From: a bacterium
Lineage (GTDB): Bacteria; UBP15; UBA6099; JBFMBQ01
Length of the DNA: 32,894 nt
Assembly (NCBI GenBank): GCA_040755115.1
Contig: JBFMBQ010000512.1
Span: forward strand, 4,515 to 37,408
Reading direction: 5' to 3'
The position numbers and the translations under genes were made by a program. Shown here piece by piece: positions 1 through 32,894 of the stretch. The notes under the pieces are model-generated. The model was given only the letters and a program-made list of their open reading frames with translations. It had not been told where the DNA came from and did no database searches. How positions within the stretch are numbered: position 1 is the first letter of the stretch; the number at the start of each line of letters is the position of its first letter.

Positions 1-1
1 G

Positions 2-769
2 ATTGATGTAGAAGGCGTGAAGATAGGCGGCAGGAAGATAGTGATAATTGCGGGACCGTGCTCTGTGGAGAGCCGCTCGCAGATAATGAAGGTAGGCGAA
101 TTGCTCAAGCGGTTGGGTGCGCGGATGATACGCGGCGGCGCCTTCAAGCCGCGCACCTCACCGTATTCGTTTCAGGGGCTTGGCAAAGAGGGGCTGAAAA
201 TCCTGCGGGAGGCGCGCGAAAAATATGATCTCCGAATCGTTACCGAAGTGATGGACCCGCGCGATGTGGAACTCGTCTCCGAGTATGCGGATGTCCTCCA
301 GGTCGGGACGCGCAACATGCAGAACTTCAACTTGCTGAAAGAGGTCGGCGGTGCGCCGCGTCCTGTGCTGCTGAAGCGCGGAATCAGCGCAACGATAGAG
401 GAACTGCTGATGGCGGCTGAATACATCGTCTCGCAGGGCAACAAACAGATAATACTGTGCGAGCGCGGCATACGCACCTTTGAGACCTATACCAGAAACA
501 CACTTGACCTCTCCGCCGTGCCGATACTTAAAAAACTGAGCCACTTCCCCGTGATCGCCGATCCCAGCCACGGCACAGGCAAGAGCGAACTCGTTATCCC
601 GATGGCGAAGGCAGCAATCGCCGCAGGTGCGGACGGCGTGATGGTTGAAGTGCACCCCCGCCCGATGGAGGCAATGAGCGACGGCGAGCAGAGCCTTGAT
701 TTTGAAAACTTCACTGATTTGATGCAGCAGATAAAGAAGATCGTAACGGCTGCGGGGAGAACAATGTAG
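2..769 (+). CDS. aroF: 3-deoxy-7-phosphoheptulonate (DAHP) synthase, type I-beta, 5' end cut by the window edge
   Basis: The frame is open from nt 2 ([10 protein letters not shown]...), so the listed GTG at 17 is probably internal. Motifs [23 protein letters not shown] and ADPSHGTG are typical of I-beta DAHP synthases rather than KDO8P synthase. Confidence 0.85.
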
Positions 770-863
770 AGAAACATCTTGGGGTGCGACATCACAATGT
801 CGCTGCAAAAGCGTTTACATGTCATCATACTCCAGAACACTTTTCACTTTTGAAAAACTTTTT

Positions 864-2894
864 TCAGGGACGATTAAATAATTCCAATCTGTGTCTCCGA
901 TAAAATTCCTGTATCGTATAAAATGACATCTTTTTTTCCCGGTTGATTGTGAGCAGTCCTTTCAGGTTCATCCATTCCACCGGGTGCGGTTTGCCAGTGA
1001 GCGGCGTCCATTCCATGTGGAAATCGGCGAAAACCCACGGCATTGTCCCGACGATGTATGGTTTCGCGGAAATTATTTCCCAGTGACGCCGGTAAAAATC
1101 ATCCTGAAATTCCTCCGAATAAGAGTGATCGTGATGTGATTCCTTTTTTATTTCATCTATGTGCCTGCCGAGGAGCGCGTCTGCGCCGAACTCGGAGATC
1201 ACGAACGGCTTGCGTAGAAATTTTTTGTGGTATTTATCAAGGAACTTGTCCAAATCCTCTATCTGCCCGTAATACCAGCCGAAATATTCGTTGATTGAAA
1301 CAACATCAACGATACCTGAAACATAATCTACCGGGGTGTAAGGATTCCCGGCGATAGCCACTGTCGTGTAGCGAGTAGGGTCCCATTTTTTGGCGGTCTT
1401 GTTGAGTCTTCTGATAAAATCGCGCGATGGCGGCTCATAAGTGCTGATTTCATTCGCAAGCGACCAGATGATGATGGACGGATGGTTGCGGTCTCGCTCA
1501 ATCATTTCAATGAGTTGCGTTTCGGCAATAGCGGTGATGTCGGGATTGCTCATCTCCGAACTCGTAAGTTGATAAGCGGGTATTTCTTCAGTTGCCGTAA
1601 TGCCAGCCTCGTCAAGCATGTTCAGGAATTCTTCGTCGCACGGATAATGACCGGGACGGATGTGGTTGACGCCGAGTTCCTTGAGTAGACCTATGTCCGT
1701 CTCCATGAACTCCTCCGACTGAACTGGTCCCAAGCCCGGCGCGTCTTCGTGACGATTGATGCCGTAGAGAAAGTGCGGCTTCCCATTCAGATACAACCCG
1801 CCGTCCTGGATTTTGAATTCTCTGAATCCAAAATCAAGGTTGACAGAATCCTTTCCATAATCTGATTTCAATTCTGAGATGAGTTGATAACTCGCAACAT
1901 TCCCTTCAGGTGCGGTGTGCCACAAGGTTATATTCCTGATATTTGCGTGCAATTCCAAAAACTTAATACCTTTCATTGGAATTGTGGCTCTGTAAGATTC
2001 AAACCTTATTTCTCTGCCACCGCCTTTATGCGCTTCGCGGATTACAGCGTTGAGTTCTACAATATTGTCCTTATCACTGTGGTTATAAATTCCGATATAC
2101 GCTGTGAAATCGCCGTCTTTATAAGAGTTTATCGGGACAGCGCGGACATCGGCTTTAAAAATAAAAACCGGTGAGACAGTTTCAATATAAACATCGCGGT
2201 TGATGCCGCCCCAGGGATACCAGCCATGATGGTCGGTGTGAAATAATGTCGGTGCAGCCGGCACGGTCTTCCCGCTGATGCGGTTGTCAATGCGGACGAC
2301 GAGCCAATTCTCATTATCTTCCCACATTTCGGGTTTTATCTCGTAGTATGCGGGTGTGTATCCTCCGGAGTGTCCGCCGAGGCGGCGCCCGTTGAACCAG
2401 ACTTCTGATTCAAGGAACGCTGCGCCGATCCTGATTATAGCGAGTTTATCGTTTATGTCTGAAAGTTTCCCGACTTTCCTCGCATACCATGCGTCACCTT
2501 TATAGCGGAATAAATCAGGGAAAATCGCATTCCAGGAACCCGGAACTGTGCTTATGCGCCAGTCTTCCCGCGTGTGTTCCGGCTTGAACCACCCTTCACT
2601 AACGCCGTTATCTTCAGGATCTGTCTGAAAAAGCCACTCTCCGTCCAGACCGATCCTTTCAGTTCTGCTGCCGGAGCGGCTTTTGAAATCCGAAGGATAA
2701 GGGAGACCATTCTGCATCAGATATAGTTCGTAGTCAGTCTCGCTGATTATCCCTTTGATTGTATCTTCATCGGCAAGAACGCCGACGGCAGTTATGAATG
2801 AAAAAAGACCTGACAATAAGATGATTAGAAGTGGAATTTTTATAAAACGCCTTCTGCGCAACGCATAGCGAGTGATGTATAAAATTTTATTCAT
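864..2894 (-). CDS. Glycoside hydrolase family 2 (beta-galactosidase/beta-glucuronidase-like), secreted or membrane-anchored
   Basis: NHPSIIIWSLANE (acid/base Glu region) and VISEFGAD (nucleophile region) are GH2 signatures. I place the start at ATG 2894 (MNKILYITRY... plus a hydrophobic anchor). The upstream 32 codons of the ORF read through a REP-like palindrome. Confidence 0.85.
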   Translation of the reverse strand: MNKILYITRYALRRRRFIKIPLLIILLSGLFSFITAVGVLADEDTIKGIISETDYELYLMQNGLPYPSDFKSRSGSRTERIGLDGEWLFQTDPEDNGVSEGWFKPEHTREDWRISTVPGSWNAIFPDLFRYKGDAWYARKVGKLSDINDKLAIIRIGAAFLESEVWFNGRRLGGHSGGYTPAYYEIKPEMWEDNENWLVVRIDNRISGKTVPAAPTLFHTDHHGWYPWGGINRDVYIETVSPVFIFKADVRAVPINSYKDGDFTAYIGIYNHSDKDNIVELNAVIREAHKGGGREIRFESYRATIPMKGIKFLELHANIRNITLWHTAPEGNVASYQLISELKSDYGKDSVNLDFGFREFKIQDGGLYLNGKPHFLYGINRHEDAPGLGPVQSEEFMETDIGLLKELGVNHIRPGHYPCDEEFLNMLDEAGITATEEIPAYQLTSSEMSNPDITAIAETQLIEMIERDRNHPSIIIWSLANEISTYEPPSRDFIRRLNKTAKKWDPTRYTTVAIAGNPYTPVDYVSGIVDVVSINEYFGWYYGQIEDLDKFLDKYHKKFLRKPFVISEFGADALLGRHIDEIKKESHHDHSYSEEFQDDFYRRHWEIISAKPYIVGTMPWVFADFHMEWTPLTGKPHPVEWMNLKGLLTINREKKMSFYTIQEFYRRHRLELFNRP

Positions 2895-2907
2895 GATACC
2901 ATAGATA

Positions 2908-2989
2908 TGTAGGGTGCGATTTCCACATCGCGCCTTGTGGCACCCCCAAACGAGTTTGGGGGTGGCACATACGGATATGCCGCCCTGCA
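2908..2989. repeat. Composite REP-like GC-rich palindromic element (TGTAGGG...CCCTGCA ends, central 11-bp-stem hairpin)
   Basis: tgtagggtgcgatttccacatcgcgcc + cacccccaaac-ga-gtttgggggtg + ggcacatacggatatgccgccctgca. The arms resemble the units at 5689-5718, 17367-17393 and 27727-27787. Confidence 0.7.
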
Positions 2990-3014
2990 AAATATAATTT
3001 CAACGCCCCCACAC

Positions 3015-5486
3015 CTATTTAAAATTGATTGTGATCTCATCCCCCGTATATGTAACGATTCGGTCGGGTTTTTCTACCGCCTGGACTCCAACGCCGCGGT
3101 TTTCGGTAACCAATATGATGTTGAAGGTTCTTTTTGTCAGCATGCCGGGGAATGAACCTATGCGTTGACCGATGGTAAGTGATCGGGCTGATTCGTTCCA
3201 CTTCAACGGTATGATGGAATAGACACCTTTTTCGTAATTGTAATTGTCGCCCTCGTCCTCGTATATGATGAAGTCTGCGTCGGCGCCCGGATAGATGCGC
3301 AACTCTATCGGATCGGCTGGCTTTTCCGCCGCATACTGGAGTTCAGGTCCCATAGGAATAATAGAACCGCCCTTCACATAGAGCGGCATAATGTCTATCG
3401 GTGCAGGCGCTTCAATCGTCTGTCCGCCAGCAAAGAACTTTCCTGTCCAGAAATCATACCAGCCGGCTGCCGCTTCTGGTAAATATACGCTGCGGCTCCT
3501 TATCTCTTTATTGATGATTATTCTCCCGTCTATCTTCGCATCATGTTTTTCCTTCAGCATTTTCTGTGAAGGCGTCAGCCGTTCAATATGATACATCGGT
3601 TTCGTAACAGGATTTACAAGTATTGCAGGACCGAACATGAACTGGTCATCGATGCCGAGTATGTTTGGATCGCTTCTGAAATCAAACGGCAGTCCCCTCA
3701 TAATCGTGTAGCCTTCACTCGTAACCTTCCACGCCAGCGAATATATATACGGCAGCATGCGGTAGCGCAGGATGTCAAATTTTTCAAGCGTGTCATAAGC
3801 CCATGTTTTCGGCTCGCCGAATTGCCAGATTTCCCGCGGCGTGCTTGACCCGTGTGAACGGAAAATCGGGCAGAATGCGCCGTATTGAAACCACCTCACA
3901 TACAATTCACGAAATTCGTCATTTTTGCGTCCGCTCCCGTATTTTACGGTAAATCCTCCTATGTCCGTCGTCCAGTAAGGAATCCCCGCCATGCTGAAAT
4001 TCAACCCAGCGGAAATCTGTTTCCTGAATACATCCCAGGTGGATAAAATATCTCCCGACCAGGTTACCGCCGCATGCCGCTGCTGACCTGCAAACGCTGA
4101 ACGCGCAAGAATAAAAACGCGCTTGTCCGATGTGGTTTCACGCTGCCCTTCATAGACACCTTTAGTCGTCATCAGCGAATACGCATTCAAATATCTTGCC
4201 GTTGAACCAAGCGCAGTTCGTTCAGCGCTCTTCATCATTTCTATCGTATGCTCTTGTGTCAGCGCATGGTCAAATTCCGGCTCGGTTACATCCAACCACC
4301 AGGCATCCATCCCCTTTGAGAAAAATCCCTTCTTGATATGATCCCAGTAAATTTTTCGTGCATCGCCGTTGAAAGCGTCGTAAGTGTAACTGCCGTGACT
4401 GTCGGGGACGGAATAAAGATAACCCTTGTTTTTCATTTCCTTATATATCGGAGTTTCAGGTCCGAACTTCGTCCAGACGGAAATCATCACATGCAAGTGG
4501 TATTTCTCATGCAGTTCGCGGATCATACCTTCAGGATCGGGGAAATTTTTTCTGTCAAAATCCATAGCATTCCAGCCGAGGTCGCCCCAGTATTGCCAGT
4601 CCTGCACAATGCTGTCCAGAGGAAGTCGCCGCTCCCTGTATTCCTTTGCGACACCTGTCAATTCATCCTGCGTTTTATATCTTTCCTTACACTGCCAGTA
4701 TCCGTAAGCCCATTTCCCGAACATCGGCGCATATCCCGTGAGTTCCCTGTAGCCGGCAATTATGTCGTCCGCATCAGGTCCATAGATGAAGTAATAATCA
4801 ATGGCATCCGCTACCTCCGACCAGAAATAAGTCCCGTCTTCACCGTCATGAAATTTTGTTAATGAATAGTTGTCCCACAGTATGCCGTACCCGTTCGTTG
4901 AAAGCAGAAATGGAACGACGGCGACCGTATTCGCCTGTGCGAGCAGGACATCGTGTCCGCGGTAATTCATTATCCCCTCCTGATATTGCCCCAACCCATA
5001 AAGCCCTTCATCTGCGGATAAAACGAAACTCTGTTCTGCATGATAAACATCTTCACCAAGGACATCGGCTTCGGTCATTGTTTTTCCGCCCGCTGCCGGC
5101 TCCCGCAGGACGACAACACCGTCCTCGTAGTAGAAAGTTATCGCGCCGGTTTTCATTGATACTTCTGCCTGAATCTTGTTAGTTGTAAGTGATACGAAGT
5201 CTTTGTCTTCCTTCAAGTCCCATTTCACTGAAGGGCGAGGTTTATCAACAATCATCAGGCTTTTTCTCTCAGGAAATTTATCTATGGGAGTATAAACAAT
5301 GTGCAGGATATTCTCAGCGCAGACCTCTATTTTCATTTTCCCTGGCTGCATTTTCAAAATCAGTCCATTTTCAGCGCGCTCGTATTCGCTCACCGGTATC
5401 GCCTCACCACAGCAGACAGGAATCATAGCCAACAACAGAAAGGGGACTGCTTTACAAAATTGTTTTAATCTTATTATAGTTTTCAA
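3015..5486 (-). CDS. Glycoside hydrolase family 31 (alpha-glucosidase/alpha-xylosidase-like), secreted
   Basis: KWAYGYWQCKERYKTQDEL, VQDWQYW, WWLDVTEPE and TTDIGGF are GH31 catalytic-domain motifs. The N-terminus has a signal-like segment (KAVPFLLLAMIPVCCGE). The start is TTG at 5486 and is uncertain. Confidence 0.85.
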   Translation of the reverse strand: MKTIIRLKQFCKAVPFLLLAMIPVCCGEAIPVSEYERAENGLILKMQPGKMKIEVCAENILHIVYTPIDKFPERKSLMIVDKPRPSVKWDLKEDKDFVSLTTNKIQAEVSMKTGAITFYYEDGVVVLREPAAGGKTMTEADVLGEDVYHAEQSFVLSADEGLYGLGQYQEGIMNYRGHDVLLAQANTVAVVPFLLSTNGYGILWDNYSLTKFHDGEDGTYFWSEVADAIDYYFIYGPDADDIIAGYRELTGYAPMFGKWAYGYWQCKERYKTQDELTGVAKEYRERRLPLDSIVQDWQYWGDLGWNAMDFDRKNFPDPEGMIRELHEKYHLHVMISVWTKFGPETPIYKEMKNKGYLYSVPDSHGSYTYDAFNGDARKIYWDHIKKGFFSKGMDAWWLDVTEPEFDHALTQEHTIEMMKSAERTALGSTARYLNAYSLMTTKGVYEGQRETTSDKRVFILARSAFAGQQRHAAVTWSGDILSTWDVFRKQISAGLNFSMAGIPYWTTDIGGFTVKYGSGRKNDEFRELYVRWFQYGAFCPIFRSHGSSTPREIWQFGEPKTWAYDTLEKFDILRYRMLPYIYSLAWKVTSEGYTIMRGLPFDFRSDPNILGIDDQFMFGPAILVNPVTKPMYHIERLTPSQKMLKEKHDAKIDGRIIINKEIRSRSVYLPEAAAGWYDFWTGKFFAGGQTIEAPAPIDIMPLYVKGGSIIPMGPELQYAAEKPADPIELRIYPGADADFIIYEDEGDNYNYEKGVYSIIPLKWNESARSLTIGQRIGSFPGMLTKRTFNIILVTENRGVGVQAVEKPDRIVTYTGDEITINFK

Positions 5487-5501
5487 TGGTTTAACTTTGA
5501 T

Positions 5502-5529
5502 ATTATATAGAGGCTTCCTTATTTTTCAA
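5502..5529 (-). promoter_or_regulatory. Candidate sigma70-type promoter upstream of the GH31 gene
   Basis: The minus strand reads TTGAAA-N16-TATAAT. It would give a very short leader before the TTG start, so confidence is low. Confidence 0.3.
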
Positions 5530-5571
5530 CAATTAATACCGAGTTGCAATCAAACGATTACTAACAAATGT

Positions 5572-5610
5572 AAAAAAATGAGATTGCCACGGCGCTGCGC
5601 GCCTCGCAAT
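5572..5610 (-). terminator. Rho-independent terminator-like hairpin downstream of the 213-aa ORF
   Basis: The minus strand reads attgcgaggcgc-gca-gcgccgtggcaat followed by ctcattttttt. It is a GC-rich imperfect palindrome followed by a T7 run. Confidence 0.55.
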
Positions 5611-5688
5611 GACAGTTTTTGAACGCACCTTAGTATAAAAAACATGATGTTGTTAATAATTTTTTCATCATTTCATGGCAATAAATAA

Positions 5689-5718
5689 TGTAGGGGCGCA
5701 TGGCAGTGCGTCCCTACA
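5689..5718. repeat. REP-like palindrome, single unit (TGTAGGGGCGCA...TGCGTCCCTACA)
   Basis: tgtaggggcgcatggcagtgcgtccctaca. It has the same TGTAGGG/CCCTACA termini as the other three loci. Confidence 0.7.
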
Positions 5719-5787
5719 TCTGTGTAATATATAGATTATCTTTTATCGCTGAAAGTTATTAATTTAAGAATTGCATAATATCTAATA

Positions 5788-6429
5788 TCACTTGAGTATA
5801 AACTCACCAATCAATTTCTCAGCATAATCAGATGATGCACCCAATTTCATTAATGTTTCTTTTATTCTATCTATATTATGTTTACTCTTTATATCGGTGT
5901 CTTTCTCCATCAATTTCATCATATCCAATTCATCTTGCTTTGTCTGGATCGCACTTCTGTCTGGCGACATAATTGATGATATTTTTACGGCTATCAGATT
6001 ATTTTTTTCTAAATAGTAGATCTTCTCATCGCCCAATTTATCTGCGACTTTATTATCCAGAAGAAAATGTTGCTCTGGCATAATTTCTAATAAATGCAGA
6101 TTCACTTTACCATATATAACTTGAGCGGCAGTGCTGGAATACTCATTAATTACTGCTCCTGAAGTTCTGAACCTGTCAATGAGTTTCTCATAATATCCCT
6201 TGCGTATCATCAAATCAATATCAGCGGTTGCCCTCGGAGTTGTATAATAACTCACAGCCCAGGCGCCAATGACCACATAATTATCGCCAATGGTATCATT
6301 AACAATACCAATTGCGCTCTTGTATGAAGCCCCATTAACTTCCATCAACATATCAACCATTTCAGATGGTGACATTCCATCTATGATAAAATCGGCATAT
6401 TCATGAGTTAAGTTTTTTACTTTCAGCAC
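5788..6429 (-). CDS. Hypothetical protein, possible nucleotidyltransferase-fold (MNT/AbiEii-like) protein
   Basis: The ORF is AT-rich. The segment VVIGAWAVSYYTTPRATADIDLMI resembles the G-x-A-x(n)-R-x-T-x-D-x-D signature of minimal nucleotidyltransferases. The GTG start is uncertain and the function call is weak. Confidence 0.4.
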   Translation of the reverse strand: MLKVKNLTHEYADFIIDGMSPSEMVDMLMEVNGASYKSAIGIVNDTIGDNYVVIGAWAVSYYTTPRATADIDLMIRKGYYEKLIDRFRTSGAVINEYSSTAAQVIYGKVNLHLLEIMPEQHFLLDNKVADKLGDEKIYYLEKNNLIAVKISSIMSPDRSAIQTKQDELDMMKLMEKDTDIKSKHNIDRIKETLMKLGASSDYAEKLIGEFILK

Positions 6430-6482
6430 GAATTGTCCCGAACATTAATTGGCAATCATTTTTCGTATAAATTCTACTGTAA

Positions 6483-6510
6483 ATTATAGCCGGTGCTCTA
6501 CAAACATCAA
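6483..6510 (-). promoter_or_regulatory. Candidate sigma70-type promoter for the 213-aa ORF
   Basis: The minus strand reads TTGATG-N16-TATAAT, about 50 nt upstream of the ORF start. Confidence 0.4.
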
Positions 6511-6524
6511 GGAAAATAAAAAAA

Positions 6525-6589
6525 CCCGGCAGCGTCTGACTCTCCCACAGGGTCGCCCCTGAAGTACCATTATGCGCTGGAGGGCTTAA
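6525..6589 (-). pseudogene. 5S rRNA fragment (3' ~65 nt only), a duplicate of the 3' part of the intact 5S at 7227-7342
   Basis: cccggcagcgtctgactctcccacagggtcgcccctgaagtaccattatgcgctggagggcttaa matches 7227-7290 except for one substitution and a small indel. The preceding aaataaaaaaa is shared too. Similarity stops abruptly at 6590. Confidence 0.85.
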
Positions 6590-6692
6590 AACAGATGATG
6601 ACAGGGAAGAAATTGAGAGGATCTACGGCATAAAATGATGAATACCTCTATCATTACAAGTGCAATAACTCCACGACTTCATTTCTTCGGCA

Positions 6693-6914
6693 CTATCGCG
6701 CAATCTGGTAAATTACTGGCTTATACCTGGGTGGAGGTATAGATTTGCCCGCCGCACGGGCAGCTTCAATCCAAGCCTTCTTGGCGATTTCCAGTTCCGT
6801 CAGAGCGCGCTCAGGTGTTTCACCAAACGCAGAGCAGGCATCCAAATCCGGAATATCGGCGATGTATCCACCGTCCTCCTTACTGTAGAAGATGTTGATG
6901 TGATAATCGCTCAT
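6693..6914 (-). CDS. hicB: HicB family antitoxin
   Basis: A 73-aa protein starting MSDYHINIFYSKEDGGYIADIPDLDACSAFGETPERAL, typical of the UPF0150/HicB N-terminal fold. Its start lies 2 nt after the hicA stop. Confidence 0.8.
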   Translation of the reverse strand: MSDYHINIFYSKEDGGYIADIPDLDACSAFGETPERALTELEIAKKAWIEAARAAGKSIPPPRYKPVIYQIAR

Positions 6915-6916
6915 AG

Positions 6917-7168
6917 TTAGTCCTCCAGGCGAAGATTATATCTTTCAACCAATCGTAAAACCTGACGAAGTTGATAGGGTTTCGCCTCACCCTTTACTTC
7001 CTGAAGATTGACCTGCTCTTGGATTCCATTATGAATGAAGATGTGGTGGCTGCCGCTAATGCGGTCAAGTTTGAAACCGAATCCTTCAAGCAGGTTAACA
7101 GCGTCTTTGAAAGATACATTTTTGAACGAGCCTTTTGCGAGTTTCTTTACAAGTTTATCACGGCGCAT
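6917..7168 (-). CDS. hicA: HicA family mRNA-interferase toxin
   Basis: An 83-aa protein with the GSHHIF motif and the size and charge typical of the HicA/YcfA family. It lies upstream of hicB in the canonical toxin-first order. An extended -10-like TGGTATACT sits at 7183-7191 on the minus strand. Confidence 0.8.
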   Translation of the reverse strand: MRRDKLVKKLAKGSFKNVSFKDAVNLLEGFGFKLDRISGSHHIFIHNGIQEQVNLQEVKGEAKPYQLRQVLRLVERYNLRLED

Positions 7169-7226
7169 ACTTAGATTATTTTAGTATACCAATTTTTATA
7201 ACATCCTTATAGTATAAATAAAAAAA

Positions 7227-7342
<116 letters not shown>

Positions 7343-7351
7343 AAAATTATT

Positions 7352-7759
7352 TTATTTTTCTTTCAAAGATCGCAAAGAGAGCAACTCTACCATTGGCATA
7401 TCTGGCGATAAAGGATTGGGCATTAAGGTTTTAGTTTTTGGATCAACGATAAAGTCTAAGGCTTCTAAAACTACCTGCCCTACAAGAGGTTGTGAACCCT
7501 CCGCCTCTGCCAATACCTCAAAAATGCCTTTTCGCCCTTTAATCTCAAGGGCTATCGCTCCATACACATATTTCTTTTCTCTCTTGTTATTTGCATATCT
7601 AACCGTTGCTTCTCTTATCTTTTTTAGTCCTAATTCATACACGAGATTTTGAGGCAATGTCATCAGCGTTGCGCCGGTATCAATGACCGCATCAACTTTA
7701 ATTGATTTTTTACCGTCAAATATGTTTGATAGTTTTACCTTCTCAATTACTTTTCCCAT
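7352..7759 (-). CDS. Retropepsin-like (clan AA) aspartic protease, encoded inside the 23S-5S spacer
   Basis: A 135-aa protein with the active-site motif VIDTGAT (D27-T-G-A) in a small single-domain protein. It is on the same strand as the rRNAs. Its stop codon lies 9 nt before the 5S 5' end. Confidence 0.7.
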   Translation of the reverse strand: MGKVIEKVKLSNIFDGKKSIKVDAVIDTGATLMTLPQNLVYELGLKKIREATVRYANNKREKKYVYGAIALEIKGRKGIFEVLAEAEGSQPLVGQVVLEALDFIVDPKTKTLMPNPLSPDMPMVELLSLRSLKEK

Positions 7760-8215
7760 ATTCTATGAATTTTCTCTAATATTTTTTTAACTCTTTCTGT
7801 TTTCCCATCCATTATATCCGCTTTCTTTCAGTTATTGTGAATTCACCTCCTTTCTGTTGTTTTTTCAGCAACTCTTCACAAGTGCACAGGCGAGAAGCGG
7901 AAAGCAGATATAATTAACTAATGATTACAAAAGGGTCAAGCGATTGACCAATTAGTACCGGTCTGCTCAACGCATTACTGCGCTTACACACCCGGCCTAT
8001 CAACCTGATAATCTTTCAGGGGTCTCTCGCATCTTGCGATGCATGGAGATCTCTTCTTGGGATGGGTTTCGCACTTAGATGCTTTCAGTGCTTATCCCGA
8101 CCGGACATGGCTACCCTGCAATGCCGCTGGCGCGACAACAGGTACACCAGAGGTCCGTCCATCCAGGTCCTCTCGTACTATGGACAGACTCCCTCAAATC
8201 TCCAGCGCCCACGAA

Positions 8216-8300
<85 letters not shown>

Positions 8301-8303
8301 GTC

Positions 8304-8391
<88 letters not shown>

Positions 8392-8568
8392 GGTAACTTT
8401 TATCCATTGAGCGATGGCCCTTCCACGCAGCGCCACCGGATCACTAGGTCCTGCTTTCGCATCTGCTCGACCCGTCGGTCTCACAGTCAAGCACCCTTAT
8501 GCCCTTACACTCAACGCACGATTTCCGACCGTGCTGAGGGTACCTTTGAATGCCTCCGTTACAGTTTG

Positions 8569-8601
<33 letters not shown>

Positions 8602-8822
8602 ACACTGTTCCCCCGCCGGCTAACGGCGCAGGGTTAGAACTCCGACTTACCCAGGGTGGTATTTCAAGGTTGGCTCCAGGGGACCTGACGACCCCCCTTC
8701 AAAGCCTCCCACCTATCCTACACAGGACAAACCAAAGTTCAGTGCCAGGCTACAGTAAAGCTCCACGGGGTCTTTCCGTCCTTTCGTGGGTAACCCGCAT
8801 CTTCACGGGTAGTGCAGTTTCG

Positions 8823-8901
<79 letters not shown>

Positions 8902-9604
8902 CTAATCTGTTACTTTGTAACTCTGGTTTCCCAGAGCGGACTGGTCATTTCTGCCAGTCTCCCTGTGTCGCCACAGGGTACGGACTGTATCTTCACCCTT
9001 TCAGGATGTCCGGCGTTCAGTCTCTGAGGATGCTAAAAACCGTGATATTTTTCTCCTGTTCATAGTTTGGGCGATTTCGGCTATCTCCTTAATACCTTCC
9101 AATGTCTGATGCTTACCTTCTTTCATCATCTTAACAACCCGTACAAACTTCTGAAAATCATCCTTCTTCGCGGTTCGCAATGGATTTTCCAAGAAAAAAG
9201 GAATTATCTTGTCCTGCAAATCTTTCAAACTGCGGACGCAATACCTATAAAGGTGTTCTTTATGAGTATCATGTCTACGGTTTATAAAGATATTCCCACA
9301 ACTAAAAAATTCTTTAAGTAATTCTAAAGATTGCCGACTTTTTTCGCCCTGTGTAACTACAAACTCGGGAAATACCTGCCAGCCTATAGATGTTGAAGCC
9401 TTCTGAATTGTTACAGAAAAGCATCCCTCTCCATCTATAAAGCCAACTATCCAGCCTGTGGTTTTTAGCCTTTCCTGCTGATTGTCTGCACCCATCACAT
9501 TGTTACCTCAAAATTTTTCAAGGTAGTGTGGGATACTAACCAGATGTTCCAGCATACAGCCGGATGCGCTTATATCATTATTGATATAAAGGGCAACTTA
9601 TGTT
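8902..9604 (-). mobile_element. Group I intron in 23S rRNA at the position equivalent to E. coli U1931 (L1931)
   Basis: A 703-nt insertion between ...AACGGTCCTAAGGT and AGCGAAATTCC.... The 5' exon ends in U and the intron ends in G. Core elements: P-like GGCTGTATGCTGGAA (9547-9561), Q-like AATCAGCAGG (9474-9483), R-like TCAGAGACTGAA (9016-9027) and S-like AAGATACAGTCC (8982-8993). Confidence 0.85.
9001..9498 (-). CDS. LAGLIDADG homing endonuclease (single-motif type) encoded in the L1931 intron
   Basis: A 165-aa protein with the motif WIVGFIDGEGCF. It is AT-rich relative to the rRNA exons. Its 5' end overlaps the Q element and its 3' end overlaps the R element of the intron. Confidence 0.85.
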   Translation of the reverse strand: MMGADNQQERLKTTGWIVGFIDGEGCFSVTIQKASTSIGWQVFPEFVVTQGEKSRQSLELLKEFFSCGNIFINRRHDTHKEHLYRYCVRSLKDLQDKIIPFFLENPLRTAKKDDFQKFVRVVKMMKEGKHQTLEGIKEIAEIAQTMNRRKISRFLASSETERRTS

Positions 9605-9607
9605 ACC

Positions 9608-10162
9608 TTAGGACCGTTCGTTGATGTTAACTTCCGGTTTACCGGAAGACCGGACTATATCATCATCCAATCTGTTGAAATCAGATGTCTGGCGTATAGT
9701 CTCTGAGGATTCCTGAAACTTCTTAAGTATCTTCCCTTCGCTGTACCTGCGCTTGCCGCCGTCGTTCATCTCACGCCGTATTTCAAGAATTTTCCTTATC
9801 CCTTCTTCTGTGAGATGCTCCCCTTTTTGGATCATCTCAGCCGCCTTGCAGAACTTTGAGAAATCACGCTTCTTCTTCGCGGATAGAAAACGGTATTTCT
9901 TGAAGAACGGGATTACTTTCTCCCAAAGAGCATTGAAGTTATTTACCTCGTAATACCAGACGCCGTCTGGTCTGCTTCTCAATGTCCCGCAGCCTAAATG
10001 GCGTTTATACAGCGCGAGGATAACCTTGTCCCTTTGTGAGATATTGAAACACAGGGAGACTTTCCACGGCGTTTTGTAATCTGCGCGGGGTCTTAAGGAA
10101 ATATTGAAACTTCCTTCTCCGTCAGCGAAGCCTGCCAGATAATAACCTATCTCTGGTCTCAT
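9608..10162 (-). CDS. LAGLIDADG homing endonuclease (single-motif type) encoded in the L1917 intron
   Basis: A 184-aa protein with the motif YLAGFADGEGSF. The ORF runs through the intron 3' end and its TAA stop (9608-9610) lies inside the 14-nt micro-exon. Confidence 0.85.
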   Translation of the reverse strand: MRPEIGYYLAGFADGEGSFNISLRPRADYKTPWKVSLCFNISQRDKVILALYKRHLGCGTLRSRPDGVWYYEVNNFNALWEKVIPFFKKYRFLSAKKKRDFSKFCKAAEMIQKGEHLTEEGIRKILEIRREMNDGGKRRYSEGKILKKFQESSETIRQTSDFNRLDDDIVRSSGKPEVNINERS

Positions 10163-10309
10163 GGCTGACTCCCTTCTTCAGGTCTTTCCTGCTGATTGTC
10201 CCTATCTGACAGATTGTTACGACCCGTCCCTTGATATAACGGATGTACTGTCAGCCTGACAGGATTTTCCAGCATATAGCCAGATTTTATAACTACTGTG
10301 GTCCAAACA
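9619..10309 (-). mobile_element. Group I intron in 23S rRNA at the position equivalent to E. coli U1917 (L1917)
   Basis: A 691-nt insertion between ...GCCGTAACTAT and AACGGTCC.... The 5' exon ends in U and the intron ends in G. Core elements: P-like GGCTATATGCTGGAA (10267-10281), Q-like AATCAGCAGG (10188-10197), R-like TCAGAGACTATA (9695-9706) and S-like ATGATATAGTCC (9652-9663). Confidence 0.85.
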
Positions 10310-10929
10310 ATAGTTACGGCCGCCGTTCACTGGGGCTTCGGTCGTGGGCTTCGCCCCCCGAAAGGGGCTGACTCACTTCCTTAACCTTCCAGCACCGGGC
10401 AGGCGTCAGTCTCTATACATCGGCTTTCGCCTTAGCAGAGACCTGTGTTTTTGCTAAACAGTCGCCTGGGCCTCTTTACTGCGGCCCCCTCGGGCTAAGC
10501 AGCAGGAGTTAACCTGCCCTCTGCCCTACCGGGGCACCCCTTCTCCCGAAGTTACGGGGCGATTTTGCCTAGTTCCTTAACGAGGGTTCTCTCGCTCGCC
10601 TTAGGATATTCTCCTCGCCTACCTGTGTCGGTTTACGGTACGGTCACCTGTGCTCCTCCTTAGAGGTTTTTCCTGGCAGTATGAGTGCGGTCAGTTCGCT
10701 TTATCCGAAGATGCCGCTCCTCCTTCCCCTCAGAGTTGAATGGGCGCATGCATTTTCACGCACCCCTCCTACAGAGTTGGAACACACACTTCCATCCGTG
10801 TGATGACCTGCCCTCCTGCGTTACCCCATCAGTGCAAGCGTTGCACAGGTGGTGCTGGAATATTAACCAGCTAGCCATCGCCTACGCCTCTCGGCCTCGG
10901 CTTAGGACCGACTGACCCTGGGCGGACGA

Positions 10930-10960
<31 letters not shown>

Positions 10961-12468
10961 GATGAGATTCTCACTCATCTCTCGCTACTCGTACCGGCAT
11001 TCTCACTTCTATCCAGTCCACCAGTCCTTGCGGTCTGGCTTCACTCCACGATAGAACGCTCCCCTACCACTCCGCTCGCCGCCGCAGCGGCAAGACGAAG
11101 TCCGTGGCTTCGGTGTCAGGCTTAAGCCCCGTTACATTTTAGGCGCAGAGCCACTTGACCAGTGAGCTATTACGCACTCTTTAAATGGTGGCTGCTTCTA
11201 AGCCAACATCCTGGTTGTCTCTGTAATTCAACATCCTTCTCCACTTAGCCTGACTTAGGGACCTTAGCCGACGGTCTGGGCTGTTTCCCTCTCGACTACG
11301 GAGCTTATCCCCCGCAGTCTCACTCCCAGGGTCTCACCTGCGGTATTCGGAGTTTGATTGGGTTTGGTAACCGGTGAAGGCCCCTAGTCCATTCAGTGCT
11401 CTACCTCCGCAGGCTAAATTCCTGAGGCTGCCCTTAAAGGCATTTCGGGGAGAACCAGCTATAACCAGGCTCGGTTGGCTTTTCACCGCTATCCACAACT
11501 CATCCAAGCCCTTTTCAACGGACACTGGTTCGGACCTCCACATGGTCTTACCCATGTTTCATCCTGGTCATGGATGGATCGCCTGGCTTCGGGTCTATAG
11601 CGCACAACTGGGTCGCCCTGTTCAGACTCGCTTTCGCTCCGGCTCCGGGTTGTAACCCCTTAACCTTGCTGCGCACCATAACTCGCCGGTTCATTCTACA
11701 AAAGGCACGCTGTCAGGCATTCCGTGCGCGCCGAAACGCACATGGCATAGCCCTCCAACGGTTTGTAGGCATGCGGTTTCAGGTTCTATTTCACTCCCCT
11801 AACAGGGGTTCTTTTCGCCTTTCCCTCACGGTACTTGTCCACTATCGGTCACCAGGTAGTATTTAGCCTTGGAGGGTGGTCCCCCCAGTTTCCCAAGGGA
11901 TTTCCCGTGTCCCATGGTACTTAGGAACAGATGCCAGAGCCATTCCCCTTTCGTGCACGGGACTGTCACCCTCTATGGTGTCACTTTCCAGAGACTTGCA
12001 CTAAAGGAACGGTTTGTAACTCTGCCGCCCGGCCACAGCCGAACGCGCATCTGCCCTGCAACCCCGCAGCGACAACGCCTGTGGGCTTGACATCGCCACG
12101 GTTTAGGCTTCTCCCCGTTCGCTCGCCACTACTAAGGGAATCTCGGTTGATTTCTCTTATGCGGGGTACTGAGATGTTTCACTTCCCCCACTTCGCCTCC
12201 ACACCCTATTTTATTCAGGTGCGGATGACGGGGCATTACCCCCGCCGGGTTTCCCCATTCGGAGACCTACGGATCTAAGGATGCTCGCTCCTCCCCGTAG
12301 ATTATCGCAGCCTGCCGCGTCCTTCGTCGCCTCCCAGTGCCAAGGCATCCACCGCATGCCCTTGCTCGCTTGACCCTCATCTTTTCACTAAGATCAAAAT
12401 CTGCCTACCCACTTCTCTAGCCTATGCACTTGTCAAGGTTCGCCGGCTTTAAGCCATTTTATTCCGAT

Positions 12469-12498
12469 AAAAAAACCCCGAATAATTCGGGGCTTTTT
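12469..12498. terminator. Symmetric (bidirectional-looking) terminator-like hairpin in the 23S leader / GH38 upstream region
   Basis: aaaaaaa-ccccgaa-taa-ttcgggg-c-ttttt. The stem is 7 bp, flanked by an A-run and a T-run. Its role is unclear because it lies between the candidate promoter and the 23S 5' end. Confidence 0.4.
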
Positions 12499-12606
12499 CC
12501 CAAGTTATACCACCGAACTATTCCTCTAATAAATAAACTTCCTCTGGTTTGTTGCTCTGGTGTTCAATATCAGGCTTTTCCTCAACTCCTTCTTTTTACT
12601 ACATAT

Positions 12607-12635
12607 AATTTAACCACATCTGAAAAATTAGTCAA
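12607..12635 (-). promoter_or_regulatory. Candidate sigma70-type promoter with an AT-rich upstream tract, pointing towards 23S
   Basis: The minus strand reads TTGACT-N17-TAAATT, preceded by aaaaaaaaatttttttaattgta (UP-element-like). It lies about 230 nt upstream of the 23S 5' end. Confidence 0.35.
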
Positions 12636-12903
12636 TACAATTAAAAAAATTTTTTTTTGACACAGAATAACTTTTATAAACAGGCAATTGAATGAATTAA
12701 AAACTTTGGTTTCGTTTTTTGCTTTCGTTCTGTCCGCGGCAGGATAAGGCGACAGATATTGAATCTCATTATTGTTTATTAATTTATTAATTGGTGCAAT
12801 ATATGCTTCCGATACATGTTAAAATAAGCGGGCGGGAAAACCGGCTCTCGTTGAGCGGTTGCGGGGCTCTAATCGCAGTTCGGGGTTCGCAAATCAAATA
12901 ATA

Positions 12904-15900
12904 ATGAAGAAGAGGTGCCCAATGCGTAAAATAATTACGACAACAATTTTATATTCGCTGATTATCTTCTCTGCTTTCGTTATGTCAAATGTGAATATCA
13001 CCGCTAAAGACGGCACGCCAAAGCACCGCTCTTTCATCATACCCCATTTTCACTACGACCCTGTCTGGACGAACAGTCAGGCGGGCGAAACGATGCGCGC
13101 CTTCTCCATCCTTCATCAGGTTCTGGAATTCCTGCCCACAGACGAGCGCACGAAATTCGTCCTCTGCGAAGTGGATTACCTCAAACCTTACTGGGACGCC
13201 TATCCCCGTAACCGCAAGCCGCTCCTTGACTTCATCGCCGCAAACCGCATTGAGTTGACAGGCGGCTACAGCGAGCCGGACGAGGCAAGCGTCGGCGGCG
13301 AGGCGCTTATCCGCAATTTCATCTACGGCAAGATTTTCAAGGAAGCCGCTTTCGGCACACAGGTTGAAGTCGGTGCGCAGCACGATGTGTTCGGTCACGC
13401 TGTCCAGTTGCCGCAGATTCTGCTCAAAACAGGCCACACCGCCGCACAGTTCTCACGCGGCAACCTCACCGATCTGCCTCACGATTTCCTCTGGCTCGCT
13501 CCCGACGGCTCCTCCATACTCGCAAAACAGATCGGCTACGGCGGCACCGCAGCAACCACTCTCCTTGAGGCGCGCGACCTCTCATTATACAAACTCCACG
13601 GCAATGCGATGTTTATGTCGGGCGGCGATTTCTCCGAACCCGACCGAACAATCAGCAAGTTCATTAAAAAAACCAAATCCTTTGAAGTCATCGTCGGCAC
13701 TCACCGCGATTATTTCAACGCCGTGCGCACCGCGATCAAAGAACGCGGCATAGTCATGCCGGAAGTATCGCGCGACCACACCCCGCTGCTGCCGGGCTGC
13801 TATTCATCGCGCACTGACACGAAACTCGCAAACCGCTGGAACGAAATCACCCTCGCCGACGCCGAAAAGTTCGCCTCCATCGCCACACGCCTCGGCGCGC
13901 TCTACCCCCACGCCGCTCTGGACAAAGCCTGGCGGCTCCTCCTCTTCGGGCAGCACCACGACGCCCTCACCGGCAGCGATACCGAAAATGTAAATCTTGA
14001 CCTCCTCACCGCTTGGCGCGAATCGCTCTCTCTCGCCTCATCCGTCCGCGATAATGCCCTCAAACTCATAACCGCAAACATTGATACAAAATCCTCAGCG
14101 CCCTCAAATGCCATCCCCGTCGTCATCTTCAACAGCCTCAACTGGGATCGCTCCGAACCCGTCAACCTTTCAATTCCTCTTACAACGCCTGCCAACGGTT
14201 TCAATCTCGTTGATTCCGAAGGCAGCCCCGTGCCTTTCCAACTCGCCTGGAACGCAGGCGCGCCGCCCTACAAACGGGCGGACATCCTCTTCATCGCCGC
14301 TGTTCCCTCTCTCGGTTACGCCGCCTACTACCTTGTCCCATCCGACAATATGCCCAAGGATGTAATCCCAAAACGCACTGACGGCACAACCGCCGAAAAC
14401 GATTTCTTCACCATAAAAGTTGACCCCGCCCGCGGCGGCGGCATCGTAAGCCTCTATGGAAAAACGGAACAGAAAGAATACATCAATCCGCAAACCGGCG
14501 TCGGCAACGAAATTTTCGCCATCAAAGAAAACAACGCAAAGGTGGAAGGTCCTTGGAGCATCCATTCAACAGGACAGGTGTGGCGCTCCAGCGATTACCC
14601 GGCAGAAAAAGTGCAGGTTGAATCAGGTCCAATTGCTGCGCGCATCATTGTTAATGGTGCGCCGCAAACTGACAAAGTCAAAATCTACGATGGAAACGAC
14701 ATGCTTCTTCAGACGAAAAACGAAGATGTCCTCTGCCGCCGAACACAGGAAATAATCCTCTACAAAAATCTCCGCCGCATTGATTTCCGCACGCACCTGA
14801 TTGATTTCAAAGAAACGGATTATCTCTATAAAGTCGGCTTTCCGGCATCCGTCAGCGGCGCACTCCCTGTCTTCGGCGAACGCTTCGCAGCAGTCGGACG
14901 CGACAAAAACACCGAAAAGTTCATGTTTTACGATTTCTGGCGCGAACCCGGCGTAAAGCGCGGGCGCGAATACCCCGCCTATATGTGGATGGATTTCACC
15001 TCGCCCGCACGCCTTGAATTTACTGACGGAAAAGGCGATGTGAAAACCTCGTTTGCGCTCGCTATCGGAGAACTCGTTATTCCGGACGACGATGCTGTGC
15101 GCAGCCTCTCCAACCAACTCGCACGCGCCTTCGCAAGAAAAGGCGTTACAACAACGCCGACCGACGACAAAAAACAACGCACGAACGAATACTACGGCTT
15201 TCGCATCACGCTCGGCGCAGAAAACAACGCATACACCAATAAATTAGTTGAAAGTTTATCCTCAAATGCACACGACACCCTCACCACTCAACTTGATAAA
15301 CAGGGCTACGCCTTCCTGTTCGTCCAGCCGGCGGATTCGGTAACCGCAACCGAAGACCGCAAACCTATCCCGGTGCTGATCGTAGAAGCAAAAGACGCCG
15401 CAAAACTTCAAGAAGCCGTCAGTCTTCTCACGGCGCAACTTGAGAAGGACGGCAATATCAGACTTGTGGAAAATGTGAACGCCGCAAGCATAACGGGCAC
15501 GATAGAACCATTCGGCATAGCGCTACTTGACCGCGGGCACACGGGTTACAGCGTGGAAAACAACGACACCCTCACGATGACATTGATGAGAAGTTCCACC
15601 GGCTCGCCTTCCGGACGCCTCTACTCACGCAACCTTGAAGTTGAAAACTGGAACCACATCTATGAATACAGTCTCGTCCCGCACACAGGCGACTGGCGCT
15701 CGGCAAAGATTTACCGCACAGGTTGGGAATTCAATCATTCCCTCTACCCCGTAACCACCCGGCAGCACGGTGGGGAATTGCCAGCCGTTAAATCGTTCCT
15801 GTCCACTCAGGGCACAGACGCCGTCATCACTGCGCTTAAACCCGCTGGCTTCCCATTCGTTGCCAGTGAACCCGATGCAACTTCCACATCCCCCGACACC

Positions 15901-17247
15901 TTCGCCGTAAGGTTTTACGAGCCGACCGGCTTCGCATCCGCAGGTGAACTGCAATTCTATGAACCGATAAAATCCGTTGCCCAGACAGATATGATTGAAA
16001 ATCCTGTAAAATCATCTCTGCCACTCACGCAGGACGGCTTTGAACTCACTCTGAATCCTTTTGAAATTAACACATATCTGATAAACATCGCTTCCGAACC
16101 TGTAAAAACCGCTGTCCCGCTCGCACCCGATTCCGAACAATTCGCACCCGTTTTCACTCGCTACTGGGAAACAAATCAGAATACCGCATCAATGCGAAAC
16201 CAGCCGGTTACGGTGGTAATAGAACCGGGTATGTTCTCGCCTGATAATAGAGAAATGAAGATAAAGGTTACCGTTGCAAGCAATTTAATGAAAAACGATG
16301 TTTCAGGCTCTGTTCGTCTTATAACACCGTCGGGGGTAACGGCTGACGAGCAGGACATCAACACCGACGCACTGAAGCCGGGCGAGGTGCGGGAATATAC
16401 TGTAACGCTTTCAGGCGTTGATGTGAAAAAATTACCCGATCACTACATTTCGGCGCTATTCCACGCGGAAGATGCTTCGTCCGAAGATGTATTGACATTC
16501 AGCAACTGGAAGGTTCACGAGGGCGACCCCGCAGGCGCGGAATCGCCCGAATACAACGACTCCGCATGGAAAACGCTCCCGCTCGCACGCTTCTGGAGCG
16601 AAGGCTTCGCCGCAACCGCCGGCGCCGTTAAATGGTACCGAAGACGGTTTGTAATCCCGAAAGGAATGGGCGATATGCAGATGTTCTACGAGCGCAAACC
16701 CGGCGCGGACATCACCGTTTACATCAACGGCGACCGCGTCCAGAAGTCCGCAGACGGCTACCAAGTCAGCCCGCTGATACATTCAGGAAAGATACGCTAC
16801 GGCGAAGAGAACCTCATAGCAATCCGTGTCGGCGGCGGAACTGCCGGCGCTGACGATGCCGCCATGTGGGGCACCGCCTTCCTCGGATCAGAAACCCTTT
16901 TCAACAACCATGTATGGAGCACCCCTGAGCTGGAAGTCCGCATCCCGCGGGGCAGTCAGGGCGAACTGAAGGTGCTCTTCCGCAACCCTTACGATCAGCC
17001 GCTTGATGGTGTCGCAGTGCTTGTAAGCCCGATAGAAACATGGACGGAGGGCGGTCCGCACAGCCTCATCAGAACCGCGCCACTGGCAAAATCCTTTCAC
17101 GCAGACCCGCTCGCAGAAGTCCCCGTTTTCTTCTCTGTGGATGTGCCCGCTGACGCCGACCCGGGCAGCCACATCGTCGCCGTCAAATTCATCTATAACA
17201 ACATCCCTGCCTACAGCGCTCCCGTTGATATAATCGTTGAACCCTGA
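12904..17247 (+). CDS. Glycoside hydrolase family 38 alpha-mannosidase with a long C-terminal extension (galactose-binding-like and beta-sandwich regions), secreted
   Basis: The N-terminal GH38 core has IIPHFHYDPVWTN, GGYSEPDEA and QHDVFGH. The C-terminal part contains DSAWKTLPLA...VKWYRRRF, like sugar-binding jelly-roll domains. ATG 12904 (or ATG 12922, with AGAGG upstream) is preferred to the listed TTG at 12859. A signal/anchor TTTILYSLIIFSAFVMS is present. Confidence 0.85.
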   Translation: MKKRCPMRKIITTTILYSLIIFSAFVMSNVNITAKDGTPKHRSFIIPHFHYDPVWTNSQAGETMRAFSILHQVLEFLPTDERTKFVLCEVDYLKPYWDAYPRNRKPLLDFIAANRIELTGGYSEPDEASVGGEALIRNFIYGKIFKEAAFGTQVEVGAQHDVFGHAVQLPQILLKTGHTAAQFSRGNLTDLPHDFLWLAPDGSSILAKQIGYGGTAATTLLEARDLSLYKLHGNAMFMSGGDFSEPDRTISKFIKKTKSFEVIVGTHRDYFNAVRTAIKERGIVMPEVSRDHTPLLPGCYSSRTDTKLANRWNEITLADAEKFASIATRLGALYPHAALDKAWRLLLFGQHHDALTGSDTENVNLDLLTAWRESLSLASSVRDNALKLITANIDTKSSAPSNAIPVVIFNSLNWDRSEPVNLSIPLTTPANGFNLVDSEGSPVPFQLAWNAGAPPYKRADILFIAAVPSLGYAAYYLVPSDNMPKDVIPKRTDGTTAENDFFTIKVDPARGGGIVSLYGKTEQKEYINPQTGVGNEIFAIKENNAKVEGPWSIHSTGQVWRSSDYPAEKVQVESGPIAARIIVNGAPQTDKVKIYDGNDMLLQTKNEDVLCRRTQEIILYKNLRRIDFRTHLIDFKETDYLYKVGFPASVSGALPVFGERFAAVGRDKNTEKFMFYDFWREPGVKRGREYPAYMWMDFTSPARLEFTDGKGDVKTSFALAIGELVIPDDDAVRSLSNQLARAFARKGVTTTPTDDKKQRTNEYYGFRITLGAENNAYTNKLVESLSSNAHDTLTTQLDKQGYAFLFVQPADSVTATEDRKPIPVLIVEAKDAAKLQEAVSLLTAQLEKDGNIRLVENVNAASITGTIEPFGIALLDRGHTGYSVENNDTLTMTLMRSSTGSPSGRLYSRNLEVENWNHIYEYSLVPHTGDWRSAKIYRTGWEFNHSLYPVTTRQHGGELPAVKSFLSTQGTDAVITALKPAGFPFVASEPDATSTSPDTFAVRFYEPTGFASAGELQFYEPIKSVAQTDMIENPVKSSLPLTQDGFELTLNPFEINTYLINIASEPVKTAVPLAPDSEQFAPVFTRYWETNQNTASMRNQPVTVVIEPGMFSPDNREMKIKVTVASNLMKNDVSGSVRLITPSGVTADEQDINTDALKPGEVREYTVTLSGVDVKKLPDHYISALFHAEDASSEDVLTFSNWKVHEGDPAGAESPEYNDSAWKTLPLARFWSEGFAATAGAVKWYRRRFVIPKGMGDMQMFYERKPGADITVYINGDRVQKSADGYQVSPLIHSGKIRYGEENLIAIRVGGGTAGADDAAMWGTAFLGSETLFNNHVWSTPELEVRIPRGSQGELKVLFRNPYDQPLDGVAVLVSPIETWTEGGPHSLIRTAPLAKSFHADPLAEVPVFFSVDVPADADPGSHIVAVKFIYNNIPAYSAPVDIIVEP

Positions 17248-17259
17248 TCATCAGCATAA

Positions 17260-17287
17260 AAATCCGTTTATATCCGTGAAATCCGTG
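17260..17287 (+). repeat. Phased short repeat AATCCGT(G) x3, about 10-bp period, just downstream of the GH38 stop
   Basis: aaatccgttt atatccgtga aatccgtg. ATCCGT occurs at 17262, 17272 and 17281. Confidence 0.6.
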
Positions 17288-17371
17288 CCCGAAAATTAGT
17301 CTTTGTTCGCAACTTTGCCTGCATACTTTAAGCAGGGATGTCCCCAGTAGAAAAACACCCAATTTTTGTAG

Positions 17372-17400
17372 GGCGCGGTTGCCGCACCGCGCCGTGTTTT
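17372..17400 (+). terminator. Terminator-like hairpin formed by a REP-like unit between convergent genes
   Basis: ggcgcggt-tgccgc-accgcgcc followed by gtgtttt. It is part of tgtagggcgcggttgccgcaccgcgcc (17367-17393). Confidence 0.45.
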
Positions 17401-17455
17401 AAGAAAACAGCGTTGTATTAGCAGCAGGCAGCGGGCAGGGAAAAAACTATTTTCT

Positions 17456-18457
17456 TCACTTTCTCATTTCCCTCTTAATCTTTAATTCTGACACTCGACT
17501 CATTATTCGTTTTCTATCCTGCAATGTGTTCCTTTCCCAAAAAACCCCGTCGTCGTAGCCCTGTATTGTCTTGTCTTTCTCGGCAAGATGCAGCCGCTTT
17601 TCTGCAAGGCAGCAGTAAATTTCGTCAATCTCAACGCCAGCGTATCGCCTGCCGAGTTTTTTCGCAACGACGGATGTTGTGCCGGAGCCTGAAAACGGGT
17701 CAAAAACGAAATCGCCTTCATTGGAACTTGCGAGAATGATTTTTGCAAGGAGTTTTTCAGGTTTCTGTGTCGGGTGGTCTGTGTTTTCAGGCATTGACCA
17801 GAAGGGAATGGTCATGTCGTTCCAGATGTTAGACGGATGCGTCAGGCGGAAGCCGCCATCATCGCTCTTCTCCCAGTCTTTGGGCATCCTGTTTTCGTCT
17901 GTATAAGGTGCAATTACCCTTCGCTTAAGTTTCACCGCATCAATGTTGAAAGTGTATTTATCCGACTTCGTGCAGAACCATATATCTTCCGAACAGTTCT
18001 TCCAGTTTGACTTTGCCCCTCTGCCCTTCTCGCGTTCCCAGGTGATGCGGTTTCGGATGATCAGATGATGTCTTTCAAGGACTCTGTGAATTGCGGCTGA
18101 CGAGCGCCAATCGCCGCAGATATACACCGATGCGGTGGGCTTGAGAACATTTATAAGTTTTGGAAACCATTTTTCAAACCATTCTTCATATTCCACTGTC
18201 GTCATTTCTTTGAACTGATTTGAACTGAATGATTTTGTGATGTTGTAAGGTGGATCAATAAAGAGAAGATCAACGAAATTTGCGGGGAGAAAATTCAGTA
18301 TTTCAAAAAGATTCTGGCAGATTGTTTTGTTTTCAATATCTCTGGTTTCAACTTTGCGGGTAAGTTTAATCAGTTTTCTGCCGAAAAATTTCTTCTCTGC
18401 GGGCGTGAGCGAGACAGTCCTGTTTCGCGGCGCGCGGGTTTTTTCTTTATTGTTCAT
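17456..18457 (-). CDS. Site-specific DNA methyltransferase, beta-class N6-adenine/N4-cytosine family (DPPY type), no cognate nuclease nearby
   Basis: Motif IV LLFIDPPYNI precedes motif I FDPFSGSGTTSVVA, the beta-class permutation of the N6_N4 MTase family. HPTQKPEKLL is also present. Confidence 0.85.
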   Translation of the reverse strand: MNNKEKTRAPRNRTVSLTPAEKKFFGRKLIKLTRKVETRDIENKTICQNLFEILNFLPANFVDLLFIDPPYNITKSFSSNQFKEMTTVEYEEWFEKWFPKLINVLKPTASVYICGDWRSSAAIHRVLERHHLIIRNRITWEREKGRGAKSNWKNCSEDIWFCTKSDKYTFNIDAVKLKRRVIAPYTDENRMPKDWEKSDDGGFRLTHPSNIWNDMTIPFWSMPENTDHPTQKPEKLLAKIILASSNEGDFVFDPFSGSGTTSVVAKKLGRRYAGVEIDEIYCCLAEKRLHLAEKDKTIQGYDDGVFWERNTLQDRKRIMSRVSELKIKREMRK

Positions 18458-18461
18458 TTAT

Positions 18462-18500
18462 CAGATTTCCAGACGCAGATTTTCGCAGATTTACACGGAT
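18462..18500 (-). repeat. Phased short repeat AAATC(C/T)G(T/C)G x3-4, about 10-bp period, just downstream of the yqeY stop
   Basis: The minus strand reads atccgtgt aaatctgcga aaatctgcgt ctggaaatctga. Confidence 0.6.
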
Positions 18501-18506
18501 TTTGCA

Positions 18507-18959
18507 CTATGCACTACTGAGCAGGCGGGTTACGACCTGATTGACAAGTTTCCCATCCGCCTTGCCTTTAAGTTCCATCATCAGCACCTTCATCACCTTG
18601 CCGATGTCCGACGAAGCGGCGGCGCCGGTGGCGGCGATTACCTCGCGTGCGCGTTTCTCTATCTCTTCTTCCGTCAGCATCGCAGGCAGAAATTCATTTA
18701 TGAGTTTCATCTCCCGCTCTTCTTTCTCTGCGGGTTCATCCTTGCCCACCTTGCGATATTCCTCCGCAGCCTCCTGCCGCTTGCGGGCTTCCTTCTGGAG
18801 CACCTGCAAAACCTCACCCTCCTCAAGCGCGCGCTGCACCTCAACTTCTTTGTATCGCAATGCGGTCTTCAATGCGCGCATCGTGTTGAGCGCTGTCTCA
18901 TCTTTCCGCTTCATCGCCGCTTTGAGTTTTTCCGTGATCTGTTCTGCAATCCCTGGCAT
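18507..18959 (-). CDS. GatB/YqeY domain-containing protein
   Basis: A 150-aa protein with ITEKLKAAMKRKDETALNTMRALKTALRYKEVE and a C-terminal GKVMKVLMMELKGKADGKLVNQVV, typical of the YqeY family. Confidence 0.85.
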   Translation of the reverse strand: MPGIAEQITEKLKAAMKRKDETALNTMRALKTALRYKEVEVQRALEEGEVLQVLQKEARKRQEAAEEYRKVGKDEPAEKEEREMKLINEFLPAMLTEEEIEKRAREVIAATGAAASSDIGKVMKVLMMELKGKADGKLVNQVVTRLLSSA

Positions 18960-19004
18960 ATTTGTTCGCTCCTTGTTAATATTATGTAAAATACTTTCAG
19001 GCTG

Positions 19005-20903
19005 TTATTGTTTCTCAAAATATAGATACTTTTTCACAAATCTTGTTAGATTTGGGACGACATTCTGCGCTTCGGAAATCGGCATTGAGCAGGCGGTTTC
19101 AACACACGAATACATAACAGGCTGCGGGCGCACGACATAAGGCAATTGTGCGAGGCGGTCAGCGTCTTCTTTCGGATCAAGAATCAATATCACTTTTCGC
19201 GGCTCAAAAAAGTGAAGCGCCTCCTTCAAAAGCGAGTGCGTCCCGCCGTCCGATTTCTTCCCCACGATGGCGATCTCAAGCGGGAAGTTGCGATACCAAT
19301 AAACCGCGCCTGCATACAGTGCGCTGAATATACTGTAATTCTCCCAATCATCCTTGAATACCGCAAGTGTCGCCCGCGCAAGGTTTTTATATTCTTCTTT
19401 TCCTGTATAGAAATAAAGCCGTATGAGATTTACTGCCATAGAAGTATTTTCGGGCAGCGGTTTGATGCGCCGTTTAAGAAGACCTGCCGCCTCAGCGCTT
19501 TCAGTTATGTCGTAGTATCCGCCGTCGGGCGCGCCGAAATTTTTGTCCATAATCTCTACAGCCCGTTCTGCAAGTTGAAGATATTCGTCCTTGCCCGTTG
19601 ATTCGTAACCATCAAGCAATGCGCGTATCATTGCCGCCTGATCAGAGCAGAGTGATAATCCGCCAGCCGTCTGCGGTATCCTGTGCAAAAAGCCCGCTTC
19701 CTGTGAAAACCCGTCATTGATGAACCGCCCCAGTGCCTTTTCGGCAATTTCCTGATACCTCTCGTTCCCTGTAACGGCATAAGCAGCGAGGAAAGCGGAG
19801 ATCATCTTCCCATTAATGTCCGCATAAATTGACCTGTCAATATAAGGAATCCCTTTCCGCAGCCGCTCGCTGCGGTTGAGACGGAAATATTCTTCCCCAG
19901 CGATTAATTTACCGTCCTTCATAACATCCGCGTCCTGGCTGGCATAGAAGCCGCCGTCCGCATCCGTCAGGAACTGCTGAACATACTGGAGTATCCCTTC
20001 AGCAACCTTCAGGTATTCTTCTTTGCTGAAAGCCTGATGTGCGGTCAGATAAAGGGCGGCAGCCTCAGCGTTTTCTGCGCTCATCTTTTCGTAGTGCGCT
20101 TCTGTCCATGTTTTGTTTACAGAATAACGATAAAAACCGCCCCACACAGGGTCGTAGATGCCCTGCATGCTATCAAGCGTCAGTGTCAGGAACTTTTTCA
20201 GGCGTTCATCCCTGCGTTCAGTGTAGGGGAGAAAAAGGAAACGCAGGACTTCATAAGAGGGGAACTTTGGTTCCGAGCCAAAGCCGCCGTGAACCTCGTC
20301 AAAGGAGTCCGCAATAAGTTTTGCGGCTTTTTCAAAGATTTTTTCGGATGGCGCATCTGATGGTTTCAGTGAGGGCGCACCGCCGTGCGCCCCTGCTTCC
20401 TGCTGGCGGTTGATGGTTTGCCGGATTTCATCTTTTTTCTCGTTGTAATAAGTGTGCACCCTGACGAGAAGTTGCTTCATCCGCTCCGGCGGCACATAAG
20501 TCTCGCCGAGCAGCACCATACCGTCCGGCGTGAGGAATGCGGTTGTGGGCCAACCGCCTGAGATGTAGCGGGCGGCGATGTCGGGGCGCCGATCGGTGTC
20601 AACCCGAATCGGAACATAATGCCTTTTGATAAGTCCAACCACATCTGGGTCGGAGTAGGTTGTGGTGTCCATAACATGACACCAGTGGCACCACACAGCG
20701 GTCAGATCAAGCAGGATAAGGCGATCATTCTGTTTTGCTTCCTGAAAAACCTCATCACTCCACTCGCGCCAGCCGACATCAAGCGTGCCCTCAATCGGGG
20801 TTGTTTCAGTCATATAAGGAATTACCTCGCTTTCAAGCGCATGGTTCGCCCATATCAGGAGTGCGCAGATACCGATTAGTATGCCGAACAAAGCCAATCT
20901 CAT
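19005..20903 (-). CDS. Thioredoxin domain-containing protein (DUF255/YyaL family, N-terminal thioredoxin-like fold plus alpha/alpha-toroid domain)
   Basis: LLDLTAVWCHWCHVMD is the DUF255 signature. A long six-hairpin-like C-terminal region follows and an N-terminal membrane anchor is present. Confidence 0.8.
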   Translation of the reverse strand: MRLALFGILIGICALLIWANHALESEVIPYMTETTPIEGTLDVGWREWSDEVFQEAKQNDRLILLDLTAVWCHWCHVMDTTTYSDPDVVGLIKRHYVPIRVDTDRRPDIAARYISGGWPTTAFLTPDGMVLLGETYVPPERMKQLLVRVHTYYNEKKDEIRQTINRQQEAGAHGGAPSLKPSDAPSEKIFEKAAKLIADSFDEVHGGFGSEPKFPSYEVLRFLFLPYTERRDERLKKFLTLTLDSMQGIYDPVWGGFYRYSVNKTWTEAHYEKMSAENAEAAALYLTAHQAFSKEEYLKVAEGILQYVQQFLTDADGGFYASQDADVMKDGKLIAGEEYFRLNRSERLRKGIPYIDRSIYADINGKMISAFLAAYAVTGNERYQEIAEKALGRFINDGFSQEAGFLHRIPQTAGGLSLCSDQAAMIRALLDGYESTGKDEYLQLAERAVEIMDKNFGAPDGGYYDITESAEAAGLLKRRIKPLPENTSMAVNLIRLYFYTGKEEYKNLARATLAVFKDDWENYSIFSALYAGAVYWYRNFPLEIAIVGKKSDGGTHSLLKEALHFFEPRKVILILDPKEDADRLAQLPYVVRPQPVMYSCVETACSMPISEAQNVVPNLTRFVKKYLYFEKQ

Positions 20904-20997
20904 CGTTCTTGCTCACATAATATAATTCACTGAATTTTTATTTTCTACATTGTGTTTATTTTATTCCTTGCGAAAAATCAAGAAATAATTTCGGAAT

Positions 20998-21068
20998 GCG
21001 GTGATTCATCACCGCTTTGTTGCGACGGGAATTAATTCCCGTCTTTGAAAGCGACAATGAATTGTCGC
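20998..21068. repeat. Three consecutive perfect palindromic hairpins in the divergent intergenic region
   Basis: gcggtgattcatcaccgc (20998-21015), gacgggaattaattcccgtc (21024-21043) and gcgacaatgaattgtcgc (21051-21068). A relative of the third, gcgacatcacaatgtcgc, is at 786-803. Confidence 0.7.
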
Positions 21069-21154
21069 ACTCCAGAAATGTTCATGAATTGAAAATTATC
21101 CGATAATAACCTAAACTTTTTGTGGAAATTATTTTTTATCTTTATGATCGGGAG

Positions 21155-21904
21155 ATGAAACTGATGAATAAGAAAATGTTGAGGGACATAATAATACTGA
21201 TCGTTATCTTCGTTGTTGCATTCGCGGCATATCAATTATACTCGGGCAAGAAAAAAACCGGCATAGATGCCCCCTTGCCTTCGTCGCCGCAAACCGCAAC
21301 CCCCGCATCGCCAGCCGCTCCGGGCGCGCGGCAGCAGCCTTCTATGGAAGATATGGTGCTGCTCACGAAGAAAAAAGATGCGATACAGAAGTGGCTGGTT
21401 GATGTGCGCGCTAAATCAAAGATTGAAAAGGAAACCGACCTGACGAAGACCACAGGCTATGTCGCCGTCATAAACGGCGAGGAGATTTCGGCGCAGGAGT
21501 TTCAGAAACGCGCAAAGGTGAGAGAGAGGATGGGAATGAGCAGCGCCTCGCCGCACGGCACGGGCGCAGCAGCAACAGGTGAAACTGAGAAAAAGAAGAT
21601 GCTGGAGGAACTTCTTGAGAAAATGATCAACGAGGTGCTGTTGCAGCAGGAGGCGAGAAAACTCAAAATAGAGGTAACGGACGCCGAGATTGACAGGATG
21701 CTGCGCGAGAAAAAGACTACTTTCCCTTCTGAGTCGGAATTTGAGGCGACGCTCACATCGCACGGTTTCACTGTTGACGACATAAGGGCACAGTTGAGCA
21801 GAGAACTGCTTCAGGAGAAGGTGGAAGAGGCGCTGACAAGCGATGTCAAGGTAACAGAGGACGACCTCAAAATGTTCCGCACATCCGAGACGGAAATAAA
21901 ATAG
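21155..21904 (+). CDS. SurA N-terminal domain-containing chaperone / PpiD-PrsA-like protein, membrane-anchored
   Basis: There is an N-terminal TM segment IIILIVIFVVAFAAY. The region INEVLLQQEARKLKIEVTDAEIDRML...EFEATLTSHGFTVDDIRAQLSRELLQEKV is typical of the SurA_N chaperone domain. No parvulin domain is visible. The start is ATG 21155 or 21164. Confidence 0.65.
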   Translation: MKLMNKKMLRDIIILIVIFVVAFAAYQLYSGKKKTGIDAPLPSSPQTATPASPAAPGARQQPSMEDMVLLTKKKDAIQKWLVDVRAKSKIEKETDLTKTTGYVAVINGEEISAQEFQKRAKVRERMGMSSASPHGTGAAATGETEKKKMLEELLEKMINEVLLQQEARKLKIEVTDAEIDRMLREKKTTFPSESEFEATLTSHGFTVDDIRAQLSRELLQEKVEEALTSDVKVTEDDLKMFRTSETEIK

Positions 21905-21920
21905 GCTGAAGTTAAGATAA

Positions 21921-21992
21921 TGGGAGATGGTAAATGGGAGACGGGAGATGGGAGACGATTAAAGATCATCTCACTTCTACCGTCTACCGTCT
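21921..21992. repeat. GGGAGA(T/C)G short repeats (4 copies, three with a 7-nt period) plus an imperfect inverted partner
   Basis: GGGAGA occurs at 21922, 21936, 21943 and 21950. The downstream catctcacttctaccgtctaccgtct is an imperfect reverse complement. The element lies between the SurA-like stop and the hemA start. Confidence 0.55.
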
Positions 21993-22050
21993 TACTCATT
22001 CATGCGCCAAGCGTCTTGCGCCCTGCACAAATGCCTGAAGCCTGATTTTT

Positions 22051-23337
22051 ATGACCATCTTTTCAATCGGATTAAACCACGAGGCGGCGCCGGTAGAAAT
22101 CCGCGAGAAGATATATTTCCCCCCTGATCGCATCCCATCGCTTCTGTCCGTTCTGCGCGAATCGGGACGCCTGACAGAGGCGAACATACTTTCCACCTGC
22201 AACCGCACGGAGGTATATTTCGCCTCTGACAACGGCGACGAAGAGCGAAAACTTGTCGTGGAATTTCTCACACGGGAAGCCGGATGCACTGCGGAGGAAC
22301 TCAAAAAGTTTCTTTATACACTTACCGATGAAGCGGCGGTGAAACATCTTTTCAGGGTAGCCTCTGGACTGGACTCAATGGTTGTAGGCGAGGGGCAGGT
22401 GCTTGCGCAGGTTCGTAAAGCATACGAGGCGGCGGACGGGCAGAGGGCGCTCGGCAAGGTGTTGGGCACGCTTTTCAGGAGTGCGGTTGCGACCGGCAAG
22501 CGTGCGCGGGCTGAAACCGAGATCAGCAAGAATGCGGTATCTGTGAGTTCGGCGGCGGTGGAACTTGCCGGGACGCTTTTCGGCAGCCTCGGGCGAAAGA
22601 CAGCATTGATAATCGGCGCAGGCAAAATGAGCGAACTTTCCATCAAACACCTGCGCTCCGCCAACCTTCAGAATGTAACAGTTACAAACCGCACATACGA
22701 ACATGCAGTTGCACTCGCTGAAAAATTCCACGCCGCCGTTATGCCGTTCGGCGAACTTGAAGCCGCTGTCGCCGCCGCTGATGTCGTCATCAGTTCCACA
22801 GGCTCACCGCAGCCGATAGTATCACGCACGATGATGCAGTCAATTATGCGCCGCAGGAGAAATCGCCCGATCTTTATCGTTGACATCGCCGTGCCGCGCG
22901 ACTTTGACCCCGCTTGCGCCTCCGTTACAAACTGCTTCCTGTATGATATTGACGACCTGAAAGCGGTCGTGAACCGCAACATTCAGGAGCGAAAAAAAGA
23001 AATCGGCAAGGTGGAGCAGATCGTGGAAGAAGAAACCAGCCGCTACATGCAATGGTACGCATCGCTCGGAGTGATCCCCATTCTCACCGGGTTCAGAGAA
23101 AAGATTCAAGGCATTCGCGACGCCGAACTGCACCGCTTTGAGTCACGGCTGAAACAACTGTCGGAGGGCGACCGCCAGCTGATTGAACAGATTACCAGTT
23201 CAATAATAAACAAGGTTCTGCACCAGCCCACCACACGCCTGAAAGAATTGCAGCAGACAGGCAACGGACTTACCTACGCCGATGCGCTGCGCGTGCTGTT
23301 CGGGCTTGAGGCACCGGGCGAGGAGAACGAAAAATGA
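22051..23337 (+). CDS. hemA: Glutamyl-tRNA reductase
   Basis: The N-terminus is MTIFSIGLNHEAAPVEIREK. The protein also has STCNRTEVY (active-site Cys), GEGQVLAQV and the NADPH-binding IIGAGKMSE. Confidence 0.95.
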   Translation: MTIFSIGLNHEAAPVEIREKIYFPPDRIPSLLSVLRESGRLTEANILSTCNRTEVYFASDNGDEERKLVVEFLTREAGCTAEELKKFLYTLTDEAAVKHLFRVASGLDSMVVGEGQVLAQVRKAYEAADGQRALGKVLGTLFRSAVATGKRARAETEISKNAVSVSSAAVELAGTLFGSLGRKTALIIGAGKMSELSIKHLRSANLQNVTVTNRTYEHAVALAEKFHAAVMPFGELEAAVAAADVVISSTGSPQPIVSRTMMQSIMRRRRNRPIFIVDIAVPRDFDPACASVTNCFLYDIDDLKAVVNRNIQERKKEIGKVEQIVEEETSRYMQWYASLGVIPILTGFREKIQGIRDAELHRFESRLKQLSEGDRQLIEQITSSIINKVLHQPTTRLKELQQTGNGLTYADALRVLFGLEAPGEENEK

Positions 23338-24155
23338 TAATAACCTTGGAGATCAGTCTGCTGTTTTATGCCATGGCGATGGTGTCTTACTCACTTGCGC
23401 TGCTGTGGAAGGCCAAATTTTTCCAGCGATATTCCTGGTGGGTCTTTTTCACCGGCGGTATTTTTCACCTTTCTTCCACGATATTGCGTATGGCGGAATC
23501 CGGCCGCTGGCCCTTCCTCGGGATGTTTGAGTCAATGTCGTTTATGTCGCTTATGTTCGTGGTGGTCTATCTTTTCACAGAGAGACGCCTGCGCAGCCCC
23601 TCCATCGGCGCATTCGCAGCGCCGCTGGTGTTTATCGCCCTCTCTATTGCAGCGTTTCATCCGCACGAGGCGGCGCCGCTCGCCCCTGCGCTCAAGTCCT
23701 ACTGGTATCCCATTCACGCAGCGGTTTGCTTCTTCAGTTACGGTTTCTTCGGCATCGCTTTTATCGCCTCTCTCGTCTATTTCATTCAGGAGTGGCTGCT
23801 GAAGAAAAAACTCCTGCTCGGCTTTCACCGCATCTTCCCGCCGCTTGAGACCATTGATACGCTGTGCTACCGCCTCATCGCAATAGGCTTCCCGATGATT
23901 ACAATCGGCATCGTAACAGGCGCGGTGTGGGCGCAAACGGCGTGGGGCGCATACTGGAACTGGGACCCCAAGGAAATCGGCTCTCTAATCATCTGGATAT
24001 GCTATGCCGTCTATCTGCATTTTCGCTTCGTCGGCGGCTGGCAGGGCAGACGCACGAACATAATACTTATCATCGGCTTCGTTTTCGTATTGCTCACCTT
24101 TTTCGGCGTGAACTACCTGCCAACGGGACTTCACAAGTATGGGGCGGTGGAATGA
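23334..24155 (+). CDS. ccsA: Cytochrome c assembly protein, CcsA/HemX family
   Basis: A polytopic membrane protein with the Trp-rich heme-handling motif WGAYWNWDPKE. It overlaps the hemA stop by ATGA, the hemA-hemX arrangement known from Bacillus. Confidence 0.8.
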   Translation: MIITLEISLLFYAMAMVSYSLALLWKAKFFQRYSWWVFFTGGIFHLSSTILRMAESGRWPFLGMFESMSFMSLMFVVVYLFTERRLRSPSIGAFAAPLVFIALSIAAFHPHEAAPLAPALKSYWYPIHAAVCFFSYGFFGIAFIASLVYFIQEWLLKKKLLLGFHRIFPPLETIDTLCYRLIAIGFPMITIGIVTGAVWAQTAWGAYWNWDPKEIGSLIIWICYAVYLHFRFVGGWQGRRTNIILIIGFVFVLLTFFGVNYLPTGLHKYGAVE

Positions 24156-24182
24156 ATATTAAACAAAAAACTAAAATATCAG

Positions 24183-24212
24183 TTTATCCGTGTTTATCTG
24201 TGTTCATCTGTG
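24183..24212 (+). repeat. Three tandem 10-nt units TT(T/C)ATC(C/T)GTG just downstream of the ccsA stop
   Basis: tttatccgtg tttatctgtg ttcatctgtg, in perfect 10-nt phase. Confidence 0.7.
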
Positions 24213-24274
24213 GTTCTATTTTTTATTATTTGATTTAATTACGCCAGGTCATGATATTGATGTCATTAATGCCT

Positions 24275-27200
24275 CTACTGCGGTTTCGGCAGGTGCAGGG
24301 TGAGCGGCTTTCTGACATAGACAGCATATCCGCGCGCGGGTTGCAGGGTGTCGCCGTCGGCAAGGCGATGGTATCCGCCTTGGTAATAATAGTAAACAGC
24401 ATTCACGAGCCAGTCAGCGCCTGAACTGGCGGCTTCAGAGATGGTTTTTGTCGTCCCCGTGTCCGTGTCGGTAACAGTAATGAGATCATCCCATACAAGG
24501 TTTGATGTATAAGGATTTGCAAAGAAATTCCAGCCCGTTTTCACGCTGACATCCGTTGTGTTCTGTGATGAAGAGGCAGGCGGCGTGTTTACCGCCTGTG
24601 ATGTCACCGCATAAAGCCAGATCGCCTGCTTGGGCTGTGCGAAAGTGAACAGTTCGTCGCCCCTGTTGACATATCCATCTGAATCGGTGTGCCCCCAGAT
24701 GTCATCGTTGTTCTGCACGACTTCAGGCAGATTATCGGAGGCGGTCATAATTGATGCGCTGACAAGATTCCAGCCTTCATCCAGCACAGCGTATCGGACA
24801 CCGCCGGGGACAACGAAGTAGTGCTCGCGCGGGTAGTATCGGAACAGAGGTGTAACATCCATTTCCACAGTGTAGAATCGCTCGGTGTTGACAGCCAATG
24901 TGCCGAAGGAGAAGATGATGCTGTCGTCGCTCATCCTGCTGCGCACGCGCTCGGCTGCCACCTTGAAGATGAGGTCATCGCCCTCGCCGTAGTCAATATC
25001 AATCTGCCTGTCCGTCTCATAAGAATTGTAAGGCGTCAGCAGACCAATAGAGGGCAGATTGAGCGAGGGCAGAGCATTTGCGCCGGGCAGGAAGGCTGCT
25101 GCCACATCCCATTCAAGAGGCTGCTCTTTCCAGACTGGCACGCCGAAGACGAAAACATTCCTTGGGTCGGTGTAACTGTCGGCTGCTTCAAAGACAGTTT
25201 TCAACCTGAGCAGAAAGTAGAAGTTTACGAGGTCGTGCGAGACGCCGAGCGGGCCTGCGATGTCGCGCCTGTCAGGCAGCGGATCGGTGAGCAGCGTGCT
25301 GCCTGTTTCAAGCGGCATCTGGTTGTAGAGAGGCTCGCCCTCTTCATCCGATGGCAGGTATGTCAATTCGCTCTTGAACTGTTTGTTGTTTTTCCAGTCT
25401 CTTATCGTTCCTCTGGATTCGGTGGTGAAGTTGCCGAAACTGTCAGTTACTGATATGAAATACTTGACGGTGGTGTCTGTCGGCTGCCCCTGAAGCGTAG
25501 CGATCCATGTGCTGCCTCCGATAGCGATCATCGTTGTCGTGGCGAAGGTCGTCCCCCCGTCAATGGAATAATTCAGAAGCGGTGTGAGGGATGCGGCATC
25601 GGCTGAAGTGATGGTTGCGCTGATGGCAACAGGTTCGCCAACGGCTGGATTTTCCGGTGTGATTTTCACATCGGATATTTTCGGCGGGCTATGCGGCTGA
25701 GGAAGCAGATTGAGCGTGTAACTTTCAATTGTTGACTCTGCGCCGCTTGTTTCGTCAATCAGAGCGAGTTTGAGTTTCGCCTTGCCAGGCGTCGTCCCTG
25801 CGATGATTGAAAACTGTGCTGCGCCGTTCTCATCAAGCGTGGTTTCCTCTGTAGGCAATGTAACATCACCCGATTCAAGGCGCACCGCAACGGCGGCGCC
25901 GGCGGCGGGGACGGTTCGGAAACAGGTGTCCGCACCATCATTGAACGAAATCTTACGCACTAATTTAACATCAATTACGGCATCGGATTTTCCATCGGCG
26001 AATAAATACCACGGCACAAGTCCAGCCGATTGACTGGTGACGGTAATGCCGCCGTCTGTTGCTGCATCGGTGATGCTGTCGTTAATAGTTATCGTCTGCG
26101 CCGCAGTAACCGTGAAAGGGAAGGTGTTTGCGGTGAACTGGTCTGCGAGAACTTCAAGTGTGTAATCGCCCGGAGCGTATTGGAAAGACAGGACAGAGTT
26201 TTTCGCATAATCACGGACGAAGCCTGTGCCTCTGATGCGCACCGTTGCGCGCTCGGCTGCGCCGAGATCAATCTGCACCATAACCGTCCCCGGCTCAACC
26301 ACTGCGGACACCGCACGGTAGGCATTTATGAATCCATATCCCCAGTTGTTGTTGGGAATTTCAATGTAACTCGTCCCTGTGTCATCAACATTTGCCGTGT
26401 CTTTTATGATCTGAATAACCTCGCCTGCGGTCAGAGAAGGCTTTGCCTGGAACATCAGGAGGCAGATACCGGCGACAACAGGCGTTGCCGCGCTTGTGCC
26501 GCCGAAAGAGGTGTAGCCGCCGCCAACAGCGGTCGTATAGTTGCTGCCGCTTGGCGCGGTAATATCGGGCTTCGCATAACTGCCCCTGAACTCCGTTGTA
26601 TTCCACTTGACAGGACCGCGGCTGCTGTAACTCGCCAGTTTCAGTATGCCCTGTGAAGTTCCCGCGCCGCCTGCGCCGACGCCGACAACATATACAGGGA
26701 TGTTGCCCGGCGACACAGTCGTCTCTGCGCCCGGTCCGCTGTTGCCGATGGCATTAACGATGACGATGTCGTTCTGATACAGCGCCTTGACGAAGGGAAT
26801 GTAGACATCGGTCTGGAGTCCGCCGTAAGAGCCTCCGATGACGCGGGCGCCGTCATCTGTGGCGGGGTTGCCGTCAGGGTCTGCAATCCATTCATAACTT
26901 GAAAGAAGCGCGTCTTTTGACGGGAACGCCTTGCCGTCGGTAGTGGTGGAATGCACATTGAAAGAGGAAACAAGTATCTGCGCCTCGGGCGCCATCCCGA
27001 TGGTCTTTCCGCTCGCATCGCCCCCGACCATAAGACCCGCCACGCTCGTGCCGTGACCGCTGCCGCCGAGAATGGTCGGGTAGTCGTCCCCTGCCGGCAG
27101 CCCCTCGTCCTCGCCGAACTCATTGAAGGTCTTGAAGCCCTTGATTTTTCCCGCAAGGTCAGGGTGGTCGGGATCAATCCCAGAATCCACCATGCCAATG

Positions 27201-27652
27201 ACCATCCCTTCCCCGCGCAGACCGAATTTTTCCCATGCCTCGTAAACAAAGGTTTCTTTAACCTGAAAATATTCCGTCTCTGCCGTTGCCTCTGCGATGC
27301 GTTCAGCCTTGCGGGGCGGCTGGGGGATCGCCTCCATCGGCACACGCTCTTCCGTATCCAGCCCCGCCACCTGCGGCAGCGCAAGAATCTCGCTGAACGC
27401 CTCCGCCGTCCCCTCCACACGGATGCTGTTTATCAGCCAGTGCGCCCTGAAGTTGAACACCTTGCCGTCAGCCCGCAGCCGTTCAAGTGCGGCGATGACC
27501 GGCGCCTGCTCTGCATTTATAAAATTGCGCCAGGCGACCTGACCGACTGCGGTATCGGGCGGCTGGCGCAGCAGAACGAGGTGCGATTCACCCGCATCTG
27601 CCGATGCCGCCGCAAGAGAGAAAAAAAGAAAAAGCACTGATAATCGCTTCAT
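24275..27652 (-). CDS. S8 family (subtilisin-like) serine peptidase, large secreted multidomain protein
   Basis: The catalytic triad contexts are GMVDSGIDPDHPDL (Asp), GHGTSVAGL (His) and GGTSAATPVVAG (Ser). The signal peptide MKRLSVLFLFFSLAAASADA starts at ATG 27652, preferred to the GTG at 27670. A beta-rich C-terminal region of roughly 650 aa follows. Confidence 0.9.
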   Translation of the reverse strand: MKRLSVLFLFFSLAAASADAGESHLVLLRQPPDTAVGQVAWRNFINAEQAPVIAALERLRADGKVFNFRAHWLINSIRVEGTAEAFSEILALPQVAGLDTEERVPMEAIPQPPRKAERIAEATAETEYFQVKETFVYEAWEKFGLRGEGMVIGMVDSGIDPDHPDLAGKIKGFKTFNEFGEDEGLPAGDDYPTILGGSGHGTSVAGLMVGGDASGKTIGMAPEAQILVSSFNVHSTTTDGKAFPSKDALLSSYEWIADPDGNPATDDGARVIGGSYGGLQTDVYIPFVKALYQNDIVIVNAIGNSGPGAETTVSPGNIPVYVVGVGAGGAGTSQGILKLASYSSRGPVKWNTTEFRGSYAKPDITAPSGSNYTTAVGGGYTSFGGTSAATPVVAGICLLMFQAKPSLTAGEVIQIIKDTANVDDTGTSYIEIPNNNWGYGFINAYRAVSAVVEPGTVMVQIDLGAAERATVRIRGTGFVRDYAKNSVLSFQYAPGDYTLEVLADQFTANTFPFTVTAAQTITINDSITDAATDGGITVTSQSAGLVPWYLFADGKSDAVIDVKLVRKISFNDGADTCFRTVPAAGAAVAVRLESGDVTLPTEETTLDENGAAQFSIIAGTTPGKAKLKLALIDETSGAESTIESYTLNLLPQPHSPPKISDVKITPENPAVGEPVAISATITSADAASLTPLLNYSIDGGTTFATTTMIAIGGSTWIATLQGQPTDTTVKYFISVTDSFGNFTTESRGTIRDWKNNKQFKSELTYLPSDEEGEPLYNQMPLETGSTLLTDPLPDRRDIAGPLGVSHDLVNFYFLLRLKTVFEAADSYTDPRNVFVFGVPVWKEQPLEWDVAAAFLPGANALPSLNLPSIGLLTPYNSYETDRQIDIDYGEGDDLIFKVAAERVRSRMSDDSIIFSFGTLAVNTERFYTVEMDVTPLFRYYPREHYFVVPGGVRYAVLDEGWNLVSASIMTASDNLPEVVQNNDDIWGHTDSDGYVNRGDELFTFAQPKQAIWLYAVTSQAVNTPPASSSQNTTDVSVKTGWNFFANPYTSNLVWDDLITVTDTDTGTTKTISEAASSGADWLVNAVYYYYQGGYHRLADGDTLQPARGYAVYVRKPLTLHLPKPQ

Positions 27653-27726
27653 ATCCGCCAAATAACTCACAATAACTCAAAGATAGCGGTTGAAATAAAT
27701 TTAACAATAATTGCGGATTGCTTAGA

Positions 27727-27787
27727 TGTAGGGCGGCATCTCCGTATGCCGCGGTGAATCGGCGCGGTGCGGAGACCGCGCCCTACA
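27727..27787. repeat. REP-like doublet in inverted orientation (TGTAGGGCG...CGCCCTACA)
   Basis: tgtagggcggcatctccgtatgccgc + ggtgaatc + ggcgcggtgcggagaccgcgccctaca. The left arm is the reverse complement of the right arm of the 2908-2989 element. The right arm matches 17367-17393. Confidence 0.75.
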
Positions 27788-27843
27788 ACTAAATTATATA
27801 AAGATATTTTTCAGAAAAAAACTTAACCTCAACCTGATCCTTT

Positions 27844-28677
27844 TTATTTCCCACTCTGTATATATACATCTCCGCTCACCGATTTGATCGCGATTTCCAC
27901 ATCGCCCTCACCGATTGTGCCTTCCATCAGCCTTCTGCCTGCCTCATTTGTGATTTGCAGCGGCAGATCGGATGTTATTTCCCCGCTGACTGTAAAAACT
28001 CTGACCGTTCCCTGAAATGCTGTCGGAAGCGCAATGTCGGTGTCTCCACTGACAGTTTTAAAGGAGATATTTTGTGCGATGTGCGCAGTTCCGTCTAATC
28101 GTATATCGCCGCTTACTGTTTCAGCGACCAATTTGCCTTCGCAGTCCTTCAGGAAAACTCCGCCGCTTACGGAGCGCACTTCCGCATCACCACCCGCTTC
28201 CTCAAGGACGACATCACCGCTTACTGCTCCAGCCTTTATTGAACTTTTCATCTTGCGCACTTTAATATTCCCGGAGACGGTCTTCAGGACGAGGGGTGCT
28301 GCCGCAGGGGCGGTTATGGTGTAGTCAATCCGCCCGCTCAATCTGCGCCAGCGGGGCGGTCGGTGTGTAACGATGAGTATTTCATCATGACGGCTTGTGA
28401 TAACCATCTTGAGATGTGCTGACTCCCGACGCGACACAGTGAGCGATTCGGATGAAACCGTCTTCAGCCCTGTTACAGTTAACTCATTATCTTTGCCTGC
28501 CTCAACCTTAATATCGCCTGCAATCTCTTCAACAACGATTTGCTGCCCCTCGTGCCACATAAGGTTTTTCTCCTCGCTTCGGGCATACTTATTGTCAAGT
28601 TTCATTGAAACGCACGAGGGCATCAGGATTACAAAACACAAGAAAAGCGTAACGGTTCTTTCAAAATAACTGTTCAT
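27844..28677 (-). CDS. DUF4097 family beta-strand repeat protein (putative adhesin/lipoprotein)
   Basis: It carries repeated VSG[DG][IV]x[LVI] strands (VSGNIKV, VSGDVVL, VSGGVFL, VSGDIRL, VSGDTDI, VSGEITS, VSGDVYI). The N-terminus is signal-like and ends in PSC. Confidence 0.8.
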   Translation of the reverse strand: MNSYFERTVTLFLCFVILMPSCVSMKLDNKYARSEEKNLMWHEGQQIVVEEIAGDIKVEAGKDNELTVTGLKTVSSESLTVSRRESAHLKMVITSRHDEILIVTHRPPRWRRLSGRIDYTITAPAAAPLVLKTVSGNIKVRKMKSSIKAGAVSGDVVLEEAGGDAEVRSVSGGVFLKDCEGKLVAETVSGDIRLDGTAHIAQNISFKTVSGDTDIALPTAFQGTVRVFTVSGEITSDLPLQITNEAGRRLMEGTIGEGDVEIAIKSVSGDVYIQSGK

Positions 28678-29191
28678 TGCTATCTATATTATTGTGTTTT
28701 GTGCAAAAAGTGCAAAGCATATCCCACACATCTTTTATGTCAAGTAACTTCTTATGGTAAAACTCTGCGATGTCAGTGAAGATACCGAAAACGAGTTCTT
28801 CTTCAGAGTGGCGTTTCTCTACCTCTTTGAGCTGTTCAGGGAACAGATTCCACTGGGAAAGATGCGGTAGTCTTGCTTTCTGTGCGAGATAATCCCGTTC
28901 GGCGCGGTGCGTGTCAGGCATCCTGCCGGCAGCGTTTTTTGTTACGACACCGGATTGAATGAATTCCACGAGATGAAGAACATCATCGCCGACACCGCAG
29001 CCCCAGCACTTCCAGAATTGATTGCGCCGGTCTATGTGTAACGAATGGTGCGATACGCTGACGTGCCGCGGACAGTCAACGTGAATGACGTTGCCAGAAT
29101 CGTCGGTAATGCGGTCTGCGAGTAATTCTCTTGCGACTTCGGCAATGTCTATGTTTGTGATCTGTGAATAGTATTCCTTCGGATTATTCAT
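28661..29191 (-). CDS. CHC2 zinc-finger protein, N-terminal fragment of a DnaG-type/phage-type primase (no TOPRIM domain)
   Basis: CPRHVSVSHHSLHIDRRNQFWKCWGCGVGDDVLHLVEF matches the CHC2 primase zinc-finger pattern C-P-x-H-x(n)-S-L-x-I-x(n)-F-x-C-x-G-C-G-x-x-G-D. The ORF ends about 60 aa after the finger region and overlaps the DUF4097 start by 17 nt. Confidence 0.7.
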   Translation of the reverse strand: MNNPKEYYSQITNIDIAEVARELLADRITDDSGNVIHVDCPRHVSVSHHSLHIDRRNQFWKCWGCGVGDDVLHLVEFIQSGVVTKNAAGRMPDTHRAERDYLAQKARLPHLSQWNLFPEQLKEVEKRHSEEELVFGIFTDIAEFYHKKLLDIKDVWDMLCTFCTKHNNIDSNEQLF

Positions 29192-29212
29192 GGTTAGTTT
29201 ATTCCTTTATGC

Positions 29213-29253
29213 AAAAAGCCCGGCTCATGCGATTCCTCGCATGACTTCCGGAC
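29213..29253 (-). terminator. Rho-independent terminator-like hairpin downstream of the nucleotidyltransferase gene
   Basis: The minus strand reads gtccggaagtcatgcga-ggaa-tcgcatgagccgggc followed by ttttt. Confidence 0.5.
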
Positions 29254-29475
29254 TCGTGCATTCGATACCTGAAAACTTTTTCTTCAGGCTCGATTATTCA
29301 ATGCCTACAGGCTTATTCGCTATTTACCCTATCCCTTACCTGCCTCAATGGGAATCTACAGTTTGTTTTAATTTATGGTTATTGTTAAAATAAGAAGAAT
29401 TATACAAATAGGATTCCCTGAATTCTGGATTCCGAATACCTACCTCCTAACACCCGATTGGAGAGGTGCACACAA

Positions 29476-30228
29476 TTATCCGAAAAAAAAAGACAGCCTT
29501 TGTTCATAAGTCTGGACGGCATCATTCAGAGAATCTATGGTTCCGATATCGAACCATGTACCCTTGTGAACATACCCAAGGAGTCTTTTTTTTGCGACGA
29601 GCCATTGTATGAAATGTCCGATAGATTTGATCGTTTTTTCGTTCTCATTTATTGTCTTAAGATAGTCATGAGCGAATTCAATTGTTCCTTCAGTAAAAAT
29701 ATAGCATCCAGCGTCTATGTAATGGGATTGCGGGTGTTCTGGCTTCTCCGTGTATGTAATGATCTTCCTGTCTTCGTCCATTACAACAACACCATATTTC
29801 CTGGTGATCTTGTCGAGATCATCCATTTCATATAACGAAATTACAGATTCCTTTTTTTCTGCGAAAAAGTTCACGATGCTGTCCAGATTCCAGTCGAAAA
29901 GAGTATCTCCTAATATTATCATAAAATCCTCTATCAAATTGTCTTGTTTCGCGAAGAACAGTAGTTCATTTACTAGACCTGCTCCCGACATTGGAAAAAG
30001 CCGCAGAGGTTTTCCCCAGCGAAAACACTTCGACCAGTTCATGAAGTGAGAATTCTGATGTACATTTGTCAATAGAATTATTTCATCTATCTCTGACAGG
30101 ATTTCTATTTTTTCCATTATGTAGTTCAGTAATGGCTTGCCAACAACGGGGACAAGGGGTTTGGGAATGAATTTAGTAATAGGAAATAGTCTAGTTCCCA
30201 TGCCAGCTGCCGGTATGATAGCTTTCAT
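29476..30228 (-). CDS. Sugar-phosphate nucleotidyltransferase (RmlA/GalU-fold NTP_transferase family)
   Basis: MKAIIPAAGMGTRLFPITKFIPKPLVPVVGKPLL is the G-x-G-T-R-x(n)-K-P nucleotide-binding signature. The protein is 250 aa and AT-rich. Its start lies 34 nt downstream of the stop of the cyclase-radical SAM ORF. Confidence 0.8.
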   Translation of the reverse strand: MKAIIPAAGMGTRLFPITKFIPKPLVPVVGKPLLNYIMEKIEILSEIDEIILLTNVHQNSHFMNWSKCFRWGKPLRLFPMSGAGLVNELLFFAKQDNLIEDFMIILGDTLFDWNLDSIVNFFAEKKESVISLYEMDDLDKITRKYGVVVMDEDRKIITYTEKPEHPQSHYIDAGCYIFTEGTIEFAHDYLKTINENEKTIKSIGHFIQWLVAKKRLLGYVHKGTWFDIGTIDSLNDAVQTYEQRLSFFFG

Positions 30229-30262
30229 TCTTTAGCCTCAATTATTTCAGAAAGAAAGAACC

Positions 30263-32470
30263 TCAGATGAAATCTGGCACCCGGGATCTTGGAAAATACG
30301 GCTTCTCTATCTTATTTTTCAAAACCTTTTCCATGTTGATAATTTCTTGAATCATTTGTTGGTAATCAGCAATCCGGCAGTTGCATGTATAACTGGCTTT
30401 GCATATGTTTTTCACACTCAGATTCTGTATAATGTTTTTGTGCTCATTGCTGCCCCAGAAGTCACTGAGACTACTCTCGGAATTCATCCGATACTTTCCA
30501 ATTTCCATGTTTTGGGGATCGTTGTGATATCCGAAGCAAACAAACACCCCACCGTTGGGATCTATTACCGGACTAATGGGGTTCAACCAGCATCGGAATT
30601 TTTCCGGATAGGAAGTTCTTCTCACATCAATCTGTAGATCCTCATAACTGTTGTCGGAGGATTTCAGGGAGTATAATTTTTCCTCCATTTCTCTGATTTC
30701 CTCTTTTGAGGGTTCGACGGTATCCATACCTCGAATAGATTTGACCTTGATATGAGTAGCACCATAACTACGGGCTTTTTTAACGATGTCAATTATGCTG
30801 TCTTTATTCGTTTTTGTCATTAGAATTTTGACACCGATTGTTGTTCCAACAAGAGGTTGTCCTTTACAATAATTAGCGAGCTTACCAAGTCTTATGTAGA
30901 ACATCAATTCTTCTATGTTCCCTGTTTTCAAACCTTCAACGTAACTCAGTCTTATATAATCAAAAACGTTCGCTGACTCCTCCATGAGGTCATCCTCTAA
31001 GTACTTTCCGTTGGTGATTAGACCGAATTTCATACCACTTTTTTTCTTTTTAGATATTATGCTCAATAATTTTACAAAATCATGATGTTCCATCGGCTCG
31101 CCGCCGCCGGCGATTTCACAGGAAGTCAGTTCATTCAAGCCTGTTGTTGATTTATTCCTCAAATTATCGAGATCATTTAGGATGTGTGCGAATAAGTCAA
31201 CATTCATACTTACTCTATCCAGACCTCTAAAATCCTTATACATGCAATTCGGACACCGAAACGAACATATATATGTCGGGTAAATAATGACCTGTTTAGG
31301 AAGAGGCAACAACTCCGCATTTTGTTCATCGTGCATTACATTCCATATTCTTTTTGCATGATCCAGATAGAGTAATATGCGTTTTTTGGAATTCATCTGA
31401 TCTGTGAATTCCGCCGCATCCCACATTGAATTAAACTCTTCTGAAAAAGTCTTAAAATGTTCTGTGTCTTTTCCCTCCAGTAAGTATGTCGGGGTCTTGT
31501 CGCCGTGTGATGAATGTCCTAGGTAATGGTGCACATACATGACGCGGTCGTCTGATATCGTCATGGCACGAAACATTATCTGGTTCGTAACTTTATCAAC
31601 AATCATACCAAAGCAGCCATTTTTCTTCGCTTGGTCCTTTATATCTGAGATTATTTTCAAAGTAGAATGGATTTTATCTCTTAACTCAAAAGGTAACCAC
31701 CTATCGGTCTGAGAGAATTGTTGCAAGTAATTCTCATAAGGGTTCAAGAGCAGCACGCGTATCGTGCATCCTTTGTATAGAAGATTGTAAATAATATCTC
31801 TATGTTTTGTGAATATCGGGATCATGGAATGTCCCATTATGTCCAACTTATGTTTTGTGTTTTTGAAGAAATCTGTCCATTCGTCGACTTCAACTTCTCC
31901 CCTTATGGAATACATTTCAACGATTCCGAACTTTTTTATTTCATATACTGTTACTTGGTGATCAAATCCTTTGAACTGTTGCTGTCCCACAAGTTTGAAT
32001 TTTTTTCTGAGTGCAGGTTTCAAATCGTTATATAAATCTTCTGACGCAAATATCTGGTCATCTTTTGATATATCCAGAATCCTCTTTGTCAAGCTGAGGT
32101 CCAATGAGAATTCGGGGTCGCCTTTTTTATCCAGTTCGGCTCTCCCTCTATGTAGTCCAATATTGACAGTGATCTTATTTCCGTTCTCGATATTTAAATC
32201 GATGTTACGATTGCGGGTTGCAAGCCGTCGCTGTATTTCCAGAGCGCATCTGACACAATCGTTCGAATCTTGGAACCATGCTAAAAAGGCATCTCCTTCT
32301 GTACCCTTACCTTGTCCATTATATTCTTTTACTAAATTTATCATAAACTCTCTGATGGTTAAAACGAGTTTCTTGCCTCTCACATCACCAATTTTCCTGT
32401 ACATTACCGTAGAATCTTTAATGTCTGCCATCATAAAGGCAAATTTTTTTCTTCTACCTATTTCCCTCAA
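30263..32470 (-). CDS. Fusion protein: class III adenylate/guanylate-cyclase-like domain + unrecognised middle domain + radical SAM domain with SPASM/twitch-like C-terminal cysteines
   Basis: The cyclase motifs are in order: FAFMMADIKDST, TEGDAFLAWF, VNIGLHRGRAEL, IFASEDLYNDL and FKGFDHQVTVYEI (aa 9-180). The radical SAM part has YPTYICSFRCPNC (C402/C406/C409, nt 31244-31267), AGGGEP and GLITNG. The C-terminus has C627-X12-G-X4-C645 and C690-X5-C696-X-C698. The TTG start has AAGGAAG 6 nt upstream, and no ATG precedes the first cyclase motif. Confidence 0.75.
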   Translation of the reverse strand: MREIGRRKKFAFMMADIKDSTVMYRKIGDVRGKKLVLTIREFMINLVKEYNGQGKGTEGDAFLAWFQDSNDCVRCALEIQRRLATRNRNIDLNIENGNKITVNIGLHRGRAELDKKGDPEFSLDLSLTKRILDISKDDQIFASEDLYNDLKPALRKKFKLVGQQQFKGFDHQVTVYEIKKFGIVEMYSIRGEVEVDEWTDFFKNTKHKLDIMGHSMIPIFTKHRDIIYNLLYKGCTIRVLLLNPYENYLQQFSQTDRWLPFELRDKIHSTLKIISDIKDQAKKNGCFGMIVDKVTNQIMFRAMTISDDRVMYVHHYLGHSSHGDKTPTYLLEGKDTEHFKTFSEEFNSMWDAAEFTDQMNSKKRILLYLDHAKRIWNVMHDEQNAELLPLPKQVIIYPTYICSFRCPNCMYKDFRGLDRVSMNVDLFAHILNDLDNLRNKSTTGLNELTSCEIAGGGEPMEHHDFVKLLSIISKKKKSGMKFGLITNGKYLEDDLMEESANVFDYIRLSYVEGLKTGNIEELMFYIRLGKLANYCKGQPLVGTTIGVKILMTKTNKDSIIDIVKKARSYGATHIKVKSIRGMDTVEPSKEEIREMEEKLYSLKSSDNSYEDLQIDVRRTSYPEKFRCWLNPISPVIDPNGGVFVCFGYHNDPQNMEIGKYRMNSESSLSDFWGSNEHKNIIQNLSVKNICKASYTCNCRIADYQQMIQEIINMEKVLKNKIEKPYFPRSRVPDFI

Positions 32471-32565
32471 AACGGCTTCCTTTGTGTATATTTATTATTT
32501 TGAAATATTACCGTGTAATCTTCAGAAAATCCAGCCCCATTTCGAATGATGGTTAGTTATAGTAT

Positions 32566-32751
32566 TCACACCTCCGGCAAATCCTTATACTGCCACTTCT
32601 TAGTTGAGTTCATCTCGATGTGTGTGGCTTTGCCGTTTTCAAACTTTATTATAACACACCCATAGAACCTTTCGTAGAACAATTTTGAAAGAAATCTAAA
32701 TAGTTTTTCCATCGGTCTTGTTACCATTATATCACTTGATTTCGTTTCCAT
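32566..32751 (-). CDS. Small protein, DUF2292/YezD-like (61 aa from ATG 32751)
   Basis: FYGCVIIKFENGKATHIEMNSTKKW resembles the YezD pattern (F/Y)G-S-(V/I)-x-(I/L)-x-(V/I)-x-(D/N)-G-K-(V/I)-x-x-(I/V)-E. ATG 32751 has GGAGGG 5 nt upstream and overlaps the helicase stop by 20 nt. The upstream part of the listed 97-aa ORF is the helicase gene read in another frame. Confidence 0.45.
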   Translation of the reverse strand: METKSSDIMVTRPMEKLFRFLSKLFYERFYGCVIIKFENGKATHIEMNSTKKWQYKDLPEV

Positions 32752-32893
32752 TGAAACCCTCCAGACCCAAGAATGTTTTTCGTTTCTCTGTAAACTCGCG
32801 TGCAGCGCAGTTCCGTATACCCCACCGATCACCGATGATGATAGCGGTCTGTTTGGCACGTGTGACGGCGGTATAGAACAAGTTGCGATGGTG
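32732..32893 (-). CDS. C-terminal end of a RecD-like / superfamily 1 DNA helicase (5' part outside the window)
   Basis: The minus frame from 32893 reads HHRNLFYTAVTRAKQTAIIIGDRWGIRNCAAREFTEKRKTFLGLEGFNGNEIK*. YTAVTRAK is SF1 helicase motif VI as found in RecD2/TraA-type helicases. The segment is too short to appear in the ORF track. Confidence 0.6.
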   Translation of the reverse strand, partial: HHRNLFYTAVTRAKQTAIIIGDRWGIRNCAAREFTEKRKTFLGLEGFNGNEIK

Positions 32894-32894
32894 C

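Follow-up and report, generated by a model that had tools for sequence, protein, structure and literature searches.

Group I introns with LAGLIDADG endonuclease genes at L1917 and L1931 of a bacterial 23S rRNA gene

A close counterpart of the locus considered here is the 23S rRNA gene of Synechococcus sp. C9, which has introns at L1917, L1931 and L2593, all with LAGLIDADG genes (Haugen et al. 2007, BMC Evol Biol 7:159; PMC1995217). In Thermotoga, L1931 introns are recorded for T. neapolitana, T. naphthophila and T. petrophila and an L1917 intron for T. subterranea (Nesbo & Doolittle 2003, as cited in PMC1995217 and PMC3984707). Active self-splicing is named in the title of that paper as it is cited in PMC3984707, and maturase-like activity has been described for the T. 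neapolitana 23S intron protein (PMC3984707). In the 23S genes of CPR bacteria, hot spots for LAGLIDADG_1 genes lie at 1917, 1931, 1952, 2593, 2604 and 2657, and I-ShaI, the single-domain enzyme of a 691-nt group I-like CPR insert, acts as a homodimer and cleaves its intron-less target (Tsurumaki et al. 2024, J Bacteriol; PMC11270868). The Thermotoga reports provide an experimental basis for the mechanism proposed below.

Coxiella burnetii also has two group I introns close together in this region of the 23S gene, and an endonuclease gene is known in one of the two only. Its sites are 1917 and 1951, separated by a 34-nt exon, as opposed to 1917 and 1931 and a 14-nt exon in the present gene; the second Coxiella intron is Cbu.L1917. 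The L1951 intron contains a LAGLIDADG gene (Table 1, PMC1995217).

The 23S rRNA gene and its insertion sites

The window, i.e. the whole stretch of 32,894 nt that was analysed, contains a 23S rRNA gene at 7932..12375 on the minus strand, as are all features described below. The gene matched the Rfam LSU_rRNA_bacteria model with 2704.5 bits over model positions 1-2925, i.e. from end to end, and is 4444 nt long with its introns, compared with 2925 positions in the model; without them it is 3050 nt. A 5S rRNA gene lies downstream (7226..7342; Rfam 5S_rRNA, 112 bits). This was the only rRNA locus visible in the window, and the Rfam scan found no linked 16S gene. The neighbours of the 23S gene, large glycoside hydrolases, HemA and a subtilase, are bacterial chromosomal genes and the bacterial LSU model is the best fit, so an organellar origin was rejected. 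The exons were at most ~82% identical to the loci fetched for comparison, the closest named relative of HemA was 60% identical, and exact look-ups of HemA and of the two intron-encoded proteins, HE1 and HE2, in the contig index gave no match.

The gene was aligned globally with E. coli K-12 rrlB (2904 nt) using MAFFT; in rrlB the last T of TAACTAT is 1917 and the T of AAGGT is 1931. The alignment shows large insertions of 691 nt following 1917 and 703 nt following 1931. The order on the minus strand is GGCCGTAACTAT, 691 nt (10309..9619), AACGGTCCTAAGGT (9618..9605), 703 nt (9604..8902) and AGCGAAATTCC. The 14-nt micro-exon AACGGUCCUAAGGU (9605..9618) thus corresponds to E. coli 1918-1931. The first intron (9619..10309) is preceded by U1917 at 10310 and ends in G at 9619; no sliding of its boundary is possible. 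The second (8902..9604) is preceded by U1931 at 9605 and ends in G at 8902; a one-A slide is possible in this case, and the boundary was fixed by the rule that U comes before the intron and G is its last base. The numbering given by the original prediction is borne out by the alignment to rrlB; the insert sizes, the 14-nt spacing and the terminal bases are exactly as it had them, and the interrupted 26-bp string is the I-CeuI site as printed in PMC2790883. The twin introns account for the 4.4-kb gene, in which annotation pipelines are otherwise prone to call spurious ORFs or a broken rRNA.

By position and by the kinship of their endonucleases the two introns belong to the rDNA lineages L1917 and L1931. 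We put at about 0.9 the probability that the 23S gene contains two mobile group I introns from these known lineages that splice and home as proposed below.

Synechococcus sp. C9 has the same two insertion sites, the same 14-nt micro-exon and likewise a single-motif LAGLIDADG gene per intron (PMC1995217). Its introns are 743 and 666 nt long (691 and 703 nt here) with ORFs of 181 and 167 aa (184 and 165 aa here) that, as in the window, run from P6 through P7, P3 and P8 (PMC1995217). It is a cyanobacterium, whereas the host of the window is an uncultured, heterotroph-like bacterium, and unlike its 23S gene the one in the window has no L2593 intron when aligned to rrlB. In the window L1931 intron P1 is short and is followed by a P2 hairpin, whereas PMC1995217 describes such introns without P2, and the HE1 ORF differs from its Synechococcus counterpart in passing the 3' splice site and stopping in the micro-exon.

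Thermotoga shares the insertion sites and the single-motif LAGLIDADG family with the window, but its species are hyperthermophiles with one intron per gene instead of two. The neighbouring genes and the 3050-nt 23S are unlike those of a CPR genome. HE1 and HE2 share an enzyme superfamily, and distant sequence similarity, with I-CeuI of the Chlamydomonas chloroplast L1923 intron. Both window introns lie within the 26-bp sequence that I-CeuI recognises (PMC2790883), and the L1923 insertion point falls between the two window sites; no L1923 intron is present in the window.

Secondary structure of the two ribozymes

In the L1917 intron, P1 (10290..10316) is formed by exon UAACUAU and intron UGU (10316..10307) pairing with ACAGUAGUUA (10299..10290). 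The UAACUAU/GUAGUUA helix places a U1917•G wobble at the splice site in all 78 homologues, and 92% of P1 cells are paired. The P1 loop has GGACC, a candidate P10 partner of exon GGUCC (1921-1925); GGACC, GACC or GGAC was found in this loop in 72 of the 78.

The helices of the L1917 5' core (10187..10284) were derived by hand: the P3 5' strand (10284..10279), P4 (10274..10269 with 10195..10190), P5 (10264..10261 with 10202..10199), P5a, P5b and the P6 5' strand (10189..10187). Pairing among the 78 homologues is 99.7% or higher in P3, P4, P5 and P6, which show double changes. The 3' core (9631..9717) consists of P6a'/P6' (9717..9707), P7 GACUA (9701..9697), P3' (9693..9688), P8 (9687..9664), P7' UAGUC (9657..9653) and P9 (9648..9631). 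P7 is paired in 100% of cases and P9 in 99.6%; P8 is 82% paired, with all 10 of its pairs covarying. Over the whole core 89.3% of cells are paired, compared with 74.5% after shuffling and 35-45% after sliding, and both sides have changed in 49 of 70 pairs. The covariation score is 0.42 (0.16 shuffled), a value reached by none of 500 shuffles.

The 5' part of the L1931 intron (9473..9607) was likewise derived by hand from P1 to P6, with covariation, as Rfam mis-aligned the 5' half of this intron. P1 consists of exon GGU and AAC (9607..9602) paired with GUUGCC (9597..9592), and is followed by a P2 hairpin (9590..9569), the P3 5' strand (9564..9559), P4 (9554..9549 with 9481..9476) and the P6 5' strand (9475..9473). 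The P2 hairpin, which lacks covariation support, is probably specific to the subtype. In the 3' core (8921..9030) are P6' (9030..9028), P7 GACUG (9022..9018), P3' (9014..9009), P8 (9008..8994), P7' CAGUC (8987..8983), P9 (8978..8961), P9.1 (8959..8939) and P9.2 (8936..8921).

Covariation in the L1931 intron was assessed with 52 homologues, the set being made from 51 ORF-bearing metagenomic introns in place of the 33 genome-set introns; the latter, heterogeneous in length (192-727 nt) and of several subtypes, were left out as MAFFT did not align their 3' cores. The base before the 5' splice site is U in all 52, and 49 of them end in G. The U1931•G pair of P1 (GGU/GCC) is present in 50/52, and pairing amounts to 97% for P3, 100% for P4 and P6, 98% for P7, 95% for P8, 99% for P9 and 94% for P9.1, with compensatory changes in P3, P7, P8, P9 and P9.1. 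P9.2, at 39% paired, and P9.3 lack covariation support among the 52. In total 89.7% of the core is paired, as against 30-44% after sliding. Two group I introns, each with U•G in P1, a terminal G and a covarying P3-P9 core, are thus present as predicted; the P7 pairs GACUA/UAGUC and GACUG/CAGUC occur as described and their covariation is real.

Endonuclease genes and alternative readings

The original prediction placed a single-motif LAGLIDADG gene in each insert, and each ORF indeed contains one LAGLIDADG_1 domain (PF00961; cut-off 23.1 bits) in one stretch. HE1 (9608..10162; 184 aa, motif LAGFADGEGS; 75.7 bits, E 5.8e-21) starts in the P6a loop after a Shine-Dalgarno-like AAGGGAG box. Its frame crosses P6a', P6', P7, P3', P8, P9 and then the 3' splice site before it ends at a UAA stop inside the micro-exon. 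HE2 (9001..9498; 165 aa, motif IVGFIDGEGC; 80.1 bits, E 2.5e-22) starts with GUG/AUG after GAGG just upstream of P4', overlaps P4', P6, P7, P3' and P8, and has its UGA stop in the P8 loop. The two proteins are 34% identical. HE1 has 4168 homologues (best 80-83% identity) and HE2 3645 (best 74%). Against the PDB, HE1 matched domains of I-SmaMI/I-OnuI (E 6e-41) and HE2 matched I-PanMI (E 8e-42), each aligning with both halves of double-motif enzymes. I-CeuI was matched weakly by both (E 1e-8 and 1e-6), whereas 42% identity to I-CeuI is stated for I-ShaI (PMC11270868).

The acidic residue at the motif end is present in both proteins, and the codons for D-G-E-G vary little or not at all among 78 homologues. 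Conservation at the three codon positions is 0.81/0.90/0.50 for HE1 and 0.83/0.87/0.60 for HE2. Third positions vary far more than first and second ones, and both genes are therefore under purifying selection at the codon level.

These observations bear on the reading that the introns are decaying relics, with at least one ribozyme splicing inefficiently and this rrl copy non-functional beside an intron-less copy elsewhere. Decay after fixation is predicted by the cyclic gain-and-loss model (PMC1995217), introns without an ORF occur at either site in many relatives, and only one rRNA locus, with no linked 16S gene, is visible. Against this, no core helix is disrupted in either window copy, neither ORF is truncated, both retain the catalytic D-G-E-G motif and can be aligned with their homologues over the entire length, and the remaining 23S fits the bacterial model over all 2925 positions. 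We consider decay very improbable.

Slightly less probable still is that the inserts are intervening sequences (IVS) excised by RNase III with no ligation, which would leave a fragmented 23S rRNA. IVSs are common in bacterial 23S, and insertions of some kind are present in 18.5% of the non-CPR 23S genes of RefSeq (PMC11270868). The Rfam scores of both window inserts, 38.4 bits for L1917 and 34.0 bits for L1931, are moreover below the gathering score of 50 for Intron_gpI (RF00028), each intron having an ORF of ~500 nt inside P6. With a 1.5-kb query the covariance model nevertheless matched both, as the original prediction expected: the L1917 intron over the full length of the model, with 473 nt inserted in P6 (E 7e-8), and the L1931 intron in its 3' core (E 1.5e-6). 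These E-values, together with the shuffling result for L1917, are far beyond chance, and ORF-less introns of relatives at both sites score 58.7-85.1 bits, above the gathering score. IVSs are known from helices 9, 25 and 45, as short extended hairpins and not as 700-nt endonuclease-bearing elements in helix 69/71. The inserts at 1917 and 1931 both have endonuclease genes and a full group I core, with the crossing topology of P3 and P7, U•G at the 5' splice site and terminal G, supported by covariation. Breakage of helix 69 and release of a free 14-mer would also lose a universally conserved bridge element.

An assembly chimera, in which intron-bearing rDNA pieces from different community members were joined via a conserved exon, is just as improbable: the contig is of metagenome type, rRNA genes are classic chimera sites in such assemblies, and the nearest relatives of HE1 are in Omnitrophota/Elusimicrobiota MAGs and those of HE2 on metagenome contigs mostly lacking an L1917 intron, but the introns share only the 14-nt exon, a length insufficient for a k-mer join, one distant contig (L084) combines the same two endonuclease clades, and numerous independent assemblies have the twin layout, among them complete chromosomes (e.g. 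OX639965, OZ-series records), as does a PCR-sequenced isolate (PMC1995217).

Prevalence, splicing and mobility

Of the 78 species genomes with an L1917 intron, 32 have a further insert after the 14-nt micro-exon, at L1931; conversely, 7 of 51 metagenomic L1931 introns checked are accompanied by an L1917 insert. HE1-like loci have the gene at L1917 in 77 of 78 cases, and HE2-like genes were found at L1931 in 51 loci matching E. coli-type exon patterns, loci with divergent exons having the same layout. Such pairing had originally been thought unusual, which is not upheld by these counts, by the publication of the same pair for Synechococcus sp. C9 (PMC1995217) or by the CPR hot spots (PMC11270868). 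Earlier papers had already described this type of element, both sites, their joint occupation and ORFs that overlap the ribozyme core, and such twin introns are frequent in public genomes. The window therefore carries little weight as a discovery, being real but ordinary, and adds one copy from a further bacterial lineage. The sets of 78 L1917 and 52 L1931 introns show both lineages in more than 15 bacterial phyla, far wider than the 2007 compilation suggested.

It had also been argued that each endonuclease target would overlap the insertion point of the other intron, constraining the order of invasion. A target of ~22 bp with its own insertion point in the middle extends ~11 bp to either side and the other intron is 14 bp away, so mutual overlap is not implied. 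Public twin loci include ORF+/ORF+, ORF+/ORF-less and ORF-less/ORF+ pairs, and no forced order of invasion is evident among them, as far as their sequences indicate.

The structures suggest that the introns would splice as follows. Each would fold its own ribozyme core in the pre-rRNA. An external guanosine would attack the phosphate 3' of the U in the U•G pair of P1 (U1917 or U1931), and the freed exon 3'-OH would then attack after the terminal G, ligating the exons and restoring helix 69 and its surroundings. The micro-exon could serve both ribozymes free of conflict, with GGUCC (1921-1925) in P10 of the first intron and GGU (1929-1931) in P1 of the second. As these segments are separate, the two introns could splice independently and in either order.

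Public sequencing runs were searched with a non-rRNA part of the window, and no run contained it. Runs with a 4-7% word overlap with the intron region were rejected as evidence of splicing: their reads lay on exons only, and the intron-skipping joint was also seen in a run listed as probably DNA. The joint therefore reflects intron-less rDNA of other organisms and not splicing here.

By analogy with described single-motif enzymes, HE1 and HE2 (~19-21 kDa), each encoded in a frame overlapping the 3' ribozyme core, probably act as homodimers. Each would cut 23S alleles that lack its intron, around the point of insertion, and repair would copy the intron in (homing); each may also aid the folding of its own intron as a maturase.

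It is possible, although rather unlikely, that the neighbouring introns are not independent parasites but a loosely coupled tandem unit, with exchangeable endonuclease cassettes and co-conversion of both introns. The cassettes of both introns are flanked by a near-identical core, GACAAUCAGCAGGAAAG upstream and UCCUCAGAGACU downstream. They also appear to change partner, as an HE1-type gene was found in an L1931 ribozyme (locus L021) and HE2-type genes in two L1917 ribozymes (L111 and L155). In a tandem unit, a cut by either enzyme beside the 14-bp micro-exon could co-convert both introns. This would account for the persistence of so many partner introns that have no ORF. At L1931 these are 23 of the 32 introns that accompany an L1917 intron, and at L1917 they are 6 of the 7 that accompany an L1931 intron.

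Paired insertions in the 23S rRNA gene

The window carries a pair of homing group I introns, an element of known type, at sites L1917 and L1931 (after U1917 and U1931 of 23S rRNA, E. coli numbering). The complete bacterial 23S rRNA gene lies on the minus strand (7932..12375, 4444 nt; Rfam 2704 bits, all 2925 model positions), with the 5S gene downstream (7226..7342, minus, Rfam). E. coli K-12 rrlB (2904 nt) served as the numbering reference; its position 1917 is the final U of UAACUAU and its position 1931 the U of AAGGU. In a global alignment with rrlB the gene shows two large insertions, one of 691 nt after 1917 and one of 703 nt after 1931. On the minus strand the first insert (10309..9619) comes after GGCCGUAACUAU, the 14-nt micro-exon AACGGUCCUAAGGU occupies 9618..9605 between the two, and the second insert (9604..8902) is followed by AGCGAAAUUCC.

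The original prediction had divided the conserved stretch in the same way, had given the insertion sites as L1917 and L1931 and had called it the I-CeuI target. The division matches the minus strand exactly, the rrlB alignment shows the numbering to be right, and the 26-bp string split by the introns is printed as the I-CeuI site (PMC2790883). The L1917 boundary is unambiguous; the L1931 boundary could slide by one A, and L1931 was chosen because of the group I rule. An assembly chimera is an unlikely source of the twin layout, as the sequence common to both introns amounts to only 14 nt and both complete chromosomes and a PCR-sequenced isolate show the layout again.

Apart from these, the only notable insertion relative to rrlB lies in domain I (window 12018-12095), where 78 nt are added after position 278; this expansion and several insertions of 8-12 nt bring the intron-free 23S to 3050 nt.

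Ribozyme cores and endonuclease genes

At default thresholds Rfam reported no intron in the window. The Intron_gpI search was repeated on the 1.5-kb region, with matches reported by E-value. The first insert then matched the full model (9631..10319, minus, 38.4 bits, E 7e-8) with a 473-nt insertion in P6, and the second matched at 8961..9145 (minus, 34.0 bits, E 1.5e-6) with its 3' core right and its 5' half mis-aligned into the ORF. Both scores are below the curated 50-bit threshold and the structure was therefore checked independently. In relatives, introns at these two sites that lack an ORF score 58.7-85.1 bits, above the gathering score, so the shortfall in the window is probably due solely to the ORF insertions.

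Helices of the window introns were drawn by hand and pairs were counted on alignments of homologous introns. A scan of one genome per bacterial species for HE1, the LAGLIDADG gene of the L1917 intron, gave matches in 170 species (80 loci retained); a metagenome scan for HE2, its counterpart in the L1931 intron, gave 487 confirmed stretches (80 retained). In the L1917 alignment (A1, n = 78) standard pairs filled 89.3% of cells, compared with 74.5% after column shuffling and 35-45% with slid partners. Both sides had changed in 49 of 70 pairs and the covariation score was 0.42 against 0.16, the observed value being reached by none of 500 shuffles. Pairing was at least 99.6% in P3, P4, P5, P6, P7 and P9, and the U1917•G pair was invariant. 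In the L1931 set (n = 52) 89.7% of cells were paired, against 30-44% with slid partners, and compensatory changes were seen in P3, P7, P8, P9 and P9.1; the base before the 5' splice site is U in 52/52, and 49/52 end in G. P2, P9.2 and P9.3 of the window L1931 intron lack covariation support and are either subtype-specific or drawn wrongly.

Pair counts, covariation and Rfam E-values bear out the group I identification first proposed for both inserts. The P7 difference noticed between them (GACUA/UAGUC and GACUG/CAGUC) falls on a position that covaries within each family, and in the L1931 set this is A-U in 36 introns and G-C in 14. The ribozyme cores, like the insertion sites, contradict a reading of the inserts as IVS-type sequences that leave a fragmented 23S rRNA.

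Each insert holds one single-motif LAGLIDADG gene, as had been predicted: HE1 (9608..10162, minus, 184 aa, motif LAGFADGEGS) and HE2 (9001..9498, minus, 165 aa, motif IVGFIDGEGC) each give one Pfam LAGLIDADG_1 match (E 6e-21 and 2.5e-22, respectively). The two are 34% identical. Each aligns with both halves of double-motif enzymes, among them I-SmaMI, I-PanMI and I-OnuI (about 1e-41), and also matches single-motif archaeal and bacterial structures; the match to I-CeuI is weak. Conservation by codon position (0.81/0.90/0.50 for HE1, 0.83/0.87/0.60 for HE2) indicates purifying selection on both proteins. The helices and ORFs are intact and the 23S is full-length, which contradicts decay or loss of function of the introns or of this 23S copy.

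The HE1 frame opens in the P6a loop, downstream of an AAGGGAG box, and spans P6a', P6', J6/7, P7, P3', P8, P9 and the 3' splice site, ending at the UAA of the micro-exon (9608-9610, E. coli 1926-1928). Such a stop in the micro-exon occurs in 9 of 78 related L1917 introns, the rest ending inside the intron. HE2 runs from slightly upstream of P4' to a stop codon in the P8 loop. The C-terminal 'SSET(I/E)R(Q/R)TS' common to both proteins is the translated conserved J6/7-P7-P3' sequence; ORFs reaching from P6 into the core are known for the L1917 and L1931 lineages (PMC1995217). On the plus strand, opposite the rRNA and introns, there are mechanical ORFs of 53-171 aa (8550-9065, 8866-9027, 9067-9321, 9753-9953); these are almost certainly not genes and could be mis-annotated as such.

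Proposed splicing and homing

The window introns most likely splice by the standard group I mechanism. Each would fold within the pre-rRNA, exogenous guanosine would attack past the U of the U•G pair, and the exon 3'-OH would then attack after the terminal G, joining the exons. GGUCC of the micro-exon (1921-1925) is the complement of GGACC in the P1 loop of the L1917 intron, a P10 candidate found whole or in part in 72 of 78 L1917 relatives, and GGU (1929-1931) makes P1 of the L1931 intron. Both ribozymes are modelled as using the micro-exon, on different nucleotides, and nothing in the predicted structure forces a splicing order.

By analogy with relatives, HE1 and HE2 would act as homodimers on intron-less alleles, leading to homing, and may also have a maturase role. 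I-ShaI, from a CPR 23S intron, cleaves its own site and dimerises (PMC11270868), maturase-like activity is reported for the intron protein of Thermotoga neapolitana (PMC3984707), and active self-splicing of Thermotoga 23S introns is reported according to the reference list of the latter paper. The original prediction inferred that the target of each enzyme spans the neighbour's insertion point. This need not be so: a site of ~22 bp centred on its own insertion point would extend ~11 bp to either side, with the neighbour 14 bp off. All combinations of ORF-containing and ORF-less introns at L1917 and L1931 coexist. For I-CpaI (L1931) the published site begins at about position 1920.

Distribution and host

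The twin arrangement, originally called unusual, is ordinary: it was published in 2007, and an insert directly after the 14-nt micro-exon is present in 32 of the 78 loci whose L1917 site holds an intron. In Synechococcus sp. C9 three introns (L1917, L1931 and L2593) interrupt the 23S gene and all three carry a single-motif LAGLIDADG gene, and L1917 and L1931 introns of Thermotoga and Simkania were listed in the same study (Haugen et al. 2007, PMC1995217). In CPR 23S genes 1917 and 1931 are among the main LAGLIDADG sites (Tsurumaki et al. 2024, PMC11270868). Database relatives at E <= 1e-5 number 4168 for HE1 and 3645 for HE2, and the 80 genome loci of the HE1 scan span Omnitrophota, Elusimicrobiota, Planctomycetia, Chloroflexota, Bipolaricaulota, Acidobacteriota, Nitrospirota, Gammaproteobacteria, CPR groups and others. 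The 32 L1931-site inserts are of 192-461 nt (23) or 637-727 nt (9). Many of the 78 loci also have an L1951 insert, and three species genomes have all three sites filled (L1917/L1931/L1951 of 780/660/868 nt in L049, 759/263/734 nt in L055 and 739/295/266 nt in L029; 23S region, about locus positions 3000-6200). An L1917 partner was present for 7 of 51 complete metagenomic L1931 introns; in the remaining HE2-like loci the exon sequence is divergent and the L1931 position unchanged.

In one fetched locus (L021:3567-4576) the L1917 intron is ORF-less (269 nt), and the L1931-type ribozyme after it contains an HE1-type gene (73% identical to HE1, 34% to HE2). Conversely, L111:379-1061 and L155:56-741 have HE2-type genes (67% and 61% identical to HE2) inside L1917-type ribozymes. 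Insertion site and endonuclease clade are not strictly coupled. In the window, near-identical core sequences flank both ORFs (GACAAUCAGCAGGAAAG ... UCCUCAGAGACU) and could serve as substrate for ORF exchange. The window's clade pairing was found in one fetched locus only (L084:1988-3453, metagenome contig Ga0080064_1000119), with an HE1-type gene (71%) at L1917 and an HE2-type gene (73%) at L1931; its 23S exons are 71-76% identical to those of the window, so the pairing is shared without close kinship. In other double-ORF loci the L1931 enzyme is 42-48% identical to HE2. The clade swaps and the rarity of the shared pairing therefore suggest that the introns assort largely independently, with occasional cassette exchange. 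A reading of the two neighbouring introns as a loosely coupled tandem unit, drawn from clade/site uncoupling and cassette exchange, is improbable.

No 16S or tRNA gene was found anywhere in the 32.9-kb window, which has the 23S-5S pair, and this organism seems to have unlinked rRNA genes. Among named relatives of its glutamyl-tRNA reductase (HemA, 22051-23337) the best is 60% identical ('MAG: bacterium'), further relatives from many phyla are below 50%, and no fetched locus exceeds about 82% identity to the 23S exons. Going by these comparisons, the host lineage is without a close sequenced relative. Besides HemA, the neighbouring genes encode GH2, GH31 and GH38 glycosidases, a subtilase, a radical-SAM protein and a DNA methylase. 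A DNA methylase domain (Pfam N6_N4_Mtase, E 3e-45) is encoded by a 333-aa ORF at 17456-18457 (minus).

Follow-up and report, generated by a model that had tools for sequence, protein, structure and literature searches.

In the window considered here, i.e., the whole analysed stretch of 32,894 nucleotides, an AT-rich block of two genes is, judging from comparison with related sequences, a foreign insertion in the helicase/primase replication module of a mobile element. It is best explained, with a probability of about 0.55 for the reading as a whole, as a horizontally acquired accessory ('moron') cargo that sits in a hotspot of variable cargo, where the helicase and primase genes of a phage replication module meet, and that likely constitutes a phage-borne immune or accessory module. 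The insert and the surrounding backbone comprise the following features:

32732..32894, running off the window, minus strand: 3' end of the RecD2-like SF1 helicase gene of the phage backbone (UvrD_C_2 match)
32566..32751, minus strand: small conserved backbone ORF, 61 aa from the ATG at 32751
29274..32575, minus strand: inserted cargo segment, recognized from the L039 alignment, the GC content and the different cargo of L038 between the same break points
29281..29309, minus strand: degenerate second copy (21/29) of the 29-nt backbone sequence 29245-29273, found by a sliding match of the L039 junction sequence
29209..29255, minus strand: intrinsic-terminator-like hairpin and U-run of the backbone (-30.4 kcal/mol, z = -5.5)
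28661-29191, minus strand: CHC2 ORF as called, with its stop at 28661
28715..29191, minus strand: N-terminal 159 codons of a phage DnaG-type primase, with the CHC2 zinc ribbon (Zn_ribbon_DnaG match)

The limits of the insert, which measures 3302 bp, are defined by relatives that lack it or carry something else. In the metagenome relative L039, collinear with both flanks, window position 32576 is joined directly to 29273, window 32894-32576 corresponding to L039 424-742 and window 29273-28727 to L039 743-1291, without interruption; the junctions thus lie between 32575 and 32576 and between 29273 and 29274. At the same spot, L038 possesses a different AT-rich cargo of 1.1 kb, with a break point after ...GAYTTGCC and a GC content of 37.8% versus 52%. 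The foreign origin proposed by a sequence-only reading of the same DNA is upheld by the empty site of L039 and the other cargo of L038, and the arrangement helicase - small ORF - primase without the insert, which it had predicted, exists in L039. The AT-richness it described is real, but the values are 38.4% for the insert versus 50% for the rest of the window and 49-55% for the related backbones, rather than 23-37% versus 55%. The degenerate copy at 29281-29309 sits at the right end of the insert, with its 29-nt backbone original following the junction; no recombinase, target-site duplication or terminal repeats mark the insertion.

The backbone appears phage-like on the basis of its gene content. 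The C-terminus of the helicase shares 80-82% amino-acid identity with the helicases of L041 and of L053, a 133-kb IMG/VR viral contig, and the truncated primase 70-77% identity with the first 159 residues of the 1078-aa primases in L040, L041 and L053. In L041, genes for AAA_24, DUF669 and ERCC4 proteins accompany a RecD2-like helicase (AAA_19, AAA_30, HHH_RecD2 and SH3_13 domains) and a primase matching phrog_47 (E = 5e-109), in support of a phage-type replication module. The homology of the window primase ends at about 28715, the ORF continuing to the stop at 28661, and no further primase remnant occurs elsewhere in the window. A primase cut after residue 159 points to either a prophage remnant or an assembly chimera; the replication module survives in the window as a fragment only, the host element is truncated, and its genes may be relics.

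The small ORF, the longest form of which reaches 32859 and the conserved core of which starts from the Met at 32712, has counterparts of 73-77% identity at the equivalent position of L038 and L039 and is absent from L040, L041 and L053. It matches nothing in Pfam, NCBIfam or PHROG; the DUF2292-like label once attached to it has no support, since neither the ORF nor its two homologues match Pfam even at E <= 10. The hairpin, located upstream of the primase start, recurs with the same structure in L038 and L039. Because the empty-site relative retains both the small ORF and the hairpin, these belong to the backbone, and the cargo consists of two genes instead of the three previously counted; the common minus-strand orientation and the gaps of 95 nt and 34 nt were correctly read, as was the hairpin described as following the three genes, which is strong and spans 29216-29255 with its U-run. 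The cargo has the 3' end of the small ORF on one side and the backbone terminator on the other, and it could therefore be transcribed by read-through from the helicase operon and stopped at the already existing terminator.

A 10-mer had also been proposed to flank the cassette. ATGGTTAGTT does occur exactly twice, its first copy being shifted by one position from the coordinates initially given:

29190..29199, plus strand: copy 1, 74 nt beyond the right junction, within conserved backbone, overlapping the primase ATG
32549..32558, plus strand: copy 2, within the insert, at a distance of 18 nt from the left junction

Neither copy is thus located at a junction, and the site of copy 1 has a different sequence, with a TTG start, in L038 and L039. 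The window contains 421 exact direct 10-mer pairs spaced 0.5-6 kb, and when two segments as long as these intergenic stretches are shuffled, a 10-mer common to both turns up in 5% of trials, so that the repeat is not significant. It was therefore rejected as an insertion boundary or target-site duplication. Excision between the two copies would not restore the ancestral module, as formerly supposed, since it would delete an 82-nt conserved spacer that includes the terminator and is kept in the real empty site.

The larger of the two cargo genes encodes a multidomain protein for which no close homologue was found among 5.8 billion proteins. The cargo products and their domains are the following:

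30263..32470, minus strand: 735-aa multidomain protein, with a TTG start and an AAGGAAG ribosome-binding site
31937..32446, minus strand: its N-terminal class III nucleotidyl cyclase domain, residues 9-178 (Pfam Guanylate_cyc, 23.5 bits for a cut-off of 21.9)
31415..31924, minus strand: its middle domain, residues ~183-352, of PLD-like fold and DUF5919-like (AF2, Foldseek)
30338..31300, minus strand: its radical SAM domain with a C-terminal SPASM/twitch-like auxiliary-cluster region, residues ~391-711 (Pfam Radical_SAM match)
29476..30228, minus strand: NTP_transferase of the sugar-1-phosphate nucleotidylyltransferase type, 250 aa (PF00483, E = 1.1e-38, full length)

The cyclase domain resembles the minimal adenylyl cyclase Ma1120 of the PDB (E = 6e-14) and retains the two Asp residues that bind metal (D16, D61) as well as the Arg, with an Asp at the position of the transition-state Asn; this part of the structure model has a pLDDT below 50. 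The middle domain was modelled by AF2 with a pLDDT above 90 in the full-length protein and a mean of 82.5 as a separate domain, and matches the effector domains of TrmBL2 and TrmB, the DUF1669 of FAM83, vaccinia F13, Zucchini and Nuc in Foldseek searches. The catalytic HxK(x)4D (HKD) motif does not occur in this domain, in which D307 and Y316 are invariant, and the model suggests that it is probably a non-catalytic binding or dimerising module. In the radical SAM domain and its auxiliary-cluster region, C402-x3-C406-x2-C409, G455-G456-G457-E458-P459, C627, C645, C690 and C698 are invariant among 48 sequences; with every cluster ligand and the SAM-binding motif retained, the domain is predicted to be catalytically competent. 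Its Foldseek matches include DesII (top), SuiB, CteB, PqqE, viperin, anSME, BlsE, MoaA and BtrN, i.e., both enzymes acting on nucleotides or NDP-sugars (DesII, viperin, BlsE, MoaA) and peptide-modifying SPASM enzymes, so that the fold leaves the substrate class undecided.

The NTP_transferase gene starts 34 nt downstream. Its product matches phrog_3980 (E = 3.5e-33), falls far under every NCBIfam equivalog cut-off and is just 37% identical to its closest homologues. The gene occurs beside none of the other family members (0/12 loci examined), contrary to the suggestion that it might always travel with homologues of the 735-aa gene.

Approximately 55 remote representatives (E < 1e-30) align to residues ~180-711 of the 735-aa protein only, and the PLD-like and radical SAM domains would accordingly define a rare and apparently undescribed family of some 55 clusters with an immune-type appearance. 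Depending on the member, the core is preceded by distinct heads: TIR_2 (20 of the 48 members), TIR (5), ThsB_TIR (3), HD-CE (2), CHAT (2), and bDLD3, Metallophos, HD and cyclase (one each), the last occurring in the window protein only. A SPASM match was obtained for 28/48 members and a DUF5919 match for 4/48. Gene neighbourhoods were inspected at some 12 loci, several of the contigs being very short: HEPN/MNT with a PLDc_2 protein accompanies one member, a TIR protein with a PIN another, and two TIR proteins with PhdYeFM/PIN a third, whereas transposases, a tyrosine integrase or DUF3990 neighbour others. In L001, L003 and L045 the family genes lie 10-15 GC points under their surroundings. In L055, the genes after the family member encode a second radical SAM/SPASM protein and a Gfo/Idh/MocA oxidoreductase.

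Several known systems are partially similar. PADLOC has no model for the PLD-like and radical SAM core and yields weak matches of the cassette to pVip (4e-12) and PycC (7e-5, 20 bits). The suspected defence role of the cargo is plausible from the domain architectures and neighbourhoods of the family. Prokaryotic viperins (pVip) are likewise radical SAM enzymes of antiviral or conflict context with a plausible nucleotide chemistry; they provide the best defence-database match of the 735-aa protein, and viperin structures match its radical SAM domain (E ~3e-9). However, the protein scores 35.9 bits versus the 180-bit cut-off of the viperin family model, the pVip/viperin models (~260-280 positions) lack the auxiliary-cluster region with its four invariant Cys, the PLD-like domain and the exchangeable head, and the SPASM-type DesII, SuiB, CteB and PqqE match better. 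Pycsar (PycC and a cNMP-activated effector) resembles the cassette in that a putative immune protein contains a class III nucleotidyl cyclase domain, but no cyclic-nucleotide-binding effector gene occurs in or near the cassette, and in the present family the radical SAM core is combined with many interchangeable heads, the cyclase among them. Ophion consists of the radical SAM protein OpnA, a PHP and a PRTase, encoded by three separate genes in Gammaproteobacteria, and its authors propose transcription-blocking nucleotides as the product (bioRxiv 10.1101/2025.09.30.679545). By its description, it similarly associates a viperin-related yet distinct radical SAM enzyme with nucleotide metabolism, but its partners are a PHP and a phosphoribosyltransferase instead of an NTP_transferase, and the preprint mentions no PLD-like domain, cyclase or TIR head, unlike the present family (bioRxiv 10.1101/2025.09.30.679545). 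Most family members possess an N-terminal TIR as do the TIR defence proteins (Thoeris ThsB, TIR-SAVED, TIR-TM), and the matches of these heads to the ThsB, TIR-TM, SAVED_TIR and PDC-S66 models imply the same oligomerisation-activated logic; the window protein has a cyclase instead, and those models are devoid of the PLD-like and radical SAM partner. With respect to location, variable-cargo hotspots are known in phages and satellites, e.g., the P2/P4 hotspots (PMC9122126), with which the present site shares conserved flanks, differing and compositionally deviant cargo among relatives, and empty sites. It differs from them by the phage lineage, relatives of the 133-kb uncultivated virus, by its position at the helicase-primase junction and by the putative character of the anti-phage role of its cargo.

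That no insertion occurred, the cassette being ancestral, deleted in L039 and replaced in L038, or resulting from an assembly artefact, is very improbable. The absence of the usual insertion hallmarks would fit such a history, as would the metagenome-assembled nature of the contig and the primase abruptly cut beside chromosomal genes. But the helicase and primase overlap directly in the more distant L040, L041 and L053, which leaves no room for cargo and makes its absence the older state, the cassette lies 11-15 GC points under the backbone with the unrelated L038 cargo similarly low, and the homology of both flanks to a single phage module means that an artefact would require a chimeric join made twice, in register.

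Concerning function, it is rather unlikely that the cargo is a metabolic or modification moron, in which the NTP_transferase makes an NDP-sugar converted by the radical SAM domain in the manner of DesII or BlsE, for phage DNA hypermodification, glycosylation or host surface glycan conversion, with the cyclase as a regulatory cAMP/cGMP module. The best structural match is to DesII, a TDP-sugar deaminase, BlsE and BtrN being matched too, and the adjacent full-length nucleotidylyltransferase of a phage family could supply the NDP-sugar; moreover, the middle domain is closest in fold to the sugar-binding effector domains of TrmB and TrmBL2, and the L055 gene neighbours agree with such a role. On the other hand, DesII and BlsE share just 12-15% sequence identity with the radical SAM domain and belong to antibiotic-sugar biosynthetic clusters rich in tailoring genes, whereas the cargo has two genes, devoid of any glycosyltransferase or DNA-modification gene, and its family relatives are devoid of sugar genes altogether. 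The TIR, CHAT, HD-CE and Death-like heads and the toxin-antitoxin and TIR neighbours follow the pattern of conflict systems rather than glycan pathways. Less probable still is an offensive or counter-defence module that manipulates host nucleotide pools or signalling during infection, e.g., by destroying or mimicking immune second messengers or depleting NTPs, without protecting the host. The position of the cargo within the early/replication gene block, with possible co-transcription, and the use of nucleotides by all three predicted activities speak for it; however, the relatives of the core are chromosomal genes of bacteria, with toxin-antitoxin genes, TIR genes and transposases as neighbours, rather than phage genes, an IMG/VR scan for the family returned generic radical SAM genes only, and TIR, CHAT and Death-like heads are effectors of the host-immunity type.

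Counting against the preferred reading, that of an immune-type cargo, are the substituted transition-state Asn and low-confidence model of the cyclase, an NTP_transferase without conserved family link whose phage NDP-sugar pathway could be purely metabolic, and the rarity of the family, with its few neighbourhoods and weak PADLOC matches. Under the immune-type reading, the PLD-like and radical SAM core would be the conserved engine of the family: the former may bind a nucleotide or nucleic-acid cue and mediate dimerisation, the latter may act on a nucleotide-linked substrate by radical chemistry of the viperin or DesII kind. The exchangeable N-terminal head, mostly TIR but also HD-CE, CHAT, Death-like or metallophosphatase, would be activated by proximity; in the window protein, two cyclase domains would be brought together into an active dimer producing a cyclic nucleotide. 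The NTP_transferase would be a lineage-specific add-on that supplies or further converts the nucleotide-linked substrate, e.g., an NDP-sugar. As a net result, the lysogen or host would be protected from competing phages via nucleotide poisoning and/or signalling.

The last 4.2 kb of the window consist of a series of ORFs read from the minus strand, the layout and gap sizes of which agree with an earlier sequence-only reading:

>32894-32732, minus strand: 3' end of a UvrD/RecD-type helicase gene (ORF and Pfam)
32751-32566, minus strand: small ORF, with a longest form from 32859 (ORF call)
32470-30263, minus strand: 735-aa ORF with a TTG start and a good ribosome-binding site
30228-29476, minus strand: NTP_transferase, 250 aa (ORF and Pfam)
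29191-28661, minus strand: CHC2 zinc ribbon ORF, 176 aa (ORF and Pfam)

The small ORF and the 735-aa ORF are spaced by 95 nt, the 735-aa ORF and the NTP_transferase gene by 34 nt, and 284 non-coding bases separate the latter from the CHC2 ORF. The G+C content of 29000-32500 (38-41%, versus about 50% for the window) confirms an AT-rich cassette, less extreme than the spot counts of the earlier reading.

A metagenome scan with the CHC2 protein yielded five loci with homologues 70-77% identical, which were compared to the minus strand of the window by blastn and base-level alignment. Among the relatives sharing the helicase-primase backbone, locus L039 represents the empty site: its positions 424-742 correspond to window 32894-32576, and its positions 743-1291 to window 29273-28727. 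Since these flanks are contiguous in L039, the window contains 3302 extra bases, 29274-32575, with junctions at 32575/32576 and 29273/29274. In a second relative, L038, the homology ends at the same left point, after ...GAYTTGCC in the final codons of the small ORF, and restarts just ahead of a hairpin that precedes the primase gene; an unrelated 1.1-kb segment with a single 330-aa ORF lies in between. In three other relatives, L040, L041 and L053 (the last a locus of a 133-kb viral contig from IMG/VR), the helicase gene extends a few bases into the start of the primase gene, and the small ORF, the hairpin and any cargo are absent from the helicase-primase junction. Because L039 possesses the small ORF and terminator, L038 and the window also a cargo, and L040, L041 and L053 none of these, the junction is best read, from the aligned sequences, as a site of nested acquisitions, at which the small ORF and terminator probably arrived first and a cargo was later placed between them. 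The base composition of both cargos agrees with this order, with 38.4% G+C for the window insert and 37.8% for the L038 cargo (versus 52%), the related backbones being at 49-55%. Conserved flanks with an empty site among relatives, and a different cargo of deviant composition at the same site in L038, are the two marks of phage accessory cargo ("moron") in a hotspot, and an insertion at a cargo hotspot of the phage replication module is thus very probable. The foreign insertion proposed from the sequence is borne out by the empty site and the G+C offset. The three-gene cassette of that proposal shrinks to two genes, those of the 735-aa protein and the NTP_transferase, the small ORF being part of the backbone in L038 and L039.

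The alternative AT-rich cargo of L038 occupies 1838-2954 (ORF 1864-2856). Its 330-aa ORF has no match in Pfam, PHROG, PADLOC or PDB; by eye, a stretch '...EFGQDI...SAQVKKGE' may be reminiscent of Mrr-like PD-(D/E)xK nucleases.

The homologues of the small ORF in L038 and L039 are 73-77% identical, and it is a real conserved gene. The window ORF matches no Pfam, NCBIfam or PHROG profile, even at E <= 10, and an IMG/VR scan returned one weak, unrelated match; its supposed resemblance to DUF2292 is abandoned, since neither the window ORF nor its two homologues match that Pfam family at E <= 10. The hairpin (29216-29255, followed by a U-run; -30.4 kcal/mol, z = -5.5), already noticed as a terminator-like structure after the cassette, is indeed strong and is kept in L038 and L039; it is the backbone terminator ahead of the primase gene, upstream of which the cargo was inserted. 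Located downstream of the insert, it also represents the sole strong terminator for the cargo. The cargo contains no excess of promoter-like sites (14, versus 11.6 in shuffled sequences), and an Rfam search (E <= 1) revealed no known RNA element in the non-coding parts of the cassette.

The backbone is a phage replication module. In L041 it encodes AAA_24 and DUF669 proteins, an ERCC4 nuclease and a RecD2-like helicase, together with a primase of 1078 aa made of Zn_ribbon_DnaG, DNAG_N and Toprim_2 domains, which matches phrog_47 at 5e-109. The RecD2-like helicase of L041 (2272-5820) comprises 1182 aa, versus 761 aa in L053, because of an intein (Intein_splicing and LAGLIDADG_3). In the window, the primase homology ends after residue 159 of about 1078, at about 28715, where the CHC2 ORF continues into 17 unrelated codons overlapping the start of a chromosomal DUF4097 gene (28661-28727), and no other primase piece or neighbouring phage gene occurs in the window. 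Either prophage decay or a chimeric assembly accounts for this phage-like remnant; since the cassette has phage backbone on both sides, the insertion does not depend on which of them applies.

Most of the window is bacterial chromosome, with genes for GH2, GH31 and GH38 glycosidases, a 23S-5S rRNA pair, a DNA methylase, hemA, ccsA, an S8 peptidase and the DUF4097 protein. The rRNA region contains the following features:

7932-12375, minus strand: 23S rRNA gene, 4444 nt versus the 2925-nt model
9608-10162, minus strand: LAGLIDADG_1 homing-endonuclease ORF inside the 23S rRNA gene (E = 6e-21)
7226-7342, minus strand: 5S rRNA gene

The 23S rRNA gene exceeds the model by about 1.5 kb of inserted sequence and, with the ORF inside it, suggests an intron that harbours a homing endonuclease. 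Upstream within the window there is no 16S gene, the GH38 gene beginning at 12859. A second low-GC zone (5000-7000, 35-38%) extends between the GH31 and 5S rRNA genes and includes a 213-aa ORF (5788-6429, minus strand) without any Pfam match. The N6/N4 DNA methyltransferase gene (17456-18457, minus strand; E = 3e-45) has no restriction-enzyme domain in the scanned neighbouring ORFs.

The limits of the insert had been placed at a 10-bp direct repeat. The 10-mer ATGGTTAGTT does occur in two exact copies, at 32549-32558 and at 29190-29199, the latter one base away from its previously reported position. Exact direct 10-mer pairs 0.5-6 kb apart number 421 in the window and 37 in its last 5 kb, and shuffled segment pairs sized like both intergenic stretches have a 10-mer in common in 5% of trials. 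The copy at 32549-32558 falls 18 nt inside the left junction, within the insert, and that at 29190-29199 in conserved backbone, 74 nt past the right junction, where L038 and L039 display another sequence and a TTG start. Being at chance level and off both junctions defined by L039, the 10-mer can be taken neither as a target-site duplication nor as the cassette boundary. The real junctions are marked by no direct or inverted repeat, the best inverted repeat of the insert (27 nt at 70%) is located away from them, and a Pfam scan of the encoded ORFs detected no recombinase, transposase or integrase gene; the cassette is not a transposon-type insertion with target-site duplication. The right end of the insert (29309-29281) carries a degenerate, tandem-like second copy (21/29) of the adjoining 29-nt backbone segment 29273-29245, both copies resembling the single copy in L039. 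This duplication may be a transfer scar, and it hints that the cargo came from a different element and brought part of the same site with it. The junction provides a cautionary case, in which a plausible 10-bp "target-site duplication" is coincidental though the insertion is real.

The 735-aa protein combines a class III cyclase head, a phospholipase D (PLD)-like middle domain and a radical SAM domain. In a word-indexed search of 5.8 billion clustered proteins with this single query, no close relative was found; an exhaustive HMMER search retrieved some 55 cluster representatives at E < 1e-30, aligned only to residues ~180-711, of which 48 were aligned for the assessment of conservation. The radical SAM CxxxCxxC cluster (C402, C406, C409), the SAM-binding G455-G456-G457-E458-P459 motif and four additional cysteines (C627, C645, C690, C698) are invariant in this alignment, which argues for a radical SAM core under selection as an enzyme. 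The four cysteines are enough for one auxiliary cluster, which they would ligate in a SPASM/twitch-like (more exactly, twitch-like) domain. A Pfam SPASM domain occurs in 28 of the 48 members, the window protein reaching sub-threshold values only (TIGR04085, 13.8 bits versus a cut-off of 27). AlphaFold, run on the family alignment, gave a model that is confident over residues 180-722 (mostly with pLDDT >90), and its radical SAM part superposes on DesII, SuiB, CteB, PqqE, viperin, anSME, BlsE and MoaA; the matches to SPASM/twitch enzymes would support the predicted auxiliary region.

The cyclase part of the model is not confident, because the family alignment contains no homologues of it. The domain is a true class III cyclase domain: it scores 23.5 bits with Guanylate_cyc, just over the 21.9 cut-off, aligns with Ma1120, a minimal adenylyl cyclase, at E = 6e-14 and keeps the two metal-binding Asp residues as well as the catalytic Arg, with the Asn position changed to Asp. 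The middle domain, modelled separately, best matches the effector-binding domains of TrmBL2 and TrmB, which are non-catalytic, with further PLD-fold matches to FAM83, vaccinia F13, Zucchini and Nuc. The HxK(x)4D motif is absent across the 48-sequence alignment, in which D307 and Y316 are invariant and G213, L242, P244 and K266 conserved at 90% or more. A PLD-like fold devoid of this motif points to a pseudo-PLD domain, and a catalytic PLD nuclease or phosphodiesterase is discarded, no His-x-Lys motif being conserved. DUF5919 (Pfam) is matched by four of the 48 members.

Clustered at 50% identity, the core family (residues ~180-711) makes up about 55 clusters in a set of 15 billion proteins. 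Depending on the member, the core is linked to distinct heads:

Heads found in the 48 aligned members of the core family
TIR_2: 20 members
TIR: 5 members
ThsB_TIR: 3 members
HD-CE: 2 members
CHAT: 2 members
Bacterial Death-like domain 3: 1 member
Metallophos: 1 member
HD: 1 member
Cyclase: 1 member, the window protein only

Some members exhibit, as read from the alignment, apparently hydrophobic N-termini without a Pfam domain. A search for related loci from a 10-sequence subset, effectively with E[IL]SGGGEPL, retrieved for the most part SPASM enzymes of a generic kind, true members numbering only 3-4, and an IMG/VR scan for the core gave generic radical SAM genes only. PADLOC 2.0 contains no model for the core and returned only weak pVip and PycC matches, plus TIR-head matches for the relatives. 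No report of the head, pseudo-PLD and radical SAM architecture was found in an incomplete literature search, an absence of evidence only; the radical SAM/SPASM genes of Kaur et al. 2020 are separate peptide-modifying components of other systems (PMC7159879). The core family is rare and apparently undescribed.

The readable neighbourhoods form a small sample, three further family contigs being too short to read:

Neighbourhoods of core-family genes
L001 (Desulfospira joergensenii): transposases on both sides
L002: DUF3990
L003: tyrosine integrase
L045: MNT/HEPN and a PLDc_2 protein
L054: TIR protein and PIN toxin
L055, 860-5973: metallophosphatase-headed member, with a second radical SAM/SPASM gene and one for a Gfo/Idh/MocA oxidoreductase directly after it
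L056 and L057: two large TIR proteins and PhdYeFM/PIN

In L001, L003 and L045, the family genes are 10-15 GC points under their surroundings. Together with the neighbours, this offset is, within the small sample, the pattern of mobile, conflict-associated genes. In L056 (2985-11619), the TIR-headed member has another large TIR protein on either side (664 and 693 aa), with a 175-aa ORF flanking on each side and the PhdYeFM/PIN pair adjoining, in a TIR-rich island. The L055 neighbourhood is the only one hinting at sugar-type chemistry.

The second gene of the insert encodes a full-length NTP_transferase (PF00483; E = 1e-38, 133.6 bits versus a cut-off of 21.2, residues 2-243), in which the N-terminal GxGTRLxP loop (G-loop) is present as AAGMGTRLFPIT, and it is of the sugar-1-phosphate nucleotidylyltransferase type. 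It corresponds to no specific equivalog (RmlA, GalU, GlmU etc.), the best, rmlA_long, scoring 103 bits versus a cut-off of 320. Its best homologues are only 37% identical, two of them residing in archaeal housekeeping neighbourhoods without a radical SAM partner, and it matches phrog_3980, a phage family of unknown function. An NTP_transferase homologue is absent from all 12 loci with a core-family member; the idea that both genes always travel together fails, the enzyme is no conserved partner of the family, and the pairing is specific to the window cassette.

With respect to known defence systems, the 735-aa protein shares the invariant CxxxCxxC cluster and GGGEP motif with prokaryotic viperins (pVips), the product of which is 3'-deoxy-3',4'-didehydro-NTP. 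It differs by its extra domains and its score with NF038283 (35.9 bits versus a 180-bit cut-off), its 44-bit PADLOC match covering only part of the pVip model, and for these reasons it is not taken as a pVip. The class III cyclase fold with its catalytic residues (Asn replaced by Asp) recalls Pycsar; however, no ORF of 28661-32894 has a cyclic-nucleotide-binding domain, and the cassette is not a Pycsar system, having no adjacent cNMP-binding effector. The cassette is close in spirit to the viperins and to the recently reported Ophion system, in which a radical SAM enzyme is paired with nucleotide-metabolism enzymes (bioRxiv 10.1101/2025.09.30.679545). Its placement is similar to phage cargo hotspots, for instance those of P2 and P4 (PMC9122126).

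An insertion at a phage hotspot combined with an immune function of the cargo is the reading retained here, with a probability of roughly 0.55; for the immune function itself the odds come close to even, without exceeding them. TIR, CHAT, Death-like and class III cyclase domains (the last requiring a dimer) are active or signalling when brought together, and dimers are typical of PLD-fold domains. In the simplest model that follows from this, the pseudo-PLD domain would bind a cue and bring two chains together, and the pairing would switch the head on. The chemistry of the radical SAM domain might resemble that of viperin or DesII and act on a nucleotide-linked substrate, which the NTP_transferase of the window cassette could supply or process, and the carrier cell would be protected against other phages. 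A bolder and doubtful version holds that the core family consists of new single-polypeptide immune enzymes, in which an active radical SAM/auxiliary-cluster part and a pseudo-PLD sensor might drive interchangeable heads (TIR, HD-CE, CHAT, Death-like, metallophosphatase, cyclase) on a constant core. The window version, with the core, the cyclase and the recruited NTP_transferase, might then synthesise a radical-modified cyclic nucleotide or NDP-sugar as an antiviral molecule or signal.

The resemblances to DesII, BlsE and TrmB, and the radical SAM/SPASM and oxidoreductase genes following the L055 member, would suit instead a metabolic moron devoted to NDP-sugars or DNA modification. This main rival remains unlikely, confronted with the TIR, CHAT and Death-like heads of the core family and with neighbourhoods of the other members from which sugar genes are absent. 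Both a phage offensive module, quite improbable, and the lack of any true insertion (or an artefact), which hardly deserves credence, are less likely still. The immune reading accommodates the modular heads and the neighbourhoods, which point to immunity, the constant part being a radical SAM enzyme. The cassette would thus fall among the accessory or immune cargos of phages, with a radical SAM enzyme as its effector.

The hotspot at the helicase-primase junction, now documented by one empty site and by two AT-rich cargos unrelated to each other, belongs to a lineage of large uncultivated phages, and hotspots of this kind are productive places to search for new phage-bacterium conflict genes. 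If confirmed, the immune function would widen radical-SAM-based antiviral defence chemistry beyond the viperins, and the cyclase-radical SAM fusion could yield a new nucleotide-derived molecule. The proposed enzyme family, if true, would add a chemically new branch to viperin-like immunity, one that travels as phage cargo.

Follow-up and report, generated by a model that had tools for sequence, protein, structure and literature searches.

The window analysed here, the whole stretch of 32,894 nucleotides, carries a gene for a 735-aa protein in which a class III cyclase (aa 9-178) is followed by a middle domain (aa 181-385) and then by a radical SAM domain that carries an auxiliary Fe-S site (aa 396-705) (Table 1). 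The TTG is the sole in-frame start upstream of strand beta-1 of the cyclase, the structure alignment beginning at aa 9-10. Profile matches and the continuous 735-codon ORF indicated that the three-part architecture reported in a preliminary description of this DNA is genuine, and the possibility raised there that two genes had been joined by a frameshift is discarded, as the ORF runs in one continuous frame with even GC and has its junction placed as in the relatives.

Table 1. Features at the fusion locus (positions in the window)
Feature	Positions	Strand	Remarks
CHC2 primase zinc ribbon only, left flank of island	28661..29191	-	176 aa; PF01807
RmlA-like sugar-1-phosphate nucleotidyltransferase	29476..30228	-	250 aa; PF00483 1e-38; RmlA structures 1e-19
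Cyclase / pseudo-PLD / radical SAM fusion gene	30263..32470	-	735 aa, complete; TTG start, stop included
Auxiliary Fe-S (twitch/partial-SPASM) region, aa 620-705	30356..30613	-	C627, C645, C690, C696, C698
Radical SAM core, aa 396-600	30671..31285	-	PF04055 above cut-off
Pseudo-PLD (DUF5919-like) domain, aa 181-385	31316..31930	-	AF2 model and Foldseek
Divergent class III nucleotidyl cyclase domain, aa 9-178	31937..32446	-	PF00211 and Ma1120 4wp9
Shine-Dalgarno-like AAGGAAG	32476..32482	-	5 nt upstream of TTG start; direct sequence reading
Small upstream ORF	32566..32859	-	97 aa (~60 aa from internal ATG); no Pfam match
Right flank, C-terminal end of gene running off window	32732..32894	-	TAVTRAK

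The AT-rich, foreign-looking setting noted earlier was confirmed, together with the nucleotidyltransferase as neighbour. The GC content is 0.385 for the fusion gene and 0.389 for the nucleotidyltransferase gene, which begins 34 nt downstream on the same strand, versus 0.46-0.56 for the genes to the left. The nucleotidyltransferase is probably the cassette partner of the fusion gene, and the two were acquired together by horizontal transfer. The zinc-ribbon protein on the left flank (GC 0.461) matches PF01807 at 3e-5 with 24.1 bits, just under the cut-off of 24.9, and the PADLOC RTasDnaG-like model at 9e-6. The TAVTRAK sequence on the right flank is presumably helicase motif-VI-like.

The N-terminal domain is matched by PF00211 (cut-off 21.9 bits) over aa 8/9-178 and profile positions 7-181 of 183, scoring 23.5 bits when the whole protein is searched and 27.9 bits when the domain is taken by itself, and by the Ma1120 cyclase structures (4wp9) at E 5e-13. 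In an alignment with eight cyclases including Ma1120, D16, D60 and R130 fall in invariant columns and G59 is likewise conserved; both of the metal-binding Asp residues originally proposed (D16 and D60) therefore align with those of known cyclases. The doubt expressed earlier about the Asn of the Asn-Arg pair was well placed, as the canonical Asn is absent and R130 is kept. This transition-state pair is thus incomplete, with Ser126 four residues before R130 and Asp124 aligned with the Asn of Ma1120. At the canonical substrate-specifying sites, Gly56 takes the place of Lys, four residues ahead of D60, and is directly preceded by Lys55, and Pro119 takes the place of Asp and is directly preceded by Asp118; in addition, the RIG-motif Arg is not at its canonical position. 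As the canonical Asn is missing and the substrate-specifying residues are shifted, the domain may be inactive or may carry out a non-cyclising chemistry.

The middle domain, in which no nameable motif had been recognised, can now be named as DUF5919-like with a PLD fold. An AF2 model built on a 44-sequence MSA reached a pLDDT of 91.9, and Foldseek returned 94 matches in the PDB at E<=1e-3, the best 50 of which are all PLD-fold proteins or pseudoenzymes. The matches include F13, Nuc, NucT, Zucchini, PLD3, PssA, TrmB, FAM83 and MITD1, with E-values of 8e-7 to 1e-5 for F13, the TrmB sugar-binding domain, FAM83, NucT, Nuc and Zucchini. The structural comparison that had been recommended therefore found the fold of this superfamily and not its catalytic HKD motif: the His and Lys are lost, giving F300-x-A302-x4-D307 versus the catalytic HxK(x)4D, and the family consensus at this position is Y-x-S-x4-D, with only the Asp invariant. 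D307 and Y316 are invariant across the 44 relatives. On this model, the middle domain keeps the PLD-superfamily fold but no longer its catalytic motif. In fold (Foldseek E ~1e-6, probability 1.0) and in the loss of the HKD His and Lys it resembles the PLD-fold pseudoenzymes and ligand binders TrmB, FAM83 (DUF1669) and DUF5919, but it differs from them in being joined to a radical SAM domain, in its TM-scores normalised to the query (TMq, 0.4-0.5 against the PLD-fold PDB matches) and in its Pfam DUF5919 score, which at 15.1-18.8 bits stays below the cut-off of 23.5. DUF5919, which usually follows an HTH domain, weakly matches 12 of the 44 relatives at E<0.01 (best 1.6e-5).

For the radical SAM domain, the PF04055 score is 31.9-33.7 bits (cut-off 29.5). 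The CX3CX2C motif (C402/C406/C409), GGGEP (455-459) and G483/N487 are invariant across the 44 relatives, and the C-terminal Cys pattern reads C627-X12-G640-X4-C645, then C690-X5-C696-X-C698; CX3CX2C, GGGEP and this Cys pattern are present as first described. Invariance of the radical SAM and auxiliary-cluster residues argues that enzyme activity is under selection. In the profile searches, PF00211 and PF04055 exceeded their cut-offs as expected, but the SPASM models did not in the fusion protein (PF13186, 16.5-18.1 bits, cut-off 21.5; TIGR04085, 13.8 bits, cut-off 27); SPASM matches 31 of the 44 relatives, at best with 2.5e-9. The family profile matches the twitch region of BtrN (residues 164-242) at E 2e-9, and the spacing of BtrN C169/C187 equals that of C627-X17-C645. 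Five Cys residues, the BtrN-like CX17C spacing and the BtrN match together suggest that the C-terminal region is of a one-cluster, twitch-like type, so that the SPASM/twitch likeness claimed for it would hold for twitch and fails for a full SPASM domain, which has seven Cys and binds two auxiliary clusters.

Against radical SAM structures the family profile gave 4.5e-12 to 6e-4 across the group of twitch/SPASM enzymes (BtrN, DesII, BlsE; SuiB, PqqE, anSME), which share the CX3CX2C core and a C-terminal Cys-rich auxiliary domain. SuiB is the best PDB profile match, PqqE, CteB, YydG and SkfB match too, and the domain is roughly as similar to BtrN, DesII and BlsE as to peptide maturases. Unlike these enzymes, the fusion protein reaches no curated equivalog (the best, TIGR04317, gives 62 bits versus a cut-off of 380), and the radical SAM domain of its family always follows a pseudo-PLD domain, usually also a death-type effector domain.

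When 1.84 billion representatives were searched exhaustively with HMMER, an E-value below 1e-30 was reached by ~55 proteins. Most of the matches listed align to aa ~180-711 of the fusion protein (E 1e-71 to 1e-30) and have unrelated N-termini; among the matches listed, aa 1-180 is covered by the query alone. The pseudo-PLD and radical SAM domains are the conserved core of a rare family that bears only generic names in public sources, and the columns kept across it are D307, Y316, the three radical SAM Cys residues, GGGEP and C627/C645/C690/C698. An HMM of the middle domain matches only proteins that also bear the radical SAM domain. By class, the N-termini of 44 members are TIR_2 (15), TIR (6), ThsB_TIR (2), HD-CE (2), CHAT (2), Metallophos (1), Nuc_deoxyrib_tr (1) and Guanylate_cyc (1, the protein described here); ~13 of the 44 have one or two TM helices, and ~8 lack an N-terminal domain. 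In the N-termini of the relatives we recognise what we take to be the catalytic motifs, namely the CHAT His/Cys pair, HD, the metallophosphatase GD/GNH and the TIR Glu. The cyclase is linked to the core at the 'G-I' junction that the other N-termini also use, and there are split versions, with a TIR gene directly upstream of an effector-less core, at two loci (L061 and L072). Conservation of the cyclase fusion among homologues, a check suggested in the preliminary description, was not found: in the libraries searched the cyclase-bearing version occurs only in this window, the fusion protein being its own singleton cluster among both 5.8 billion and 1.84 billion proteins, and it is the core alone that recurs. 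These alignments point to a new family, proposed here, in which a pseudo-PLD and radical SAM core carries an interchangeable N-terminal slot, and the cyclase is predicted to occupy this swappable output slot.

The family spans at least four phyla in a patchy and rare distribution, with clusters of one to three members. A motif-limited scan matched four of 185,579 species genomes, with full-core matches in Phycisphaerae, Desulfobacterota and Bacteroidales and a contig-truncated match to the radical SAM region only in Hydrogenedentota; one further member is from Thermoflexales. Annotated plasmid and phage collections and IMG/VR yielded no full-core member, a result that is neutral for a role in defence.

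Genes beside the relatives often match models of defence or conflict systems. Among the family loci, L220/L221 has Trypco1, nSTAND1, CHAT-WD40 and transposase genes, L140 has PLDc_2 and a HEPN + NTP_transf_2 gene pair, presumably MNT-type, and L142 has ThsB-TIR and PIN. In total, 61 neighbours of 18 loci match 45 PADLOC models, many of them 'candidate' models, and the matches include PDC-S13 (4e-119), DolB, REase_III, TIR-TM, AbiLi, AriA and ThsB. A control set compared with PADLOC gave mainly radical SAM cross-matches and fewer diverse matches than the family neighbours, a signal that, coming from 18-25 loci, is qualitative. The neighbour census of the family loci revealed no conserved neighbour gene.

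Because the relatives carry cell-killing domains in the place of the cyclase, the fusion protein probably belongs to an undescribed defence-type family, and we put at about even the chance that it is the sole known cyclase-bearing member of a rare, single-polypeptide family involved in biological conflict. In this family a swappable N-terminal domain is followed by a dead PLD-fold domain and then by a radical SAM domain predicted to bind one auxiliary [4Fe-4S] cluster. We propose that the radical SAM and pseudo-PLD core would act as a constant sensing or triggering engine that binds SAM and a further ligand or substrate, and that its chemistry or ligand state would control self-association. 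PLD-fold domains typically pair up, and the two-metal active sites of class III cyclases form only at a dimer interface. Self-association would turn on the N-terminal output domain, here by bringing two cyclase domains together; the cyclase dimer would convert NTP to cyclic NMP and PPi, and its output may be a signal that alerts an effector encoded at another site, or a depletion of nucleotides. The window itself shows no cNMP-binding effector. In the sister proteins the same trigger would activate an NAD-degrading TIR, membrane-disrupting helices, proteases or phosphohydrolases. In this cassette and at one further locus, the core may act on, or sense, an NDP-sugar provided by the adjacent nucleotidyltransferase.

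More tentatively, at somewhat less than an even chance, the family may represent prokaryotic immune sensors of a new, single-protein class, in which a radical SAM domain and a dead PLD fold form the trigger and the outputs are interchangeable (TIR NADase, membrane helices, caspase-like protease, HD phosphohydrolase or, in this window only, cyclic-nucleotide synthase). If true, radical SAM chemistry would be tied directly to second-messenger signalling or nucleotide depletion. Counting against the defence reading, the fusion is a singleton, and purifying selection on the fusion is thus left with no support; in addition, the catalytic residues of the core are invariant, which would suit an enzyme that forms a product just as well as a sensor.

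Among the alternatives, a small-molecule route is unlikely, but less so than the others. The radical SAM domain would modify an NDP-sugar or nucleotide supplied by the adjacent RmlA-like nucleotidyltransferase to yield an antimetabolite, a signal or a glycan precursor. The pseudo-PLD domain would serve as a lid that binds the sugar or nucleotide, and the N-terminal domain would add a second, independent activity or act as a regulator. Consistent with this route are the co-directional placement of the nucleotidyltransferase gene at 34 nt with an equally foreign GC content, the invariant radical SAM catalytic residues, the profile matches to the BtrN twitch region (2e-9), BlsE and DesII, and the match of the pseudo-PLD model to the TrmB sugar-binding domain at 1e-6. 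Stand-alone radical SAM relatives adjoin family-2 glycosyltransferases, methyltransferases and other radical SAM genes, and in two cases (L098 and L107) NTP_transferases. The pairing itself is seen again at one locus (L067), where a full-length homologue of the nucleotidyltransferase, 27% identical and of equal protein length, follows the family gene after 10 nt. However, this is one of ~25 other loci, so that the neighbour is not conserved among homologues; the NTP_transferase is missing from ~24 of ~26 family loci, no other sugar gene is conserved, and the island holds no glycosyltransferase or export gene. The TIR, TM, CHAT and HD N-termini are death-type effectors and not biosynthetic accessories, and the likeness to SuiB, PqqE and MoaA is at least as great as that to the sugar enzymes.

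It is distinctly unlikely that the protein is an evolutionary one-off, a recent accidental fusion of a decaying cyclase onto the family core in which at most the core is functional. Such an origin would suit a singleton among ~15 billion proteins, a cyclase whose score barely clears the Pfam cut-off and in which the canonical Asn, Lys and RIG-Arg are missing, and a TTG start codon. Yet the frame is intact over 735 codons and preceded by a good Shine-Dalgarno sequence, D16, D60, G59 and R130 are still conserved, and the junction falls exactly at the domain boundary of the family. In addition, the 'KGTxGD' variant is common to the cyclases P0137 and P0003 (the latter reading 'QGTEGD'), and there is precedent for cyclases displacing other domains in an effector slot.

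We strongly doubt the chemical coupling put forward in the preliminary description, in which a cyclic or linear nucleotide made by the cyclase is modified by the radical SAM domain or a cNMP made in cis regulates it. Both domains lie on a single polypeptide, the cyclase keeps its metal-binding Asp residues and its Arg, and there are weak partial matches to viperins (PADLOC pVip 4e-12; NCBIfam viperin 35.9 bits), which are nucleotide-modifying radical SAM enzymes. However, the viperin score is far under the 180-bit cut-off, the fusion protein has no cNMP-binding domain, and all other members carry the same core with TIR, TM, CHAT, HD-CE, metallophosphatase or no N-terminal domain; thus, the substrate of the core cannot in general be a cyclase product. 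Most improbable is a role in RiPP-type maturation of peptides or proteins, with another peptide or, as suggested earlier, the small ORF 95 nt upstream as the substrate: SuiB, PqqE, CteB, YydG and SkfB are among the profile matches, but this ORF has no homologue in 139 related loci and is probably outside the system, the census gave no conserved small neighbour, no RRE/PqqD-like Pfam or NCBIfam model matches, the region before the radical SAM domain is a PLD fold, and there is a single auxiliary cluster site.

In comparison with known systems, the architecture of the fusion protein is new, as originally claimed: no curated family and no paper in the literature searched describes a cyclase-radical SAM fusion, and the cyclase/pseudo-PLD/radical SAM arrangement is not described in the searchable literature, PADLOC or NCBIfam. 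Prokaryotic viperins (pVips) place a radical SAM enzyme in an anti-phage setting, and their models match the CX3CX2C, SAM-binding half of the domain in part (NCBIfam NF038283 over aa 399-510 only). pVips are stand-alone proteins of ~300 aa that are not known to have an auxiliary cluster, a PLD-like domain or an effector fusion. The fusion profile is nearer to SuiB, MoaA and BtrN than to viperin (1e-3), and assignment as a pVip was rejected on the NF038283 score, 35.9 versus 180 bits, the extra domains and the auxiliary Cys region. Two validated anti-phage systems also depend on radical SAM proteins, Ophion, which consists of the radical SAM protein OpnA with PHP and PRTase and is radical SAM-dependent (10.1101/2025.09.30.679545), and HXS, in which a radical SAM enzyme matures an HxS-repeat effector (PMC13128918). 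Both are multi-gene systems with other partners and are not described as having a PLD-like domain or a swappable N-terminal effector, whereas the fusion locus has no PHP, PRTase or HxS-repeat gene.

Pycsar and Pucsar (for the latter, preprint 10.64898/2026.08.12.744502) share with the fusion protein a class III-type cyclase in a defence-like context, and TIR and TM domains occur within its family. In those systems, however, cyclase and effector are separate proteins and the effector has a cNMP-binding domain, whereas the cyclase of the fusion protein sits in the slot held by TIR or TM in its sister proteins. PycC models match at 7e-5 or weaker and in part (aa 11-112), and Pycsar was rejected for this locus, where the neighbours are the NTP_transferase, the small ORF, the primase zinc-ribbon protein and the helicase end. 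There is a parallel in organisation with the NTP-dependent conflict systems of Kaur et al. (2020; PMC7159879) and STAND/Avs-type sensors, which join a constant core to interchangeable TIR, caspase-like, HD, TM or cNMP-cyclase N-termini. In those systems cNMP cyclase domains take effector slots and displace caspase domains (Kaur et al., 2020), but the core is a STAND, vWA or MoxR NTPase and not a radical SAM and pseudo-PLD unit, and radical SAM-SPASM proteins are mentioned there only as stand-alone peptide maturases. Genes for nSTAND1, Trypco1 and CHAT-WD40 also flank one member of the family.

The fusion protein belongs to a family that is new relative to described systems, and within this family the cyclase-bearing member is unique. 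An exhaustive HMMER search of 1.84 billion representative proteins recovered ~55 proteins at E<1e-30, ranging from ~230-aa fragments up to 1124 aa; among the matches listed, most align to aa ~180-711, which comprise the pseudo-PLD and radical SAM (rSAM) domains (the core), and their N-termini are unrelated. Pfam analysis of 44 members identified N-terminal TIR_2 (15), TIR (6), ThsB_TIR (2), HD-CE (2), CHAT (2), Metallophos (1), Nuc_deoxyrib_tr (1) and Guanylate_cyc (1, the fusion protein itself), while one or two N-terminal TM helices were found in ~13 members and no N-terminal domain in ~8. The cyclase and all other N-termini meet the core at one 'G-I' junction. Effector and core can also be separate genes, since two effector-less members (L061, 47-2953; L072, 9558-11611) are directly preceded by a TIR-like ORF of its own, with a 146-aa ORF between this and the core gene in L061. 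Members bear only generic names in public sources, where they form clusters of 1-3 sequences, and no full-core relatives were detected in IMG/VR viral contigs, a plasmid collection or a phage collection. A second cyclase-bearing member was found neither in the representative library nor in the 139 related loci fetched; two proteins that at first resembled cyclase + middle-domain fusions, P0137 and P0143, are really cyclase + TPR and cyclase + DUF4384 proteins.

The fusion gene was recovered exactly as the preliminary description had placed it, and its three-part architecture holds. A Shine-Dalgarno sequence (AAGGAAG) sits 5 nt 5' of the TTG start, which is the only start taking in cyclase strand beta-1, because the cyclase alignments begin at aa 9-10. 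The concern that two genes had been joined by a frameshift was not borne out: the frame is unbroken throughout and the GC content of the three parts of the gene is even (0.378, 0.386 and 0.389), unlike that of the left-hand genes (0.46-0.56), so a frameshift or chimeric-assembly artefact is unlikely.

The assignment of the N-terminal domain to the class III cyclases likewise stands. Pfam Guanylate_cyc scored 23.5 bits with the whole protein and 27.9 bits with the isolated domain, against a curated cut-off of 21.9 and over a near-full profile span, and the minimal mycobacterial cyclase Ma1120 matched at E 5e-13. Aligned with eight cyclases, the domain has D16, G59, D60 and R130 in invariant columns, indicating that both metal-binding Asp residues, D16 and D60 as previously named, and the transition-state Arg are present. 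In the Asn-Arg pair, the Arg is thus kept but the canonical Asn is absent; the position four residues ahead of the Arg is Ser126, and Asp124 occupies the Asn place of Ma1120. The substrate-specifying Lys position reads Gly56, with Lys55 one residue before, and the Arg position of the 'RIGxHxG' strand reads Asn103. A 'KGTxGD' variant is common to this domain and P0137, and another protein compared, P0003, reads 'QGTEGD'. Judged from these residues, NTP-Mg binding by the domain is probable and catalysis plausible. Apart from the query itself, a word-indexed homologue search with the whole fusion protein returned just two weak cyclase matches, and an exact-match contig look-up with the protein gave no record.

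The middle domain had been described as having no nameable motif. This holds for sequence searches, in which DUF5919 below threshold was the only match, but structure comparison names a PLD fold. An AlphaFold2 model built with a 44-sequence alignment (pLDDT 91.9, pTM 0.82) gave 94 Foldseek matches in the PDB at E<=1e-3, and the 50 of these that were listed are without exception proteins or pseudoenzymes of the PLD fold, among them vaccinia F13, the TrmB sugar-binding domain, TrmBL2, the FAM83 pseudo-PLD, NucT, Nuc and Zucchini (E 8e-7 to 1e-5, probability 1.0, TM-scores 0.4-0.5). The HKD positions read F300/A302/D307 (family consensus Y-x-S-x4-D), and the domain is therefore a pseudoenzyme, with a predicted PLD fold that is catalytically dead. 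Nuc and Zucchini are dimeric PLD-fold proteins, and by analogy with these, TrmB and FAM83, the middle domain may serve as a ligand-binding and/or pairing module. Matches to its HMM are confined to proteins also bearing an rSAM domain.

At the C-terminus, PF04055 scored above its cut-off, and the previously noted C402/C406/C409 and GGGEP (455-459) motifs are invariant in 44 relatives together with G483/N487. C627, C645, C690 and C698 are also invariant, and C696 is the majority residue; these five Cys fall short of the SPASM motif, which has seven Cys and two clusters. Of the proposed SPASM/twitch likeness, the twitch part probably holds (family profile versus the BtrN twitch region, E 2e-9), but full SPASM fails, and the domain is a radical SAM domain with one predicted auxiliary cluster site. 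The C-X17-C spacing of C627/C645 is presumably the same as that of BtrN C169/C187. The family profile also matches SuiB (4.5e-12), MoaA, PqqE, BlsE, DesII, YydG and anSME, and viperin merely at 1e-3. No curated NCBIfam equivalog was approached (best TIGR04317, 62 bits versus a cut-off of 380), and the NCBIfam viperin model gave 35.9 bits versus 180. In the word-indexed search, the 44-sequence profile returned one rSAM match only. The rSAM domain nearest to that of the fusion protein (41% identity) is P0006 (L141, 384-3815), a stand-alone protein of 378 aa without a PLD-like domain; NCBIfam scans of the stand-alone relatives gave only generic rSAM matches, all sub-threshold.

Features of the window discussed in the text
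Feature	Position	Strand	Remarks
213-aa ORF	5788-6429	(-)	no Pfam match; inside an AT-rich stretch
5S rRNA gene	7226-7342
23S rRNA gene	7932-12375	(-)	4.4 kb versus 2.9-kb model
LAGLIDADG homing-endonuclease ORF	9608-10162	(-)	Pfam 6e-21; carried by one group I intron match
N6/N4 DNA methyltransferase	17456-18457	(-)	PF01555, 3e-45; amid housekeeping and glycoside-hydrolase genes
150-aa ORF	18507-18959		just upstream of the methyltransferase gene
CHC2 primase zinc-ribbon-only protein	28661-29191	(-)	also PADLOC 'RTasDnaG-like' 9e-6; one side of the AT-rich cassette
NTP_transferase	29476-30228	(-)	cassette
Fusion gene	30263-32470	(-)	735 aa, TTG start; cassette
Small ORF	32566-32859	(-)	95 nt upstream of the fusion gene; no Pfam model matched
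C-terminal end of gene leaving the window	32732-32894	(-)	helicase-like TAVTRAK motif; other side of the cassette

The sugar-phosphate nucleotidyltransferase reported next to the fusion gene is indeed an RmlA-like NTP_transferase, co-directional, 34 nt downstream and of equal foreign GC. Its conservation as a neighbour is partial: in L067 a full-length homologue (27% identical, 249 versus 250 aa) lies 10 nt behind a TM-type member, but no Pfam family occurs in more than 2 of 18 family loci (61 neighbours), and the family gene is therefore without a conserved partner. Taken together, the CHC2 protein and the TAVTRAK gene end resemble parts of the replication module of a mobile element. Homologues of the CHC2 protein, the small upstream ORF and the cyclase domain were absent from the 139 related loci. 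We take the 'YGCVIIKFENGKATHIEM' stretch of the small ORF to recall YezD/DUF2292-type small proteins.

Several relatives reside in conflict-type neighbourhoods. The CHAT-bearing P0037 of Thermoflexales, found on two independent contigs (L220, 6193-10366; L221, 657-4830), has a Trypco1 gene directly upstream and an unannotated 381-aa gene 7 nt after it, which may together constitute a three-gene variant of the system, with nSTAND1 genes, a 1317-aa CHAT-WD40 protein and transposases nearby. Similarly, PLDc_2 and a HEPN + NTP_transf_2 gene pair lie near the member in L140, a ThsB-type TIR and PIN near that in L142, and a transposase gene on each side of the effector-less, 574-aa member of the culture-collection strain Desulfospira joergensenii DSM 10085 (L003, 8741-11629). 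The 61 neighbours match 45 different PADLOC models, including PDC-S13 (4e-119), PDC-M10A/B, DolB, REase_III, TIR-TM, AbiLi, AriA and ThsB, and 70 neighbours of stand-alone rSAM relatives gave mostly viperin-model cross-matches to other rSAM genes; this qualitative side-by-side comparison is suggestive of defence models being richer near the family. The stand-alone relatives adjoin glycosyltransferases, methyltransferases, B12-rSAM and further rSAM/SPASM genes. As for individual loci, a co-directional 250-aa ORF, to which no function was assigned, precedes the member in L003. By eye, the N-termini of two co-directional genes upstream of the TM-type member in L074 (5163-7066) resemble those of an AAA/OLD-type ATPase and of a DUF4276 protein, a combination associated with defence loci.

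In this family, the N-terminal slot is swapped freely and mostly filled by known abortive-infection effector domains, and the core is enzymatic and constant, with invariant catalytic residues. In addition, the family is rare, phyletically patchy and resident in foreign or mobile DNA. Together with the fusion and fission of TIR domains, these features are those expected of a conflict (defence) protein, from which we infer the putative function and mechanism of the family. Since self-association switches on TIR NADases, caspase-like proteases, pore-forming helices and class III cyclases alike, the core would control oligomerisation, with the PLD-fold domain as the likely pairing element. The main rival, or complement, to a sensor role of the core is that an NDP-sugar is the rSAM substrate, the best lead in this respect, for which the occasional NTP_transferase partner and the resemblances to BtrN, DesII and TrmB speak. 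Whether the neighbours amount to an NDP-sugar pathway of the heptose type (with NTP_transferase, SIS and HAD) was also considered, and the idea was rejected, as the L141 SIS protein is of the 6-phospho-3-hexuloisomerase type and the L142 HAD protein matches HAD_2 and related HAD families and is, we assume, not GmhB-type. Architecture and novelty in the preliminary description stand, but its coupling of cyclase to rSAM does not: cNMP cyclase domains are known to occur in effector slots, including cases in which cyclases displaced caspase domains (PMC7159879), and given this precedent, the conflict signature and the free exchange of the slot over a constant core, we regard the cyclase as an output swapped into this slot rather than a supplier of substrate to the rSAM domain. 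The idea of a RiPP maturase is not supported either, the small upstream ORF having no homologue in the related loci.

The view that the fusion is an undescribed architecture agrees with our searches: neither PADLOC 2.0 nor NCBIfam holds a model for the family, and full-text searches of the openly accessible literature on radical SAM in connection with TIR, CHAT, cyclases or defence yielded no description of this architecture. No literature was found for DUF5919, and that found for HD-CE was unrelated medical work only. To our knowledge, the only rSAM roles in immunity are those of viperins, which make chain-terminating nucleotides, the three-gene Ophion and the maturases of HxS-repeat effectors. 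The fusion protein does not qualify as a viperin, a Pycsar member, a full SPASM or RiPP maturase, or a catalytic PLD, and its locus differs in gene content from Ophion and HXS. If our reading is true, an rSAM core wired to death effectors of the CBASS/Pycsar/Thoeris/STAND type would be a new sensing or switching principle in prokaryotic immunity, and pseudo-PLD (DUF5919-type) domains would gain a role; if the family is biosynthetic instead, it would still represent a new rSAM clade that modifies NDP-sugars or nucleotides. The cyclase-bearing member offers the most tractable readout, because cNMP and PPi are directly measurable as the output of a trigger, and the DSM 10085 member and the two-gene cassette of the window are concrete starting points.

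Among the stand-alone relatives, L006, L008, L080 and L083 (~5400-13300 each) carry rSAM/SPASM relatives in a co-directional block with recurring gene sizes, including a TPR + family-2 glycosyltransferase protein of ~817 aa, and this block is an uncharacterised multi-rSAM cluster; in the wider set of such loci, the neighbours commonly include further rSAM/SPASM genes and genes for B12-binding rSAM proteins. In L141, P0006 is followed by the SIS protein and a 320-aa TIR_2 protein. Elsewhere in the window, the enlarged 23S rRNA gene has group I intron matches at two sites, both below the cut-off of 50 bits (9631-10319, 38 bits; 8961-9145, 34 bits), and a second AT-rich stretch (5000-6500, GC 0.35-0.38) is flanked by a GH31 gene and the 5S rRNA gene.
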